Source: Hypanus sabinus (Eukaryota). From it: a stretch of 64,000 nt of DNA. The notes beneath the pieces were generated by a model that saw only the letters and a list, made by a program, of their open reading frames with translations, ran no database searches and was not told the DNA's origin. The stretch covers positions 48,794,001 to 48,858,000 of the forward strand of contig NC_082709.1 of assembly GCF_030144855.1 (NCBI RefSeq), written 5' to 3'. Position numbers and translations under genes: made by a program. Shown here in pieces: positions 1 to 64,000 of this stretch. Within the stretch, counting starts at the first letter, position 1; every line of letters begins with the position of its first letter.

Positions 1-229
1 GCGTTTGCTCAGCAGGTGCCCAAAGGATATCAAATGCACAATCTCTCACTGCTATTATGCAGTCAGCACATTTAGTGTGCTCGTGTTCTTGAGGAGACAT
101 CGGATTACATAGCAAGAGAGAGTTTAAAAGAAATGAGGGAGGTCACTCGGCACTTTTTCCGCACCACAGTTCCCAAGGAGACAGTGGATTGTGCATAATT
201 AGGCACTTGGCAAGGGCCAATAAAAAGAA

Positions 230-1040
230 GTTATGTGGAGAGGCCATTGTGGGAGCAGCCATTGTGAGAGTGGGCAGCTTAGGCTTTGAGAGGGGATGCA
301 TAGGCCATAGGTGGATTTTTTTCATTATTTATTCCTTCTTTCTTATTGCACATTTTTGAGCAAGGGGGATGCCAGGTGGGATAGTGGAATGCTCCTTTCA
401 CAGGATGTGGGAAGGTCCCTGACAACTATATCAGTAACAGATGCACCTAGCTGCAGCTTCTAAAAGACTGCGTTAAGTAGTTGGGACCAGAATAAATGAA
501 CTCTGAATCATTTGGGAGGCCGAGGGGTTGGTAAACAGGACATACACGGAGATAGTTACACCCAAGATGCAGGACACAGGTACCTGGGTGACTAGGAAGA
601 GGAGGAAAGGGGTTATACAGCCAGTGTAATGTAACCCTGTGGCCGTTTCCCTCAACGACAAGTTTGGATACTCTTGATGACTTAGCAGAGCAGAACATCA
701 GCAGTCGGGTCTCTGGCACTGAGTCTGGCTCTGTTGCTCAAAAGGGAAGGGGGCAGAACAGGTGAGCTGTAGTGATAGGGGATTCATCGGTTAGGGGAAC
801 AGAAAGGAGGCTGGGTTTATTGTCTCCTGGGTGCTGGGGTTAGGGTCTTCTCATATCGAGTCCACAGAATTCTTAAGTGGGAGGGTGAGCAGTCAGAGGT
901 GGTGGTCCACATTGGTATCAATGACATGGGTAGGAAGGGTAATGAGGTCCAGCAAAGTGAGTTCAGGGAGGAAGTTGATAAGTTAAAGGACAGGACCTCT
1001 ATGGTTGTGATCTCAGGAGTGCTATCTGTGTCATGTCTTG
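230..1040 (+). mobile_element. Degenerate CR1 LINE 5' region / ORF1 (SGNH esterase) fragment
   Basis: Broken frames give VVIGDSSVRGTER (~769) and VVVHIGIND (~899), the GDS and GxND blocks of the CR1 ORF1 esterase. Boundaries approximate. Confidence 0.7.
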
Positions 1041-1044
1041 GTAA

Positions 1045-1500
1045 ATCATCCCCCCAACAGTATTCAAAATAGTATACTTACTATTGAGGGGAAATGCCAG
1101 AGGGGTGCTCTGCACTGGCTGCCCATTTCCTTTCCCTCTCCTGAAAGCCGCTCAGGTAACTGCATCCCGCGTCTTAGGGGTGACTACCTTACTGTAGCTC
1201 CTATCTACCATCTCCATAGTTTCCCGAAGGAGCCAAAGGTCACTGAGCTGTAGCTCCAGTTCCTCAAGACTTTCTCTGAGGAGCTGCAGTTCGGTGCAGC
1301 TGGTGCAGTGTTGGTTATTCGTAAAGCTAGACTTCCCACATCTCTCACAAAGCAGACAATGAAGGCCCTGGAGCCAACTTCACTGCTCTGACAATGTACT
1401 GAAAGACAAAGAATGAAGAAGAAGAAACTTTGCAGATACAAACCCTGCCCAAGCCTGTTGTCACCGAAGCTTGATAATCCACAGCCTCCCCACTCTAACA
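1045..1500 (-). mobile_element. Second degenerate CR1 ORF1 N-terminal fragment, inverted
   Basis: Reverse complement of ~1045-1340 resembles ~450-690 (GGTAGTCACCCCTAAG vs GATAGTTACACCCAAG; TTTCCCCTCAATAGTAAG vs TTTCCCTCAACGACAAG). Confidence 0.55.
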
Positions 1501-1934
1501 CTGGTCCACTCATGCAATAGCCTCTCTGCTTGTCCATGCCTTAATTTTACTTACCCTTGCTAATGAATTATAATTTGATTGACCTGCCGGGAAAACTCTG
1601 AGAAGGCCCACAAACATTCCTTTTTAAATCTCACTGTCTGACCTGTGAGTTGCCTCCTCTAAAATATGAGAAAATTAGTTGTTTGCCTCTAGAGTTACTG
1701 TGTCCATTGTGTGGCACAGGGCTCCTTTACTGAAATTCATTTCCAATCAATCTACTGAGGACAAATGTCAATATTTATGATCTCAGTGGTTCTGATAGTT
1801 TTCTGAAATTACTTCTCATATACAACCCAATTCATCCATGCTGAATGAGAGACATGTCTAAGCTAATCCTATGGGCCCTCGTTTAGCCCTTATCCCTCCA
1901 TTTGTTATCCTGTATCAGTCGAATAATTTATACA

Positions 1935-2150
1935 TGTGGTGAACTACATATACCTGTCTGGACACGCCCCCTGCTGACTGCTCCTGTGGCTCCTCCCACA
2001 GACCCCGGTATAAAGGCGATTGAGGCCTGAGCCCGGCCTCTCAGTCTCCAGGATATAGTATGGTGGTCACTCACTGCTTGTTCCTTCTTTCAATCAATAA
2101 AAGCCGATATCTCGCCTTACGTCTCAGAGTGAGTTACTGATGGTGCATCA
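1935..2150 (+). mobile_element. Solo LTR of the Mag-type Gypsy family
   Basis: TGTGGTGAAC...GGTGCATCA with internal TATAAA and AATAAA. Perfect 5-bp TSD ATACA (1930-1934 / 2151-2155). Homologous to the LTRs at 11545 and 15726. Confidence 0.93.
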
Positions 2151-2539
2151 ATACAACATGATGAATGTCACCTAAGTTGGTCCCAGAAGAGGTCCACAAC
2201 AAGAAGACACAGATAGAAATCTGACTGAGTCCAAATGTGAAGGGTGGAACTTGAGTTGAAGTCCATGTGGAAGGATTTCAAGCTGTAGTATTTTTCTAAG
2301 AAAATTTAACAAAAAAGGAGCTATTTAATACCTAGTGAATACAGATCCAAGAACATGTTGTCACTTTAGTACCTAGTGCTAACCAATCAGTGAGCTCAGA
2401 TGTAACATCATTAAACATAAAGCCAAAGCGTCAAAGGGTATAGGTGAAAACAACATAGAAATGGCATATTCAGCCAATGTCCATGACAACCAAGGTCCCT
2501 TTCTAAGCAAGTCTTACTTGTCCTTGATTAGTCATCGTG

Positions 2540-2890
2540 AGGGGAATGGATAAGGTGGAGCATCACAATATTTTTCCCAGAGTACAGGAGCCTGAAATCA
2601 AAGGACTTGCATAGATTTGGGATGACAGGAGAAAGATTTAAAGAGGGGACCTGAGGGGCAAATTTTTATAATGGCTATATAGAATGAGCTGCCAGAGGAA
2701 GCAGTAAAACTGGACTGGACAGCTGTCAATTAAAATGTTTAAAAATGATCTAGACAAGTACATGGATAGGAAATGATTGGAGGGATATGGGACAAATGCA
2801 GTCGAGTTGGAGTAGTGCCGGTGAAAAAGTTGGTTAACATAATTGAGTTGGACTGAAGGGACTGTTTCTGAGCTGCAGAATTCTATGACT
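2540..2890 (+). mobile_element. Old CR1 LINE 3' fragment
   Basis: Resembles the 3' end of the CR1 at ~25000-25350 (CTGCCAGAGGAAGCAGT, GGGATATGG) and ends in a TTCTATGACT tail. Confidence 0.55.
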
Positions 2891-4959
2891 GTATTACTCC
2901 TTAGACAGTACAGTACCTTCAAAAGGACAAGGGCAGCAAAAGCATGCCCTCTCACCATGTCCCACAAGGGCCTTTAAGTCTTTCCTGCCTCACCCTAAAT
3001 CTGTGCATGCCCTCTAATTTTAGACTCCTCTACCCTGGGAAAATATTGTGGCCCTCTACCTAATCCATATGCCCCTGATGACTTTAATAATCACTATAAT
3101 ATCACACATCAGCTTCCTGCACTCTGGGGAAAACAATCCTGTCACTTCTCATAGCTCAACATTCGAGACCCAGTATCATCCTTGTGAATTGGTTCTGCTC
3201 CCTTTCTACCTTAAGGACACTGACTGGGGTTACCCTCCAAGCCACACACCGTCTTGACTTGGAAATATATCCCCATTCCTTCACTGTCACTGGGTCAAAA
3301 GCTGGGAACTCTCTCTCTTAATAACACAGTGAGCACACCCACATCCCAAGAACTCCAGCAGTTCAAGAAGGGAGCTTTCTGCAAGATTTGTAACCTTTGA
3401 TCTGAAACAGCCTACATTCTCATTGGTTTCCCCACGTACTGGTCTTGAAAACCTTCTGACTTACTCTCCATAAATTCTGCTTCTCTGCTATAATAGCTAA
3501 CTCGATTTTCTCTGTCTTTGTAGATGAGAGTGGCCTATGGTTGCTGTATTTCCCGTGTGTTTCTGACAGACTGTGCCTTTCATTGTTATTATTATTTACT
3601 GGTCTGGAAATGACTCCCACCAATGTTTCTGCTCTTTCTTCGCTTCTCCCAAACTCATTCACTTTCTTCATTGAACAACAAATTGCTGAAGGAACTCAAA
3701 CGGTCAGGCAGCATCTGTAGAGACAAAGAAATGATGTTTTTCACAATTTGCAATTTGATTGCTGGTCATGAGAGTCTTCAGTTACTGTACTATATAAATA
3801 TATTCGCTTTCTGTCCACTGATTTCTGTAGGGCGAATCTTGGTTTAGTTGATGAACTGGCAAATTGGTTTGCGTAGTTCAGCATGTGAAGGCTGCGTGTT
3901 AGTTCTGTCTTCACATTAAATACTGACACAGTAATCAGGTCTCCAGTACACCCACCTATGTCCATTCAATACTGTCACAATTCCTGTCCAACACCTAGAC
4001 ATTCATAGAGGAAAGTGGATGATTTAGCACTAACTGGTTGGGTGTTGGGGCTTTCCTGTGGAGGTAGAAGAGTAGCCAGTTTTTTGGGTCGAGACACTGC
4101 ACCAGTAAAGCGAGTGTAAAGGACAGGTAGCAAATAATAGATGCGATGGGGACAGGTGAGGCAGGGGCTGGCAGGCAACAGGACAAACCAGGTGGTAAAA
4201 GGGATGATGGGTAGATGGAATCATGTATGGGGAAGGTCAGGGTGGAGGCTGTGAGACAGTGGCTGGTGGGTGAAACATATAAACAGATAAGGAGAGAAGG
4301 CAAGTAATGGAATGTGGATTCAGGAGGGAGAGACAGAGGATGAAATGTGATACGTGGAGATACAAAAGTCTGCAGCTGCTAGAACCTGAAGTGGAAGAAA
4401 GGAGAGAAGCAAGGGATGATGGTGAGATATTTTATGCGTTCCGATAACAGACCTTCAATTTTGCATTTTTTTCCATTTTTCCCTGCTCTGGTTGGAGGTC
4501 TACCCTTTTCACACTCTGATCTTACCCATATCACTATAACTATATTTCTTACTCTTTAACTTACTGACTTCCTTTAAAAACTCACCATCACCAAAATGCT
4601 CGAAGTCCTTGAGACTTTCACATCCCTTCAATAGATCTATCTTGCATCCCTTCTTCCCCTTTTTTGTATACTGGCTACATACCCTCTATCTTACAGTTCA
4701 AGGTCATTTGCATGACAGACAGCTGTCAATGTAAGCTTCCAAGCTGCATTTATCCCTCACAAATCGTAATCCAAATAAAATTGCTTGGAGTTGGAACTAT
4801 CCCTGCAACATGGTCGGAAATTGTTTGGAAGGAAACATTTTTAGGGAAAAGGGAGTCTCTCTGATTAGTAGATTAGGACAAAATTCTCATTAAAAATTGC
4901 AAATTAAAAACACTGATGCAAAAATGGAGGGTATGCATTTACTGTGCAACAGGCGGGAA

Positions 4960-5270
4960 GAGGCAGTGCAATGGTGCATCTAGTGGAACCACTGTCTCAC
5001 AACGTCAGCACCTAAAGTGATGATTATGTGGGTTTGCACATTCTCATTTTAAGCCCAGGGTTTTCTTTCTAGGTGTTCTAGTTTTCTTCTATATCTGAGC
5101 AGTGAGCTGTAAGTTGTCCCTTGTGTGTAGGTGACTTCAGTTTGGAGAAATGATGAGAATATGTGGAGATTGTAAAAATGGGATCAATGAAGGATTAGTA
5201 TAAGTGGGGAGTTAATGTTCAGCCCTGACTCAGTGGGCCAAAGGGCCTGTTTCCATGTTGTATCTCTGTA
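4960..5270 (+). mobile_element. Degenerate SINE (HE1/V-SINE-like) with CR1-type tail; paralogues at ~20995-21330, ~39808-40143, ~56032-56456
   Basis: Head GGCAGTGCAATGGTGCATCTAGTGG and tail GGGCCAAAGGGCCTGTTTCCATGTTGTATCTCT. Same position downstream of each crystallin gene. Family assignment is from pattern recognition only. Confidence 0.45.
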
Positions 5271-5548
5271 TAAGAGCAGGAATCCACAGAGGTGTGACAA
5301 TTTATCACTATCCTCTCAATAGGAGAAGATGACCTGATCAATAATGAATTACATATTCAGCATGCCTCTGGATAAAAATTATCTCCACAATGATAGCAGA
5401 AAAGATGATAAATAGCCCTGAGTTAAGGTCAATATGGGTCAAAGTCCCCACACAGGACTCAGGTACTAATGCTATTTTGTATAGTTAACATAATGTTCTA
5501 GCAACATGAAAATAAATGAATTACAATGACAAAGTCTTGCAAAGCTTA

Positions 5549-5554
5549 TTTATT
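5549..5554 (-). terminator. Poly(A) signal AATAAA of crystallin gene A
   Basis: TTTATT on + strand ~47 nt past the stop codon. Conserved in B (21611-21616), C and D. Confidence 0.7.
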
Positions 5555-5600
5555 TTCTTAAGTATCTTCTCAGAATAATATGCTGATTATTGAGAGTCAA

Positions 5601-8219
5601 CTAGAAGTCCCTCATTCGCCTGAAGGACCCAACGGTTGAGTTGTAGCCTCCCCAGTCACTGTATCTCCTGTATTCCCCAGGTCTCAGGAAGTACTGTCGG
5701 CCTCTGTAGTTGGGATGTTCATAGTAGATCCAGTAACCATCCATCACCTGACAGGAGTGGATGTCACGGTAACAGAAACGATCGTAGAGAGAGGGACAGT
5801 CATCCATGAATTCCATCATCTGCCCTCCAAAATCAGGCCTCTCGTAAATTCTCATCCTGTAGGTGCCTCCTTGGTACTGGAATAGAGGATTTTATTGCTT
5901 ATTTTATAGTAAAATCACGTCAAAAATGTATCTAATTAAAGTATATTTTAAATATAGATGCAGCAGTACCAAATCTCAGCAATGATGATAATTAATTATA
6001 TTTCCAGACTATCCCTAATGAAATAATAAGAAGAACATTTATCTCTACATTGAGGGCAGTTAGACAATCATGTTTAAGATTGATGTAGTTCATTGTTTCT
6101 ACAGTTAACAGGACTTAGTTCCACTGGAGATAACATGATGTGATTAACGTAAAACTTGTGTAAAAGCATCATGGTAAATGAACTTACAGTAAGTAGGTGC
6201 TGGTCTGTGTCTGTAAATCAGTTGACTTGCTAATGTAAAAATAATACAAACTGATCTGAGCATTTTAAAGTTCTTCATTCCTCACTCCCTGTCTGTCAGA
6301 ACCATAAAAACTCTACATAGTGTGTGATTGTTGGAAACAATTGCACCACCATCTCTCAGTTCAACCACCTGGAGTCTGACTTACTTTATTGGAACTCATT
6401 ACCTGACAAAAGTGAACCAGATGATCTTGAAAGAATTTTTAACTTATGGAAGAGGGCAGATTGTTTCAACATTGAGCTAACATGGATTCAATGGGCCAAA
6501 CAGCCTCACTCCACGCTTTAACCTCACTGTGGTTCTCTGAAATCATGCAATATCAGGCAGATTTTTGTAAAGCAGCCCACAGGAAACCTGGTTTGTTATA
6601 ATTGTTTTATTATTAATCAATTATCACATAATTCATGAAAAGAAGCTATTTGTCCCATTGAAGGTTTGATAGATGGAATTCTTTTCTGTCCAAACCCTAT
6701 TACCACGAAATGATAAGAGGAATAGACAAAGTGGACAGTCAGAGACTTCTTCCCAGGAAGGAAATGGCAAACAAGAGGGCATATAATTTTAAAGAATCTG
6801 GGGAGACATGCGGGGGGCGAGGATGTCACAGACAGGATCTTTAAACAGAGAGTTGTAAGCAGGTGCAACACTACCAGGGCTGGTGGTAGAGGCTGATGGA
6901 TTAGGGGCATTTAAGTGACTTTTCGATGGACACATGATTGAAAGAAAAATGAAGGGCTATGTGGGAGGGAAGAATTAGGTTAGCATTTGATAAGTTTAAA
7001 AGACTGGCACCAAATCATGGGCTGAAGGACCTGTACTGTGCAGTGCATGTTCACAATCTATGTTCCATGTTCCTTGCTCTTGGTGGGTTACAATACTGTA
7101 CATGAAGTGAATCATAGACTAACACAGCATGGAAAGAGACTCCTCACACCAACTGGTCCATGCTGACCAAGGTGTCCATCTCTCATTTTCCTATGTTTAA
7201 CACATATCCCTCCGATCCATTTTTCAAATTTTGTGACTTTTGTTTTACTGAGGTCTGAGTCATCAGCGTCCAGCTGCTACATAATGTTCGATAAAACTAG
7301 CACAAACTGACCAAATATTTTCTGTGGCCAAATACACTTTAATAAAGGAGACACAGAGCAGGCCAGTTTCTGGAAGCTGGATCAACACACAAGATGCTGG
7401 AGGATCTCAAGGGGTCAGGCAGTATCCACAGAGACAACATTTCAGTTTGAGGCTGTTTATCAGGACTGGCAAATGCTGCCTGACTGGCTGAGTTCCTCCA
7501 CCATCTCATGTGTAGACGTCAGTTCAGCATAAGAAGCCAGTGATACATACATCAGTGATGATAAACCTAATTCTGATTCCGATTCTTTATCCAGTCCCCT
7601 CACAATCACAGATACAGCTCCTTCTGTCAAATGCAATCAGACATGCATCCCTCACACCAGATTCACTCATTTCCTGTAACAGCTTCATCTCTGTTGACTC
7701 CTTTAACAAATATCTACTGTCTCCAAACTTGGCTCCAAATGTCAGCAGCTAACTCTAGCATTCACATCGGTATAACATTTCAGAGAAAGAGCATGCGCAC
7801 AAGTGTAATTATTGCAAACGTCAGCCATTTTCTAGTAGTATGTCAAGTGACTTGGAATATCTCAGTCACCAACAGCAACTTACCGAAGGGAAGCTGCGAC
7901 AGGACTTGACACAGTCTTTGAATCCCATCCAGCGCTGGTAGTCAGGATACTCTCCCCTGCTCAGGACATACTGGTATCCCATGTAGTTGGGTCTCTCGTA
8001 CAACACCCACCAGTCACTCTCAACACGGATGGAGTTACAGCGGCTGAAGTAAGGGGAGAGGTCGGCACAGTCGGAGCTGCACTCATAGTGCCGACCCTGG
8101 AAGTTCCTGTCCTCATAGAAGGTGATCTGTGGGAGGAAATAAATTGCTTAAATCAGACTGAGGATGAATGATGCTTATAATATAATTCACAAAATGAGAA
8201 GTGGTCTTGCCTTTCCCAT
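5601..8219 (-). CDS. Gamma-crystallin (shark gammaS-1-like), gene A; CDS exons 8211-8219, 7884-8126, 5601-5876; 175 aa
   Basis: Canonical gamma-crystallin layout (9 + 243 + 276 nt, phase-0 introns): [100 protein letters not shown]...GSFRRMRDF*. Four Greek-key motifs, no lesions. Intron 2 is GTAAGT...CCAG; intron 1 is GCAAG...ACAG. Confidence 0.95.
7385..7513. repeat. Short palindromic interspersed repeat in intron 2 of gene A (also ~59567-59684 in gene D)
   Basis: Arms ACACAAGATGCTGGAGGATCTCA / TGAGTTCCTCCACCATCTCATGTGT. Same architecture as the insert at 50463-50622. Confidence 0.55.
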
Positions 8220-8267
8220 TGTAGTGTACGGTCGATAACCAACTGACTACATGGAACTGTAACTGGG

Positions 8268-8450
8268 TATTTATATACTGGACAGAAAGACTTTTCCAGC
8301 AAGGCCTTTGTAATGTAAATGATGCAAACCTGAGGTCAGCAGAAAACAATATATGTCCCGTGAATGCTGAAAAAGCACCTGAGGATACGAGACTTGTCAG
8401 TGACCAAGTGATTGTTTTTCTTTTACAGCGGACAATTTAATTGTACAAAG
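8268..8450 (-). promoter_or_regulatory. Proximal promoter of gene A: TATA box, Maf-like and Sox-like sites
   Basis: TATATAAATA at 8268-8277, ~50 nt upstream of the ATG. TGCTGAC half-site at 8335-8341. AACAAT at 8345-8350. 13-bp MARE-like TGCTGAAAAAGCA at 8365-8377. ATTGTT at 8411-8416. Confidence 0.65.
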
Positions 8451-8754
8451 CAGTAAATCAGCCTTTTACATTCCATACTAAGGATCATTCTAGAGTTTCG
8501 AAAAGTTGTAGTCCCAAGATAAGTCCTGAGTTTTACCAAAATTTACACGTCAGGGACAATTTGCAATTTACCAATCTGCACAGTTTTGTGATGTGGGAGG
8601 AAATGAAGGCAGCCAGAGGAAACCGATGAGAGAGGAGAGAGGAGGTGCAAACGCCTGAGCTTTTGAATCGGGCTCTCTGCAGGGACCGGGAGATTGTGTC
8701 TGTCATAGAGATGTTTCAACAAAATTTCTTTTAGTATCCAGCTGCAGATTCTGG

Positions 8755-9030
8755 GGCAGCACAGTAGCATAGGTGTTAGTGTAATGCAATACAGCACCAG
8801 TGATTCAGGTTCAATACCCATGCTGTTTTAACAAACTTGTATATTCTCATTATCGTGGTTTCCTCCTGGTTCTCTGGGTTCCTCCCACATTCCAAAGACC
8901 TACAGGTGAGTACGTTGTGGGCATGCTATGCTGGCACTGGAAGCATGATAACGTTTGCAGACAGACCACAGCACATCCTCGGACTGTGTTGGTTGCTGTC
9001 GCAAATGATGCATTTCACTGTACACTTCGA
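8755..9030 (+). mobile_element. Degenerate SINE upstream of the crystallin genes (paralogues ~27345-27630, ~46157-46440, ~61055-61450)
   Basis: tRNA-like head with box-B-like GGTTCAATACC, followed by V-domain-like GGTTTCCTCCTGGTTCTCTGGGTTCCTCCCACATTCCAAAGAC. Confidence 0.5.
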
Positions 9031-9884
9031 TGATTCAATAACTTTTTAAAAATGTATTCTTTTCTCATGACTTAGTGTTATTGGCAAGGCCAGCATTTAA
9101 TACCCATCCCTGACTACCCTAGAGAAAATGGAGGTGAACAGTTTTCCAAATCCCTGCAATCTAGTGACGTTCTCCAACAAAGCTGTTGGCAGGGAGTTTC
9201 AGGATTTAAACCCAGTGGCGATGAAGGACAAGTGATAGGTTTCCAAATCAGTGAGCTAAGAGATGTAGAGGGGAAGCTACAGATGGAAATGTTCCCCTGT
9301 CCTTTGGGAAATATTATCAGAGCAGCCTGGGCAAGTACCTGCAGTGTGTTTTTGTCGATGATACACACTGTAACCACTATGTATCAAAGCTTTGAATGAA
9401 CATTTCAGACGATTGCTAATCTGCCAACCAAGAAAAATGCTTTGATAGAGTTAAACTTATTGAGAGATGTTGGAACTCCACTCATCCAGCCAAGCAGAGA
9501 ATATCATGATGTGCCTTGGGAATGTGACTCCTTCTGTGCCTCGTCATGCTCCTCGTTCTCCACAACATGCTGCAGAACTGCCTTCCTGGACATTTGATCG
9601 CTCAATTAATTTCATATGTCCTGTCTGCTGGAGCAGACTGTGCATGCTTGGACAGGTATGATTTTAATCTGATGGGGTATGAGGCCCACCGGCTGCCCTC
9701 ACCTGGTTTAGTCTGCCCGTCGAAGCGATGTACTGAGGTGTATAGAACATGCAGACATCTACCTGGTGCCACAGGTGAGTGCTGAGAGCTGAATGGAGAC
9801 CTAAGGTGAGAGAACTGCCTCAGAATGGACACAGCAAGCCTCTTCACCAGAGGCACTACCCTCTGACGACACAACATACACGCT

Positions 9885-10099
9885 TGTGGTGAACTACGTG
9901 TGCCTGTCTGGACACACCCCCTGCTGACTGCTCCTGTGGCTCCTCCCACAGGCCCCTGTATAAAGGCGATCGAGGCCTAATGCTCGGCCTCAGTCTCCAG
10001 GACGTAGTATGATGGTCACTCACTGCTGGTTCCTTCTTCCAGTCAATAAAAGCCGATATCTCGCCTTACGTCTCAGAGTGAGTTATTGATGGTGCATCA
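9885..10099 (+). mobile_element. Solo LTR of the Mag-type Gypsy family
   Basis: TG...CA LTR with TSD ACGCT/ACCCT. Empty site ACCCT at 47287-47291. Confidence 0.93.
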
Positions 10100-11458
10100 A
10101 CCCTAACAATAGAAATTAGTAAAATATAACATTTTTTCAGTCATAGCTCTGAGCACGTACTTCAATACACTGATTTGGGAAGCAGAGGAAAGCTTTGGAA
10201 ATGATCAACAATATTGTCATAAGGGGAGCAAAGAATTCCAGCCAAACAACAAAAGAGTACAAATTTTTGTAGACTCTTGGGCAGCATTTTATAGATTTGT
10301 TTATTCTTGGACATTGGTGAATCAAAATATGAATGTATTTCATATGCTGTGATGGAAGCTTTATTACTACACCACTGCCAGTCAACTTTGCCAACCCCTA
10401 CTCCTACTTCATCTCCATATCTCCGAAACCTTCGATCATGTTTTACCCCGAGAGTGCAAATGTCATTTCTTTTTCATGCAGATATATGATTCTCTTTTGA
10501 AACTAACCAGCAATCCATTACAAGCCTCAGTTTCAAACAGTGCATTCTCGATGATCACAACTCACAGCGTGGACAAAATCCTCATTCACTCCCGTGTGAT
10601 TTTTACTGTCGGCCAGGCGCTGCTTTGTTTCCAGCTCTTCACAGGGGATGTGCAACCACAGAGTGAACCATTGCATTTGAGGATCCAAGGTATTCGGTCA
10701 GGTCTCAGCTTACAGCTCTTTCCCATCAGCTGGTAACCTAGAGTGAGAACTTGGGCAGTGGATCTGTCATTTAGTTTATTCAGTTTGACTGTTTACGGTA
10801 TCTCTATATTTCTGCTGTGAGCTGGACACCAGAGTGTTGGAAATTTGTTTTTCAAACAAGCTAAAGGGGTTCAGGGGAATTGCAGTATAAATTCCGTTAC
10901 AGATTCAGAACAAGTTTAAAGTGCTGGAGAGTTTAGTACTTCAGCTCTCTGGACATTCCTCATTCACAATTTGCTGAGAAATTTGCACCTGTACCTGGGC
11001 CAGTTTATAATAGTGATCATTTCTGGGTGAAATGGCACTCATTGGGACAATGACCCTAGCAATTCTGTACACAATTCACCTTCATATGACAAATGTGTTC
11101 CAGACATCATTCACATACTTCTCAGAGCCATGTTTTTCCCCGTAAATCGGGTCTTTAGGGTGCAACATACAACCTCTGTTGAAAGTTCACAATAAAACTA
11201 GGAGCACCTGGTGCTGTAAAGCTGATGGGACCAATTGAAGGATTTCTGTGCTGACATTGAATCCTGGAATATGAATCTTTGACTATAAAACAATGATGTA
11301 GTGAGTTGGAGATTATCCGTCCACACCTGTGTAGGAGACAGCAGCAAATCTGTGCTGATCTTCACTTTCAAAGTTCAGTTCTGTGGAATTTATTAGAATT
11401 TTGCTTTGAAAATGGAGTACAGTGTGTCAACGCTGCCATTGCACATAACGGGTATGAT

Positions 11459-14400
11459 TGTGGGGTAATGTAATTAGGAGGAATGTACAAAATTCAGAAC
11501 CACCGACATTGCACTGGGGTTTTGGTTTAAGAGGCTGGTCTCAGTGATGCACCATCAATAACTCTCCGAGACGTGAGGCGAGATATAGGCTTTTATTGGC
11601 TGGAAGAAAGAACAAGCAGCAGTTGACCACCATACTACATCCTGGAGACTGAGGCCAGGGCTGTGTCTCGAATCGCCTTTATACCGGGGTCAGTGGGAGG
11701 AGGCACAGGAGCAGTCAGCGGGGAGGTGGGGGCGTGTCCAGACAGATATATGTAGTTCACCACATTCACCCCCCCACCTTGTTCTAAAAGAGAGTCCCCA
11801 TGGGGCAAAGTTTCTTACAAGTATATTTACAGGTTAAGTCTATCAGGTGGTCAAATCTGTCGCTGCGATTTACGTAGCACCGGCTGTGATTGCACAGGTG
11901 CTGGTGGTGATCGCGCCAGAGACGATGGTTGTGCTGGTTCCGGCCTAACTGGAGGTGTCAGCCCACTAGGCGTCAGTGATCCCTCATGTGTGTGCGAGGC
12001 GCCTGGTATATGCGCGTGCAAGACGCCCGGTATAGGAGTGGCATGAGGAGTCTGTGTAGGGCTTGGTGTGCGTGGTGTCAGCTCGGGTACAAGGTTCATA
12101 GTTACCGTGGAGTGTTTGGGGTAGTGGTCTGCTGCTCCTGCGGGCGCCAGGTCGCGGATGGAGACCGTGTCCTCCTGCCCATCAGGTAAGACCACGTAAG
12201 CGTACTGGGGGTTCGCATGAAGTAGGTGAACCCTCTCGACCAGCGGGGAGTATTTATTGCTCCTCGCATGTTTCCGGAGCAGCACTGGCCCTGGGGATGT
12301 CAGCCAAGCCGGTAGGGTGGTCCCAGTGGCAGACTTCCTGGGAAAAGAAAATGGGTGCTCGTGAGGGGTGGCATTGGTGGACGTACATAACAGGGAGCGG
12401 ATAGAGTGGAATGCCTCGGGGAGGACCTCCTGCCATCGAGAGACTGACAACCCTTTTGACTTAAGGGCTAAAAGTGTGGCCTTCCACACTGTGGCATTCT
12501 CCCTCTCCACCTGTCCATTTCCCCAGAGATTATAGCTCGTGGTCCAACTAGTAGCAATGCCCCTAGCCAGCAGGTATTGGCGCAGCTCATCACTCATAAA
12601 GGAGGACCCTCTATCACTGTGGCTATAGCAGGGATATCCGAACAGAGTGAAGAGCTGACACAGGGCTTTTATGACAGACATGGCAGTGGTGTCGGGGCAC
12701 GGGATGGCAAAGGGGAACCATGAGTACTCGTTGATAATGTTGAGAAAGTAGACATTGTGGTCAGTGGAGGGAAGGGGGCCCTTAAAGTCGACTCTCAGTC
12801 GCTCAAAGGGGCGGGTGGCCTTGATAAGTTGTGCCTTTTCAGGACAGTAGAAGTGCAGTTTGCACTCAGCGCAGACTTGACAGTCCCTGGTCATCGTCCT
12901 GATGTCCTCAAGGGAGTACGGCAGGTTCCGGGCTTTCACGAAATGGTAAAATCGGGTGACCCTGGGTGGCAAAGATGCGCATGGAGGGCATATAGCTGGT
13001 CGAGCTGAGCGCTGGCGCATGCTCCCCGGGATAGGGCATCAGGGGGCTCATTGAGCCTTCCAGGTCGGTACAGGATTTCATAGTTGTAGGTGGAGAGTTC
13101 TATTCTCCACCGCAAAATTTTATCATTTTTGATTTTGCCCCGCTGTTGGTTGCTGAACTTGAACGCAACTGAGCGCTGGTCAGTCAGCAAGGTGAACCTT
13201 TTGCCGGCGAGATAGTGCCTCCAGTGCCTAATAGCTTCCACTATGGCCTGGGCTTCTTTCTCCACCACGGAGTGCCGAATTTCAGGGCCTTGAAGGGTAC
13301 GAGAAAAGAATGCTACTGGCCTGCCTGCCTGATTGAGGGCAGCAGCCAGCGCGAAATCGGAGACATCACTCTCTACTTGGAAGGGAATAGTCTCGCCAAC
13401 CGCATGCATCATTGCTTTGGCAATGTCCCCTTTAATGCAGCTGAAGGCCCTGCAGGCCTCGGCTGAGAGGGGAAATGTGGTAGACTTGACCAGGGGAGCG
13501 GGCCTTATCTGCGTAATGGGGAACCCATTGGGCGTAATAGGAAAAGAAGCCCAGGCACTGTCTGAGGGCTTTGAGGGTGGTGGGAAGAGGGAGTTCCAAC
13601 AGGGGGCGCATACGGTCGGGATTAGGGCCAATGACCCCGTTCTCCACGACATACCCAAGGATAGCGAGTCGGGTGGTTCCAAACACAGACTTGTCCCTGT
13701 TATAAGTAAGGTTCAGGGCTTCGGCCACTTGGAAAAATCATTGGAGGTTGGCGTTGTGATCTGACCAGTCGTGACCACAGATAGTGATGTTATCCAGATA
13801 GGGAAATGTGGCCTTCAGTTGGTACTGGTCCACCATCCGGTCCATTTCCCTCCGGAAGACAGAGACACCATTTGTGACACCGAAGGGGACGCGCAGGAAG
13901 TGATAGAGCCTGCCGCCCGCCTCGAAGGCGGTGTAGGGGCGGTCCTCTGGGTGGATGGGGAGCTGGTAATAAACAGATTTCAGATCTATTGTAGAGTACA
14001 CCTTGTACTGAGCTATCTGGTTGACCATATCCGCGATGCGGGGTAGGGTGTACGCGTCAAGCTGCGTGAACCTATTGATGGTCTGGCTATAGTCCACGAC
14101 CATTCTATTTTTCTGCCCGGTCTGAACAACGACCACCTGGGCCCTCCAAGGACTTGTGCTTGGCTCATTGATCCCCTCCCCGAGCAGCCGCTGCACCTCC
14201 AACTGAATGAAGGCCCTGTCCCCCGCGCTGTACCGCCTGCTTTTAGTTGCCACAGGTTTACAGTCGGGGGTCAGGTTGGCAAACAGCGGTGGGGGAGGGA
14301 TCCTGAGGGTGGAGAGGCTGCAAGTGGTGTCAGTAGCGCAGATGTCAGTATGTTGCTGGGTGGGATGTGTGGGTCGGTATGTGTGTGTGGTCACTAGCGG

Positions 14401-17400
14401 GGTATATGACGAAGTCCCACAAAACTGATGATTCCTGACAGTGAGTGGTGGGAGGGGCCCGTCATATGCCATAGTCACACTTTTGAGGTGGCTCTGGAAG
14501 TCCAGTCCCAATAGCACAGGGGCACACAGTTGAAGCATGACCAGTAGTGCAAAGTTCCGATATTCTGTGCCCTGCATCACCAATGTCGCTACACAACCCA
14601 CCCAGATGTCTGTGGAATCTGACTCAGAAGCCATGGTGACTCTCTGGCTTACCGGCCATGTCATGAGTCTGCAGCATTGCACCGTGTCCGTGTCAATAAA
14701 ACTGTCAGTGCTGCCCGTGTCAAACAGGCAGCTAGTCCTGTGTCCCTCCACCAGGATGTCCATCATTGACCTTGCAAGCTGGTGTGGGGCGCTTTGATCA
14801 AGGGTTACGGAGGCCAGAGTTGAACTGCCGTCTTGGTGCCCGGTAAGCACCGGTGGGTCAGGGGTGGGGTGAGGTGGCGCCGACAAAGATGGCCGCCCCC
14901 ATCCGGGCAGGCAAGATGGCGGCCCCCATGCCTCACACGCAGCGCTGCCCGACCCCGCTCGTGATTCAGACTTGGCGAAATGGCCCTTCTTCCCGCAGCT
15001 GGAGCAGGTCGCTTCTCGGGCCGGGCAGTGTTTTTGGGGGTGCTTTTCGAGCCTGCAGAAGTAACACTGCGCGGACTTGCGACTGGCAGCAGCTGTGGTC
15101 GGTTTCGGGGAGTTCGTGGACTCATGACTGGCAGCGGCGGTGGTGAATTCCGGCGGGGGATCGCGCGGCTGGACAGCGTCAGCGTTGTGCAGAGCAGCCT
15201 CCAGCGTGTTGGCCGTCTCAATCGCTGAGCGTAAGGTAAGTTCGGTATTTTCCAGCAGCCGCTGGCTCTCGTACGCTGACCTGATCCCTGTAACGAAGGC
15301 GTCTCATACTAGCAGCTCCGCATGCTGTTCCACCGTCAGCCCTCTGCAGTCGCAGGCTCGCACGAGTGTCTGTAGGGCTCGGAGAAACTGCCCGCTCAAC
15401 TCACTGGTTCGCTGTCGCCACGTCGCTAAGCGATGTATTGCATTGACGGTATTCACCGGCTGTAGTTACTGTCTTTTGAGGGCATCCAGTGCCCCTTGGT
15501 AGGTCGGCAGGTCTCTGATAAGGGAGAATACTTTCGGACTTACTCTGGATAGTAGTATTTTGTACATTGTGGCAGGCTCCGTCACTGGAATTGCTTCCAA
15601 GTATGATTGGAAGCATGCAAGCCAGAGTTCAAAGGCAAGAGCTGCTTCTGGGGCTTGGGGGTCCAAGTCTAATTTTTCTGGATGTAAAATACTTTCCATG
15701 TTTTAAAACTTCCAGCCAATAAAATTGATGCACCATCAATAACTCTCCGAGACGTGAGGTGAGATATAGGCTTTTATTGGCTAGAAGAAAGAACAAGCAG
15801 CAATTGACCACCACACTGCATCCTGGAGACTAAGACTGGGGCTGTGTCTCCAATCGCCTTTATACCGGGGTCAGTGGGAGGAGCCACAGGAGCAGTCAGC
15901 GGTGGGGGGGGGGGGGCGCGTGTCCAGACAGGTATATGTAGTTCACCACACTGAGGTGATAATATTGTTACGTAAGGATTTTTAGTGCACTTTTGTGTTT
16001 AGGTTTTGGAGTTCAGTAAAATGCGTTACGGGTTTCATTAAATATAGAACACCTCACTACATTTTATTTGTGGAAACCTACATTAGTGACCCCAATGCTC
16101 TAGGACAATTCCAGAGTTATTGAACATGTTGGCCATCAAAGTTGCTTTGAAATTGTCGAAGTTTTTGGAGCAAAATGCTATCGCTTGGTTTGTACAAGCA
16201 GAGGCCTAATTCATTCTGTGAGAAATTACTGCCAGTGACACCAAATTTTACGATGTGGTAGCGTCACTCAGCAATTCCACGACTGGGAAAGTTGTGAGTC
16301 TGCCTGAACCCCCACCTGTACACCATAAATACCAATCGCTGAAAACTCAACTTTTACAGACTTTTGGACTATCAGAGTCCGAGCACACCAAACAATTGCT
16401 CTCCCTACCCAGTCTCAGAGCATTGTTAGACCTTCCGGGCTAATGGATCATGTCCTGTCTCTCCTGCGAAATCACCATCTTTATACTATGTTTAAAGAAC
16501 TCTTCCTGCAGCATATTTCTGTCCAAGTTCTCATAGCCCCCGCTGATGCACCCATGAAGGATTACCGGGAACTTGTTAAAATGGCTGATAATCTCCAGTC
16601 ATCTAGGCAGTGGTACATCATTCCTCCTCCTTTCCCTACCTCAATAAGCCCGGTCAGCAAGGCCACAACACCAGGAAATAGACTACACCGTGTCTGTGCT
16701 TTTACCACACTTGCTTTGGAACAAATGCGAGGAGTTGCCAATCGCCTTGCACTCCAACAGTGCCAGCACATCGGGATATCAGAGATCTGTGACACCATGG
16801 GTTCCAATTGCTAGGGGCATCGACTGTTCATTACAAACACCATTTCAGGGTGACCCTTCTGGCGTGATATAGCTACTCACTGGCATGGCCTATTGATGAG
16901 AAGACAAAGAGTGACAAAACCTCACTGGAGCCCGCCAGCGGCAGTGGGATCCATTCTCACAGGACACGATGGGTGACGCTATGCTTCAATGGGTGGCCTT
17001 ACACATGGGACTTTGTCGTGGCTAAGGTGGCTCGACCTCTACTCGGTGCAGATTTCTTGTGTGCCCAAGGACTATTAGTCAATCTTACGATTGCCAGTTT
17101 ATGGATGTCAAAAGCTATAGATTATTACCCTGTTCCTATGTTAAGTTCCCCACAATGCATCTGCCAAGCATATGCACCACCACAGGTGAGTTTACTTGAA
17201 TGCTGGATGAATGTTGCAAGTGCCATGTGATTTCATTCCTGGTGCCACACAGCCTCGTTGGCCTCTCAACAGCATTTCACCCTCCTCCATTCAATTCCTT
17301 TTCACCTATTCTGACCTCCCATCATGACTTACAACACTTTTGGGTTCCTGTAACCTATATTCCACCTCGTTTGTTTTTGTCCACCATGACACACACAACA

Positions 17401-17928
17401 ATCTCATAGACCCCCTTATGAAGGCTCGTTCTATGTTTTGGAACAGGCAGAAAAGACTTTTGTCAGAGATAAGAGATGCAAACCTGATTGTATTTCAGTA
17501 GATCATCTTAAACCGGCCCAGCAAGATTTAGAGTATTCGCTGCCACGCCGCTGACGTCACATCATGACCATGAGTGTGTCAATGTTTCTCTGGACAAGCC
17601 AGGGGCACCTGCAGTTCCTCCACCTGTGGAATACAGGAACTGAGCCGGGCGGCTCGTCCGAGCTCCAGAAAGGCCCACAATGCCGATTGTAGTGAATTCT
17701 GGGGTGAGGCCTGTGTAGGGTGATGTAATTGGGAGAAATGTACATGATTCAATTCACAACCACCGACAATGAGTTAGGGTCTCACTTTAAGAAGCTGGTC
17801 TGATGTGATGATAACACGTAAGGATTTTTAGCACTCTTTTGTGTTTAGGGTTTGGAGTTCAATAAAATATGTTACAGGCTTCATTAAACATGAAACACCT
17901 CACTTCGTTTTATTTGCAAAAACCAACA
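11459..17928 (+). mobile_element. CsRN1-type Gypsy LTR retrotransposon, internally deleted, 5' LTR interrupted by the Mag-type element
   Basis: 5' LTR 11459-16082 (split) and 3' LTR 17714-17928. TSD TGAT (11455-11458 / 17929-17932). tRNA-Trp-like PBS TAGTGACCCC. Gag remnant WFVQAEA...TKFYDVVASL and protease LLGADFL. About 2.2 kb of RT-RH-IN is missing at ~17212 relative to the copy at 48654. Confidence 0.85.
11545..15950 (-). mobile_element. Full-length, disabled Mag-type Gypsy LTR retrotransposon (gag-PR-RT-RH-IN)
   Basis: 5' LTR 15726-15950, 3' LTR 11545-11764, PPT next to the 3' LTR, TSD CTCAG/CTGAG (empty site 48735-48739). Gag ATG at 15699; paired knuckles CYFC...H...C...CSSCGKKGH; protease LFDTGS; RT SPW...PFG...YLDN; RNase H; integrase zinc finger plus VDFKGP/HSDRG/ERE. 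Stops and frameshifts at ~15466, ~13738, ~13500 and ~12960. Confidence 0.93.
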
Positions 17929-18227
17929 TGATCAGAAATGACTTTCTACTCAAGTGTATCTTATCTTCTAACTCATAATTGCAAAGAGGTTTAGAAATGT
18001 AGTAGATTAAAGTTTATCTCTGTTTTCTTTTGAACAGTAGTTTCTAGGAATGCTTTATTCCAAATTATCTGCAAATATAAATTGTTATCTCACTGTTATG
18101 AAACTTATACAGGATTGTATATGGGTTCAAGAAAGTTCAAAGTACAGAATTGATAACTTACTAAAGTCCATTTTATCTGAGTCCACCAAAACTTACGCCA
18201 GACAACATTATGCTTTGTAGTAGCTGC

Positions 18228-19336
18228 CTAGAAGTCCCTCAAGTGTCTGAGGGACCCAGTTGAAAGACCCAGACACTGTATTTCCTGGGCTTCCTAGATT
18301 TCAGTTAGTACTGTCGGCCTCTGTAGTTGGGATGTTCATGGAAGATCCAGTAACCATCCATCACCTGACAGGAGTGGATGTCACAGCAACAGAAACTATC
18401 ATAGACAGAGGGACAGTCGTCCATGAATTCCATCATCTTCCTTTCACCCCAAACTCTGCCCTGTTCACCATGGAGGATATAAAATATGAAGGAAAACATC
18501 AAACTCAAATGCGTCAAGGACAGTGGAAGCAGACAGATCAATTGCCTTTGTTCCTACCATGTAGTCGGAGTTGGAGACTGCCATTTTGTGCGATAAAGTT
18601 GCTTTGCTTTCTGTGTTTTAAAGAAAACATAATGTTGCTTCAGGTAATCTGCTGGATTAGAGATCATTTCCAAATAAGAATTAATTTGTGAGCAGTTTTG
18701 ATATAATATAACATGCAGGTTTCTGAATGCTGGGGCTGGTGCCTCCTTGGAGTGAGTCGAGCTGGTTACTGAAGAGAACAAAGAGCAATAAATTATTGAT
18801 TGTCACTTGCTGGGAAGAGGGCAATAAATGGATGCGAGCCGAGAGCAGAGCCAATAAAAAGGTGTTAAATGTCAGACACTTGACCTACAGCCAATGACAC
18901 TGAAATGCGATATTTGAATTAGACAATACACAATAGACAATAGGTGCGGGAGTAGGCCATTCGGCCCTTCGAGCCAGCACCACCATTCAATGTGATCGGG
19001 GCTGATCATCCACAATCAGTACCCCATTCCTGCCTTCCCCCCATATCCCTTGACTCCGCTATCTTTAAGAGCTCTATTGGTATGGAACGAATATAAAAGG
19101 GGGCTCTTCAAGTGTACTATCAAGAGATCTACCATTGCAGGAAGGATCCGCACACCAGAGACTGAAGGAAGAAAGGATTGATCACCTGGCCAACGGCGAT
19201 CCCCTATTTCAGTGTTATAAATTAGAAAAGCGTCCATTAATTACAGTTTGTGTAGTGAGTTTGCTCTTCTAGTACCATGGATAAATAGTCAACAGCCCTC
19301 TGGTAAATTCTCATCTTTGTAGTTACCTCCTCAGTA
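18228..19336 (-). pseudogene. Orphan gamma-crystallin exon 3, split by an ~850-bp insertion
   Basis: 5' piece 19294-19336 follows an acceptor TTTCAG and reads TAC TGA GGA GGT AAC TAC (stop, then +1 frameshift). 3' piece 18228-18440 reads [13 protein letters not shown]...YRGRQY*. No exon 1 or 2 is seen upstream. Confidence 0.9.
18920..19076 (-). mobile_element. 5'-truncated CR1 3' stub inside the pseudo-exon insertion (also ~37733-37889, ~53956-54112)
   Basis: Encodes the ORF2 end (RALKDSGVKGYGGKAGMGY*), then a 3' UTR like 25265-25345 and an (ATTGTCT)n-like tail. Confidence 0.85.
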
Positions 19337-21662
19337 CTGAAATAAATTATTTTAATGCATTCTTAATATAATCATGTCAAAAATGCATATAATATACTGT
19401 GGATATTATATATACAGTAAGAAACAATGTGCTGACACTGGAGAGGGTTCAAAGGCTTGTCACGTGAGGAGGCTTGCATTGTCCTGGCTTGTACATGCTG
19501 GAATTTAGAAGAATGATAGGGTGAGGGACTTACTCTCTATAAATTCTTCCTCTCTACTGTAATAGCTAACTTGATTTTCTCTGTCTTTGTAGATGAGAAT
19601 GGCCTATGATTGCTGTATTTCCTGTGCCTTCATTGTTATTACTATTTACTGGTCTGGAACTGACTCCGCCAATGTTTCTGTCCTTTGCTCTTTCTTCGCT
19701 CCTCCCAAGCTCATCCACTTTCTTCATTAAACAACAATTTGCTGAAGGAACTCAGAGGGGCAGACAGCATCTGCAGAGGGATATGGAAATTTCATTTCCA
19801 CCAATTGCAGTTTTGTTGGCTGGTCATTATAGGCTTTGATTATTGTAGTATACAAAAAATTGTTTTCAGTCCACTGCTTTCTGTAGGATGCACCTTGGTT
19901 TAGCGAATGAGCTGACACCTCAGATTGCTTAGTATTTCATCTGGAGGTTACGTGCTAGCTCTGCCTTCACATTAATTCCTGACACAGTAATCAGGTCCCA
20001 GTCTAGCTGCCTAATGTACATTTAATACTGACATCAGCATTTCCTGTCCAACTCACAAGAGAAGTTCATAGAGGAAAGTGGTTGATTTAGCATTGACTGG
20101 CTGGGTGTTGGGGTTTTCCTGTGGAGGCAAAAGGGTGGTCAATGTTTTAGCTCCAGGCCTTGCATCAGGAACAAGAATGTAAGAGAGAGATAGCCAAAAA
20201 ATAGAGGGGAAGTAGTGGGATGAGGCGGGGGCTGGCAGGCAACTGGTGTAACGAGGTGGGAAAAGGGATGACAGGTTTATGGAACCATGTATGGGGAAGG
20301 TCAGGGTGAAGGTTGCGAGAGAATGGCTGGAGGCTGATGCGTATAAACAGACAAGGAGAGAGTGGGAAATACTGGATGGGGGATCGAGGAGTGAGAGATA
20401 GAGGATGACATGATATGCGGAGATATAAAGGTTGCAGATGCTGGAAAATGAGGAGGAAGGAAGGTGAGAAGGGAGCGATGAAAGAGGGAAACCTCTGGAC
20501 CTTCACTTTGGGATGTTTTCCTTTTTCCCCTACTCAATCTCTAGTTGGATGTCTACCCTCCTCACAGTCTGGTTACTCACATCACTATTACTAGTGTTCT
20601 TACACTTTAACTTTCTGAATTCCTTTGAACACTCCCCATCACCACTCACACAAGAAATCCTTAGGACTTTCACTCATCATTTCACCTGGATCTACATACC
20701 TGCCATCCCTTTCTCCAGTCCATCTTATACTGGCTGCCTCCCCTCTAAGTTCAAGGTCATTTGCAAGATGGACAGCTGTCAATGTAAGCTTCCAAACTGC
20801 ATGTATCCCTCACAAATCGTAATCCAAATTAAATTGCTTGGAATTGGAAGTGTCCATTCACATTGTCAGAATTTGTTTGTGAAGGAAACATTATTATGGA
20901 AAAGGGTTAACGATATTATTGTCGGCACCTTTGTCTTTAGGCTGTAATCATCTCAAAAATGGATGGTACGTGTCCAGTTTGCAACAGGCGGGAAGAGGCA
21001 GCGTAGCGGTGCAGGTAGTAGAACCACCGCCTCACAATGTCAGCAACCTAAAGTGATGTCTATATAGGACTTCCACATTCTCACTGCAAGCCCATGTTTT
21101 CTTTCTAGGTGTCTGGTTTTGTTCTTGATCTGCAGAGAAAAGCCATCTGGTGGGTAAATCGACCATTGTATGTTGTTCTTTGTGTGTCGGTGACTACAAT
21201 TTGGAGAAGTGATGAGAATATGTGGTGATTTTTAAAAATATTATCAATGAAGGATTAGTGTAAGTGGGTAGTTAATGTTCAGCCCTGACTCAATGGGCCA
21301 AAGGGCCTGTTTCCACGTTGTATCTCTCTATAAGAGCAGGAATCCACAGAGGTGTGACAATTTATCACTATCCTCTCAATAGGAGAAGATGACCTGATCA
21401 ATAATGAATTACATATTCAGCATGCCTCTGGATAAAAATTATCTCCACAATGATAGCAACTAAAATGAGAAATAATCCTGAGTTAAGGCCAATATGGGTC
21501 AAAGCCACCACACAGGACTCAGGTACTAATGTTATTTTGTATGTTTTAAACAATGTTACAACAGCATGAAAATAAATGAATTACAATGACAATTATCATG
21601 CAAAGCTTATTTTATTTTCTGAAGTATGTTCTCAGAATAATATGCTGATTATTGAGAGTCAA

Positions 21663-24600
21663 CTAGAAGTCCCTCATTCGCCTGAAGGACCCAACAGTTG
21701 AGCTGTAGCCTCCCCAGTCACTGTATCTCCTGTATTCCCCGGGTCTCAGGAAGTACTGTCGGCCTCTGTAGTTGGGATGTTCATAGAAGATCCAGTAACC
21801 ATCCATCACCTGACAGGAGTGGATGTCACGGTAACAGAAACGATCATAGAGAGAGGGACAGTCGTCCATGAATTCCATCATCTGTCCTGCAAATTCAGGC
21901 TTCTCATAAATCTTCATCCTGTAGGTGCCCCCTCGGTGCTGGAATAAAGGATTTTATGTGTCCTTAATGCAGTATAGTCATGTCAAAATGCATATAATTA
22001 TCACAGACTTTATATATACATGCAGTTGTACTAGTCCTCAGAATTATCAATAATTAATTATATTTCAAGACTATCATGATTTAAGATTGAGGAAGTTCAC
22101 TATTTCTACAGGAGGCAGCTAAGAACATTACAGTTTCATGAATACTAAAAAAAATTTGGTTGTTGATCTCATGAAAGATATTTAAGGATATTAAAGTATA
22201 CTCAATATAATTACATGAAAGTATATATTACATAAATAATGTCATAATTGTGTTTCTGAATTAGATGCGTATCGATTAAATGTAATACCTGGTTGAAGAA
22301 CTTGTTCTGGATTTCTGAAGACAAGTGCAGAGAGACAGAGGGGTGTAAAATGAGGGTAGATACAAAAAGTAGTAAGGTGAAAAGTAAAAGTGTCGGACAG
22401 GCAAATCCAGGGCAAAAATCAAAAAAGGCCACTTTTCAACATAATTGTACAACGGCTAAGAGTGTTGTAAAAACAAGCCTGAAGGCTTTTTGTGTCAATG
22501 CGAGGAGCATTTGTAACAAGATAGATGAATTGAATGTGCAGATAGTCATTAATGAATATGATATAGTTGGGATCACAGAGACATGGCTCCAGGGTGACCA
22601 AGGATGGGAGCTCAACATCCAGGGATATTCAATATTCAGGAGGGATAGACAGGAAAGAAAAGGAGGTGGGGTAGCATTGCTGGTTGGAGAGGAGATTAAT
22701 GCAATAGAAAAGAAGGACATTTGCCTGGAGGATGTGGAATCGATATGGGTAGAGCTGCATAACACTAAGGGGCAGAAAACACTGGTGGGAGTTGTGTACA
22801 GGCCACCGAACAGTAGTAGTGAGGTTGGGGATGGCATTAAACGGGAAATTAGAAATGCGTTCAATAAAGGAACAGTAGTTATAATGGGTGACTTCAATCT
22901 ACATATAGATTGGGTGAACCAAATTGGTAAGGGTGCTGAGGTTGAGGATTTCTTGGAATGTATGCGGGATGGTTTTCTGAAACAACATGTCGAGGAACCA
23001 ACTAGGGAGCAGGCCATCCTAGATTGGGTATTGAGCAATGAGGAAGGGTTAGTTAGCAATCTTGTCGAGCGAGGCCCCTTGGGTAAGAGTGACCATAATA
23101 TGGTGGAATTCTTCATTAAGATGGAGAGTGACATAGTTAATTCAGGAACAAAGGTTCTGAACTTAAAGAAGGGTAACTTTGAAGGTATGAGACGTGAATT
23201 AGCTAAGATAGACTGGCAAATAATACTTAAAGGGTATGCAATGGCAAGCATTTAAAGATCGCATGGATGAATTACAACAATTGTTCATCCCAGTTTGGCA
23301 AAAGAATAAACCAGGGAAGGTAGTGCACCCATGGCTGACAAGGGAAATCAAGGATAGTATCAAGTCCAAAGAAGAAACATACAAATTAGCCAGAAAAAGT
23401 GGCATACCTGAGGACTGGGAGAAATTCAGAGTCCAGCAGAGGAGGACAAAGGGATTAATTAGGAAAGGGAAAAAAGATTATGAGAGAAAGCTGGCAGGGA
23501 ACATAAAAACTGACTGTAAAAGCTTTTATAGATATGTGAAAAGAAAAAGATTGGTCAAGACAAATGTAGGTCCCTTACAGTCTGAAACAGCTGAATTGAT
23601 CACGGGGAACAAGGACATGACAGACCAACTGAATAACTACTTTGGTTCTGTCTTTACTAAGGAGGACATAAATAATCTTTGGGAAATAGTAGGGGACCAA
23701 GGGTCTAGTGAGATGGAGGAACTGAGGGAAATACATGTTAGTGGGGAAGTGGTGTTTGGTAAATTGAAGGGATAAAAGGCAGATAAATCCCCAGGGCCAG
23801 ATGGTCAGCATCCCAGACTGCTTAAGGAAGTAGCCCAAGATATAGTGGATGCATTACTGATAATTTTTCAAAACTCCTTAGATTCTGGATTAGTTCCTGA
23901 GGATTGGAGGGTGGCTAATGTAACCCCACTTTCTTAAAAAGGAGGGAGAGAAAAACTGGGGAATTATAGCCTGACATCGGTGGTGGAAAAATGCTAGAGT
24001 CAGTTATCAAAGATGTGATAACAGCACATTTGGAAAGCAGTGAAATCATCGGACAAAGTCAGCATGGATTTGTGCAAGGAAAATCATGTCTGACCAAACT
24101 TATAGAATTTTTTGAAGATGTAACTAGTAGAGTGGATAGGGGAGAGCCAGTGGATGTGGTATATTTGGATTTTCAAAAGGCTTTTGACAAGGTCCCACAC
24201 AGGAGATTACTGTGCAAACTTAAAGCACACGGTATTGGGGGTATGTTATTGTTGTGGATAGAGAAGTGGTTGGCAGACAGGAAGCAAAGAGCGGGAGTAA
24301 ACGGGACCTTTTCAGAATGGCAGGCAGTGACTAGTGGGGTACCCCAAGGCTCAGTGCTGGGATCCCAGTTGTTTACAATATATATTAATGATTTAGACAA
24401 GGGAATTAAATGCAGCATCTCCAAGTTTGTGGATAACACGAAGCTGGGCAGCAGTGTTAGCTGTGAGGAGGATGCTAAGAGGATGCGGGGTGACTTGGAT
24501 AGGTTCGGTGAGTGGGCAAATCCATGGCAGATGCAATTTAATGTGGATAAATGTGAGGTTATCCACTTTAGTTGCAAGAACAGGAAAACAGATTATTATC

Positions 24601-26812
24601 TGAATGGTGGCCGATTAGGAAAAGGGGAGGTGCAACGAGACCTGGGTGTCATTGTACACCAATCATTGAACGTGGGCATGCAGGTACAGCAGGCAGTGAA
24701 AAGGGCAAATGTTATGTTGGCATTCATAGCAAAAGGATTCGAGTACAGGAGCAGGGAGGTTCTACTGCAGTTGTACAAGGCATTGGTGAGACCGCACCTA
24801 GAGTATTGTGTGCAGTTTTGGTCCCCTAATCTGAGGAAAGACATTCTTGCCATAGAGAGAGTACAGAGAAGGTTCACCAGATTGATTCCTGAGATGGCAG
24901 GACTTTCATATGAAGAAAGACTGGATCGACTAGGCTTATACTCACTGGAATATAGAAGTTTGAGGGGGGATCTTATTGAAACGTATAAAATTCTAAGAGG
25001 ATTGGACAGGCTAGATGCAGGAAGATTGTTTCCGATGTTGGGGAAGTTCAGAACGAGGGGTCACAGTTTAAAGATAAAGGGGAAGCCTTTTAGGACCGAG
25101 ATGAGGAGAAACTTCTTCACGCAGAGAGTGGTGTATCTGTGGAATTCTCTGCCACAGGAAACAGTTGAGGCCGGTTCATTGGCTATATTTAAGAGGAAGT
25201 TAGATATGGCCCTTGTGGCTAAAGGGATCAGGGGATATGGAGAGAAAGCAGGTACAGGGTTCTGAGTTGGATGATCAGCCATGATCATACTGAATGGCGG
25301 AGCAGGCTCAAAGGGCCGAATGGCCTACTCTTGCACCTATTTTCTATGTTCCTAAGGCAGTATTAACAAAAAGAACAAAGTTTACAGAATTTAGTTCCAC
25401 TAGAGATAACATAATGTAATTAATGTAAAACTTGTGTATTAGCATGATGGTAACTATGATAAATGTACATACAGTAGGTGCTGGTCTGTGTCTGTAAATA
25501 GGTTGAATTACTAATGCAAAAAATGCAAATTGTTTTGAGCATTTTCAGATTCCTCATTCCTCACTACCTCTCTGTCAGAGCTGTAAATTTAAGTCTACAC
25601 AGGGTGTGATTGTTGGAAACAATAATACAGCCATCCCGTATTTCAACCTGGGTATCAGCTACAGCCTGACTTATTTTATTGGTTCTTATTACCTGACCAG
25701 ATGATTTTGAAAAAAATTGCAACTTATGGGAGAGGGCAGATTGCTTCAACATTGAGCGAACATGGATTCAACGGGCCAAACAGCCTCACTCCATGCTTTA
25801 ACCTCACTGTGGTTCTCTGATACCATGCAATTAAAAACGTAGGATTTTGTAATTCAGACCACCAGCGGCCTGATTCAGTGAATAAGGAGGATGTTTTAGT
25901 ATGAATGAAAAACCACACAAATTCGTGAAAAGAGGCCATTCGTCCCATTGAAACCTTAATAGTCAAAATTATTTTCTGTCCAATCCTTCTTATCTCTTAT
26001 GAGATGTTAAGAGGAATAGATAAAAGTGCACAGTCAGAGAATTTTTCTCAAGGCAGAAATGGCTAACAGGAGAAAACATAAAATTTAAAAAAACTGTGCG
26101 TGGACATTCATATAGTTCCCGCATCAAAGCCAATGATGCATATGTCAGTGATAATAAACCTGATTCTGATTCCAATTCTTTACCCAGTGCCCTCGCAATC
26201 ACGGATACAGCTCTGTCTGTCAAAAGGACTCTGACATTCATCCCTCACACCAGATTCACTCATTTCCTGCACCAATGTCCTTTCTGTTGACTCATTTAAC
26301 AAATATCTACTGTCTCCAAACTTGTCTCCAAATGTCAGCAGCTAACTCTAGCATTCAAATCAGCACAACATTTCAGCGAAAGAGCTTGTGGACAAGTGTA
26401 ATTATTGCAAATGTCAGCCATTTCCTAGCAGTGTGTCAATTGGCTTGGAATACCTCAGTCACCAACAGCAACTTACAGGTGGGTAACTGCGACAGGACTT
26501 GACACAGTCATTGAATCCCATCCAGCGCTGGTAGTCAGGATACTCTCCCCTGCTCAGGACATACTGGTATCCCATGTAGTTGGGTCTCTCGTACAACACC
26601 CACCAGTCACTCTCAACACGGATGGAGTTACAGCGGCTGAAGTAAGGGGAGAGGTCAGCACAGTCGGAGCTGCACTCATAGTGCCGACCCTGGAAGTTCC
26701 TGTCCTCGTAGAAGATGATCTGTGGGAAGAAATAAATTGCTTAAATCAGACTGGGAACGAATGATGGTTACAATATAATTCACTAAATGAAAAGTGGTCT
26801 TGCCTTTCCCAT
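21663..26812 (-). CDS. Gamma-crystallin (gammaS-1-like), gene B; CDS exons 26804-26812, 26477-26719, 21663-21938; 175 aa
   Basis: [14 protein letters not shown]...[22 protein letters not shown]...RRMRDF*. Intact frame and splice sites. Intron 2 carries a CR1. Confidence 0.94.
22324..25353 (+). mobile_element. CR1 LINE (5'-truncated, whole ORF2, disabled) in intron 2 of gene B
   Basis: APE endonuclease motifs NARS/ITETW/YRPP/GDFN/SDH and RT motifs [22 protein letters not shown]. Frameshift at ~23236 and stop at ~23773. TTCTATGTTCCT tail. TSD AAGACA/AAGGCA; empty site at 57507-57512. Confidence 0.95.
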
Positions 26813-26860
26813 TGTGGTGTATGGTCGATAACCAACTGACTACATGGAACTGTAACTGGG

Positions 26861-27050
26861 TATTTATCTACTGGACAGAAAGGCTTTTCCAGCAAGGCCT
26901 TTGTAATGTAAATGATGCAAACCTGAGGTCAGCAGAAAACAACATACATCCCGTGAATGCTGAAAAAGCACCTGAGGATATGAGACTTGTCAGTGATCCA
27001 GTGATTGTTTTTGTTTTACAGCAGGCAATTTAATTGTACAAAGCAGTAAA
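26861..27050 (-). promoter_or_regulatory. Proximal promoter of gene B with variant TATA (TAGATAAATA)
   Basis: Aligns to the gene A promoter. MARE-like TGCTGAAAAAGCA at 26958-26970 is retained. Confidence 0.6.
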
Positions 27051-27741
27051 TCAGCCTTTTTCATTCTATGCTAGCGATCATTCCAGAGTTTCAAAAAGTT
27101 GCAGCCCGAGATATGTCCTGAGTTTTACCAAAATTTACACGTCAGGGACAATTTGCAATTTACCAATCTGCACAGTTTTGTGATGTGTGAGGAAATGAAG
27201 GCAGCCAGAGGAAACCGATGAGAGAGGAGAGAGGAGGTGCAAACACCTGAGCTTTTGAATCGGGCTCTCTGCAGGGACCGGGAGATTGTGTCTGTCATAG
27301 AGATGTTTCAACAAAATTTCTTTTAGTATCCAGCTGCAGATTCTGGGGCCGTACAGTAGCATAGGTGTTAGTGTAATGCAATACAGCACCAGTGATTCAG
27401 GTTCAATACCCATGCTGTTTTAACAAACTTGTATATTCTCCTCATTATCGTGGTTTCCTCCTGGTTCTCTGGGTTCCTCCCACATTCCAAAGACCTACAG
27501 GTGAGTACGTTGTGGGCATGCTATGCTGGCACTGGAAGCATGATAACGTTTGCAGACAGACCACAGCACATCCTCGGACTGTGTTGGTTGCTGTCGCAAA
27601 TGATGCATTTCACTGTACACTTCGATGATTGAATAACTTTTTAAAAATGTATTCTTTTCTCATGACTTAGTGTTATTGGCAAGGCCAACATTTAATACCA
27701 TTCCCTGACTACCCTAGAGAAAATGGAGGTGAACAGTTTTC

Positions 27742-27953
27742 TGTGGTGAACTATGTGCCTGTTGGGACACGCCCCTGCTGACTGCTCCTGTGGCTCCTCC
27801 CACAGGCCCCTGTATAAAGGAGACCTGCGGCCTGAAGATCGGCCTCATTCTCCAGGACCTTGTATGATAGACACTCACTCCTGGTTCCTTCTTCCAGTCA
27901 ATAAAAGCCGATATCTCGCCTACGTCTCAGTGTGAGTTATTGATGGTGCATCA
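27742..27953 (+). mobile_element. Solo LTR of the Mag-type family, unique to unit B
   Basis: TG...CA LTR with perfect TSD TTTTC (27737-27741 / 27954-27958). Empty sites at ~9142 and ~46549. Confidence 0.93.
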
Positions 27954-28696
27954 TTTTCCAAATCCCTGCAATCTAGTGACGTTCTCCAACAAAGCTGTTG
28001 GCAGGGAGTTTCAGGATTTAAACCCAGTGGCGATGAAGGACAAGTGATAGGTTTCCAAATCAGTGAGCTAAGAGATGTAGAGGGGAAGCTACAGATGGAA
28101 ATGTTCCCCTGTCCTTTGGGAAATATTATCAGAGCAGCCTGGGCAAGTACCTGCAGTGTGTTTTTGTCGATGATACACACTGTAACCACTATGTATCAAA
28201 GCTTTGAATGAACATTTCAGAAGATTGCTAATCTGCCAACCAAGAAAAATGCTTTGATAGAGTTAAACTTATTGAGAGATGTTGGAACTCCAGCCATCCA
28301 GCCAAGCAGAGAATATCATGATGTGCCTTGGGAATGTGACTCCTTCTGTGCCTCGTCATGCTCCTCGTTCTCCACAACATGCTGCAGAACTGCCTTCCTG
28401 GACATTTGATCGCTCAATTAATTTCATATGTCCTGTCTGCTGGAGCAGACTGTGCATGCTTGGACAGGTATGATTTTAATCTGATGGGGTATGAGGCCCA
28501 CCGGCTGCCCTCACCTGGTTTAGTCTGCCCGTCGAAGCGATGTACTGAGGTGTATAGAACATGCAGACATCTACCTGGTGCCACAGGTGAGTGCTGAGAG
28601 CTGAATGGAGACCTAAGGTGAGAGAACTGCCTCAGAATGGACACAGCAAGCCTCTTCACCAGAGGCACTACCCTCTGACGACACAACATACACGCT

Positions 28697-28911
28697 TGTG
28701 GTGAACTACGTGTGCCTGTCTGGACACACCCCCTGCTGACTGCTCCTGTGGCTCCTCCCACAGGCCCCTGTATAAAGGCGATCGAGGCCTAATGCTCGGC
28801 CTCAGTCTCCAGGACGTAGTATGATGGTCACTCACTGCTGGTTCCTTCTTCCAGTCAATAAAAGCCGATATCTCGCCTTACGTCTCAGAGTGAGTTATTG
28901 ATGGTGCATCA
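28697..28911 (+). mobile_element. Solo LTR (duplicate of 9885-10099)
   Basis: Same sequence and flanks at offset 18,812. Confidence 0.93.
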
Positions 28912-30270
28912 ACCCTAACAATAGAAATTAGTAAAATATAACATTTTTTCAGTCATAGCTCTGAGCACGTACTTCAATACACTGATTTGGGAAGCAGAGG
29001 AAAGCTTTGGAAATGATCAACAATATTGTCATAAGGGGAGCAAAGAATTCCAGCCAAACAACAAAAGAGTACAAATTTTTGTAGACTCTTGGGCAGCATT
29101 TTATAGATTTGTTTATTCTTGGACATTGGTGAATCAAAATATGAATGTATTTCATATGCTGTGATGGAAGCTTTATTACTACACCACTGCCAGTCAACTT
29201 TGCCAACCCCTACTCCTACTTCATCTCCATATCTCCGAAACCTTCGATCATGTTTTACCCCGAGAGTGCAAATGTCATTTCTTTTTCATGCAGATATATG
29301 ATTCTCTTTTGAAACTAACCAGCAATCCATTACAAGCCTCAGTTTCAAACAGTGCATTCTCGATGATCACAACTCACAGCGTGGACAAAATCCTCATTCA
29401 CTCCCGTGTGATTTTTACTGTCGGCCAGGCGCTGCTTTGTTTCCAGCTCTTCACAGGGGATGTGCAACCACAGAGTGAACCATTGCATTTGAGGATCCAA
29501 GGTATTCGGTCAGGTCTCAGCTTACAGCTCTTTCCCATCAGCTGGTAACCTAGAGTGAGAACTTGGGCAGTGGATCTGTCATTTAGTTTATTCAGTTTGA
29601 CTGTTTACGGTATCTCTATATTTCTGCTGTGAGCTGGACACCAGAGTGTTGGAAATTTGTTTTTCAAACAAGCTAAAGGGGTTCAGGGGAATTGCAGTAT
29701 AAATTCCGTTACAGATTCAGAACAAGTTTAAAGTGCTGGAGAGTTTAGTACTTCAGCTCTCTGGACATTCCTCATTCACAATTTGCTGAGAAATTTGCAC
29801 CTGTACCTGGGCCAGTTTATAATAGTGATCATTTCTGGGTGAAATGGCACTCATTGGGACAATGACCCTAGCAATTCTGTACACAATTCACCTTCATATG
29901 ACAAATGTGTTCCAGACATCATTCACATACTTCTCAGAGCCATGTTTTTCCCCGTAAATCGGGTCTTTAGGGTGCAACATACAACCTCTGTTGAAAGTTC
30001 ACAATAAAACTAGGAGCACCTGGTGCTGTAAAGCTGATGGGACCAATTGAAGGATTTCTGTGCTGACATTGAATCCTGGAATATGAATCTTTGACTATAA
30101 AACAATGATGTAGTGAGTTGGAGATTATCCGTCCACACCTGTGTAGGAGACAGCAGCAAATCTGTGCTGATCTTCACTTTCAAAGTTCAGTTCTGTGGAA
30201 TTTATTAGAATTTTGCTTTGAAAATGGAGTACAGTGTGTCAACGCTGCCATTGCACATAACGGGTATGAT

Positions 30271-33200
30271 TGTGGGGTAATGTAATTAGGAGGAATGTAC
30301 AAAATTCAGAACCACCGACATTGCACTGGGGTTTTGGTTTAAGAGGCTGGTCTCAGTGATGCACCATCAATAACTCTCCGAGACGTGAGGCGAGATATAG
30401 GCTTTTATTGGCTGGAAGAAAGAACAAGCAGCAGTTGACCACCATACTACATCCTGGAGACTGAGGCCAGGGCTGTGTCTCGAATCGCCTTTATACCGGG
30501 GTCAGTGGGAGGAGGCACAGGAGCAGTCAGCGGGGAGGTGGGGGCGTGTCCAGACAGATATATGTAGTTCACCACATTCACCCCCCCACCTTGTTCTAAA
30601 AGAGAGTCCCCATGGGGCAAAGTTTCTTACAAGTATATTTACAGGTTAAGTCTATCAGGTGGTCAAATCTGTCGCTGCGATTTACGTAGCACCGGCTGTG
30701 ATTGCACAGGTGCTGGTGGTGATCGCGCCAGAGACGATGGTTGTGCTGGTTCCGGCCTAACTGGAGGTGTCAGCCCACTAGGCGTCAGTGATCCCTCATG
30801 TGTGTGCGAGGCGCCTGGTATATGCGCGTGCAAGACGCCCGGTATAGGAGTGGCATGAGGAGTCTGTGTAGGGCTTGGTGTGCGTGGTGTCAGCTCGGGT
30901 ACAAGGTTCATAGTTACCGTGGAGTGTTTGGGGTAGTGGTCTGCTGCTCCTGCGGGCGCCAGGTCGCGGATGGAGACCGTGTCCTCCTGCCCATCAGGTA
31001 AGACCACGTAAGCGTACTGGGGGTTCGCATGAAGTAGGTGAACCCTCTCGACCAGCGGGGAGTATTTATTGCTCCTCGCATGTTTCCGGAGCAGCACTGG
31101 CCCTGGGGATGTCAGCCAAGCCGGTAGGGTGGTCCCAGTGGCAGACTTCCTGGGAAAAGAAAATGGGTGCTCGTGAGGGGTGGCATTGGTGGACGTACAT
31201 AACAGGGAGCGGATAGAGTGGAATGCCTCGGGGAGGACCTCCTGCCATCGAGAGACTGACAACCCTTTTGACTTAAGGGCTAAAAGTGTGGCCTTCCACA
31301 CTGTGGCATTCTCCCTCTCCACCTGTCCATTTCCCCAGAGATTATAGCTCGTGGTCCAACTAGTAGCAATGCCCCTAGCCAGCAGGTATTGGCGCAGCTC
31401 ATCACTCATAAAGGAGGACCCTCTATCACTGTGGCTATAGCAGGGATATCCGAACAGAGTGAAGAGCTGACACAGGGCTTTTATGACAGACATGGCAGTG
31501 GTGTCGGGGCACGGGATGGCAAAGGGGAACCATGAGTACTCGTTGATAATGTTGAGAAAGTAGACATTGTGGTCAGTGGAGGGAAGGGGGCCCTTAAAGT
31601 CGACTCTCAGTCGCTCAAAGGGGCGGGTGGCCTTGATAAGTTGTGCCTTTTCAGGACAGTAGAAGTGCAGTTTGCACTCAGCGCAGACTTGACAGTCCCT
31701 GGTCATCGTCCTGATGTCCTCAAGGGAGTACGGCAGGTTCCGGGCTTTCACGAAATGGTAAAATCGGGTGACCCTGGGTGGCAAAGATGCGCATGGAGGG
31801 CATATAGCTGGTCGAGCTGAGCGCTGGCGCATGCTCCCCGGGATAGGGCATCAGGGGGCTCATTGAGCCTTCCAGGTCGGTACAGGATTTCATAGTTGTA
31901 GGTGGAGAGTTCTATTCTCCACCGCAAAATTTTATCATTTTTGATTTTGCCCCGCTGTTGGTTGCTGAACTTGAACGCAACTGAGCGCTGGTCAGTCAGC
32001 AAGGTGAACCTTTTGCCGGCGAGATAGTGCCTCCAGTGCCTAATAGCTTCCACTATGGCCTGGGCTTCTTTCTCCACCACGGAGTGCCGAATTTCAGGGC
32101 CTTGAAGGGTACGAGAAAAGAATGCTACTGGCCTGCCTGCCTGATTGAGGGCAGCAGCCAGCGCGAAATCGGAGACATCACTCTCTACTTGGAAGGGAAT
32201 AGTCTCGCCAACCGCATGCATCATTGCTTTGGCAATGTCCCCTTTAATGCAGCTGAAGGCCCTGCAGGCCTCGGCTGAGAGGGGAAATGTGGTAGACTTG
32301 ACCAGGGGAGCGGGCCTTATCTGCGTAATGGGGAACCCATTGGGCGTAATAGGAAAAGAAGCCCAGGCACTGTCTGAGGGCTTTGAGGGTGGTGGGAAGA
32401 GGGAGTTCCAACAGGGGGCGCATACGGTCGGGATTAGGGCCAATGACCCCGTTCTCCACGACATACCCAAGGATAGCGAGTCGGGTGGTTCCAAACACAG
32501 ACTTGTCCCTGTTATAAGTAAGGTTCAGGGCTTCGGCCACTTGGAAAAATCATTGGAGGTTGGCGTTGTGATCTGACCAGTCGTGACCACAGATAGTGAT
32601 GTTATCCAGATAGGGAAATGTGGCCTTCAGTTGGTACTGGTCCACCATCAGGTCCATTTCCCTCTGGAAGACAGAGACACCATTTGTGACACCGAAGGGG
32701 ACGCGCAGGAAGTGATAGAGCCTGCTGCCCGCCTCGAAGGCGGTGTAGGGGCGGTCCTCTGGGTGGATGGGGAGCTGGTAATAAACAGATTTCAGATCTA
32801 TTGTAGAGTACACCTTGTACTGAGCTATCTGGTTGACCATATCCGCGATGCGGGGTAGGGTGTACGCGTCAAGCTGCGTGAACCTATTGATGGTCTGGCT
32901 ATAGTCCACGACCATTCTATTTTTCTGCCCGGTCTGAACAACGACCACCTGGGCCCTCCAAGGACTTGTGCTTGGCTCATTGATCCCCTCCCCGAGCAGC
33001 CGCTGCACCTCCAACTGAATGAAGGCCCTGTCCCCCGCGCTGTACCGCCTGCTTTTAGTTGCCACAGGTTTACAGTCGGGGGTCAGGTTGGCAAACAGCG
33101 GTGGGGGAGGGATCCTGAGGGTGGAGAGGCTGCAAGTGGTGTCAGTAGCGCAGATGTCAGTATGTTGCTGGGTGGGATGTGTGGGTCAGTATGTGTGTGT

Positions 33201-36200
33201 GGTCACTAGCGGGGTATATGACGAAGTCCCACAAAACTGATGATTCCTGACAGTGAGTGGTGGGAGGGGCCCGTCATATGCCATAGTCACACTTTTGAGG
33301 TGGCTCTGGAAGTCCAGTCCCAATAGCACAGGGGCACACAGTTGAAGCATGACCAGTAGTGCAAAGTTCCGATATTCTGTGCCCTGCATCACCAATGTCG
33401 CTACACAACCCACCCAGATGTCTGTGGAATCTGACTCAGAAGCCATGGTGACTCTCTGGCTTACCGGCCATGTCATGAGTCTGCAGCATTGCACCGTGTC
33501 CGTGTCAATAAAACTGTCAGTGCTGCCCGTGTCAAACAGGCAGCTAGTCCTGTGTCCCTCCACCAGGATGTCCATCATTGACCTTGCAAGCTGGTGTGGG
33601 GCGCTTTGATCAAGGGTTACGGAGGCCAGAGTTGAACTGCCGTCTTGGTGCCCGGTAAGCACCGGTGGGTCAGGGGTGGGGTGAGGTGGCGCCGACAAAG
33701 ATGGCCGCCCCCATCCGGGCAGGCAAGATGGCGGCCCCCATGCCTCACACGCAGCACTGCCCGACCCCGCTCGTGATTCAGACTTGGCGAAATGGCCCTT
33801 CTTCCCGCAGCTGGAGCAGGTCGCTTCTCGGGCCGGGCAGTGTTTTTGGGGGTGCTTTTCGAGCCTGCAGAAGTAACACTGCGCGGACTTGCGACTGGCA
33901 GCAGCTGTGGTCGGTTTCGGGGAGTTCGTGGACTCATGACTGGCAGTGGCGGTGGTGAATTCCGGCGGGGGATCGCGCGGCTGGACAGCGTCAGCGTTGT
34001 GCAGAGCAGCCTCCAGCATGTTGGCCGTCTCAATCGCTGAGCGTAAGGTAAGTTCGGTATTTTCCAGCAGCCGCTGGCTCTCGTACACTGACCTGATCCC
34101 TGTAACGAAGGCGTCTCATACTAGCAGCTCCGCATGTTGTTCCGCCGTCAGCCCTCTGCAGTCGCAGGCTCGCACGAGTGTCTGTAGGGCTCGGAGAAAC
34201 TGCCCGCTCAACTCACTGGTTCGCTGTCGCCACGTCGCTAAGCGATGTATTGCATTGACGGTATTCACCGGCTGTAGTTACTGTCTTTTGAGGGCATCCA
34301 GTGCCCCTTGGTAGGTCGGCAGGTCCCTGATAAGGGAGAATACTTTCGGACTTACTCTGGATAGTAGTATTTTGTACATTGTGGCAGGCTCCGTCACTGG
34401 AATTGCTTCCAAGTATGATTGGAAGCATGCAAGCCAGAGTTCAAAGGCAAGAGCTGCTTCTGGGGCTTGGGGGTCCAAGTCTAATTTTTCTGGATGTAAA
34501 ATACTTTCCATGTTTTAAAACTTCCAGCCAATAAAATTGATGCACCATCAATAACTCTCCGAGACGCGAGGCGAGATATAGGCTTTTATTGGCTAGAAGA
34601 AAGAACAAGCAGCAATTGACCACCACACTGCATCCTGGAGACTAAGACTGGGGCTGTGTCTCCAATCGCCTTTATACCGGGGTCAGTGGGAGGAGCCACA
34701 GGAGCAGTCAGCGGTGGGGGGGGGGGGGGGGGGCGCGTGTCCAGACAGGTATATGTAGTTCACCACACTGAGGTGATAATATTGTTACGTAAGGATTTTT
34801 AGTGCACTTTTGTGTTTAGGTTTTGGAGTTCAGTAAAATGCGTTACGGGTTTCATTAAATATAGAACACCTCACTACATTTTATTTGTGGAAACCTACAT
34901 TAGTGACCCCAATGCTCTAGGACAATTCCAGAGTTATTGAACATGTTGGCCATCAAAGTTGCTTTGAAATTGTCGAAGTTTTTGGAGCAAAATGCTATCG
35001 CTTGGTTTGTACAAGCAGAGGCCTAATTCATTCTGTGAGAAATTACTGCCAGTGACACCAAATTTTACGATGTGGTAGCGTCACTCAGCAATTCCACGAC
35101 TGGGAGAGTTGTGAGTCTGCCTGAACCCCCACCTGTACACCATAAATACCAATCGCTGAAAACTCAACTTTTACAGACTTTTGGACTATCAGAGTCCGAG
35201 CACACCAAACAATTGCTCTCCCTACCCAGTCTCAGCATCGTTAGACCATCCGGGCTAATGGATCATGTCCTGTCTCTCCTGCGAAATCACCATCTTTATA
35301 CTATGTTGAAAGAACTCTTCCTGCAGCATATTTCTGTCCAAGTTCTCATAGCCCCCGCTGATGCACCCATGAAGGATTACCGGGAACTTGTTAAAATGGC
35401 TGATAATCTCCAGTCACCTAGGCAGTGGTACATCATTCCTCCTCCTTTCCCTACCTCAATAAGCCCGGTCAGCAAGGCCACAACACCAGGAAATAGACTA
35501 CACCGTGTCTGTGCTTTTACCACACTTGCTTTGGAACAAATGCGAGGAGTTGCCAATCGCCTTGCACTCCAACAGTGCCAGCACATCGGGATATCAGAGA
35601 TCTGAGACACCATGGGTTCCAATTGCTAGGGGCATCGACTGTTCATTACAAACACCATTTCAGGGTGACCCTTCTGGCGTGATATAGCTACTCACTGGCA
35701 TGGCCTAGATGAGAAGACAAAGAGTGACGAAACCTCACTGGAGCCCGCCAGCGGCAGTGGGATCCATTCTCACAGGACACGATGGGTGACGCTATGCTTC
35801 AATGGGTGGCCTTACACATGGGACTTTGTCGTGGCTAAGGTGGCTCGACCTCTACTCGGTGCAGATTTCCTGTGTGCCCTAGGACTATTAGTCAATCTTA
35901 CGATTGCCAGTTTATGGATGTCAAAAGCTATAGATTATTACCCTGTTCCTATGTTAAGTTCCCCACAATGCATCTGCCAAGCATATGCACCACCACAGGT
36001 GAGTTTACTTGAATGCTGGATGAATGTTGCAAGTGCCATGTGATTTCATTCCTGGTGCCACACAGCCTCGTTGGCCTCTCAACAGCATTTCACCCTCCTC
36101 CATTCAATTCCTTTTCACCTATTCTGACCTCCCATCATGACTTACAACACTTTTGGGTTCCTGTAACCTATATTCCACCTCGTTTGTTTTTGTCCACCAT

Positions 36201-36741
36201 GACACACACAACAATCTCATAGACCCCCTTATGAAGGCTCGTTCTATGTTTTGGAACAGGCAGAAAAGACTTTTGTCAGAGATAAGAGATGCAAACCTGA
36301 TTGTATTTCAGTAGATCATCTTAAACCGGCCCAGCAAGATTTAGAGTATTCGCTGCCACGCCGCTGACGTCACATCATGACCATGAGTGTGTCAATGTTT
36401 CTCTGGACAAGCCAGGGGCACCTGCAGTTCCTCCACCTGTGGAATACAGGAACTGAGCCGGGCGGCTCGTCCGAGCTCCAGAAAGGCCCACAATGCCGAT
36501 TGTAGTGAATTCTGGGGTGAGGCCTGTGTAGGGTGATGTAATTGGGAGAAATGTACATGATTCAATTCACAACCACCGACAATGAGTTAGGGTCTCACTT
36601 TAAGAAGCTGGTCTGATGTGATGATAACACGTAAGGATTTTTAGCACTCTTTTGTGTTTAGGGTTTGGAGTTCAATAAAATATGTTACAGGCTTCATTAA
36701 ACATGAAACACCTCACTTCGTTTTATTTGCAAAAACCAACA
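30271..36741 (+). mobile_element. CsRN1-type Gypsy element, deleted and nested copy (duplicate of 11459-17928)
   Basis: Same LTRs, TGAT TSD, internal deletion and nested insertion. Gag ORF 35072-35605. Confidence 0.85.
30357..34767 (-). mobile_element. Mag-type Gypsy LTR retrotransposon (duplicate of 11545-15950)
   Basis: LTRs 34538-34767 and 30357-30576. ORFs 33186-34088 (gag-PR), 32550-33065 (RT), 31748-32494 (RH), 30663-31832 (IN). Extra stop at ~33186. Confidence 0.93.
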
Positions 36742-37040
36742 TGATCAGAAATGACTTTCTACTCAAGTGTATCTTATCTTCTAACTCATAATTGCAAAGA
36801 GGTTTAGAAATGTAGTAGATTAAAGTTTATCTCTGTTTTCTTTTGAACAGTAGTTTCTAGGAATGCTTTATTCCAAATTATCTGCAAATATAAATTGTTA
36901 ACTCACTGTAATGAAACTTATACAGGATTGTATATGGGTTCAAGAAAGTTCAAAGTACAGAATTGATAACTTACTAAAGTCCATTTTATCTGAGTCCACC
37001 AAAACTTACGCCAGACAACATTATGCTTTGTAGTAGCTGC

Positions 37041-38149
37041 CTAGAAGTCCCTCAAGTGTCTGAGGGACCCAGTTGAAAGACCCAGACACTGTATTTCCTG
37101 GGCTTCCTAGATTTCAGTTAGTACTGTCGGCCTCTGTAGTTGGGATGTTCATGGAAGATCCAGTAACCATCCATCACCTGACAGGAGTGGATGTCACAGC
37201 AACAGAAACTATCATAGACAGAGGGACAGTCGTCCATGAATTCCATCATCTTCCTTTCACCCCAAACTCTGCCCTGTTCACCATGGAGGATATAAAATAT
37301 GAAGGAAAACATCAAACTCAAATGCGTCAAGGACAGTGGAAGCAGACAGATCAATTGCCTTTGTTCCTACCATGTAGTCGGAGTTGGAGACTGCCATTTT
37401 GTGCGATAAAGTTGCTTTGCTTTCTGTGTTTTAAAGAAAACATAATGTTGCTTCAGGTAATCTGCTGGATTAGAGATCATTTCCAAATAAGAATTAATTT
37501 GTGAGCAGTTTTGATATAATATAACATGCAGGTTTCTGAATGCTGGGGCTGGTGCCTCCTTGGAGTGAGTCGAGCTGGTTACTGAAGAGAACAAAGAGCA
37601 ATAAATTATTGATTGTCACTTGCTGGGAAGAGGGCAATAAATGGATGCGAGCCGAGAGCAGAGCCAATAAAAAGGTGTTAAATGTCAGACACTTGACCTA
37701 CAGCCAATGACACTGAAATGCGATATTTGAATTAGACAATACACAATAGACAATAGGTGCGGGAGTAGGCCATTCGGCCCTTCGAGCCAGCACCACCATT
37801 CAATGTGATCGGGGCTGATCATCCACAATCAGTACCCCATTCCTGCCTTCCCCCCATATCCCTTGACTCCGCTATCTTTAAGAGCTCTATTGGTATGGAA
37901 CGAATATAAAAGGGGGCTCTTCAAGTGTACTATCAAGAGATCTACCATTGCAGGAAGGATCCGCACACCAGAGACTGAAGGAAGAAAGGATTGATCACCT
38001 GGCCAACGGCGATCCCCTATTTCAGTGTTATAAATTAGAAAAGCGTCCATTAATTACAGTTTGTGTAGTGAGTTTGCTCTTCTAGTACCATGGATAAATA
38101 GTCAACAGCCCTCTGGTAAATTCTCATCTTTGTAGTTACCTCCTCAGTA
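37041..38149 (-). pseudogene. Orphan gamma-crystallin exon 3 (duplicate of 18228-19336)
   Basis: Same lesions and insertion at offset 18,813. Confidence 0.9.
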
Positions 38150-40475
38150 CTGAAATAAATTATTTTAATGCATTCTTAATATAATCATGTCAAAAATGCA
38201 TATAATATACTGTGGATATTATATATACAGTAAGAAACAATGTGCTGACACTGGAGAGGGTTCAAAGGCTTGTCACGTGAGGAGGCTTGCATTGTCCTGG
38301 CTTGTACATGCTGGAATTTAGAAGAATGATAGGGTGAGGGACTTACTCTCTATAAATTCTTCCTCTCTACTGTAATAGCTAACTTGATTTTCTCTGTCTT
38401 TGTAGATGAGAATGGCCTATGATTGCTGTATTTCCTGTGCCTTCATTGTTATTACTATTTACTGGTCTGGAACTGACTCCGCCAATGTTTCTGTCCTTTG
38501 CTCTTTCTTCGCTCCTCCCAAGCTCATCCACTTTCTTCATTAAACAACAATTTGCTGAAGGAACTCAGAGGGGCAGACAGCATCTGCAGAGGGATATGGA
38601 AATTTCATTTCCACCAATTGCAGTTTTGTTGGCTGGTCATTATAGGCTTTGATTATTGTAGTATACAAAAAATTGTTTTCAGTCCACTGCTTTCTGTAGG
38701 ATGCACCTTGGTTTAGCGAATGAGCTGACACCTCAGATTGCTTAGTATTTCATCTGGAGGTTACGTGCTAGCTCTGCCTTCACATTAATTCCTGACACAG
38801 TAATCAGGTCCCAGTCTAGCTGCCTAATGTACATTTAATACTGACATCAGCATTTCCTGTCCAACTCACAAGAGAAGTTCATAGAGGAAAGTGGTTGATT
38901 TAGCATTGACTGGCTGGGTGTTGGGGTTTTCCTGTGGAGGCAAAAGGGTGGTCAATGTTTTAGCTCCAGGCCTTGCATCAGGAACAAGAATGTAAGAGAG
39001 AGATAGCCAAAAAATAGAGGGGAAGTAGTGGGATGAGGCGGGGGCTGGCAGGCAACTGGTGTAACGAGGTGGGAAAAGGGATGACAGGTTTATGGAACCA
39101 TGTATGGGGAAGGTCAGGGTGAAGGTTGCGAGAGAATGGCTGGAGGCTGATGCGTATAAACAGACAAGGAGAGAGTGGGAAATACTGGATGGGGGATCGA
39201 GGAGTGAGAGATAGAGGATGACATGATATGCGGAGATATAAAGGTTGCAGATGCTGGAAAATGAGGAGGAAGGAAGGTGAGAAGGGAGCGATGAAAGAGG
39301 GAAACCTCTGGACCTTCACTTTGGGATGTTTTCCTTTTTCCCCTACTCAATCTCTAGTTGGATGTCTACCCTCCTCACAGTCTGGTTACTCACATCACTA
39401 TTACTAGTGTTCTTACACTTTAACTTTCTGAATTCCTTTGAACACTCCCCATCACCACTCACACAAGAAATCCTTAGGACTTTCACTCATCATTTCACCT
39501 GGATCTACATACCTGCCATCCCTTTCTCCAGTCCATCTTATACTGGCTGCCTCCCCTCTAAGTTCAAGGTCATTTGCAAGATGGACAGCTGTCAATGTAA
39601 GCTTCCAAACTGCATTTATCCCTCACAAATCGTAATCCAAATTAAATTGCTTGGAATTGGAAGTGTCCATTCACATTGTCAGAATTTGTTTGTGAAGGAA
39701 ACATTATTATGGAAAAGGGTTAACGATATTATTGTCGGCACCTTTGTCTTTAGGCTGTAATCATCTCAAAAATGGATGGTACGTGTCCAGTTTGCAACAG
39801 GCGGGAAGAGGCAGCGTAGCGGTGCAGGTAGTAGAACCACCGCCTCACAATGTCAGCAACCTAAAGTGATGTCTATATAGGACTTCCACATTCTCACTGC
39901 AAGCCCATGTTTTCTTTCTAGGTGTCTGGTTTTGTTCTTGATCTGCAGAGAAAAGCCATCTGGTGGGTAAATCGACCATTGTATGTTGTTCTTTGTGTGT
40001 CGGTGACTACAATTTGGAGAAGTGATGAGAATATGTGGTGATTTTTAAAAATATTATCAATGAAGGATTAGTGTAAGTGGGTAGTTAATGTTCAGCCCTG
40101 ACTCAATGGGCCAAAGGGCCTGTTTCCACGTTGTATCTCTCTATAAGAGCAGGAATCCACAGAGGTGTGACAATTTATCACTATCCTCTCAATAGGAGAA
40201 GATGACCTGATCAATAATGAATTACATATTCAGCATGCCTCTGGATAAAAATTATCTCCACAATGATAGCAACTAAAATGAGAAATAATCCTGAGTTAAG
40301 GCCGATATGGGTCAAAGCCACCACACAGGACTCAGGTACTAATGTTATTTTGTATGTTTTAAACAATGTTACAACAGCATGAAAATAAATGAATTACAAT
40401 GACAATTATCATGCAAAGCTTATTTTATTTTCTGAAGTATGTTCTTAGAATAATATGCTGATTATTGAGAGTCAA

Positions 40476-43400
40476 CTAGAAGTCCCTCATGCGCCTGAAG
40501 GACCCAACAGTTGAGCTGGAGCCTCCCCAGTCACTGTATCTCCTGTACTCCCCGGGTCTCAGGAAGTACTGTCGGCCTCTGTAGTTGGGATGTTCATAGA
40601 AGATCCAGTAACCATCCATCACCTGACAGGAGTGGATGTCACGGTAACAGAAACGATCATAGAGAGAGGGACAGTCGTCCATGAATTCCATCATCTGTCC
40701 TGCAAATTCAGGCTTCTCATAAATCTTCATCATGTAGGTGCCCCCTCGGTGCTGGAATAAAGGATTTTATGTGTCCTTAATGCAGTATAGTCATGTCAAA
40801 ATGCATATAATTATCACAGACTTTATATATACATGCAGTTGTACCAGTCCTCAGAATTATCAATAATTAATTATATTTCAAGACTATCATGATTTAAGAT
40901 TGAGGAAGTTCACTATTTCTACAGGAGGCAGCTAAGAACATTACAGTTTCATGAATACTAAAAAAAATTTGGTTGTTGATCTCATGAAAGATATTTAAGG
41001 ATATTAAAGTATGCTCAATATAATTACATGAAAGTATATATTACATAAATAATGTCATAATTGTGTTTCTGAATTAGATGCGTATCGATAAAATGTAATA
41101 CCTGGTTGAAGAACTTGTTCTGGATTTCTGAAGACAAGTGCAGAGAGACAGAGGGGTGTAAAATGAGGGTAGATACAAAAAGTAGTAAGGTGAAAAGTAA
41201 AAGTGTCGGACAGGCAAATCCAGGGCAAAAATCAAAAAAGGCCACTTTTCAACATAATTGTACAACGGCTAAGAGTGTTGTAAAAACAAGCCTGAAGGCT
41301 TTTTGTGTCAATGCGAGGAGCATTTGTAACAAGATAGATGAATTGAATGTGCAGATAGTCATTAATGAATATGATATAGTTGGGATCACAGAGACATGGC
41401 TCCAGGGTGACCAAGGATGGGAGCTCAACATCCAGGGATATTCAATATTCAGGAGGGATAGACAGGAAAGAAAAGGAGGTGGGGTAGCATTGCTGGTTGG
41501 AGAGGAGATTAATGCAATAGAAAAGAAGGACATTTGCCTGGAGGATGTGGAATCGATATGGGTAGAGCTGCATAACACTAAGGGGCAGAAAACACTGGTG
41601 GGAGTTGTGTACAGGCCACCGAACAGTAGTAGTGAGGTTGGGGATGGCATTAAACGGGAAATTAGAAATGCGTTCAATAAAGGAACAGTAGTTATAATGG
41701 GTGACTTCAATCTACATATAGATTGGGTGAACCAAATTGGTAAGGGTGCTGAGGTTGAGGATTTCTTGGAATGTATGCGGGATGGTTTTCTGAAACAACA
41801 TGTCGAGGAACCAACTAGGGAGCAGGCCATCCTAGATTGGGTATTGAGCAATGAGGAAGGGTTAGTTAGCAATCTTGTCGAGCGAGGCCCCTTGGGTAAG
41901 AGTGACCATAATATGGTGGAATTCTTCATTAAGATGGAGAGTGACATAGTTAATTCAGGAACAAAGGTTCTGAACTTAAAGAAGGGTAACTTTGAAGGTA
42001 TGAGACGTGAATTAGCTAAGATAGACTGGCAAATAATACTTAAAGGGTATGCAATGGCAAGCATTTAAAGATCGCATGGATGAATTACAACAATTGTTCA
42101 TCCCAGTTTGGCAAAAGAATAAACCAGGGAAGGTAGTGCACCCATGGCTGACAAGGGTAATCAAGGATAGTATCAAGTCCAAAGAAGAAACATACAAATT
42201 AGCCAGAAAAAGTGGCATACCTGAGGACTGGGAGAAATTCAGAGTCCAGCAGAGGAGGACAAAGGGATTAATTAGGAAAGGGAAAAAAGATTATGAGAGA
42301 AAGCTGGCAGGGAACATAAAAACTGACTGTAAAAGCTTTTATAGATATGTGAAAAGAAAAAGATTGGTCAAGACAAATGTAGGTCCCTTACAGTCTGAAA
42401 CAGCTGAATTGATCACGGGGAACAAGGACATGACAGACCAACTGAATAACTACTTTGGTTCTGTCTTTACTAAGGAGGACATAAATAATCTTTGGGAAAT
42501 AGTAGGGGACCAAGGGTCTAGTGAGATGGAGGAACTGAGGGAAATACATGTTAGTGGGGAAGTGGTGTTTGGTAAATTGAAGGGATAAAAGGCAGATAAA
42601 TCCCCAGGGCCAGATGGTCAGCATCCCAGACTGCTTAAGGAAGTAGCCCAAGATATAGTGGATGCATTACTGATAATTTTTCAAAACTCCTTAGATTCTG
42701 GATTAGTTCCTGAGGATTGGAGGGTGGCTAATGTAACCCCACTTTCTTAAAAAGGAGGGAGAGAAAAACTGGGGAATTATAGCCTGACATCGGTGGTGGA
42801 AAAATGCTAGAGTCAGTTATCAAAGATGTGATAACAGCACATTTGGAAAGCAGTGAAATCATCGGACAAAGTCAGCATGGATTTGTGCAAGGAAAATCAT
42901 GTCTGACCAAACTTATAGAATTTTTTGAAGATGTAACTAGTAGAGTGGATAGGGGAGAGCCAGTGGATGTGGTATATTTGGATTTTCAAAAGGCTTTTGA
43001 CAAGGTCCCACACAGGAGATTACTGTGCAAACTTAAAGCACACGGTATTGGGGGTATGTTATTGTTGTGGATAGAGAAGTGGTTGGCAGACAGGAAGCAA
43101 AGAGCGGGAGTAAACGGGACCTTTTCAGAATGGCAGGCAGTGACTAGTGGGGTACCCCAAGGCTCAGTGCTGGGATCCCAGTTGTTTACAATATATATTA
43201 ATGATTTAGACAAGGGAATTAAATGCAGCATCTCCAAGTTTGTGAATAACACGAAGCTGGGCAGCAGTGTTAGCTGTGAGGAGGATGCTAAGAGGATGCG
43301 GGGTGACTTGGATAGGTTAGGTGAGTGGGCAAATCCATGGCAGATGCAATTTAATGTGGATAAATGTGAGGTTATCCACTTTAGTTGCAAGAACAGGAAA

Positions 43401-45624
43401 ACAGATTATTATCTGAATGGTGGCCGATTAGGAAAAGGGGAGGTGCAACGAGACCTGGGTGTCATTGTACACCAATCATTGAACGTGGGCATGCAGGTAC
43501 AGCAGGCAGTGAAAAGGGCAAATGTTATGTTGGCATTCATAGCAAAAGGATTCGAGTACAGGAGCAGGGAGGTTCTACTGCAGTTGTACAAGGCATTGGT
43601 GAGACCGCACCTAGAGTATTGTGTGCAGTTTTGGTCCCCTAATCTGAGGAAAGACATTCTTGCCATAGAGAGAGTACAGAGAAGGTTCACCAGATTGATT
43701 CCTGAGATGGCAGGACTTTCATATGAAGAAAGACTGGATCGACTAGGCTTATACTCACTGGAATATAGAAGTTTGAGGGGGGATCTTATTGAAACGTATA
43801 AAATTCTAAGAGGATTGGACAGGCTAGATGCAGGAAGATTGTTTCCGATGTTGGGGAAGTTCAGAACGAGGGGTCACAGTTTAAAGATAAAGGGGAAGCC
43901 TTTTAGGACCGAGATGAGGAGAAACTTCTTCACGCAGAGAGTGGTGAATCTGTGGAATTCTCTGCCACAGGAAACAGTTGAGGCCGGTTCATTGGCTATA
44001 TTTAAGATGAAGTTAGATATGGCCCTTGTGGCTAAAGGGATCGGGGGTATGGAGAGAAAGCAGGTACAGGGTTCTGAGTTGGATGATCAGCCATGATCAT
44101 ACTGAATGGCGGAGCAGGCTCAAAGGGCCGAATGGCCTACTCTTGCACCTATTTTCTATGTTCCTAAGACAGTATTAACAAAAAGAACAAAGTTTACAGA
44201 ATTTAGTTCCACTAGAGATAACATAATGTAATTAATGTAAAACTTGTGTATTAGCATGATGGTAACTATGATAAATGTACATACAGTAGGTGCTGGTCTG
44301 TGTCTGTAAATAGGTTGAATTACTAATGCAAAAAATGCAAATTGTTTTGAGCATTTTCAGATTCCTCATTCCTCACTACCTCTCTGTCAGAGCTGTAAAT
44401 TTAAGTCTACACAGGGTGTGATTGTTGGAAACAATAATACAGCCATCCCGTATTTCAACCTGGGTATCAGCTACAGCCTGACTTATTTTATTGGTTCTTA
44501 TTACCTGACCAGATGATTTTGAAAAAAATTGCAACTTATGGGAGAGGGCAGATTGCTTCAACATTGAGCGAACATGGATTCAACGGGCCAAACAGCCTCA
44601 CTCCATGCTTTAACCTCACTGTGGTTCTCTGATACCATGCAATTAAAAACGTAGGATTTTGTAATTCAGACCACCAGCGGCCTGATTCAGTGAATAAGGA
44701 GGATGTTTTAGTATGAATGAAAAACCACACAAATTCGTGAAAAGAGGCCATTCGTCCCATTGAAACCTTAATAGTCAAAATTATTTTCTGTCCAATCCTT
44801 CTTATCTCTTATGAGATGTTAAGAGGAATAGATAAAAGTGCACAGTCAGAGAATTTTTCTCAAGGCAGAAATGGCTAACAGGAGAAAACATAAAATTTAA
44901 AAAAACTGTGCGTGGACATTCATATAGTTCCCGCATCAAAGCCAATGATGCATATGTCAGTGATAATAAACCTGATTCTGATTCCAATTCTTTACCCAGT
45001 GCCCTCGCAATCACGGATACAGCTCTGTCTGTCAAAAGGACTCTGACATTCATCCCTCACACCAGATTCACTCATTTCCTGCACCAATGTCCTTTCTGTT
45101 GACTCATTTAACAAATATCTACTGTCTCCAAACTTGTCTCCAAATGTCAGCAGCTAACTCTAGCATTCAAATCAGCACAACATTTCAGCGAAAGAGCTTG
45201 TGGACAAGTGTAATTATTGCAAATGTCAGCCATTTCCTAGCAGTGTGTCAATTGGCTTGGAATACCTCAGTCACCAACAGCAACTTACAGGTGGGTAACT
45301 GCGACAGGACTTGACACAGTCATTGAATCCCATCCAGCGCTGGTAGTCAGGATACTCTCCCCTGCTCAGGACATACTGGTATCCCATGTAGTTGGGTCTC
45401 TCGTACAACACCCACCAGTCACTCTCAACACGGATGGAGTTACAGCGGCTGAAGTAAGGGGAGAGGTCAGCACAGTCGGAGCTGCACTCATAGTGCCGAC
45501 CCTGGAAGTTCCTGTCCTCGTAGAAGATGATCTGTGGGAAGAAATAAATTGCTTAAATCAGACTGGGAACGAATGATGGTTACAATATAATTCACAAAAT
45601 GAAAAGTGGTCTTGCCTTTCCCAT
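40476..45624 (-). CDS. Gamma-crystallin (gammaS-1-like), gene C; CDS exons 45616-45624, 45289-45531, 40476-40751; 175 aa
   Basis: As gene B except exon 3 TYR to TYM and WGGY to WGGS. Frame and splice sites intact. Confidence 0.93.
41137..44165 (+). mobile_element. CR1 LINE in intron 2 of gene C (duplicate)
   Basis: Same as 22324-25353. Perfect TSD AAGACA (41131-41136 / 44166-44171). RT motif further decayed to FVNN. Confidence 0.95.
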
Positions 45625-45672
45625 TGTGGTGTATGGTCGATAACCAACTGACTACATGGAACTGTAACTGGG

Positions 45673-45860
45673 TATTTATCTACTGGACAGAAAGGCTTTT
45701 CCAGCAAGGCCTTTGTAATGTAAATGATGCAAACCTGAGGTCAGCAGAAAACAACATACATCCCGTGAATGCTGAAAAAGCACCTGAGGATATGAGACTT
45801 GTCAGTGATCCAGTGATTGTTTTTGTTTTACAGCAGGCAATTTAATTGTACAAAGCAGTA
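45673..45860 (-). promoter_or_regulatory. Proximal promoter of gene C with variant TATA (TAGATAAATA)
   Basis: Matches the gene B promoter. MARE-like site at 45770-45782. Confidence 0.6.
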
Positions 45861-48800
45861 AATCAGCCTTTTTCATTCTATGCTAGCGATCATTCCAGAG
45901 TTTCAAAAAGTTGCAGCCCGAGATATGTCCTGAGTTTTACCAAAATTTACACGTCAGGGACAATTTGCAATTTACCAATCTGCACAGTTTTGTGATGTGT
46001 GAGGAAATGAAGGCAGCCAGAGGAAACCGATGAGAGAGGAGAGAGGAGGTGCAAACACCTGAGCTTTTGAATCGGGCTCTCTGCAGGGACCGGGAGATTG
46101 TGTCTGTCATAGAGATGTTTCAACAAAATTTCTTTTAGTATCCAGCTGCAGATTCTGGGGCCGTACAGTAGCATAGGTGTTAGTGTAATGCAATACAGCA
46201 CCAGTGATTCAGGTTCAATACCCACACTGTTTTAACAAACTTGTATATTCTCCTCATTATCGTGGTTTCCTCCTGGTTCTCTGGGTTCCTCCCACATTCC
46301 AAAGACCTACAGGTGAGTACGTTGTGGGCATGCTATGCTGGCACTGGAAGCATGATAACGTTTGCAGACAGACCACAGCACATCCTCGGACTGTGTTGGT
46401 TGCTGTCGCAAATGATGCATTTCACTGTACACTTCGATGATTGAATAACTTTTTAAAAATGTATTCTTTTCTCATGACTTAGTGTTATTGGCAAGGCCAG
46501 CATTTAATACCCTTCCCTGACTACCCTAGAGAAAATGGAGGTGAACAGTTTTCCAAATCCCTGCAATCTAGTGACGTTCTCCAACAAAGCTGTTGGCAGG
46601 GAGTTTCAGGATTTAAACCCAGTGGCGATGAAGGACAAGTGATAGGTTTCCAAATCAGTGAGCTAAGAGATGTAGAGGGGAAGCTACAGATGGAAATGTT
46701 CCCCTGTCCTTTGGGAAATATTATCAGAGCAGCCTGGGCAAGTACCTGCAGTGTGTTTTTGTCGATGATACACACTGTAACCACTATGTATCAAAGCTTT
46801 GAATGAACATTTCAGAAGATTGCTAATCTGCCAACCAAGAAAAATGCTTTGATAGAGTTAAACTTATTGAGAGATGTTGGAACTCCAGCCATCCAGCCAA
46901 GCAGAGAATATCATGATGTGCCTTGGGAATGTGACTCCTTCTGTGCCTCGTCATGCTCCTCGTTCTCCACAACATGCTGCAGAACTGCCTTCCTGGACAT
47001 TTGATCGCTCAATTAATTTCATATGTCCTGTCTGCTGGAGCAGACTGTGCATGCTTGGACAGGTATGATTTTAATCTGATGGGGTATGAGGCCCACCGGC
47101 TGCCCTCACCTGGTTTAGTCTGCCCGTCGAAGCGATGTACTGAGGTGTATAGAACATGCAGACATCTACCTGGTGCCACAGGTGAGTGCTGAGAGCTGAA
47201 TGGAGACCTAAGGTGAGAGAACTGCCTCAGAATGGACACAGCAAGCCTCTTCACCAGAGGCACTACCCTCTGACGACACAACATACACCCTAACAATAGA
47301 AATTAGTTAAATATAACATTTTTTCAGTCATAGCTCTGAGCATGTACTTCAATACACTGATTTGGAATGCAGAGGAAAGCTTTGGAAATGATCAACAATA
47401 TTGTCATAAGGGGAGCAAAGAATTTCAGCCAAACAACAAAAGAGTACAAATTTTTGTAGACTCTTGGGCAGCACTTTATAGATTTGTTTATTCTTGGACA
47501 TTGGTGAATCAAAATATGAATGTATTTCATATGCTGTGATGGAAGCTTTATTACTACACCGCTGCCAGTCAACTTTGCCAACCTCTACTCCTACTTTGCC
47601 TCCATATCATCTAAACCTTCAATCATGTCTTGCCCCGAGAATGCAGTGTTATTTCTTTTTTGAGTTTTCTGTTGAAACTTTTTATGATTCTCTTTTGAAA
47701 CTGACGGGTAATCCATTTCAAGCCTCAGTTTCAAACAGTGCATTCTCGATGATCACAACTCACAGCATGGACAAAATCCTCATTCACTCCCGTGTGATTT
47801 TTACTGTCGACCAGGCGCTGCTTTGTTTCCAGCTCTTCACAGGGGATGTGCAACCACAGAGTGAACCATTGCATTTGAGGATCCAAGGTATTCGGTCAGG
47901 TCTCAGCTTACAGCTCTTTCCCATCAGCTGGTAAAACAGAATGAGAACTCAAGTGGTTTGTCTGTCATTTAGTTTATTCAGTTTGACTATTTACTGTATC
48001 TCTATATTTCTGCAGTGAGCTGGACACCAGAGTGTTGGAAATTTGCTTTTCAAACAAGCTGAAGAGGTTCAGGGGAATTACAGTATAAGTTCTGTTACAG
48101 ATTCAGAACAAGTTTAAAGTTTTGGAGAGTTTAGTACTTCAGCTGGGAAATTCAATATATCACCGGACATTTCAAACGCACAATTTGCTCAGAAATTTGC
48201 AACTGTGCCTGGGGCAAATTACTATGAATGATCATTTCCAAGTGAAATGTACTCATTGGAAAAATGACTCCAACAATTCTGTACACTATTCACCTTAGCT
48301 TGACAGATCGTTTCCAGACATCATTCACATACTTCTCACTGCAGTGTTATATCCCCTTAAATCAGGTCTTTAGGGTGCAGCATGCAACCTCTGTTGAAAT
48401 TTCACAATAAGACTAGGAGCACCTTGTTCTGTAAAGCTGATGGGACCAATTGAAGGATTTCTGTGCTGACATTGAATCCTGGAATATGAATCTTTGACTA
48501 TAAAACAATGATGTAGTGAGTTGGAGATTGTCTGTCCACACATGTCCAGGAGACAGCAGCAAATCTGTGCTGATCTTCACTTTCAAAGTTCAGTTCTGTG
48601 GAATTTATTAGAATTTTGCTTTGGAAATGGCCATTGCACATAACGGCTATGATTGTGGAGTAACATAATTGGGAGGAATGTACATAATTGAAAACCACCG
48701 ACATTGAGCTGGGTTTTCAGTTTAAGAGGCTGGTCTGAGGAGATCATATTGTTACGTAAGGATTTTTAGTGCACTTTTGTGTTTAGGTTTTGGAGTTCAG

Positions 48801-50462
48801 TAAAATGCGTTACCGGTTTCATTAAATATAGAACACCTCACTACATTTTATTTGTGGAAACCTACATTAGTGACCCCAATGCTCTAAGACAATTCCAGAG
48901 TTATTGAACATGTTGGCCATCAAATTTGCTTTGAAATTGTCAAAGTTTTTGGAGCAAACTGCTGTCACTTGGTTTGTACAAGCAGAGGCCTAATTCATTC
49001 TGTGAGAAATTACTGCCAGTGACACCAAATTCTACGATGTGGTAGCATCACTCAGCAATTCCACGACTGGGAGAGTTGTGAGTCTGCTTGAACCCCCACC
49101 TGTACACCATAAATACCAATCGCTGAAAACTCAACTTTTACAGACTTTTGGACTATCAGAGTCCGAGCACACCAAACAATTGCTCTCCCTACCCAGTCTC
49201 AGCATCGTTAGACCTTCCGGGCTAATGGATCATGTCCTGTCTCTCCTGCGAAATCACCATCTTTATACTATGTTTAAAGAACTCTTCCTGCAGCATATTT
49301 CTGTCCAAGTTCTCATAGCCCCTGCTGATGCACCCATGAAGGATTACAGGGAACTTTTTAAAATGGCTGATAATCTCCAGTCACCTAGGCAGTGGTGCAT
49401 CATTCCTCCACCTTTCCCTACCTCAATAAGCCTGGTCAGCAAGGCCCCCAACACCAGGAAATAGACTACACCGTGTCTGTGCTTTTACCACACTTGCTTT
49501 GGAACGAATGCGAGGAATTGCCAATCGCCTTGCACTCCAACAGTGCCAGCACATCGGGATATCAGAAATCTGTGAACACCATGGGTTCCAATTGCTAGGG
49601 GCATCGACTGTTCATTACAAACACCATTTCAGGGTGACCCTTCTGATGTGATACAGCTACTCAATGGCATGGCCTATTGGTGAGAAGACAAAGAATGATG
49701 AAACCTCACTGGAGGCCGCCAACGGCAGCAGGATCCATTCTCACAGGACACGATGGGTGACGCTATGCTTCAATGGGTGACGTTAACCATAGGACTTCAT
49801 CCTGACTAAAGAGGCTCGACCTCTGCTCGGTGCAGATTTCCTGTGTACCCAAGGACTATTAGTCAATCGTAAGAACTGCCGGCTTGTGGATGTCAAGGGC
49901 CTTAGGTAGTTACCCAGCTCCCACAGTAAGTTCCCCACAATGCTTCTGCCAAGTGCATGCACCACCACATATAAGTTTGCACGATGTTGGGTGAATTCCC
50001 AAACCTCACCAAGCCTACATTCTCCACTACAGTCAAAAAACATGGTGTCAAACACCATATTCCCTCAACTGGTCCCAACAGTCCAAGCCTCCACGTGTAG
50101 ATTGAACCCAGAAAAGCTGGCAACCGTGATGGCTGTGTTTGCCAATATGGAGAAACTCAGCATTGTATGCTGTTCAAGTAGCCCCTGGGCTTCACCTTCC
50201 ATCTGATCCCTAAATTTGATAGTGGTTGCCCCCTCAAGTGGAGATTACCAATGCTTGAACAAGGCCACTACCACCAATTGTTACAAAGTGCCACACATCC
50301 AAGATCTTTCAGCACATTTAGCCGAAAAGTTAATTTTTCCCAAAGTCGATCTAGTTACTCAGTGGACATTCCCAAAACAGCTGTGATAGCCCTGTTTGGA
50401 CTCTTTGTGTTTCTGCACGTGAAGTTTGGACTGAAAAATGCAGCAGAGACTTTCCAACGGCT

Positions 50463-50622
50463 TACGAAAAAGCTGGTTGAACTCAGCAGGTCCAGCAGCA
50501 TCCATTGAAAGAAGCAGTCAACGTTTTGGGTCGAGACCCTTCGTCAGGACTCAGTCAGTCTGAGTTCATCCAGCTTTTTTGTATATCTTGATTTGACCAC
50601 AGCATCTGCAGTGTACTTTGTG
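50463..50622 (-). mobile_element. 160-bp hairpin element with hammerhead-like core, inserted in the CsRN1 RT
   Basis: 12-bp TSD TTTCCAACGGCT / TTTCCAACAGCT (50451-50462 / 50623-50634). Removing the insert restores FQRLMD. 24-bp inverted arms at 50463-50486 / 50560-50583. Confidence 0.8.
50516..50551 (-). ncRNA. Decayed minimal type I hammerhead ribozyme motif
   Basis: Minus strand AGTC-CTGACGA-A-GGGT CTCG ACCC-AAAA-CG-TT-GACT: stem I AGTC/GACT, CUGANGA core, stem II, and the GAAA box mutated to AAAA. Confidence 0.55.
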
Positions 50623-53243
50623 TTTCCAACAGCTGATGGACTCCATATTTAAAGGCTGAGATTTTCTTTTTCTTTACCTGTCCCCAGTGCATCCCAATCT
50701 GAACCTCCGCACACTTTTCCAGCGCTTAAGCCAACACAGATTGATTATTAAGCCTGCTAAATGCCAGGTTGAGTTGTCAACCACTGACTTCCTTGGCCAT
50801 CGCATCTCCAGAGAGGGTAGGAAATCCCTCCCATGTAAAGTACCCACTGCTTTAGATTTTCTGCACTACATTATGCTCCCCCTGTATAGTGCACTTCAAG
50901 GCAATACCCCAAATCAAGTGCTTAACTCATCAGCAGACATAACCAGGGCATTTGGTGTTACCACATGTGCACTTTCTAATGCGACCCTAATGCGCATCCG
51001 GTTCCCTGCATATCCATAGCCATTGCTACTGACGTCTCAGGCGGTGCTGTGGGTGCTGTGTGCGAACAGCTGGTGGGAGGAGAGTGTCAGATGCTCACCT
51101 CCTTCAGTCAGCAGCTCCACCCCCTGAAAGGAAGCACAGCGCGTTCGACCGTGATTTTCCCAGTCTCTATCTGGCTGTTCGCCATTTTCATTTTCTTCTG
51201 GAGGGTCACCATTTCACAGCATTCATTAACCACAAACATCTCTTGCACAAAATGGTCAAAATATCAGAGCCTTGGTCTGCATGGTAACTACACCACCTGC
51301 CCTACGTACGTGAGTTCACAACTGATATTCAACGTAACTAGGGGAAAAAAAATGCCAACGCTGATTGTCTCACATGGCCAGCCATTGAGGCCGTTCACAT
51401 AGGAGTTGCCTGTGCTGGCATGGCAATCCACCAGGTTACTGACCCAGAGGTCCCAGCTTACTGAACAGCACTGAAGGGCCTGCAGCTGGCTGACATTACG
51501 TTCAGGGAAGCTGGGGTTTCTCACCCGTGCGATGTCTCAACCGATCGCCCTCGCCCCATCATGCCCGCAAACTGGAGACGGACTGTTTTCAACTCCATAT
51601 GTGGCCTCGTCCATCCGGCCCGGAAGGCCTCACAGAAACTGGTTGCACCAAAGTTTGTTTGGCACGACCTCAGAAGGGACATGCATTATTGGACAGCAGC
51701 TTGTGTGGAGTCCCAATGGACGAAAATTAACCATCATGTTCAGATGCCATTCACATCTTTTGAGGTCATTGAGCGAGGGTTAGACCATGTCAATATTGAC
51801 CCTGTTAGTCCTCTTCCCCTGTCCCGCAGTTTCACTTACCTCTTTACCTTAATGGTCCGTACCACCAGGTGGCCAGAGGTCATCTCTCTAGTATTGATAA
51901 CTGCTGCAGACATGTCTCAGGCTTTCATCAGCATCTGGGTTGCTCGGTTTGGCATCACATCTGATATTTCTTCTGACCACGGCCCACAATTCATTTCAGG
52001 CCTCTGGACTGCCTAGAACCTCAGCTCTAGGTTACATCACACCGCAGCATATCACCCGCAATGGCCTATGCGAGCAGTTTCACCGTTCCTTAACAGCATC
52101 TCTGAGGGCTTCCAACTGATGAGTGTTGGCATGATCCTCTCCCATGGGTTCTGCTAAGGCTCAGAATTGCTCCAAAAGATAACTTGCAGTCAGCCACAGC
52201 TGAGTTGGTAACCAGGCAGCTGTTGCAAATGCCATGTGATTTCATTCCTGATGCCACAACAGCCTGGTTGGCCTCGCAACAACGTTCCACCCCCCTCAGT
52301 AAATTCAATTCCTTTTCACCTATTCCTACCTCCCATCATGGCATACAACTCTTTTGGGTTCCTGTAACCTACATTCCACCTTGTTTGTTTTTGTCCACCA
52401 TGACACACACCAACAACCCCTTAGACCCCCTTACAAAGGCAAATTCTACGTTTTGCACAGCGAGAAAAGACTTTTGTCATAGATAAGAGGGGTTAAACCT
52501 GAATGTATTTCAGTAGATCATCTTAAACCAGCCCACCAAGATTTGAAGTACTCTGCTGCCCCACCCCTAGCATCACAACATGACCATGAGTTTATCAATA
52601 ATCCTCTGGACAAGCCAGGGCACCTGCAGTTCCTCCACCTGTGGAATACAGGAACTGAGCTGGGCAGCTCGTCCGAGCTCCAGAAAGGCTCACAATGCCG
52701 ATTGTAGTGAATTCTGGGGTGGGGCCTGTGTAGGGTGATGTAATTGGGAGGAATGTACATGATTCACAACCATCAACATTGAGTTAGGGTCTCGCTTTAA
52801 GAAGCAGGTCTGACGTGATGATATTGTTACGTAAGGATTTGTAGCACACTTTCGTGTTTAGGGTTTGGAGTTCAATAAAATGTATTATGTGTTTCAATAA
52901 ACATGAAACGCCTCACTTCATTTTATTTGTAAAAACCAACATTATCAGGAATGACTTTCTACTCGAGTGCATCTTATCTACTGACTCATAATTGTAAACA
53001 GGTTTAGAAATGTATTAGATTAAAGTTTATCTCTGTTTTCTTTTGAACAGTAGTTTCTAGGAATGCTTTATTCCAAATTATCTGCAAATATAAATTGTTA
53101 ACTCACTGTAATGAAACTTATACAGGATTGTATATGGGTTCAAGAAAATTCAAAGTACAGAATTGATAACTTACTAAAGTCCATTTTATCTGAGTCCACC
53201 AAACCTTACTCTGGAGGACAATATTATGCTTTGCAGTAGCTGC

Positions 53244-54372
53244 CTAGAAGTCCCTCAAGTGTCTGAGGGACCCAGTTGAAAGACCCAGGCACTGTATTTC
53301 CTGGGCTTCCTAGATCTCAGTTAGTACTGTTGGCCTCTGTAGTTGGGATGTTCATAGAAGATCCAGTAACCTGACAGGAGTGGATGTCATGGTAATGGAA
53401 ACGATCGTAGACAGAGGGACAGTCGTCCATGAATTCCATCATCTTCCTTTCACCCCAAACTCTGCCCTGTTGACCATGGAGGATTTAAAATATGAAGGAA
53501 AACATCAAACTCGAATGTGTCAAGGACAGTGGAAACAGACAGATCCTCCTATGCATTTGTTCCTCCTATGTGGTCGGAGATGGAGGCCTCCACTGTGTGG
53601 TATTGTTTTAGATCCTCCATTTTGTAGGATAAAGTTGCTTTGCTTTCTGTGTTTTAAAGAAAACATAATGTTGCTTCAGGTAATCTGCTGGATTAGAGAT
53701 CATTTCCAAATAAGAATTAATTTGTGAACAGTTTTGATATAATATAACATGCAGGTTTCTGAATGCTGGGGTTGGTGCCTCCTTGGAGTGAGTCGAGCTG
53801 GTTACTGAAGAGAACAAAGAGCAATAAATTATTGATTGTCACTTGCTGGGAAGAGGGCAATAAATGGATGCGAGCCGAGAGCAGAGCCAATAAAAAGGTG
53901 TTAAATGTCAGACACTTGACCTACAGCCAATGACACTGAAATGCGATATTTGAATTAGACAATACACAATAGACAATAGGTGCGGGAGTAGGCCATTCGA
54001 CCCTTCGAGCCAGCACCGCCATTCAACGTGATCATGGCTGATCATCCACAATCAGTACCCCATTCCTGCCTTCTCCCCATATCCCTTGACTCCGCTATCT
54101 TTAAGAGCTCTATTGGTATGGAACGAATATAAAAGGGGGCTCTTCGAGTGTACTATCAAGAGATCTACCATTGCAGGAAGAACCCTCACACCAGGGACTG
54201 AAGGAAGAAAGGATTGATCATCTAGCCAACGGAGATCCCCTATTTCAGTGTTATAATTTAGAAAAGCGTCCATTAATTACAGTTTGTGTAGTGAGTTTGC
54301 TCTTCTAGTACCATGGATAAATAGTCAACAGCCCTCTGGTAAATTCTCATCTTTGTAGTTACCTCCTCAGTA
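53244..54372 (-). pseudogene. Orphan gamma-crystallin exon 3, third copy
   Basis: Same TAC TGA start and insertion, plus a private 10-bp deletion near 53370. Confidence 0.9.
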
Positions 54373-56787
54373 CTGAAATAAATTATTTTAATGCATTCTT
54401 AATATAATCATGTCAAAAATGCATATAATATACTGTGGATATTATATATACAGTAAGAAACAATGTGCTGACACTGGAGAGGGTTCAAAGGCTTGTCACG
54501 TGAGGAGGCTTGCATTGTCCTGGCTTGTACATGCTGGAATTTAGAAGAATGATAGTGTGAGGGACTTACTCTCTATAAATTCTTCCTCTCTACTGTAATA
54601 GCTAACTTGATTTTCTCTGTCTTTGTAGATGAGAATGGCCTATGGTTGCTGTATTTCCTGTGCCTTCATTGTTATTACTATTTACTGGTCTGGAACTGAC
54701 TCCGCCAATGTTTCTGTCCTTTGCTCTTTCTTTGCTTCTCCCAAGCTCATCCACTTTCTTCATTAAACAACAATTTGCTGAAGGAACCCAGAGGGGCAGA
54801 CAGCATCTGCAGAGGGATATGGAAATTTTGTTTCCACCAATTGCAGTTTTGTTGGCGGGTCATTACAGGCTTTGATTATTGTAGTATACAAAAAATTGTT
54901 TTCAGTCCACTTCTTTCTGTAGGATGCACCTTGGTTTAGCGAATGAGCTGACACCTCAGATTGCTTAGTATTTCATCTGGAGGTTACGTGCTAGCTCTGC
55001 CTTCACATTAATTCCTGACACAGTAATCAGGTCCCAGTCTAGCTGCCTAATGTACATTTAATACTGACATCAGCATTTCCTGTCCAACTCACAAGAGAAG
55101 TTCATAGAGGAAAGTGGTTGATTTAGCATTGACTGGCTGGGTGTTGGGGTTTTCCTGTGGAGGCAAAAGGGTGGTCAATGTTTTAGCTCCAGGCCTTGCA
55201 TCAGGAACAAGAATGTAAGAGAGAGATAGCCAATAAATAGAGGGGAAGTAGTGGGATGAGGCGGGGGCTGGCAGGCAACTGGTGTAACGAGGTGGGAAAA
55301 GGGATGACGGGTTTATGGAACCATGTATGGGGAAGGTCAGGGTGAAGGTTGCGAGAGAATGGCTGGAGGCTGATACGTATAAACAGACAAGGAGAGAGTG
55401 GGAAATACTGGATGGGGGTTCGAGGAGTGAGAGATAGAGGATGACATGATATGCGGAGATATAAAGGTTGCAGATGCTGGAAAATGAGGAGGAAGGAAGG
55501 TGAGAAGGGAGCGATGAAAGAGGGAAACCTCTGGACCTTCACTTTGGGATGTTTTCCTTTTTCCCCTACTCAATCTCTAGTTGGATGTCTACCCTCCTCA
55601 CAGTCTGGTTACTCACATCACTATTACTAGTGTTCTTACACTTTAACTTTCTGAATTCCTTTGAACACTCCCCATCACCACTCACACAAGAAATCCTTAG
55701 GACTTTCACTCATCATTTCACCTGGATCTACATACCTGCCATCCCTTTCTCCAGTCCATCTTATACTGGCTGCCTCCCCTCTAAGTTCAAGGTCATTTGC
55801 AAGATGGACAGCTGTCAATGTAAGCTTCCAAACTGCATGTATCCCTCACAAATCGTAATCCAAATTAAATTGCTTGGAATTGGAAGTGTCCATTCACATT
55901 GTCAGAATTTGTTTGTGAAGGAAACATTATTATGGAAAAGGGTTAACGATATTATTGTCGGCACCTTTGTCTTTAGGCTGTAATCATCTCAAAAATGGAT
56001 GGTACATGTCCAGTTTGCAACAGGCGGGAAGAGGCAGCGTAGCGGTGCAGGTAGTAGAACCACCGCCTCACAATGTCAGCAACCTAAAGTGATGTCTATA
56101 TAGGATTTCCACATTCTCACTGCAAGCCCATGTTTTCTTTCTAGGTGTCTGGTTTTGTTCTTGATCTGCAGAGAAAAGCCATCTGGTGGGTAAATCGACC
56201 ATTGTATGTTGTTCTTTGTGTAGGTGACTACAATTTGGGGAAATTATTAGAATATGTGGTGATGTGGTGAGTTGAGCTGTATGGTAGCTCAATCGGCCAG
56301 ATTATGTTGTCCCTTGTGTGTAGGTGACTATAATTTTGGGGAAATATGTGGATTATTTTAAAATGGGATCAATGAAGGATTAGTATAAGTGGGGAGTTAA
56401 TGTTCAGCCCTGACTCAATGGGCCAAAGGGCCTGTTTCCACGTTGTATCTCTCTATAAGAGCAGGAATCCACAGAGGTGTGACAATTTATCACTATCCTC
56501 TCAACAGGAGAAGATGACCTGATCAATAATGAATTACATATTCAGCATGCCTCTGGATAAAAATTATCTCCACAATGATAGCAACTAAAATGAGAAATAA
56601 TCCTGAGTTAAGGCCAATATGGGTCAAAGCCCCCACACAGGACTCAGGTACTAATGCTATTTTGTATGTTTCACACAATGTTATAGCAACATGAAAATAA
56701 ATGAATTACAATGACAATTATCATGCAAAGCTTATTTTATTTTCTGAAGTATGTTCTCAGAATAATATGCTAATTATTGAGAGTCAA

Positions 56788-59700
56788 TTAGAAGTCCCTC
56801 ATTCGCCTGAAGGACCCAACAGTTGAGCTGTAGCCTCCCCAGTCACTGTATCTCCTGTATTCCCCGGGTCTCAGGAAGTACTGTCGGCCTCTGTAGCTCG
56901 GATGTTCATAGAAGATCCAGTAACCATCCATCACCTGACAGGAGTGGATGTCACGGTAACAGAAACGATCGTAGAGAGAGGGACAATCGTCCATGAATTC
57001 CATCATCTGTCCTGCAAAGTCAGGCTTCTCATAAATCTTCATCCTGTAGGTGCCCCCTCGGTGCTGGAATAAAGGATTTTATGTGTCCTTAATGCAGTAT
57101 AGTCATGTCAAAATGCATAAAATTATCACAGACTTTATGTATACATGCAGTTATACCAACCCTCAGAATTATGAATAATTAATTATATTTCAAGACTATC
57201 CTTAATAAAATAATGCGGAGAAAATTTATCTCTGCATTGAAGGCAGTTAAAACTTAGACAATCATGATATAAGATTGAGGAAGTTCACTATTTCTACAGG
57301 AGGCAGCTAAGAACCATACAGTTTCATGAATATCAAAAAAAAATTTGTTTGTTGATCACATGAAAGACATTTAAGGATATTAAAGCATGCTCAATATAAT
57401 CACATGAAAGTATATATGACAGAAATAATGTCATAATTGTGTTTCTGAATTAGATGCATATCAATAAAATATAATACCTTGTTAAAGAACTTGTTCTGGG
57501 TTTCTGAAGACAGTATTAATAAAAAAAAACAAAATTTACAGAATTTAGTTCCACTAGAGATAACATGATTTTATTAATGTAAAACTTGTGTAATAGCATC
57601 ATGGGTAACTATGATAAATGTACATACAGTAGGTGCTGGTCTGTGTCTAAATAGGTTCAATTACTAATACAAAAAAAGAATGCAAATTGCTGTAAGGGTT
57701 TTCAGATTCCTCATTCCTCACTACCTCTCTGTCAGAGCTGTAAATTTAACTCTACACAGGGTGTGACTGTTGGAAACAATAACACAGCCATCCCTCATTT
57801 CAACCTGGGTATCAGCTAGAGCAGGGGTGGGCAAACTTTTTGACTTGAGGGCCACAAAGGGTTCTAAAATTTGACAGGGGGGCCGGACCAGGAGCAGATG
57901 GATGGAGTGTTTTGGTAATACACCTCATAAGAGAAAATAAAATATCATGGGATATGTAGAAAACATGTGCTTTAATTTCAATTGAAAATGAACAAATGCA
58001 TTACAACAAAATATCTGTCTTTGAAGTCCCATGGTATTTAGCTATTTATTGAAATGACTTTTAAAACACTGAAAATTAAATGAATAAAATACAGCTTTTT
58101 AATAGTAACAGTTATTAATTTAAAGCACTGAAAATTCTGTTATCCTTCAAGATATTATCATCATCACTCTCCTCCTGACTGTCTTTATTTCAAAAACGGT
58201 AGGAGATGCAGGTCTACTTGTCCTGCTCCTTCTTATTCAATTGTCCCCTGTGCCAAAACTCAACAACGACCCGCACAATGGCAAAGCAGGGAGAGCGCGC
58301 CGGTATGCGGAGCTCTGTGCTCGCAAATCCCCGCAGGCTATCTCCCTTAGCCGGAATGCTGGCTAATTGTGAGCTGGTTCGGATGTGCCAGGAAATGGGT
58401 CGCCACAAGGTCACAAAGTAAAGCGCAAACGTGGAGTAATACGCTGCACCTCAACAAAGGTCAATGTATATAGAGTGCGTCATCTATTGGGAAAACGCCA
58501 GAATTGTGGGGAGAAAACGTTAACAAGGTTTATTAATATAATTTCATCAGGTTCTGCAGGCCGGGTTAAAAAGCTTAACGGGCCGCATATGGCCCGCGGC
58601 CGTAGTTTGCCCATGCCTGAGCTAGAGCCTGACTTATTTTATTGGTTCTTATTACCTGACCAGATGATTTTGAAAAAAATTGCAACTTATGGGAGAGGGC
58701 AAATTACTTCAACATTGAGCGAACATGGATTCAACGGGCCAAACAGCCTCACTCCATGCTTTAACCTCACTGTGGTTCTCTGAAATCACACAATTAAAAT
58801 GGTAGGTTTTTGTAATCCAGCCCAGCAGCAGCCTGATCGGTGAATAAGGTGGATGTTTCATTTATAATGAAACACCACACAAATTCATGAAAAGAGGCCA
58901 TTCGTCCCATTGAAACCTTAATATTCAAACTTATTTCCTGTCCAATCCCTCTTATCTTTTATAAGGTGTTAAGAGGAATAAATAGAGTGCACAGTCAGAG
59001 AATTTTTCCCAAGCAGAAATGGCTAACAGGAGGGAACATAAATTTAAAGAAACTGGAGCAAAGTGTAGTGGAGATGCAAAAGATAATATTTTTACAGAGT
59101 TGTAAGTGTGTGGAACACTCTGCTGAGTGTGGTGATAGAGGCTGATATAAAGAAGCGACTTTTAGATGGGAATATGATTGAAAGAAAAATTGAGGGCTGT
59201 GGGAGAGGAAAGGGTTAGTTTGACATTCGAACAAGTTAAAAGACTGGCACAAAATCGTAGGCTGAAGGACCTCACTGTACAGTATACTTTCAAGTTCAAA
59301 GTTCCATGTTCCCTGTTTTTGGTGGGTTACAATACATCCATGCTGACCAAGGTGTCCATCTCCCATTTCCCAATGTTTGACTCCAATCCATTTTACAAAT
59401 TTTGTAAGTTTTGTTTTACTGAGGTCTGAGTCATCCTGTCCAGGTGCTACAACTGTATACATGACATTCTATAAAACTAGCACAAACTGACCAAATACTT
59501 TCTGTGGTCCAACTAGACTCTAATAAAGGAGACACAAGGGAGGGTTGTATCTGGAAGCTGGATCAGCACACAAGATGCTGGGGGGAGTCAGGCAGTATCT
59601 ACGGAGACAACATTTCAGTTTGAAGCTGTTTATCAGGACTGATAAACACTGCCTGACTGGCTGAGTTCCTCCAACATCTCATGTAGACATTGGTTCTGCA

Positions 59701-60390
59701 TAAAATGCCAATGATTCTTATGTCAGTGATAATAAACCTGATTCTGATTCCGATTCTTTACCCAGTGCCTTCACAATCATGGATACAGCTCCGTCTGTCA
59801 AAAGCAATTGGACATTCATCCCTCACACCAGATCCACTCGTTTCCTGTGTCAACTTCATCTCTGTTGACTCCTTTAACAAATATCTACTGTCTCCAAACT
59901 TGGCTCAAAATGCCAGCAGCTAACTCTAGCATTCACATCAGCATAACATTTCAGAGAAAGAGCTTGTGTACAAGTGTAATTATTGCAAATGTCAGCCATT
60001 TCCTAGCAGTGTGTCAATTGGCTTGGAATACCTCAGTCACCAACAGCAACTTACAGGTGGGTAACTGCGACAGGACTTGACACAGTCATTGAATCCCATC
60101 CAGCGCTGGTAGTCAGGATACTCTCCCCTGCTCAGGACATACTGGTATCCCATGTAGTTGGGTTTCTCGTACAACACCCACCAGTCACTCTCAACACGGA
60201 TGGAGTTACAGCGGCTGAAGTAAGGGGAAAGGTCGGCACAGTCGGAGCTGCACTCATAATGCCGACCTTGGAAGTTCCTGTCCTCGTAGAAGATGATCTG
60301 TGGGAAGAAATAAATTGCTTAAATCAGACTGGGGACGAATGATGGTTACAATATAATTCACAAAATGAAAAGTGGTCTTGCCTTTCCCAT
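56788..60390 (-). CDS. Gamma-crystallin (gammaS-1-like), gene D; CDS exons 60382-60390, 60055-60297, 56788-57063; 175 aa
   Basis: [14 protein letters not shown]...YEKPNY...[22 protein letters not shown]...RRMRDF* (TAA stop). Intact. Confidence 0.95.
57822..58619. mobile_element. Non-autonomous hAT (Charlie-like) DNA transposon in intron 2 of gene D
   Basis: TIRs CAGGGGTGGGCAAACT / AGTTTGCCCATGCCTG. Perfect 8-bp TSD AGCTAGAG (57814-57821 / 58620-58627). Empty site at 25657-25664 in gene B. Confidence 0.92.
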
Positions 60391-60438
60391 TGTGGTGTAC
60401 GGTGAATAACCAACTGACTACATGGAACTGTAACTGGG

Positions 60439-60625
60439 TATTTATATACTGGACAGAAAGGCTTTTCCAGCAAGGCCTTTGTAATGTAAATGATGCAAAC
60501 CTGAGGTCAGCAGAAAAGAACATATGTCCCATGAATGCTGAAAAAGCACCTGAGGATACGAGATTTGTCAGTGATCCAGTGATTGTTTTTGTTTTACAGC
60601 AGGCAATTTAATTGTACAAAGCAGT
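60439..60625 (-). promoter_or_regulatory. Proximal promoter of gene D
   Basis: TATATAAATA at 60439-60448, TGCTGAC half-site, and TGCTGAAAAAGCA at 60536-60548. Confidence 0.65.
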
Positions 60626-61184
60626 AAATCAGCCTTTTTCATTCTATGCTAGGGATCATTCTAGAGTTGCAAAAAAATTCACAATACCCAGATATGTCGT
60701 AGAGTCACAGTCACAGATCAGAATATACATTCCGCATAAATCCATGGCAACCATCGACCACCCATGTACACTAATCCTAAATTAATCCCAGTATTTTCAT
60801 TCTCCCCACATTCTCATTGACTCCTCCTGGACTTTACCACTAATTTACACACCAGGGAGAATGTTGTGGCCAATTTATACACCAATCTGCGCATTTTATG
60901 ATGTAGGAGGCACCCAGTGGAATCCCATGAGAGAGCAGAGAGAAGGTGCAACACCCGAACTATTGAATCCAGCTCGCTGTAGGGCCCAGGAAATGGCGTT
61001 TGTTGTGGAAATGCTTGAACAAGAATTCTTTCAATATCCTGCTGCAAATACCAAGGTGGCTCGATAGTATAGCAGTTATCATAATACTGTACAGGGTTCA
61101 ATTCCCACGTTGTCTTTAAGTAGTTTATACTTTCTCCCATGCCCACGGTTTCCTCTCATATTCCGAAGACGTACAGGTAAGTAT

Positions 61185-61353
61185 GTTCCTGTCCTCGTAG
61201 AAGATGATCTGTGAGAGGAAATAAATTGCTAAAATCAGACTGGGGATGAATGATGGTTACAATTTAATTCACAAAATGAAAAGTGGTCTTGCCTTTCCCA
61301 TTGTGGTGTACGGTCGATAACCATCTGACTACATGGAACTGTAACTGGGTATT
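61185..61353 (-). pseudogene. Gamma-crystallin 5' fragment (5' UTR, exon 1, intron 1, first 8 codons of exon 2)
   Basis: ATG GGA AAG at 61293-61301, an 84-bp GC-AG intron, then IIFYEDRN at 61185-61208. TATA box truncated. Embedded in a SINE. Confidence 0.9.
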
Positions 61354-61794
61354 GCACTGGACTCATGACGACACACGGGCAGACCCCAGCACATCCTCAG
61401 ATTGTGTTGGTCATTGTCGCGTGTGATGCATTTCACCAAGTGTTTTGATGTTTTCATCAATGTCTGACAAATAAATCAGAAATACCCCTTCAACAACAGG
61501 AACTCTCAAATTCTCAAGATCTTTTTTAACCTCCTATTTTCCCTTTTTAGTGTCTTATAGCTTTATGCCCAATAAACTAGAGTATTCAGACAATCTACAC
61601 AGTCATTGGCGGAATGCACGAACTCCACACCTGAGTTCAGGATTGAACCTACGTCTCTGGAGTTGTGAAGAAGCAGTACTAACTGCGGCAGCACTCTGCC
61701 ATCCTGCTGTGGACTGAACCCTTTAAACACAGGGCCTCATTATGACATTGAGTATGGAAATTGATAGATTTATCCTCATGAAGAAGGAAGAGCA

Positions 61795-64000
61795 AGATCA
61801 TAGAACAATAAAATTTACAACATATTATGGACCCTTCAGTCCACAATGTTGTGCCAACCATGTAACCTACTCTAGAAAATGCCTAGAATTTCCCTATTTC
61901 TAAACTCCATATACTTATCTAAGTAGCTCTTAAAAGACCCTATTGTATCCACTTCCACTACTGCCACTGGCCCACCACTCCCTGTGTGAAAAACTTGCCC
62001 CTGACATTCCCTTGGTACCTATTTCCAAGCACCATAAAACTGTGCCCCCTCGTGTTAGCCTGGCTGGAAAAAAGCCTCTGGCTTTCCACACGATCAATGC
62101 CCCTCATCATTTTATACACCTCTATCCTCCGTCACTCCAAGGAGAAAAGGCCAAGTTAACTCAACTATTCTCATAAGGCATGCTCTCCAATCCAGGCAAC
62201 ATCCTTGTAACTCTTCTCTGCACTCTCTCTATAGTATTCACATCCTTCCTGTAGTGAGGTGACCAGAACTGAACACAGTACACCAAGTGGGGTCTGGCCA
62301 GGTTCATATATAGCTATAACATTACCTCACAGCTCTTGAACTCAATCCCATGGTTGATGAATGCCAACACATTGTACACCTTCTTAACAATACTGTCAAC
62401 CTGCACAGAAGCTTTGAGTCTCCTATCGACACAGACTCCAAGATCTCTCAGATCCTCCACACTGCCAAGAATTTTACTATTTATACTATATTGTGTCTTC
62501 AAATTTGACATACCAAAATGAACCACTTCACACTTATCTGGGTTGAAGTCCGTCTGCCAGCTCTCAGCCCAGTTCTGCATCCTACCGACATCCTGCTGTA
62601 ACCTCTGACAGCCCTCCACACTATCCACAATTCCACACCCCCCCACCTTGTGTCATCAATGAACTTACTAACCCATCCTTCAATTTCTTCATCCAGGTCA
62701 TTTATAAAACTCACAACTGGAGGGGTCCCAGAACAGATCCCTATGGAACACCACTGGTCTCTGTCCTCCATGCAGAATATGAATGATCTATAACCACACT
62801 TTGCCTACTGAGGGCAAGCCAACTCTGGATCCACAAAGCAATATCTCCCATCCCTATTGATGACTCAAGGTTTAATTGCAAGAGGCCCAGCAGTCTCCTC
62901 CCTCGCTTCCCACAGAAGCCTGGGTTAAATCTCATCTGGTCCCAGTGACTTATCTAACTTAATGCTTTTCAAAAGCTCCAGCACATCCTCTTTCTTAATA
63001 TCTTTATGCTCAAATGATTCAGTCCACTGAAAGTCATCCCTACTATTACCAAGGTCTTTTTCCCTGGTGAACACTGAAGCAAGGTATTCCTTAACTACCT
63101 CCGTTACCTTCTCCAGCTCGATGCACACATTTCCACTATCGCGCCTGATTGGTCCTATTCTCACATGGCCATCCTCTTGCTTTTCACATACTTGTAGAAC
63201 GCCTTGGGGTTTTCCTTAATCCTGTCCAACAAGGCCTTCTCCTAATTCCATTCTTCTTCTTTCTAGCAGCCTTGTAATTTTCTAGAGCTCTAAAAAAATA
63301 CCTAGTTTCTTGAAGATTTCATAAGTTTTTCTTCTTAACTAGATTTTCTGCATACTTTGTACACCATAGTTCTTTAACACTACCATCCTTTCCCTGCCTC
63401 AGTGAAACATGCAGAACTCCATGCAAGTGTTCCCTGAATATTTACCACATTTCTGCCATGCATTTCTCTGAGAGCGTTTGTTCCCAAGTTCCTACCTAAT
63501 AGCATCATATTTCCCTCTAACGCAATTAAATGTTTTCCCAAATTGTCTGTTCCAATCCCTCTCCAGCGCTAGTTGGAGGAGATAATTGTGGTCACTACCT
63601 CCAAAATGCTTTCCTACCAAGAGTTCTTGACACCTGACCAGGTTTATTTCCCAATACCTGATCAAGTACAGCCTCGCCTCTAGTTGGCTTATCTGCATAT
63701 TGTAACAGGAAACCTTCCTGAACACACTTAACAAGCTCCACCCCATCTAAACCTCTAGCACTAAGGAGATGCCAATCAAAATTAGGAAAGTTAAAATCTC
63801 CCATCACAACAACCCTAATTACTATTGCACCATTCCCTATCTGCTCCTCAATATCCTTGTTATTATTAGGGGGTCTATAAAAACACCTAGTAGAGTTATT
63901 GCCCCTTTCCTGTTTCTGACTTCCACCCAGACTGTCTCAGTAGACCATCCCGCCATGACTTTCTCTTTTCTGCAGCTGAGACACTATCCCTAATCAGCAA
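61795..64000 (-). mobile_element. Old degenerate CR1 LINE ORF2 and 3' UTR, running off the window
   Basis: Fragments MGDFNFPNFDW, GGSDHN, KSLGPD, SGVP, FNPDKCEVVHFG, with many frameshifts and deletions. TTCTATGATCT tail near 61795. Confidence 0.88.

Follow-up and report, generated by a model that had tools for sequence, protein, structure and literature searches.

Reverse transcription primed by an element's own RNA has so far been proven only for the Tf1-type chromoviruses of yeast, in which the primer lies at the extreme 5′ end of the transcript. In Tf1 the primer is described as the 11 bases with which the RNA begins, released by an RNase H cut (PMC7175516), the Tf1/sushi chromoviruses are reported to have a three-duplex 'pretzel' structure in common (PMC10085805), and about half of the Tf1 cDNAs in one account retain a copy of the primer-binding site (PBS) at the 3′ end (PMC11042837). 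Self-priming has also been predicted for Tcn1 and TAR (PMC6317226). The element described here is on the minus strand of a 64-kb window of Hypanus sabinus DNA (the window being the whole stretch that was analysed). Its leader pairs with its own LTR, the pairing is kept with other letters elsewhere, and it is likely (a probability of roughly 0.7) that a piece of about 60 nt from its own 5′ RNA, and not a tRNA, acts as the primer; that self-priming occurs in some form we consider very probable.

The window element and its leader

The element is 4.4 kb long (15950–11545) with LTRs of 225 and 220 nt, and judged by its sequence it is a dead member of Ty3/Gypsy. The 5′ LTR (15726–15950, minus strand, as are all features of the element) starts with TG, ends with CA and is 91% identical to the 3′ LTR (11545–11764), and the flanking CTCAG and CTGAG are a decayed 5-bp target duplication. 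A polypurine tract (PPT) and a 2-nt AA spacer precede the 3′ LTR (11765–11780). The gag-pol frame (11827–15699), interrupted by several stops and frameshifts, codes for Gag with two zinc knuckles, protease, reverse transcriptase (RT) with the motif YLDN, RNase H and integrase. The TG...CA LTRs, the PPT and the order protease-RT-RNase H-integrase are those of Ty3/Gypsy (Metaviridae), and the best PDB match of the RT is that of Ty3. Within the 5′ LTR a putative TATA box (TATAAA, 15859–15864) is followed by an initiator-like zone at TATA+26 to +38 (15827–15839), which is the predicted transcription start and would be the 5′ end of the primer.

Only 26 nt separate the LTR end at 15726 from the gag ATG at 15699. 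The LTR edge reads CA followed by ATTTTATTGG and therefore has no TGG, as the initial annotation had pointed out; relatives and 56 copies from the genome have, like the window element, CA followed by ATTT at this junction, which is not a PBS of the tRNA type. What follows the LTR is instead complementary to the LTR itself. The putative PBS TTTTATTGGCTGGAAG (15709–15724) begins 1 nt past the CA and is, as had been claimed, the exact reverse complement of 3′ LTR positions 11606–11591 (16/16). Its partner in the 5′ LTR is the arm CTTCTAGCCAATAAAA (15772–15787, with AATAAA at 15778–15773), which belongs to the R segment and is complementary at 15 of the 16 positions, the remaining one being a U-G pair. 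A 16-mer match of this kind is expected by chance inside a 220-nt LTR of the same composition with a probability of about 3e-8. Between the two arms is a 47-nt loop (15725–15771) consisting of the rest of R, U5 and one additional A.

In the computed fold of the 5′ RNA all 16 pairs of this long stem have probabilities of 0.88–1.0, and the stability of the whole 147-nt stretch is unremarkable (z −1.29). A search of 15600–16000 against Rfam gave no family at the gathering score and two sub-threshold chance matches. The initial annotation also proposed an inner hairpin, ATTGATG-GTG-CATCAAT (15740–15724). Its letters are present, but its computed probability of forming beside the long stem is 0.05–0.15 and it has no common counterpart in the loops of relatives, so that a working role for it is unsupported.

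The window contains a second copy of the same insertion (30357–34767, minus strand), in which the arrangement recurs at 34521–34599. This had been put forward as a further occurrence, and it is present; however, it is inside an 18.6-kb tandem duplication (9133–27741 and 27945–46553, 99.7% identity) and is therefore not independent, and we discount it as support. The duplication, which has a solo LTR (27742–27953) at its junction, is either a recent event or an assembly artefact. A LINE with endonuclease and RT domains (22350–25265 and 41163–44096, plus strand) was duplicated along with the segment. That solo LTR is one of several from a sister subfamily, characterized by CAGTCAATAAAA, the others being at 9885–10099 (plus strand), 1935–2150 and 28697–28911. 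Elsewhere (G000:C1:64884438-64892973) three leader junctions spaced 4,255 bp apart likely represent the element arrayed in tandem. Among named proteins the closest matches come from a stingray (86%), a catshark and an electric ray; the stingray protein (P0001), labelled as a PSTPIP1a isoform, is 86% identical to the protease-RT of the element, and is probably a gene model that absorbed it.

Covariation within the genome and among relatives

The genome contains 2,531 leader junctions, of which 307 are of the window type (GGCT) and 2,224 have GACT. From the sister-subfamily LTRs the initial annotation had predicted leaders with the compensatory sequence TTTTATTGACTG, and these are indeed present at the 2,224 junctions, paired with the matching LTR. 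Among 56 distinct normal junctions the LTR and PBS bases at this position are C/G in 35, T/A in 17, T/G in two, and C/A and A/A in one each, all of which reflects a single change between two subfamilies. Rarer PBS variants at two positions are never mirrored in the 5′ LTR (0/20 and 0/21; 0/41 overall), so that at this level there is no sign of the primer being copied into the PBS. These variants, at about 1% per site, are probably post-insertion mutations.

More distant relatives provide many further arm sequences. A metagenome scan gave 80 loci, in 42 of which the gag start could be located, with enough upstream DNA in 41. A stem of 10–18 bp, between a segment 33–68 nt upstream and the bases directly past the CA, is found in 32 of these 41 (none of 60 base shuffles equals it), and is set off from the CA by 1 nt in 29 of them and by 2 nt in the other three; where both LTRs are available, the CA preceding the stem is the LTR end. 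The stem-bearing relatives have about 16 different arm sequences, their RTs are 44–63% identical, and they are dispersed over the RT tree, which was built without named reference elements and includes four loci lacking a clear stem (L151, L191, L140 and L134). One example of change within a single family is the pair L129 and L130, in which both arms differ. What is constant is the register, AAA at the arm end in nearly all, and then GC or AC. Most of the nine relatives without a significant stem look decayed or deleted, and L134 is short. We note that the bases past the arm (15771–15767 in the window, minus strand) are conserved as GCCT, GCCG or ACCT across families with otherwise unrelated LTRs; a cut determinant or a landing site for strand transfer is possible.

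Eight of the 16 arm types end in AATAAA or ATTAAA, the others having GTTAAA, TTTAAA, CATAAA, TTCAAA or none of these, and in one relative (L124) AATAAA is in the loop and not in the stem. Fold z-scores at ten loci lie between −0.7 and −5.0, and the loops of these ten have no common structure; with the low probability of the inner hairpin, this speaks against a three-duplex pretzel or U5-IR stem. Named homologs, known by their proteins, come from corals, anemones, molluscs, flukes, nematodes, crustaceans, a spider and hagfish. An integrase chromodomain is absent from the window element, from the intact L124 and, by precomputed domains, from all 120 listed full-length homologs. There are no relatives among 77 candidate viral contigs, and the ESM Atlas returned generic RT clusters only. 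Our literature search, which took in neither most subscription papers nor the Repbase reports, found no account of such a stem in this clade.

The catalytic motif of the window RT (13741–13790, minus strand) is YLDN, where Ty3 has YLDD. Among the 120 listed full-length homologs, 81 have YxDN and 35 have YxDD, and YxDN is also present in L124 (2882–5746), whose pol frame is open and whose LTRs are identical. The same D-to-N change in Ty1 is reported to keep polymerase activity in vitro and to block transposition (PMC2148107). The stem is found in both YxDN and YxDD families and the RT motif is therefore not tied to priming. No literature on YLDN or YxDN in these RTs was found.

Fold-back insertions and minus-strand stubs

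At 252 places in the genome, about one in ten of all leader junctions, U5, the additional A and the PBS run into reversed LTR sequence. Of thirty unselected GACT junctions, 28 continue into gag, two into reverse-complement LTR and none into host DNA. We read 191 of the fold-back junctions (the first 90 listed places and 100 from two narrower patterns, with apparent duplicates omitted). Later DNA inversion between the arms was ruled out as their source, as none of the 191 is a simple loop inversion. Sixteen of the 19 full palindromes are flanked by a 5-bp target duplication, which is perfect in 14. Together with the lack of loop inversions, this indicates that the fold-backs are cDNA errors inserted by integrase, and hence that the arm-PBS duplex forms and gets extended. 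One form consists of palindromic insertions of about 385 bp that have U3 at both ends and a target duplication of 5 bp (L097, L207, L237, L243, L245 and 11 more), and these are integrated snapped-back plus strong-stop DNA.

The reversed arm extends to the LTR start in 159 of the 191. For such products the cDNA must either snap back or anneal, through its PBS copy, to a free 3′ R; they are no pointer to a 5′ primer. Twenty-three of them go on into the PPT and integrase, and 11 of the 23 are behind a complete LTR. Of the 32 arms that end short of the LTR start, 14 end in a 13-nt zone (read in sister copies) at the predicted transcription start, 10 are shorter and eight end in U3. The zone spans −8 to +4 around an initiator-like A at TATA+33/34, and the clustering of 14 of 32 has a binomial probability of 3e-7 for a zone picked after the data were seen. 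A complete LTR precedes the fold-back in nine of the 14, and in three cases (L208, L334 and L390) the sequence rejoins the leader or gag after the zone endpoint, as if the plus strand had copied an attached primer as far as its 5′ terminus and then realigned. A predicted GC-rich hairpin terminates at the endpoint cluster and RT stalling could be an alternative cause; at a hairpin of equal stability 40 nt upstream there is one endpoint. In three other insertions (L225, L259 and L399) the 5′ LTR and PBS are followed by 7–20 nt of reverse LTR and then, via microhomology, by gag.

The other end of the primer is marked by stubs of the minus strand. In LTR elements the minus-strand product usually has two bases beyond the CA of the LTR. 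We identified 32 junctions with a visible upstream minus-strand start, and 12 of these (7 junction types) end one base inside the A run, at GATATCGGCT; five are at +3/+4, two are ambiguous (+2 to +9) and the others are scattered from −29 to +167. LTR fragments starting at AGCC across the genome include 18 template-switch junctions in 28 matches (12–15 distinct), a set that partly overlaps the fold-backs and in which some repeated junctions may share one event. Two upstream control positions gave five distinct template-switch junctions in 16 matches, and none in three. In L404 and L410 the stub is joined to internal integrase and RT sequence. The stubs stop at the arm boundary, and the minus strong-stop DNA thus appears to end there, as if on a template cut at or within one base of AATAAA^AGCC; most stub junctions share 1–5 nt with the acceptor and the cut position is therefore fixed to about one base only. 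A cut here leaves two bases (AT) beyond the CA, which the AA before the TG at the other end matches.

These observations bear on where the primer comes from. One arrangement is that of Tf1 itself, with transcription starting at or just before the arm and the first 15–16 nt serving as primer, the TATA-based start being wrong or minor. A pyrimidine run ahead of the arm could act as the initiator, a search for a TATA box in the LTRs of ten relatives saw none, the first 11 bases are what Tf1 is described as using (PMC7175516), and the cut site and 48-nt strong stop would be the same. We nonetheless think a start at the arm unlikely, as the 14 endpoints group 40–52 nt upstream of it, at TATA+26 to +38, in a search whose pattern is blind to products ending exactly at the arm start, and the 30 unselected junctions again hold only gag (28) and fold-backs (2), with no host DNA. 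A second source would be the 3′ R of genomic RNA, of the same or a second molecule, with the cut or trimming again at AAA^GC in an arm that is not base-paired there. The 23 arms that pass U3 into the PPT and integrase look as if the plus strand had read such a long 3′ primer, yet a PBS copy annealing to a free 3′ arm also yields them. With a 3′ primer the 5′ arm would be free and the strong stop should reach the start site, whereas the stubs stop at the arm boundary; the local stem with its 47-nt loop also has a predicted probability near 1, and a 3′ origin is decidedly unlikely. A third and very improbable arrangement is that the stem only masks the 5′ poly(A) signal or controls translation while a host RNA or tRNA fragment primes. 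In its favour, AATAAA is entirely within the stem in the window family, half of the related arm types end in AATAAA or ATTAAA, and our search for tRNA fragments was non-exhaustive. Against it, the stem always starts 1–2 nt past the CA in a PBS register needless for masking, some 16 leaders would each require a different host primer, the other half of the arm types have no canonical hexamer and the AATAAA of L124 is in the loop, Rfam has no family at the gathering score over 15600–16000, and the end of the arm is where the fossils show a break.

Proposed priming and comparison with known systems

A tRNA-independent start of reverse transcription in which the PBS pairs with an internal, AATAAA-bearing R segment, as suggested in the initial annotation, is well supported by the compensatory leaders, the stems of relatives and the fold-back fossils. 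The fossil endpoints suggest that the RNA would begin about 30 nt past the TATA box. The R segment ending in AATAAAA would then fold across the loop of about 47 nt onto the PBS, a predicted pairing that is backed by covariation and by the fold-back products. As the stub ends suggest, a single cut at or within one base of AATAAA^AGCC (15773/15772, minus strand) would free the 3′-OH; by analogy with Tf1 the cutter is probably the element's own RNase H, a domain present at the sequence level in both the window element and L124. RT would copy the loop only, giving a strong-stop DNA of about 48 nt that includes the usual 2 nt beyond the CA. For the first strand transfer the only landing place would be the brief interval from AATAAA to the poly(A) site, and R is itself complementary to the copied PBS; these two features would explain why about one in ten leader junctions is a fold-back.

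The second role envisaged for the duplex, that of masking the 5′ poly(A) signal, is plausible in the window family, where the hexamer is inside the stem, and is not general. Half of the 16 arm types are without a canonical hexamer and masking is therefore secondary; judging from these sequences it is likely a side effect in the window family and not a conserved purpose.

The pairing is real and extends across the clade. Most likely it represents a new geometry for self-priming, in which genomic fossils record where the primer begins and where it ends. A broader proposal, to which we give about as much credence as doubt, is that a large chromodomain-less Gypsy clade in cnidarians, molluscs, worms, arthropods and cartilaginous fish acquired self-priming independently of Tf1, with a cut at a conserved TAAA^GC, a capped leader of about 60 nt as primer, a stem that silences the 5′ poly(A) signal and a short effective R that makes transfer error-prone, the errors revealing primer start, cut and strong-stop length, and with a YxDN RT in most members. 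If the reading of an internal self-primer is right, a second geometry, with an internal primer and a cut at the position of the poly(A) signal, exists in an unrelated-looking and abundant animal clade, elements became independent of tRNA on more than one occasion, and such elements escape annotation that relies on the PBS. Integrated copying errors would provide a general route to mapping where extinct retroelements started transcription, were cut and took their primers, and the window yields exact, testable coordinates for the primer ends.

In size the element is similar to the compact animal Gypsy elements of the Cigr-1 and Mag lineage, which are about 4.2 kb long with short LTRs and one ORF. 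It may belong to this lineage, a placement that we take as a lead only (PMC3601003). Molluscs and Ciona are reported to have a Cigr-1 clade (PMC6238403), the main text of that report makes no mention of a PBS or primers, and a term search of PMC2577118 gave no match. The Kuafuorterviruses (Troyka) were excluded as a placement, as the window element has YLDN and 4.4 kb and these are described with IADD, VADD or LADD and as mostly 5–6 kb (PMC11673190); in their reference alignment YLDN occurs once (Dane-1) and SPWRAQ is absent, although gaps could hide it.

Several described systems have parts of the arrangement in common with the window element. In the HIV-1 poly(A) hairpin AAUAAA is likewise in a stem near the 5′ end, but that stem is within R and tRNA-Lys3 primes, whereas in the window element the partner is the PBS itself. 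The fungal GalEa elements with their 'conserved hairpin site', and the biv-TRIMs, are described as having no tRNA PBS and, at the edge of the LTR, a hairpin that is conserved (PMC5445492, PMC6934838); both arms of that hairpin are downstream of the LTR, whereas one arm is inside R in the window element. For TAR (Houba/Osr-1), Ty1/copia elements of plants, self-priming is likewise predicted from complementarity between PBS and LTR (PMC6317226); these are of another superfamily and other hosts, and the account as consulted describes no fossil mapping of primer ends. The closest systems are Tf1 and Tf2 of Schizosaccharomyces pombe, Tj1 and the Tf1/sushi group including Tcn1, which are also Ty3/Gypsy elements with no tRNA PBS and with a PBS that pairs with their own 5′ RNA (PMC7175516, PMC10085805, PMC11042837). 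In the Tf1 group, as described there, one cut makes the primer, which is copied into the end of the plus strand, and one cut is also what the stubs suggest here. The use of an element's own RNA as primer is known and the internal-primer variant would be new: unlike in Tf1, whose primer requires the three-duplex pretzel, the partner in the window element is about 45 nt past the predicted start, the primer would be about 60 nt long, and it would end at the position of the poly(A) signal. The window element probably works in a Tf1-like manner and yet is placed outside the Tf1/sushi group, with a probably internal partner, no common flanking duplexes and an integrase without a chromodomain.
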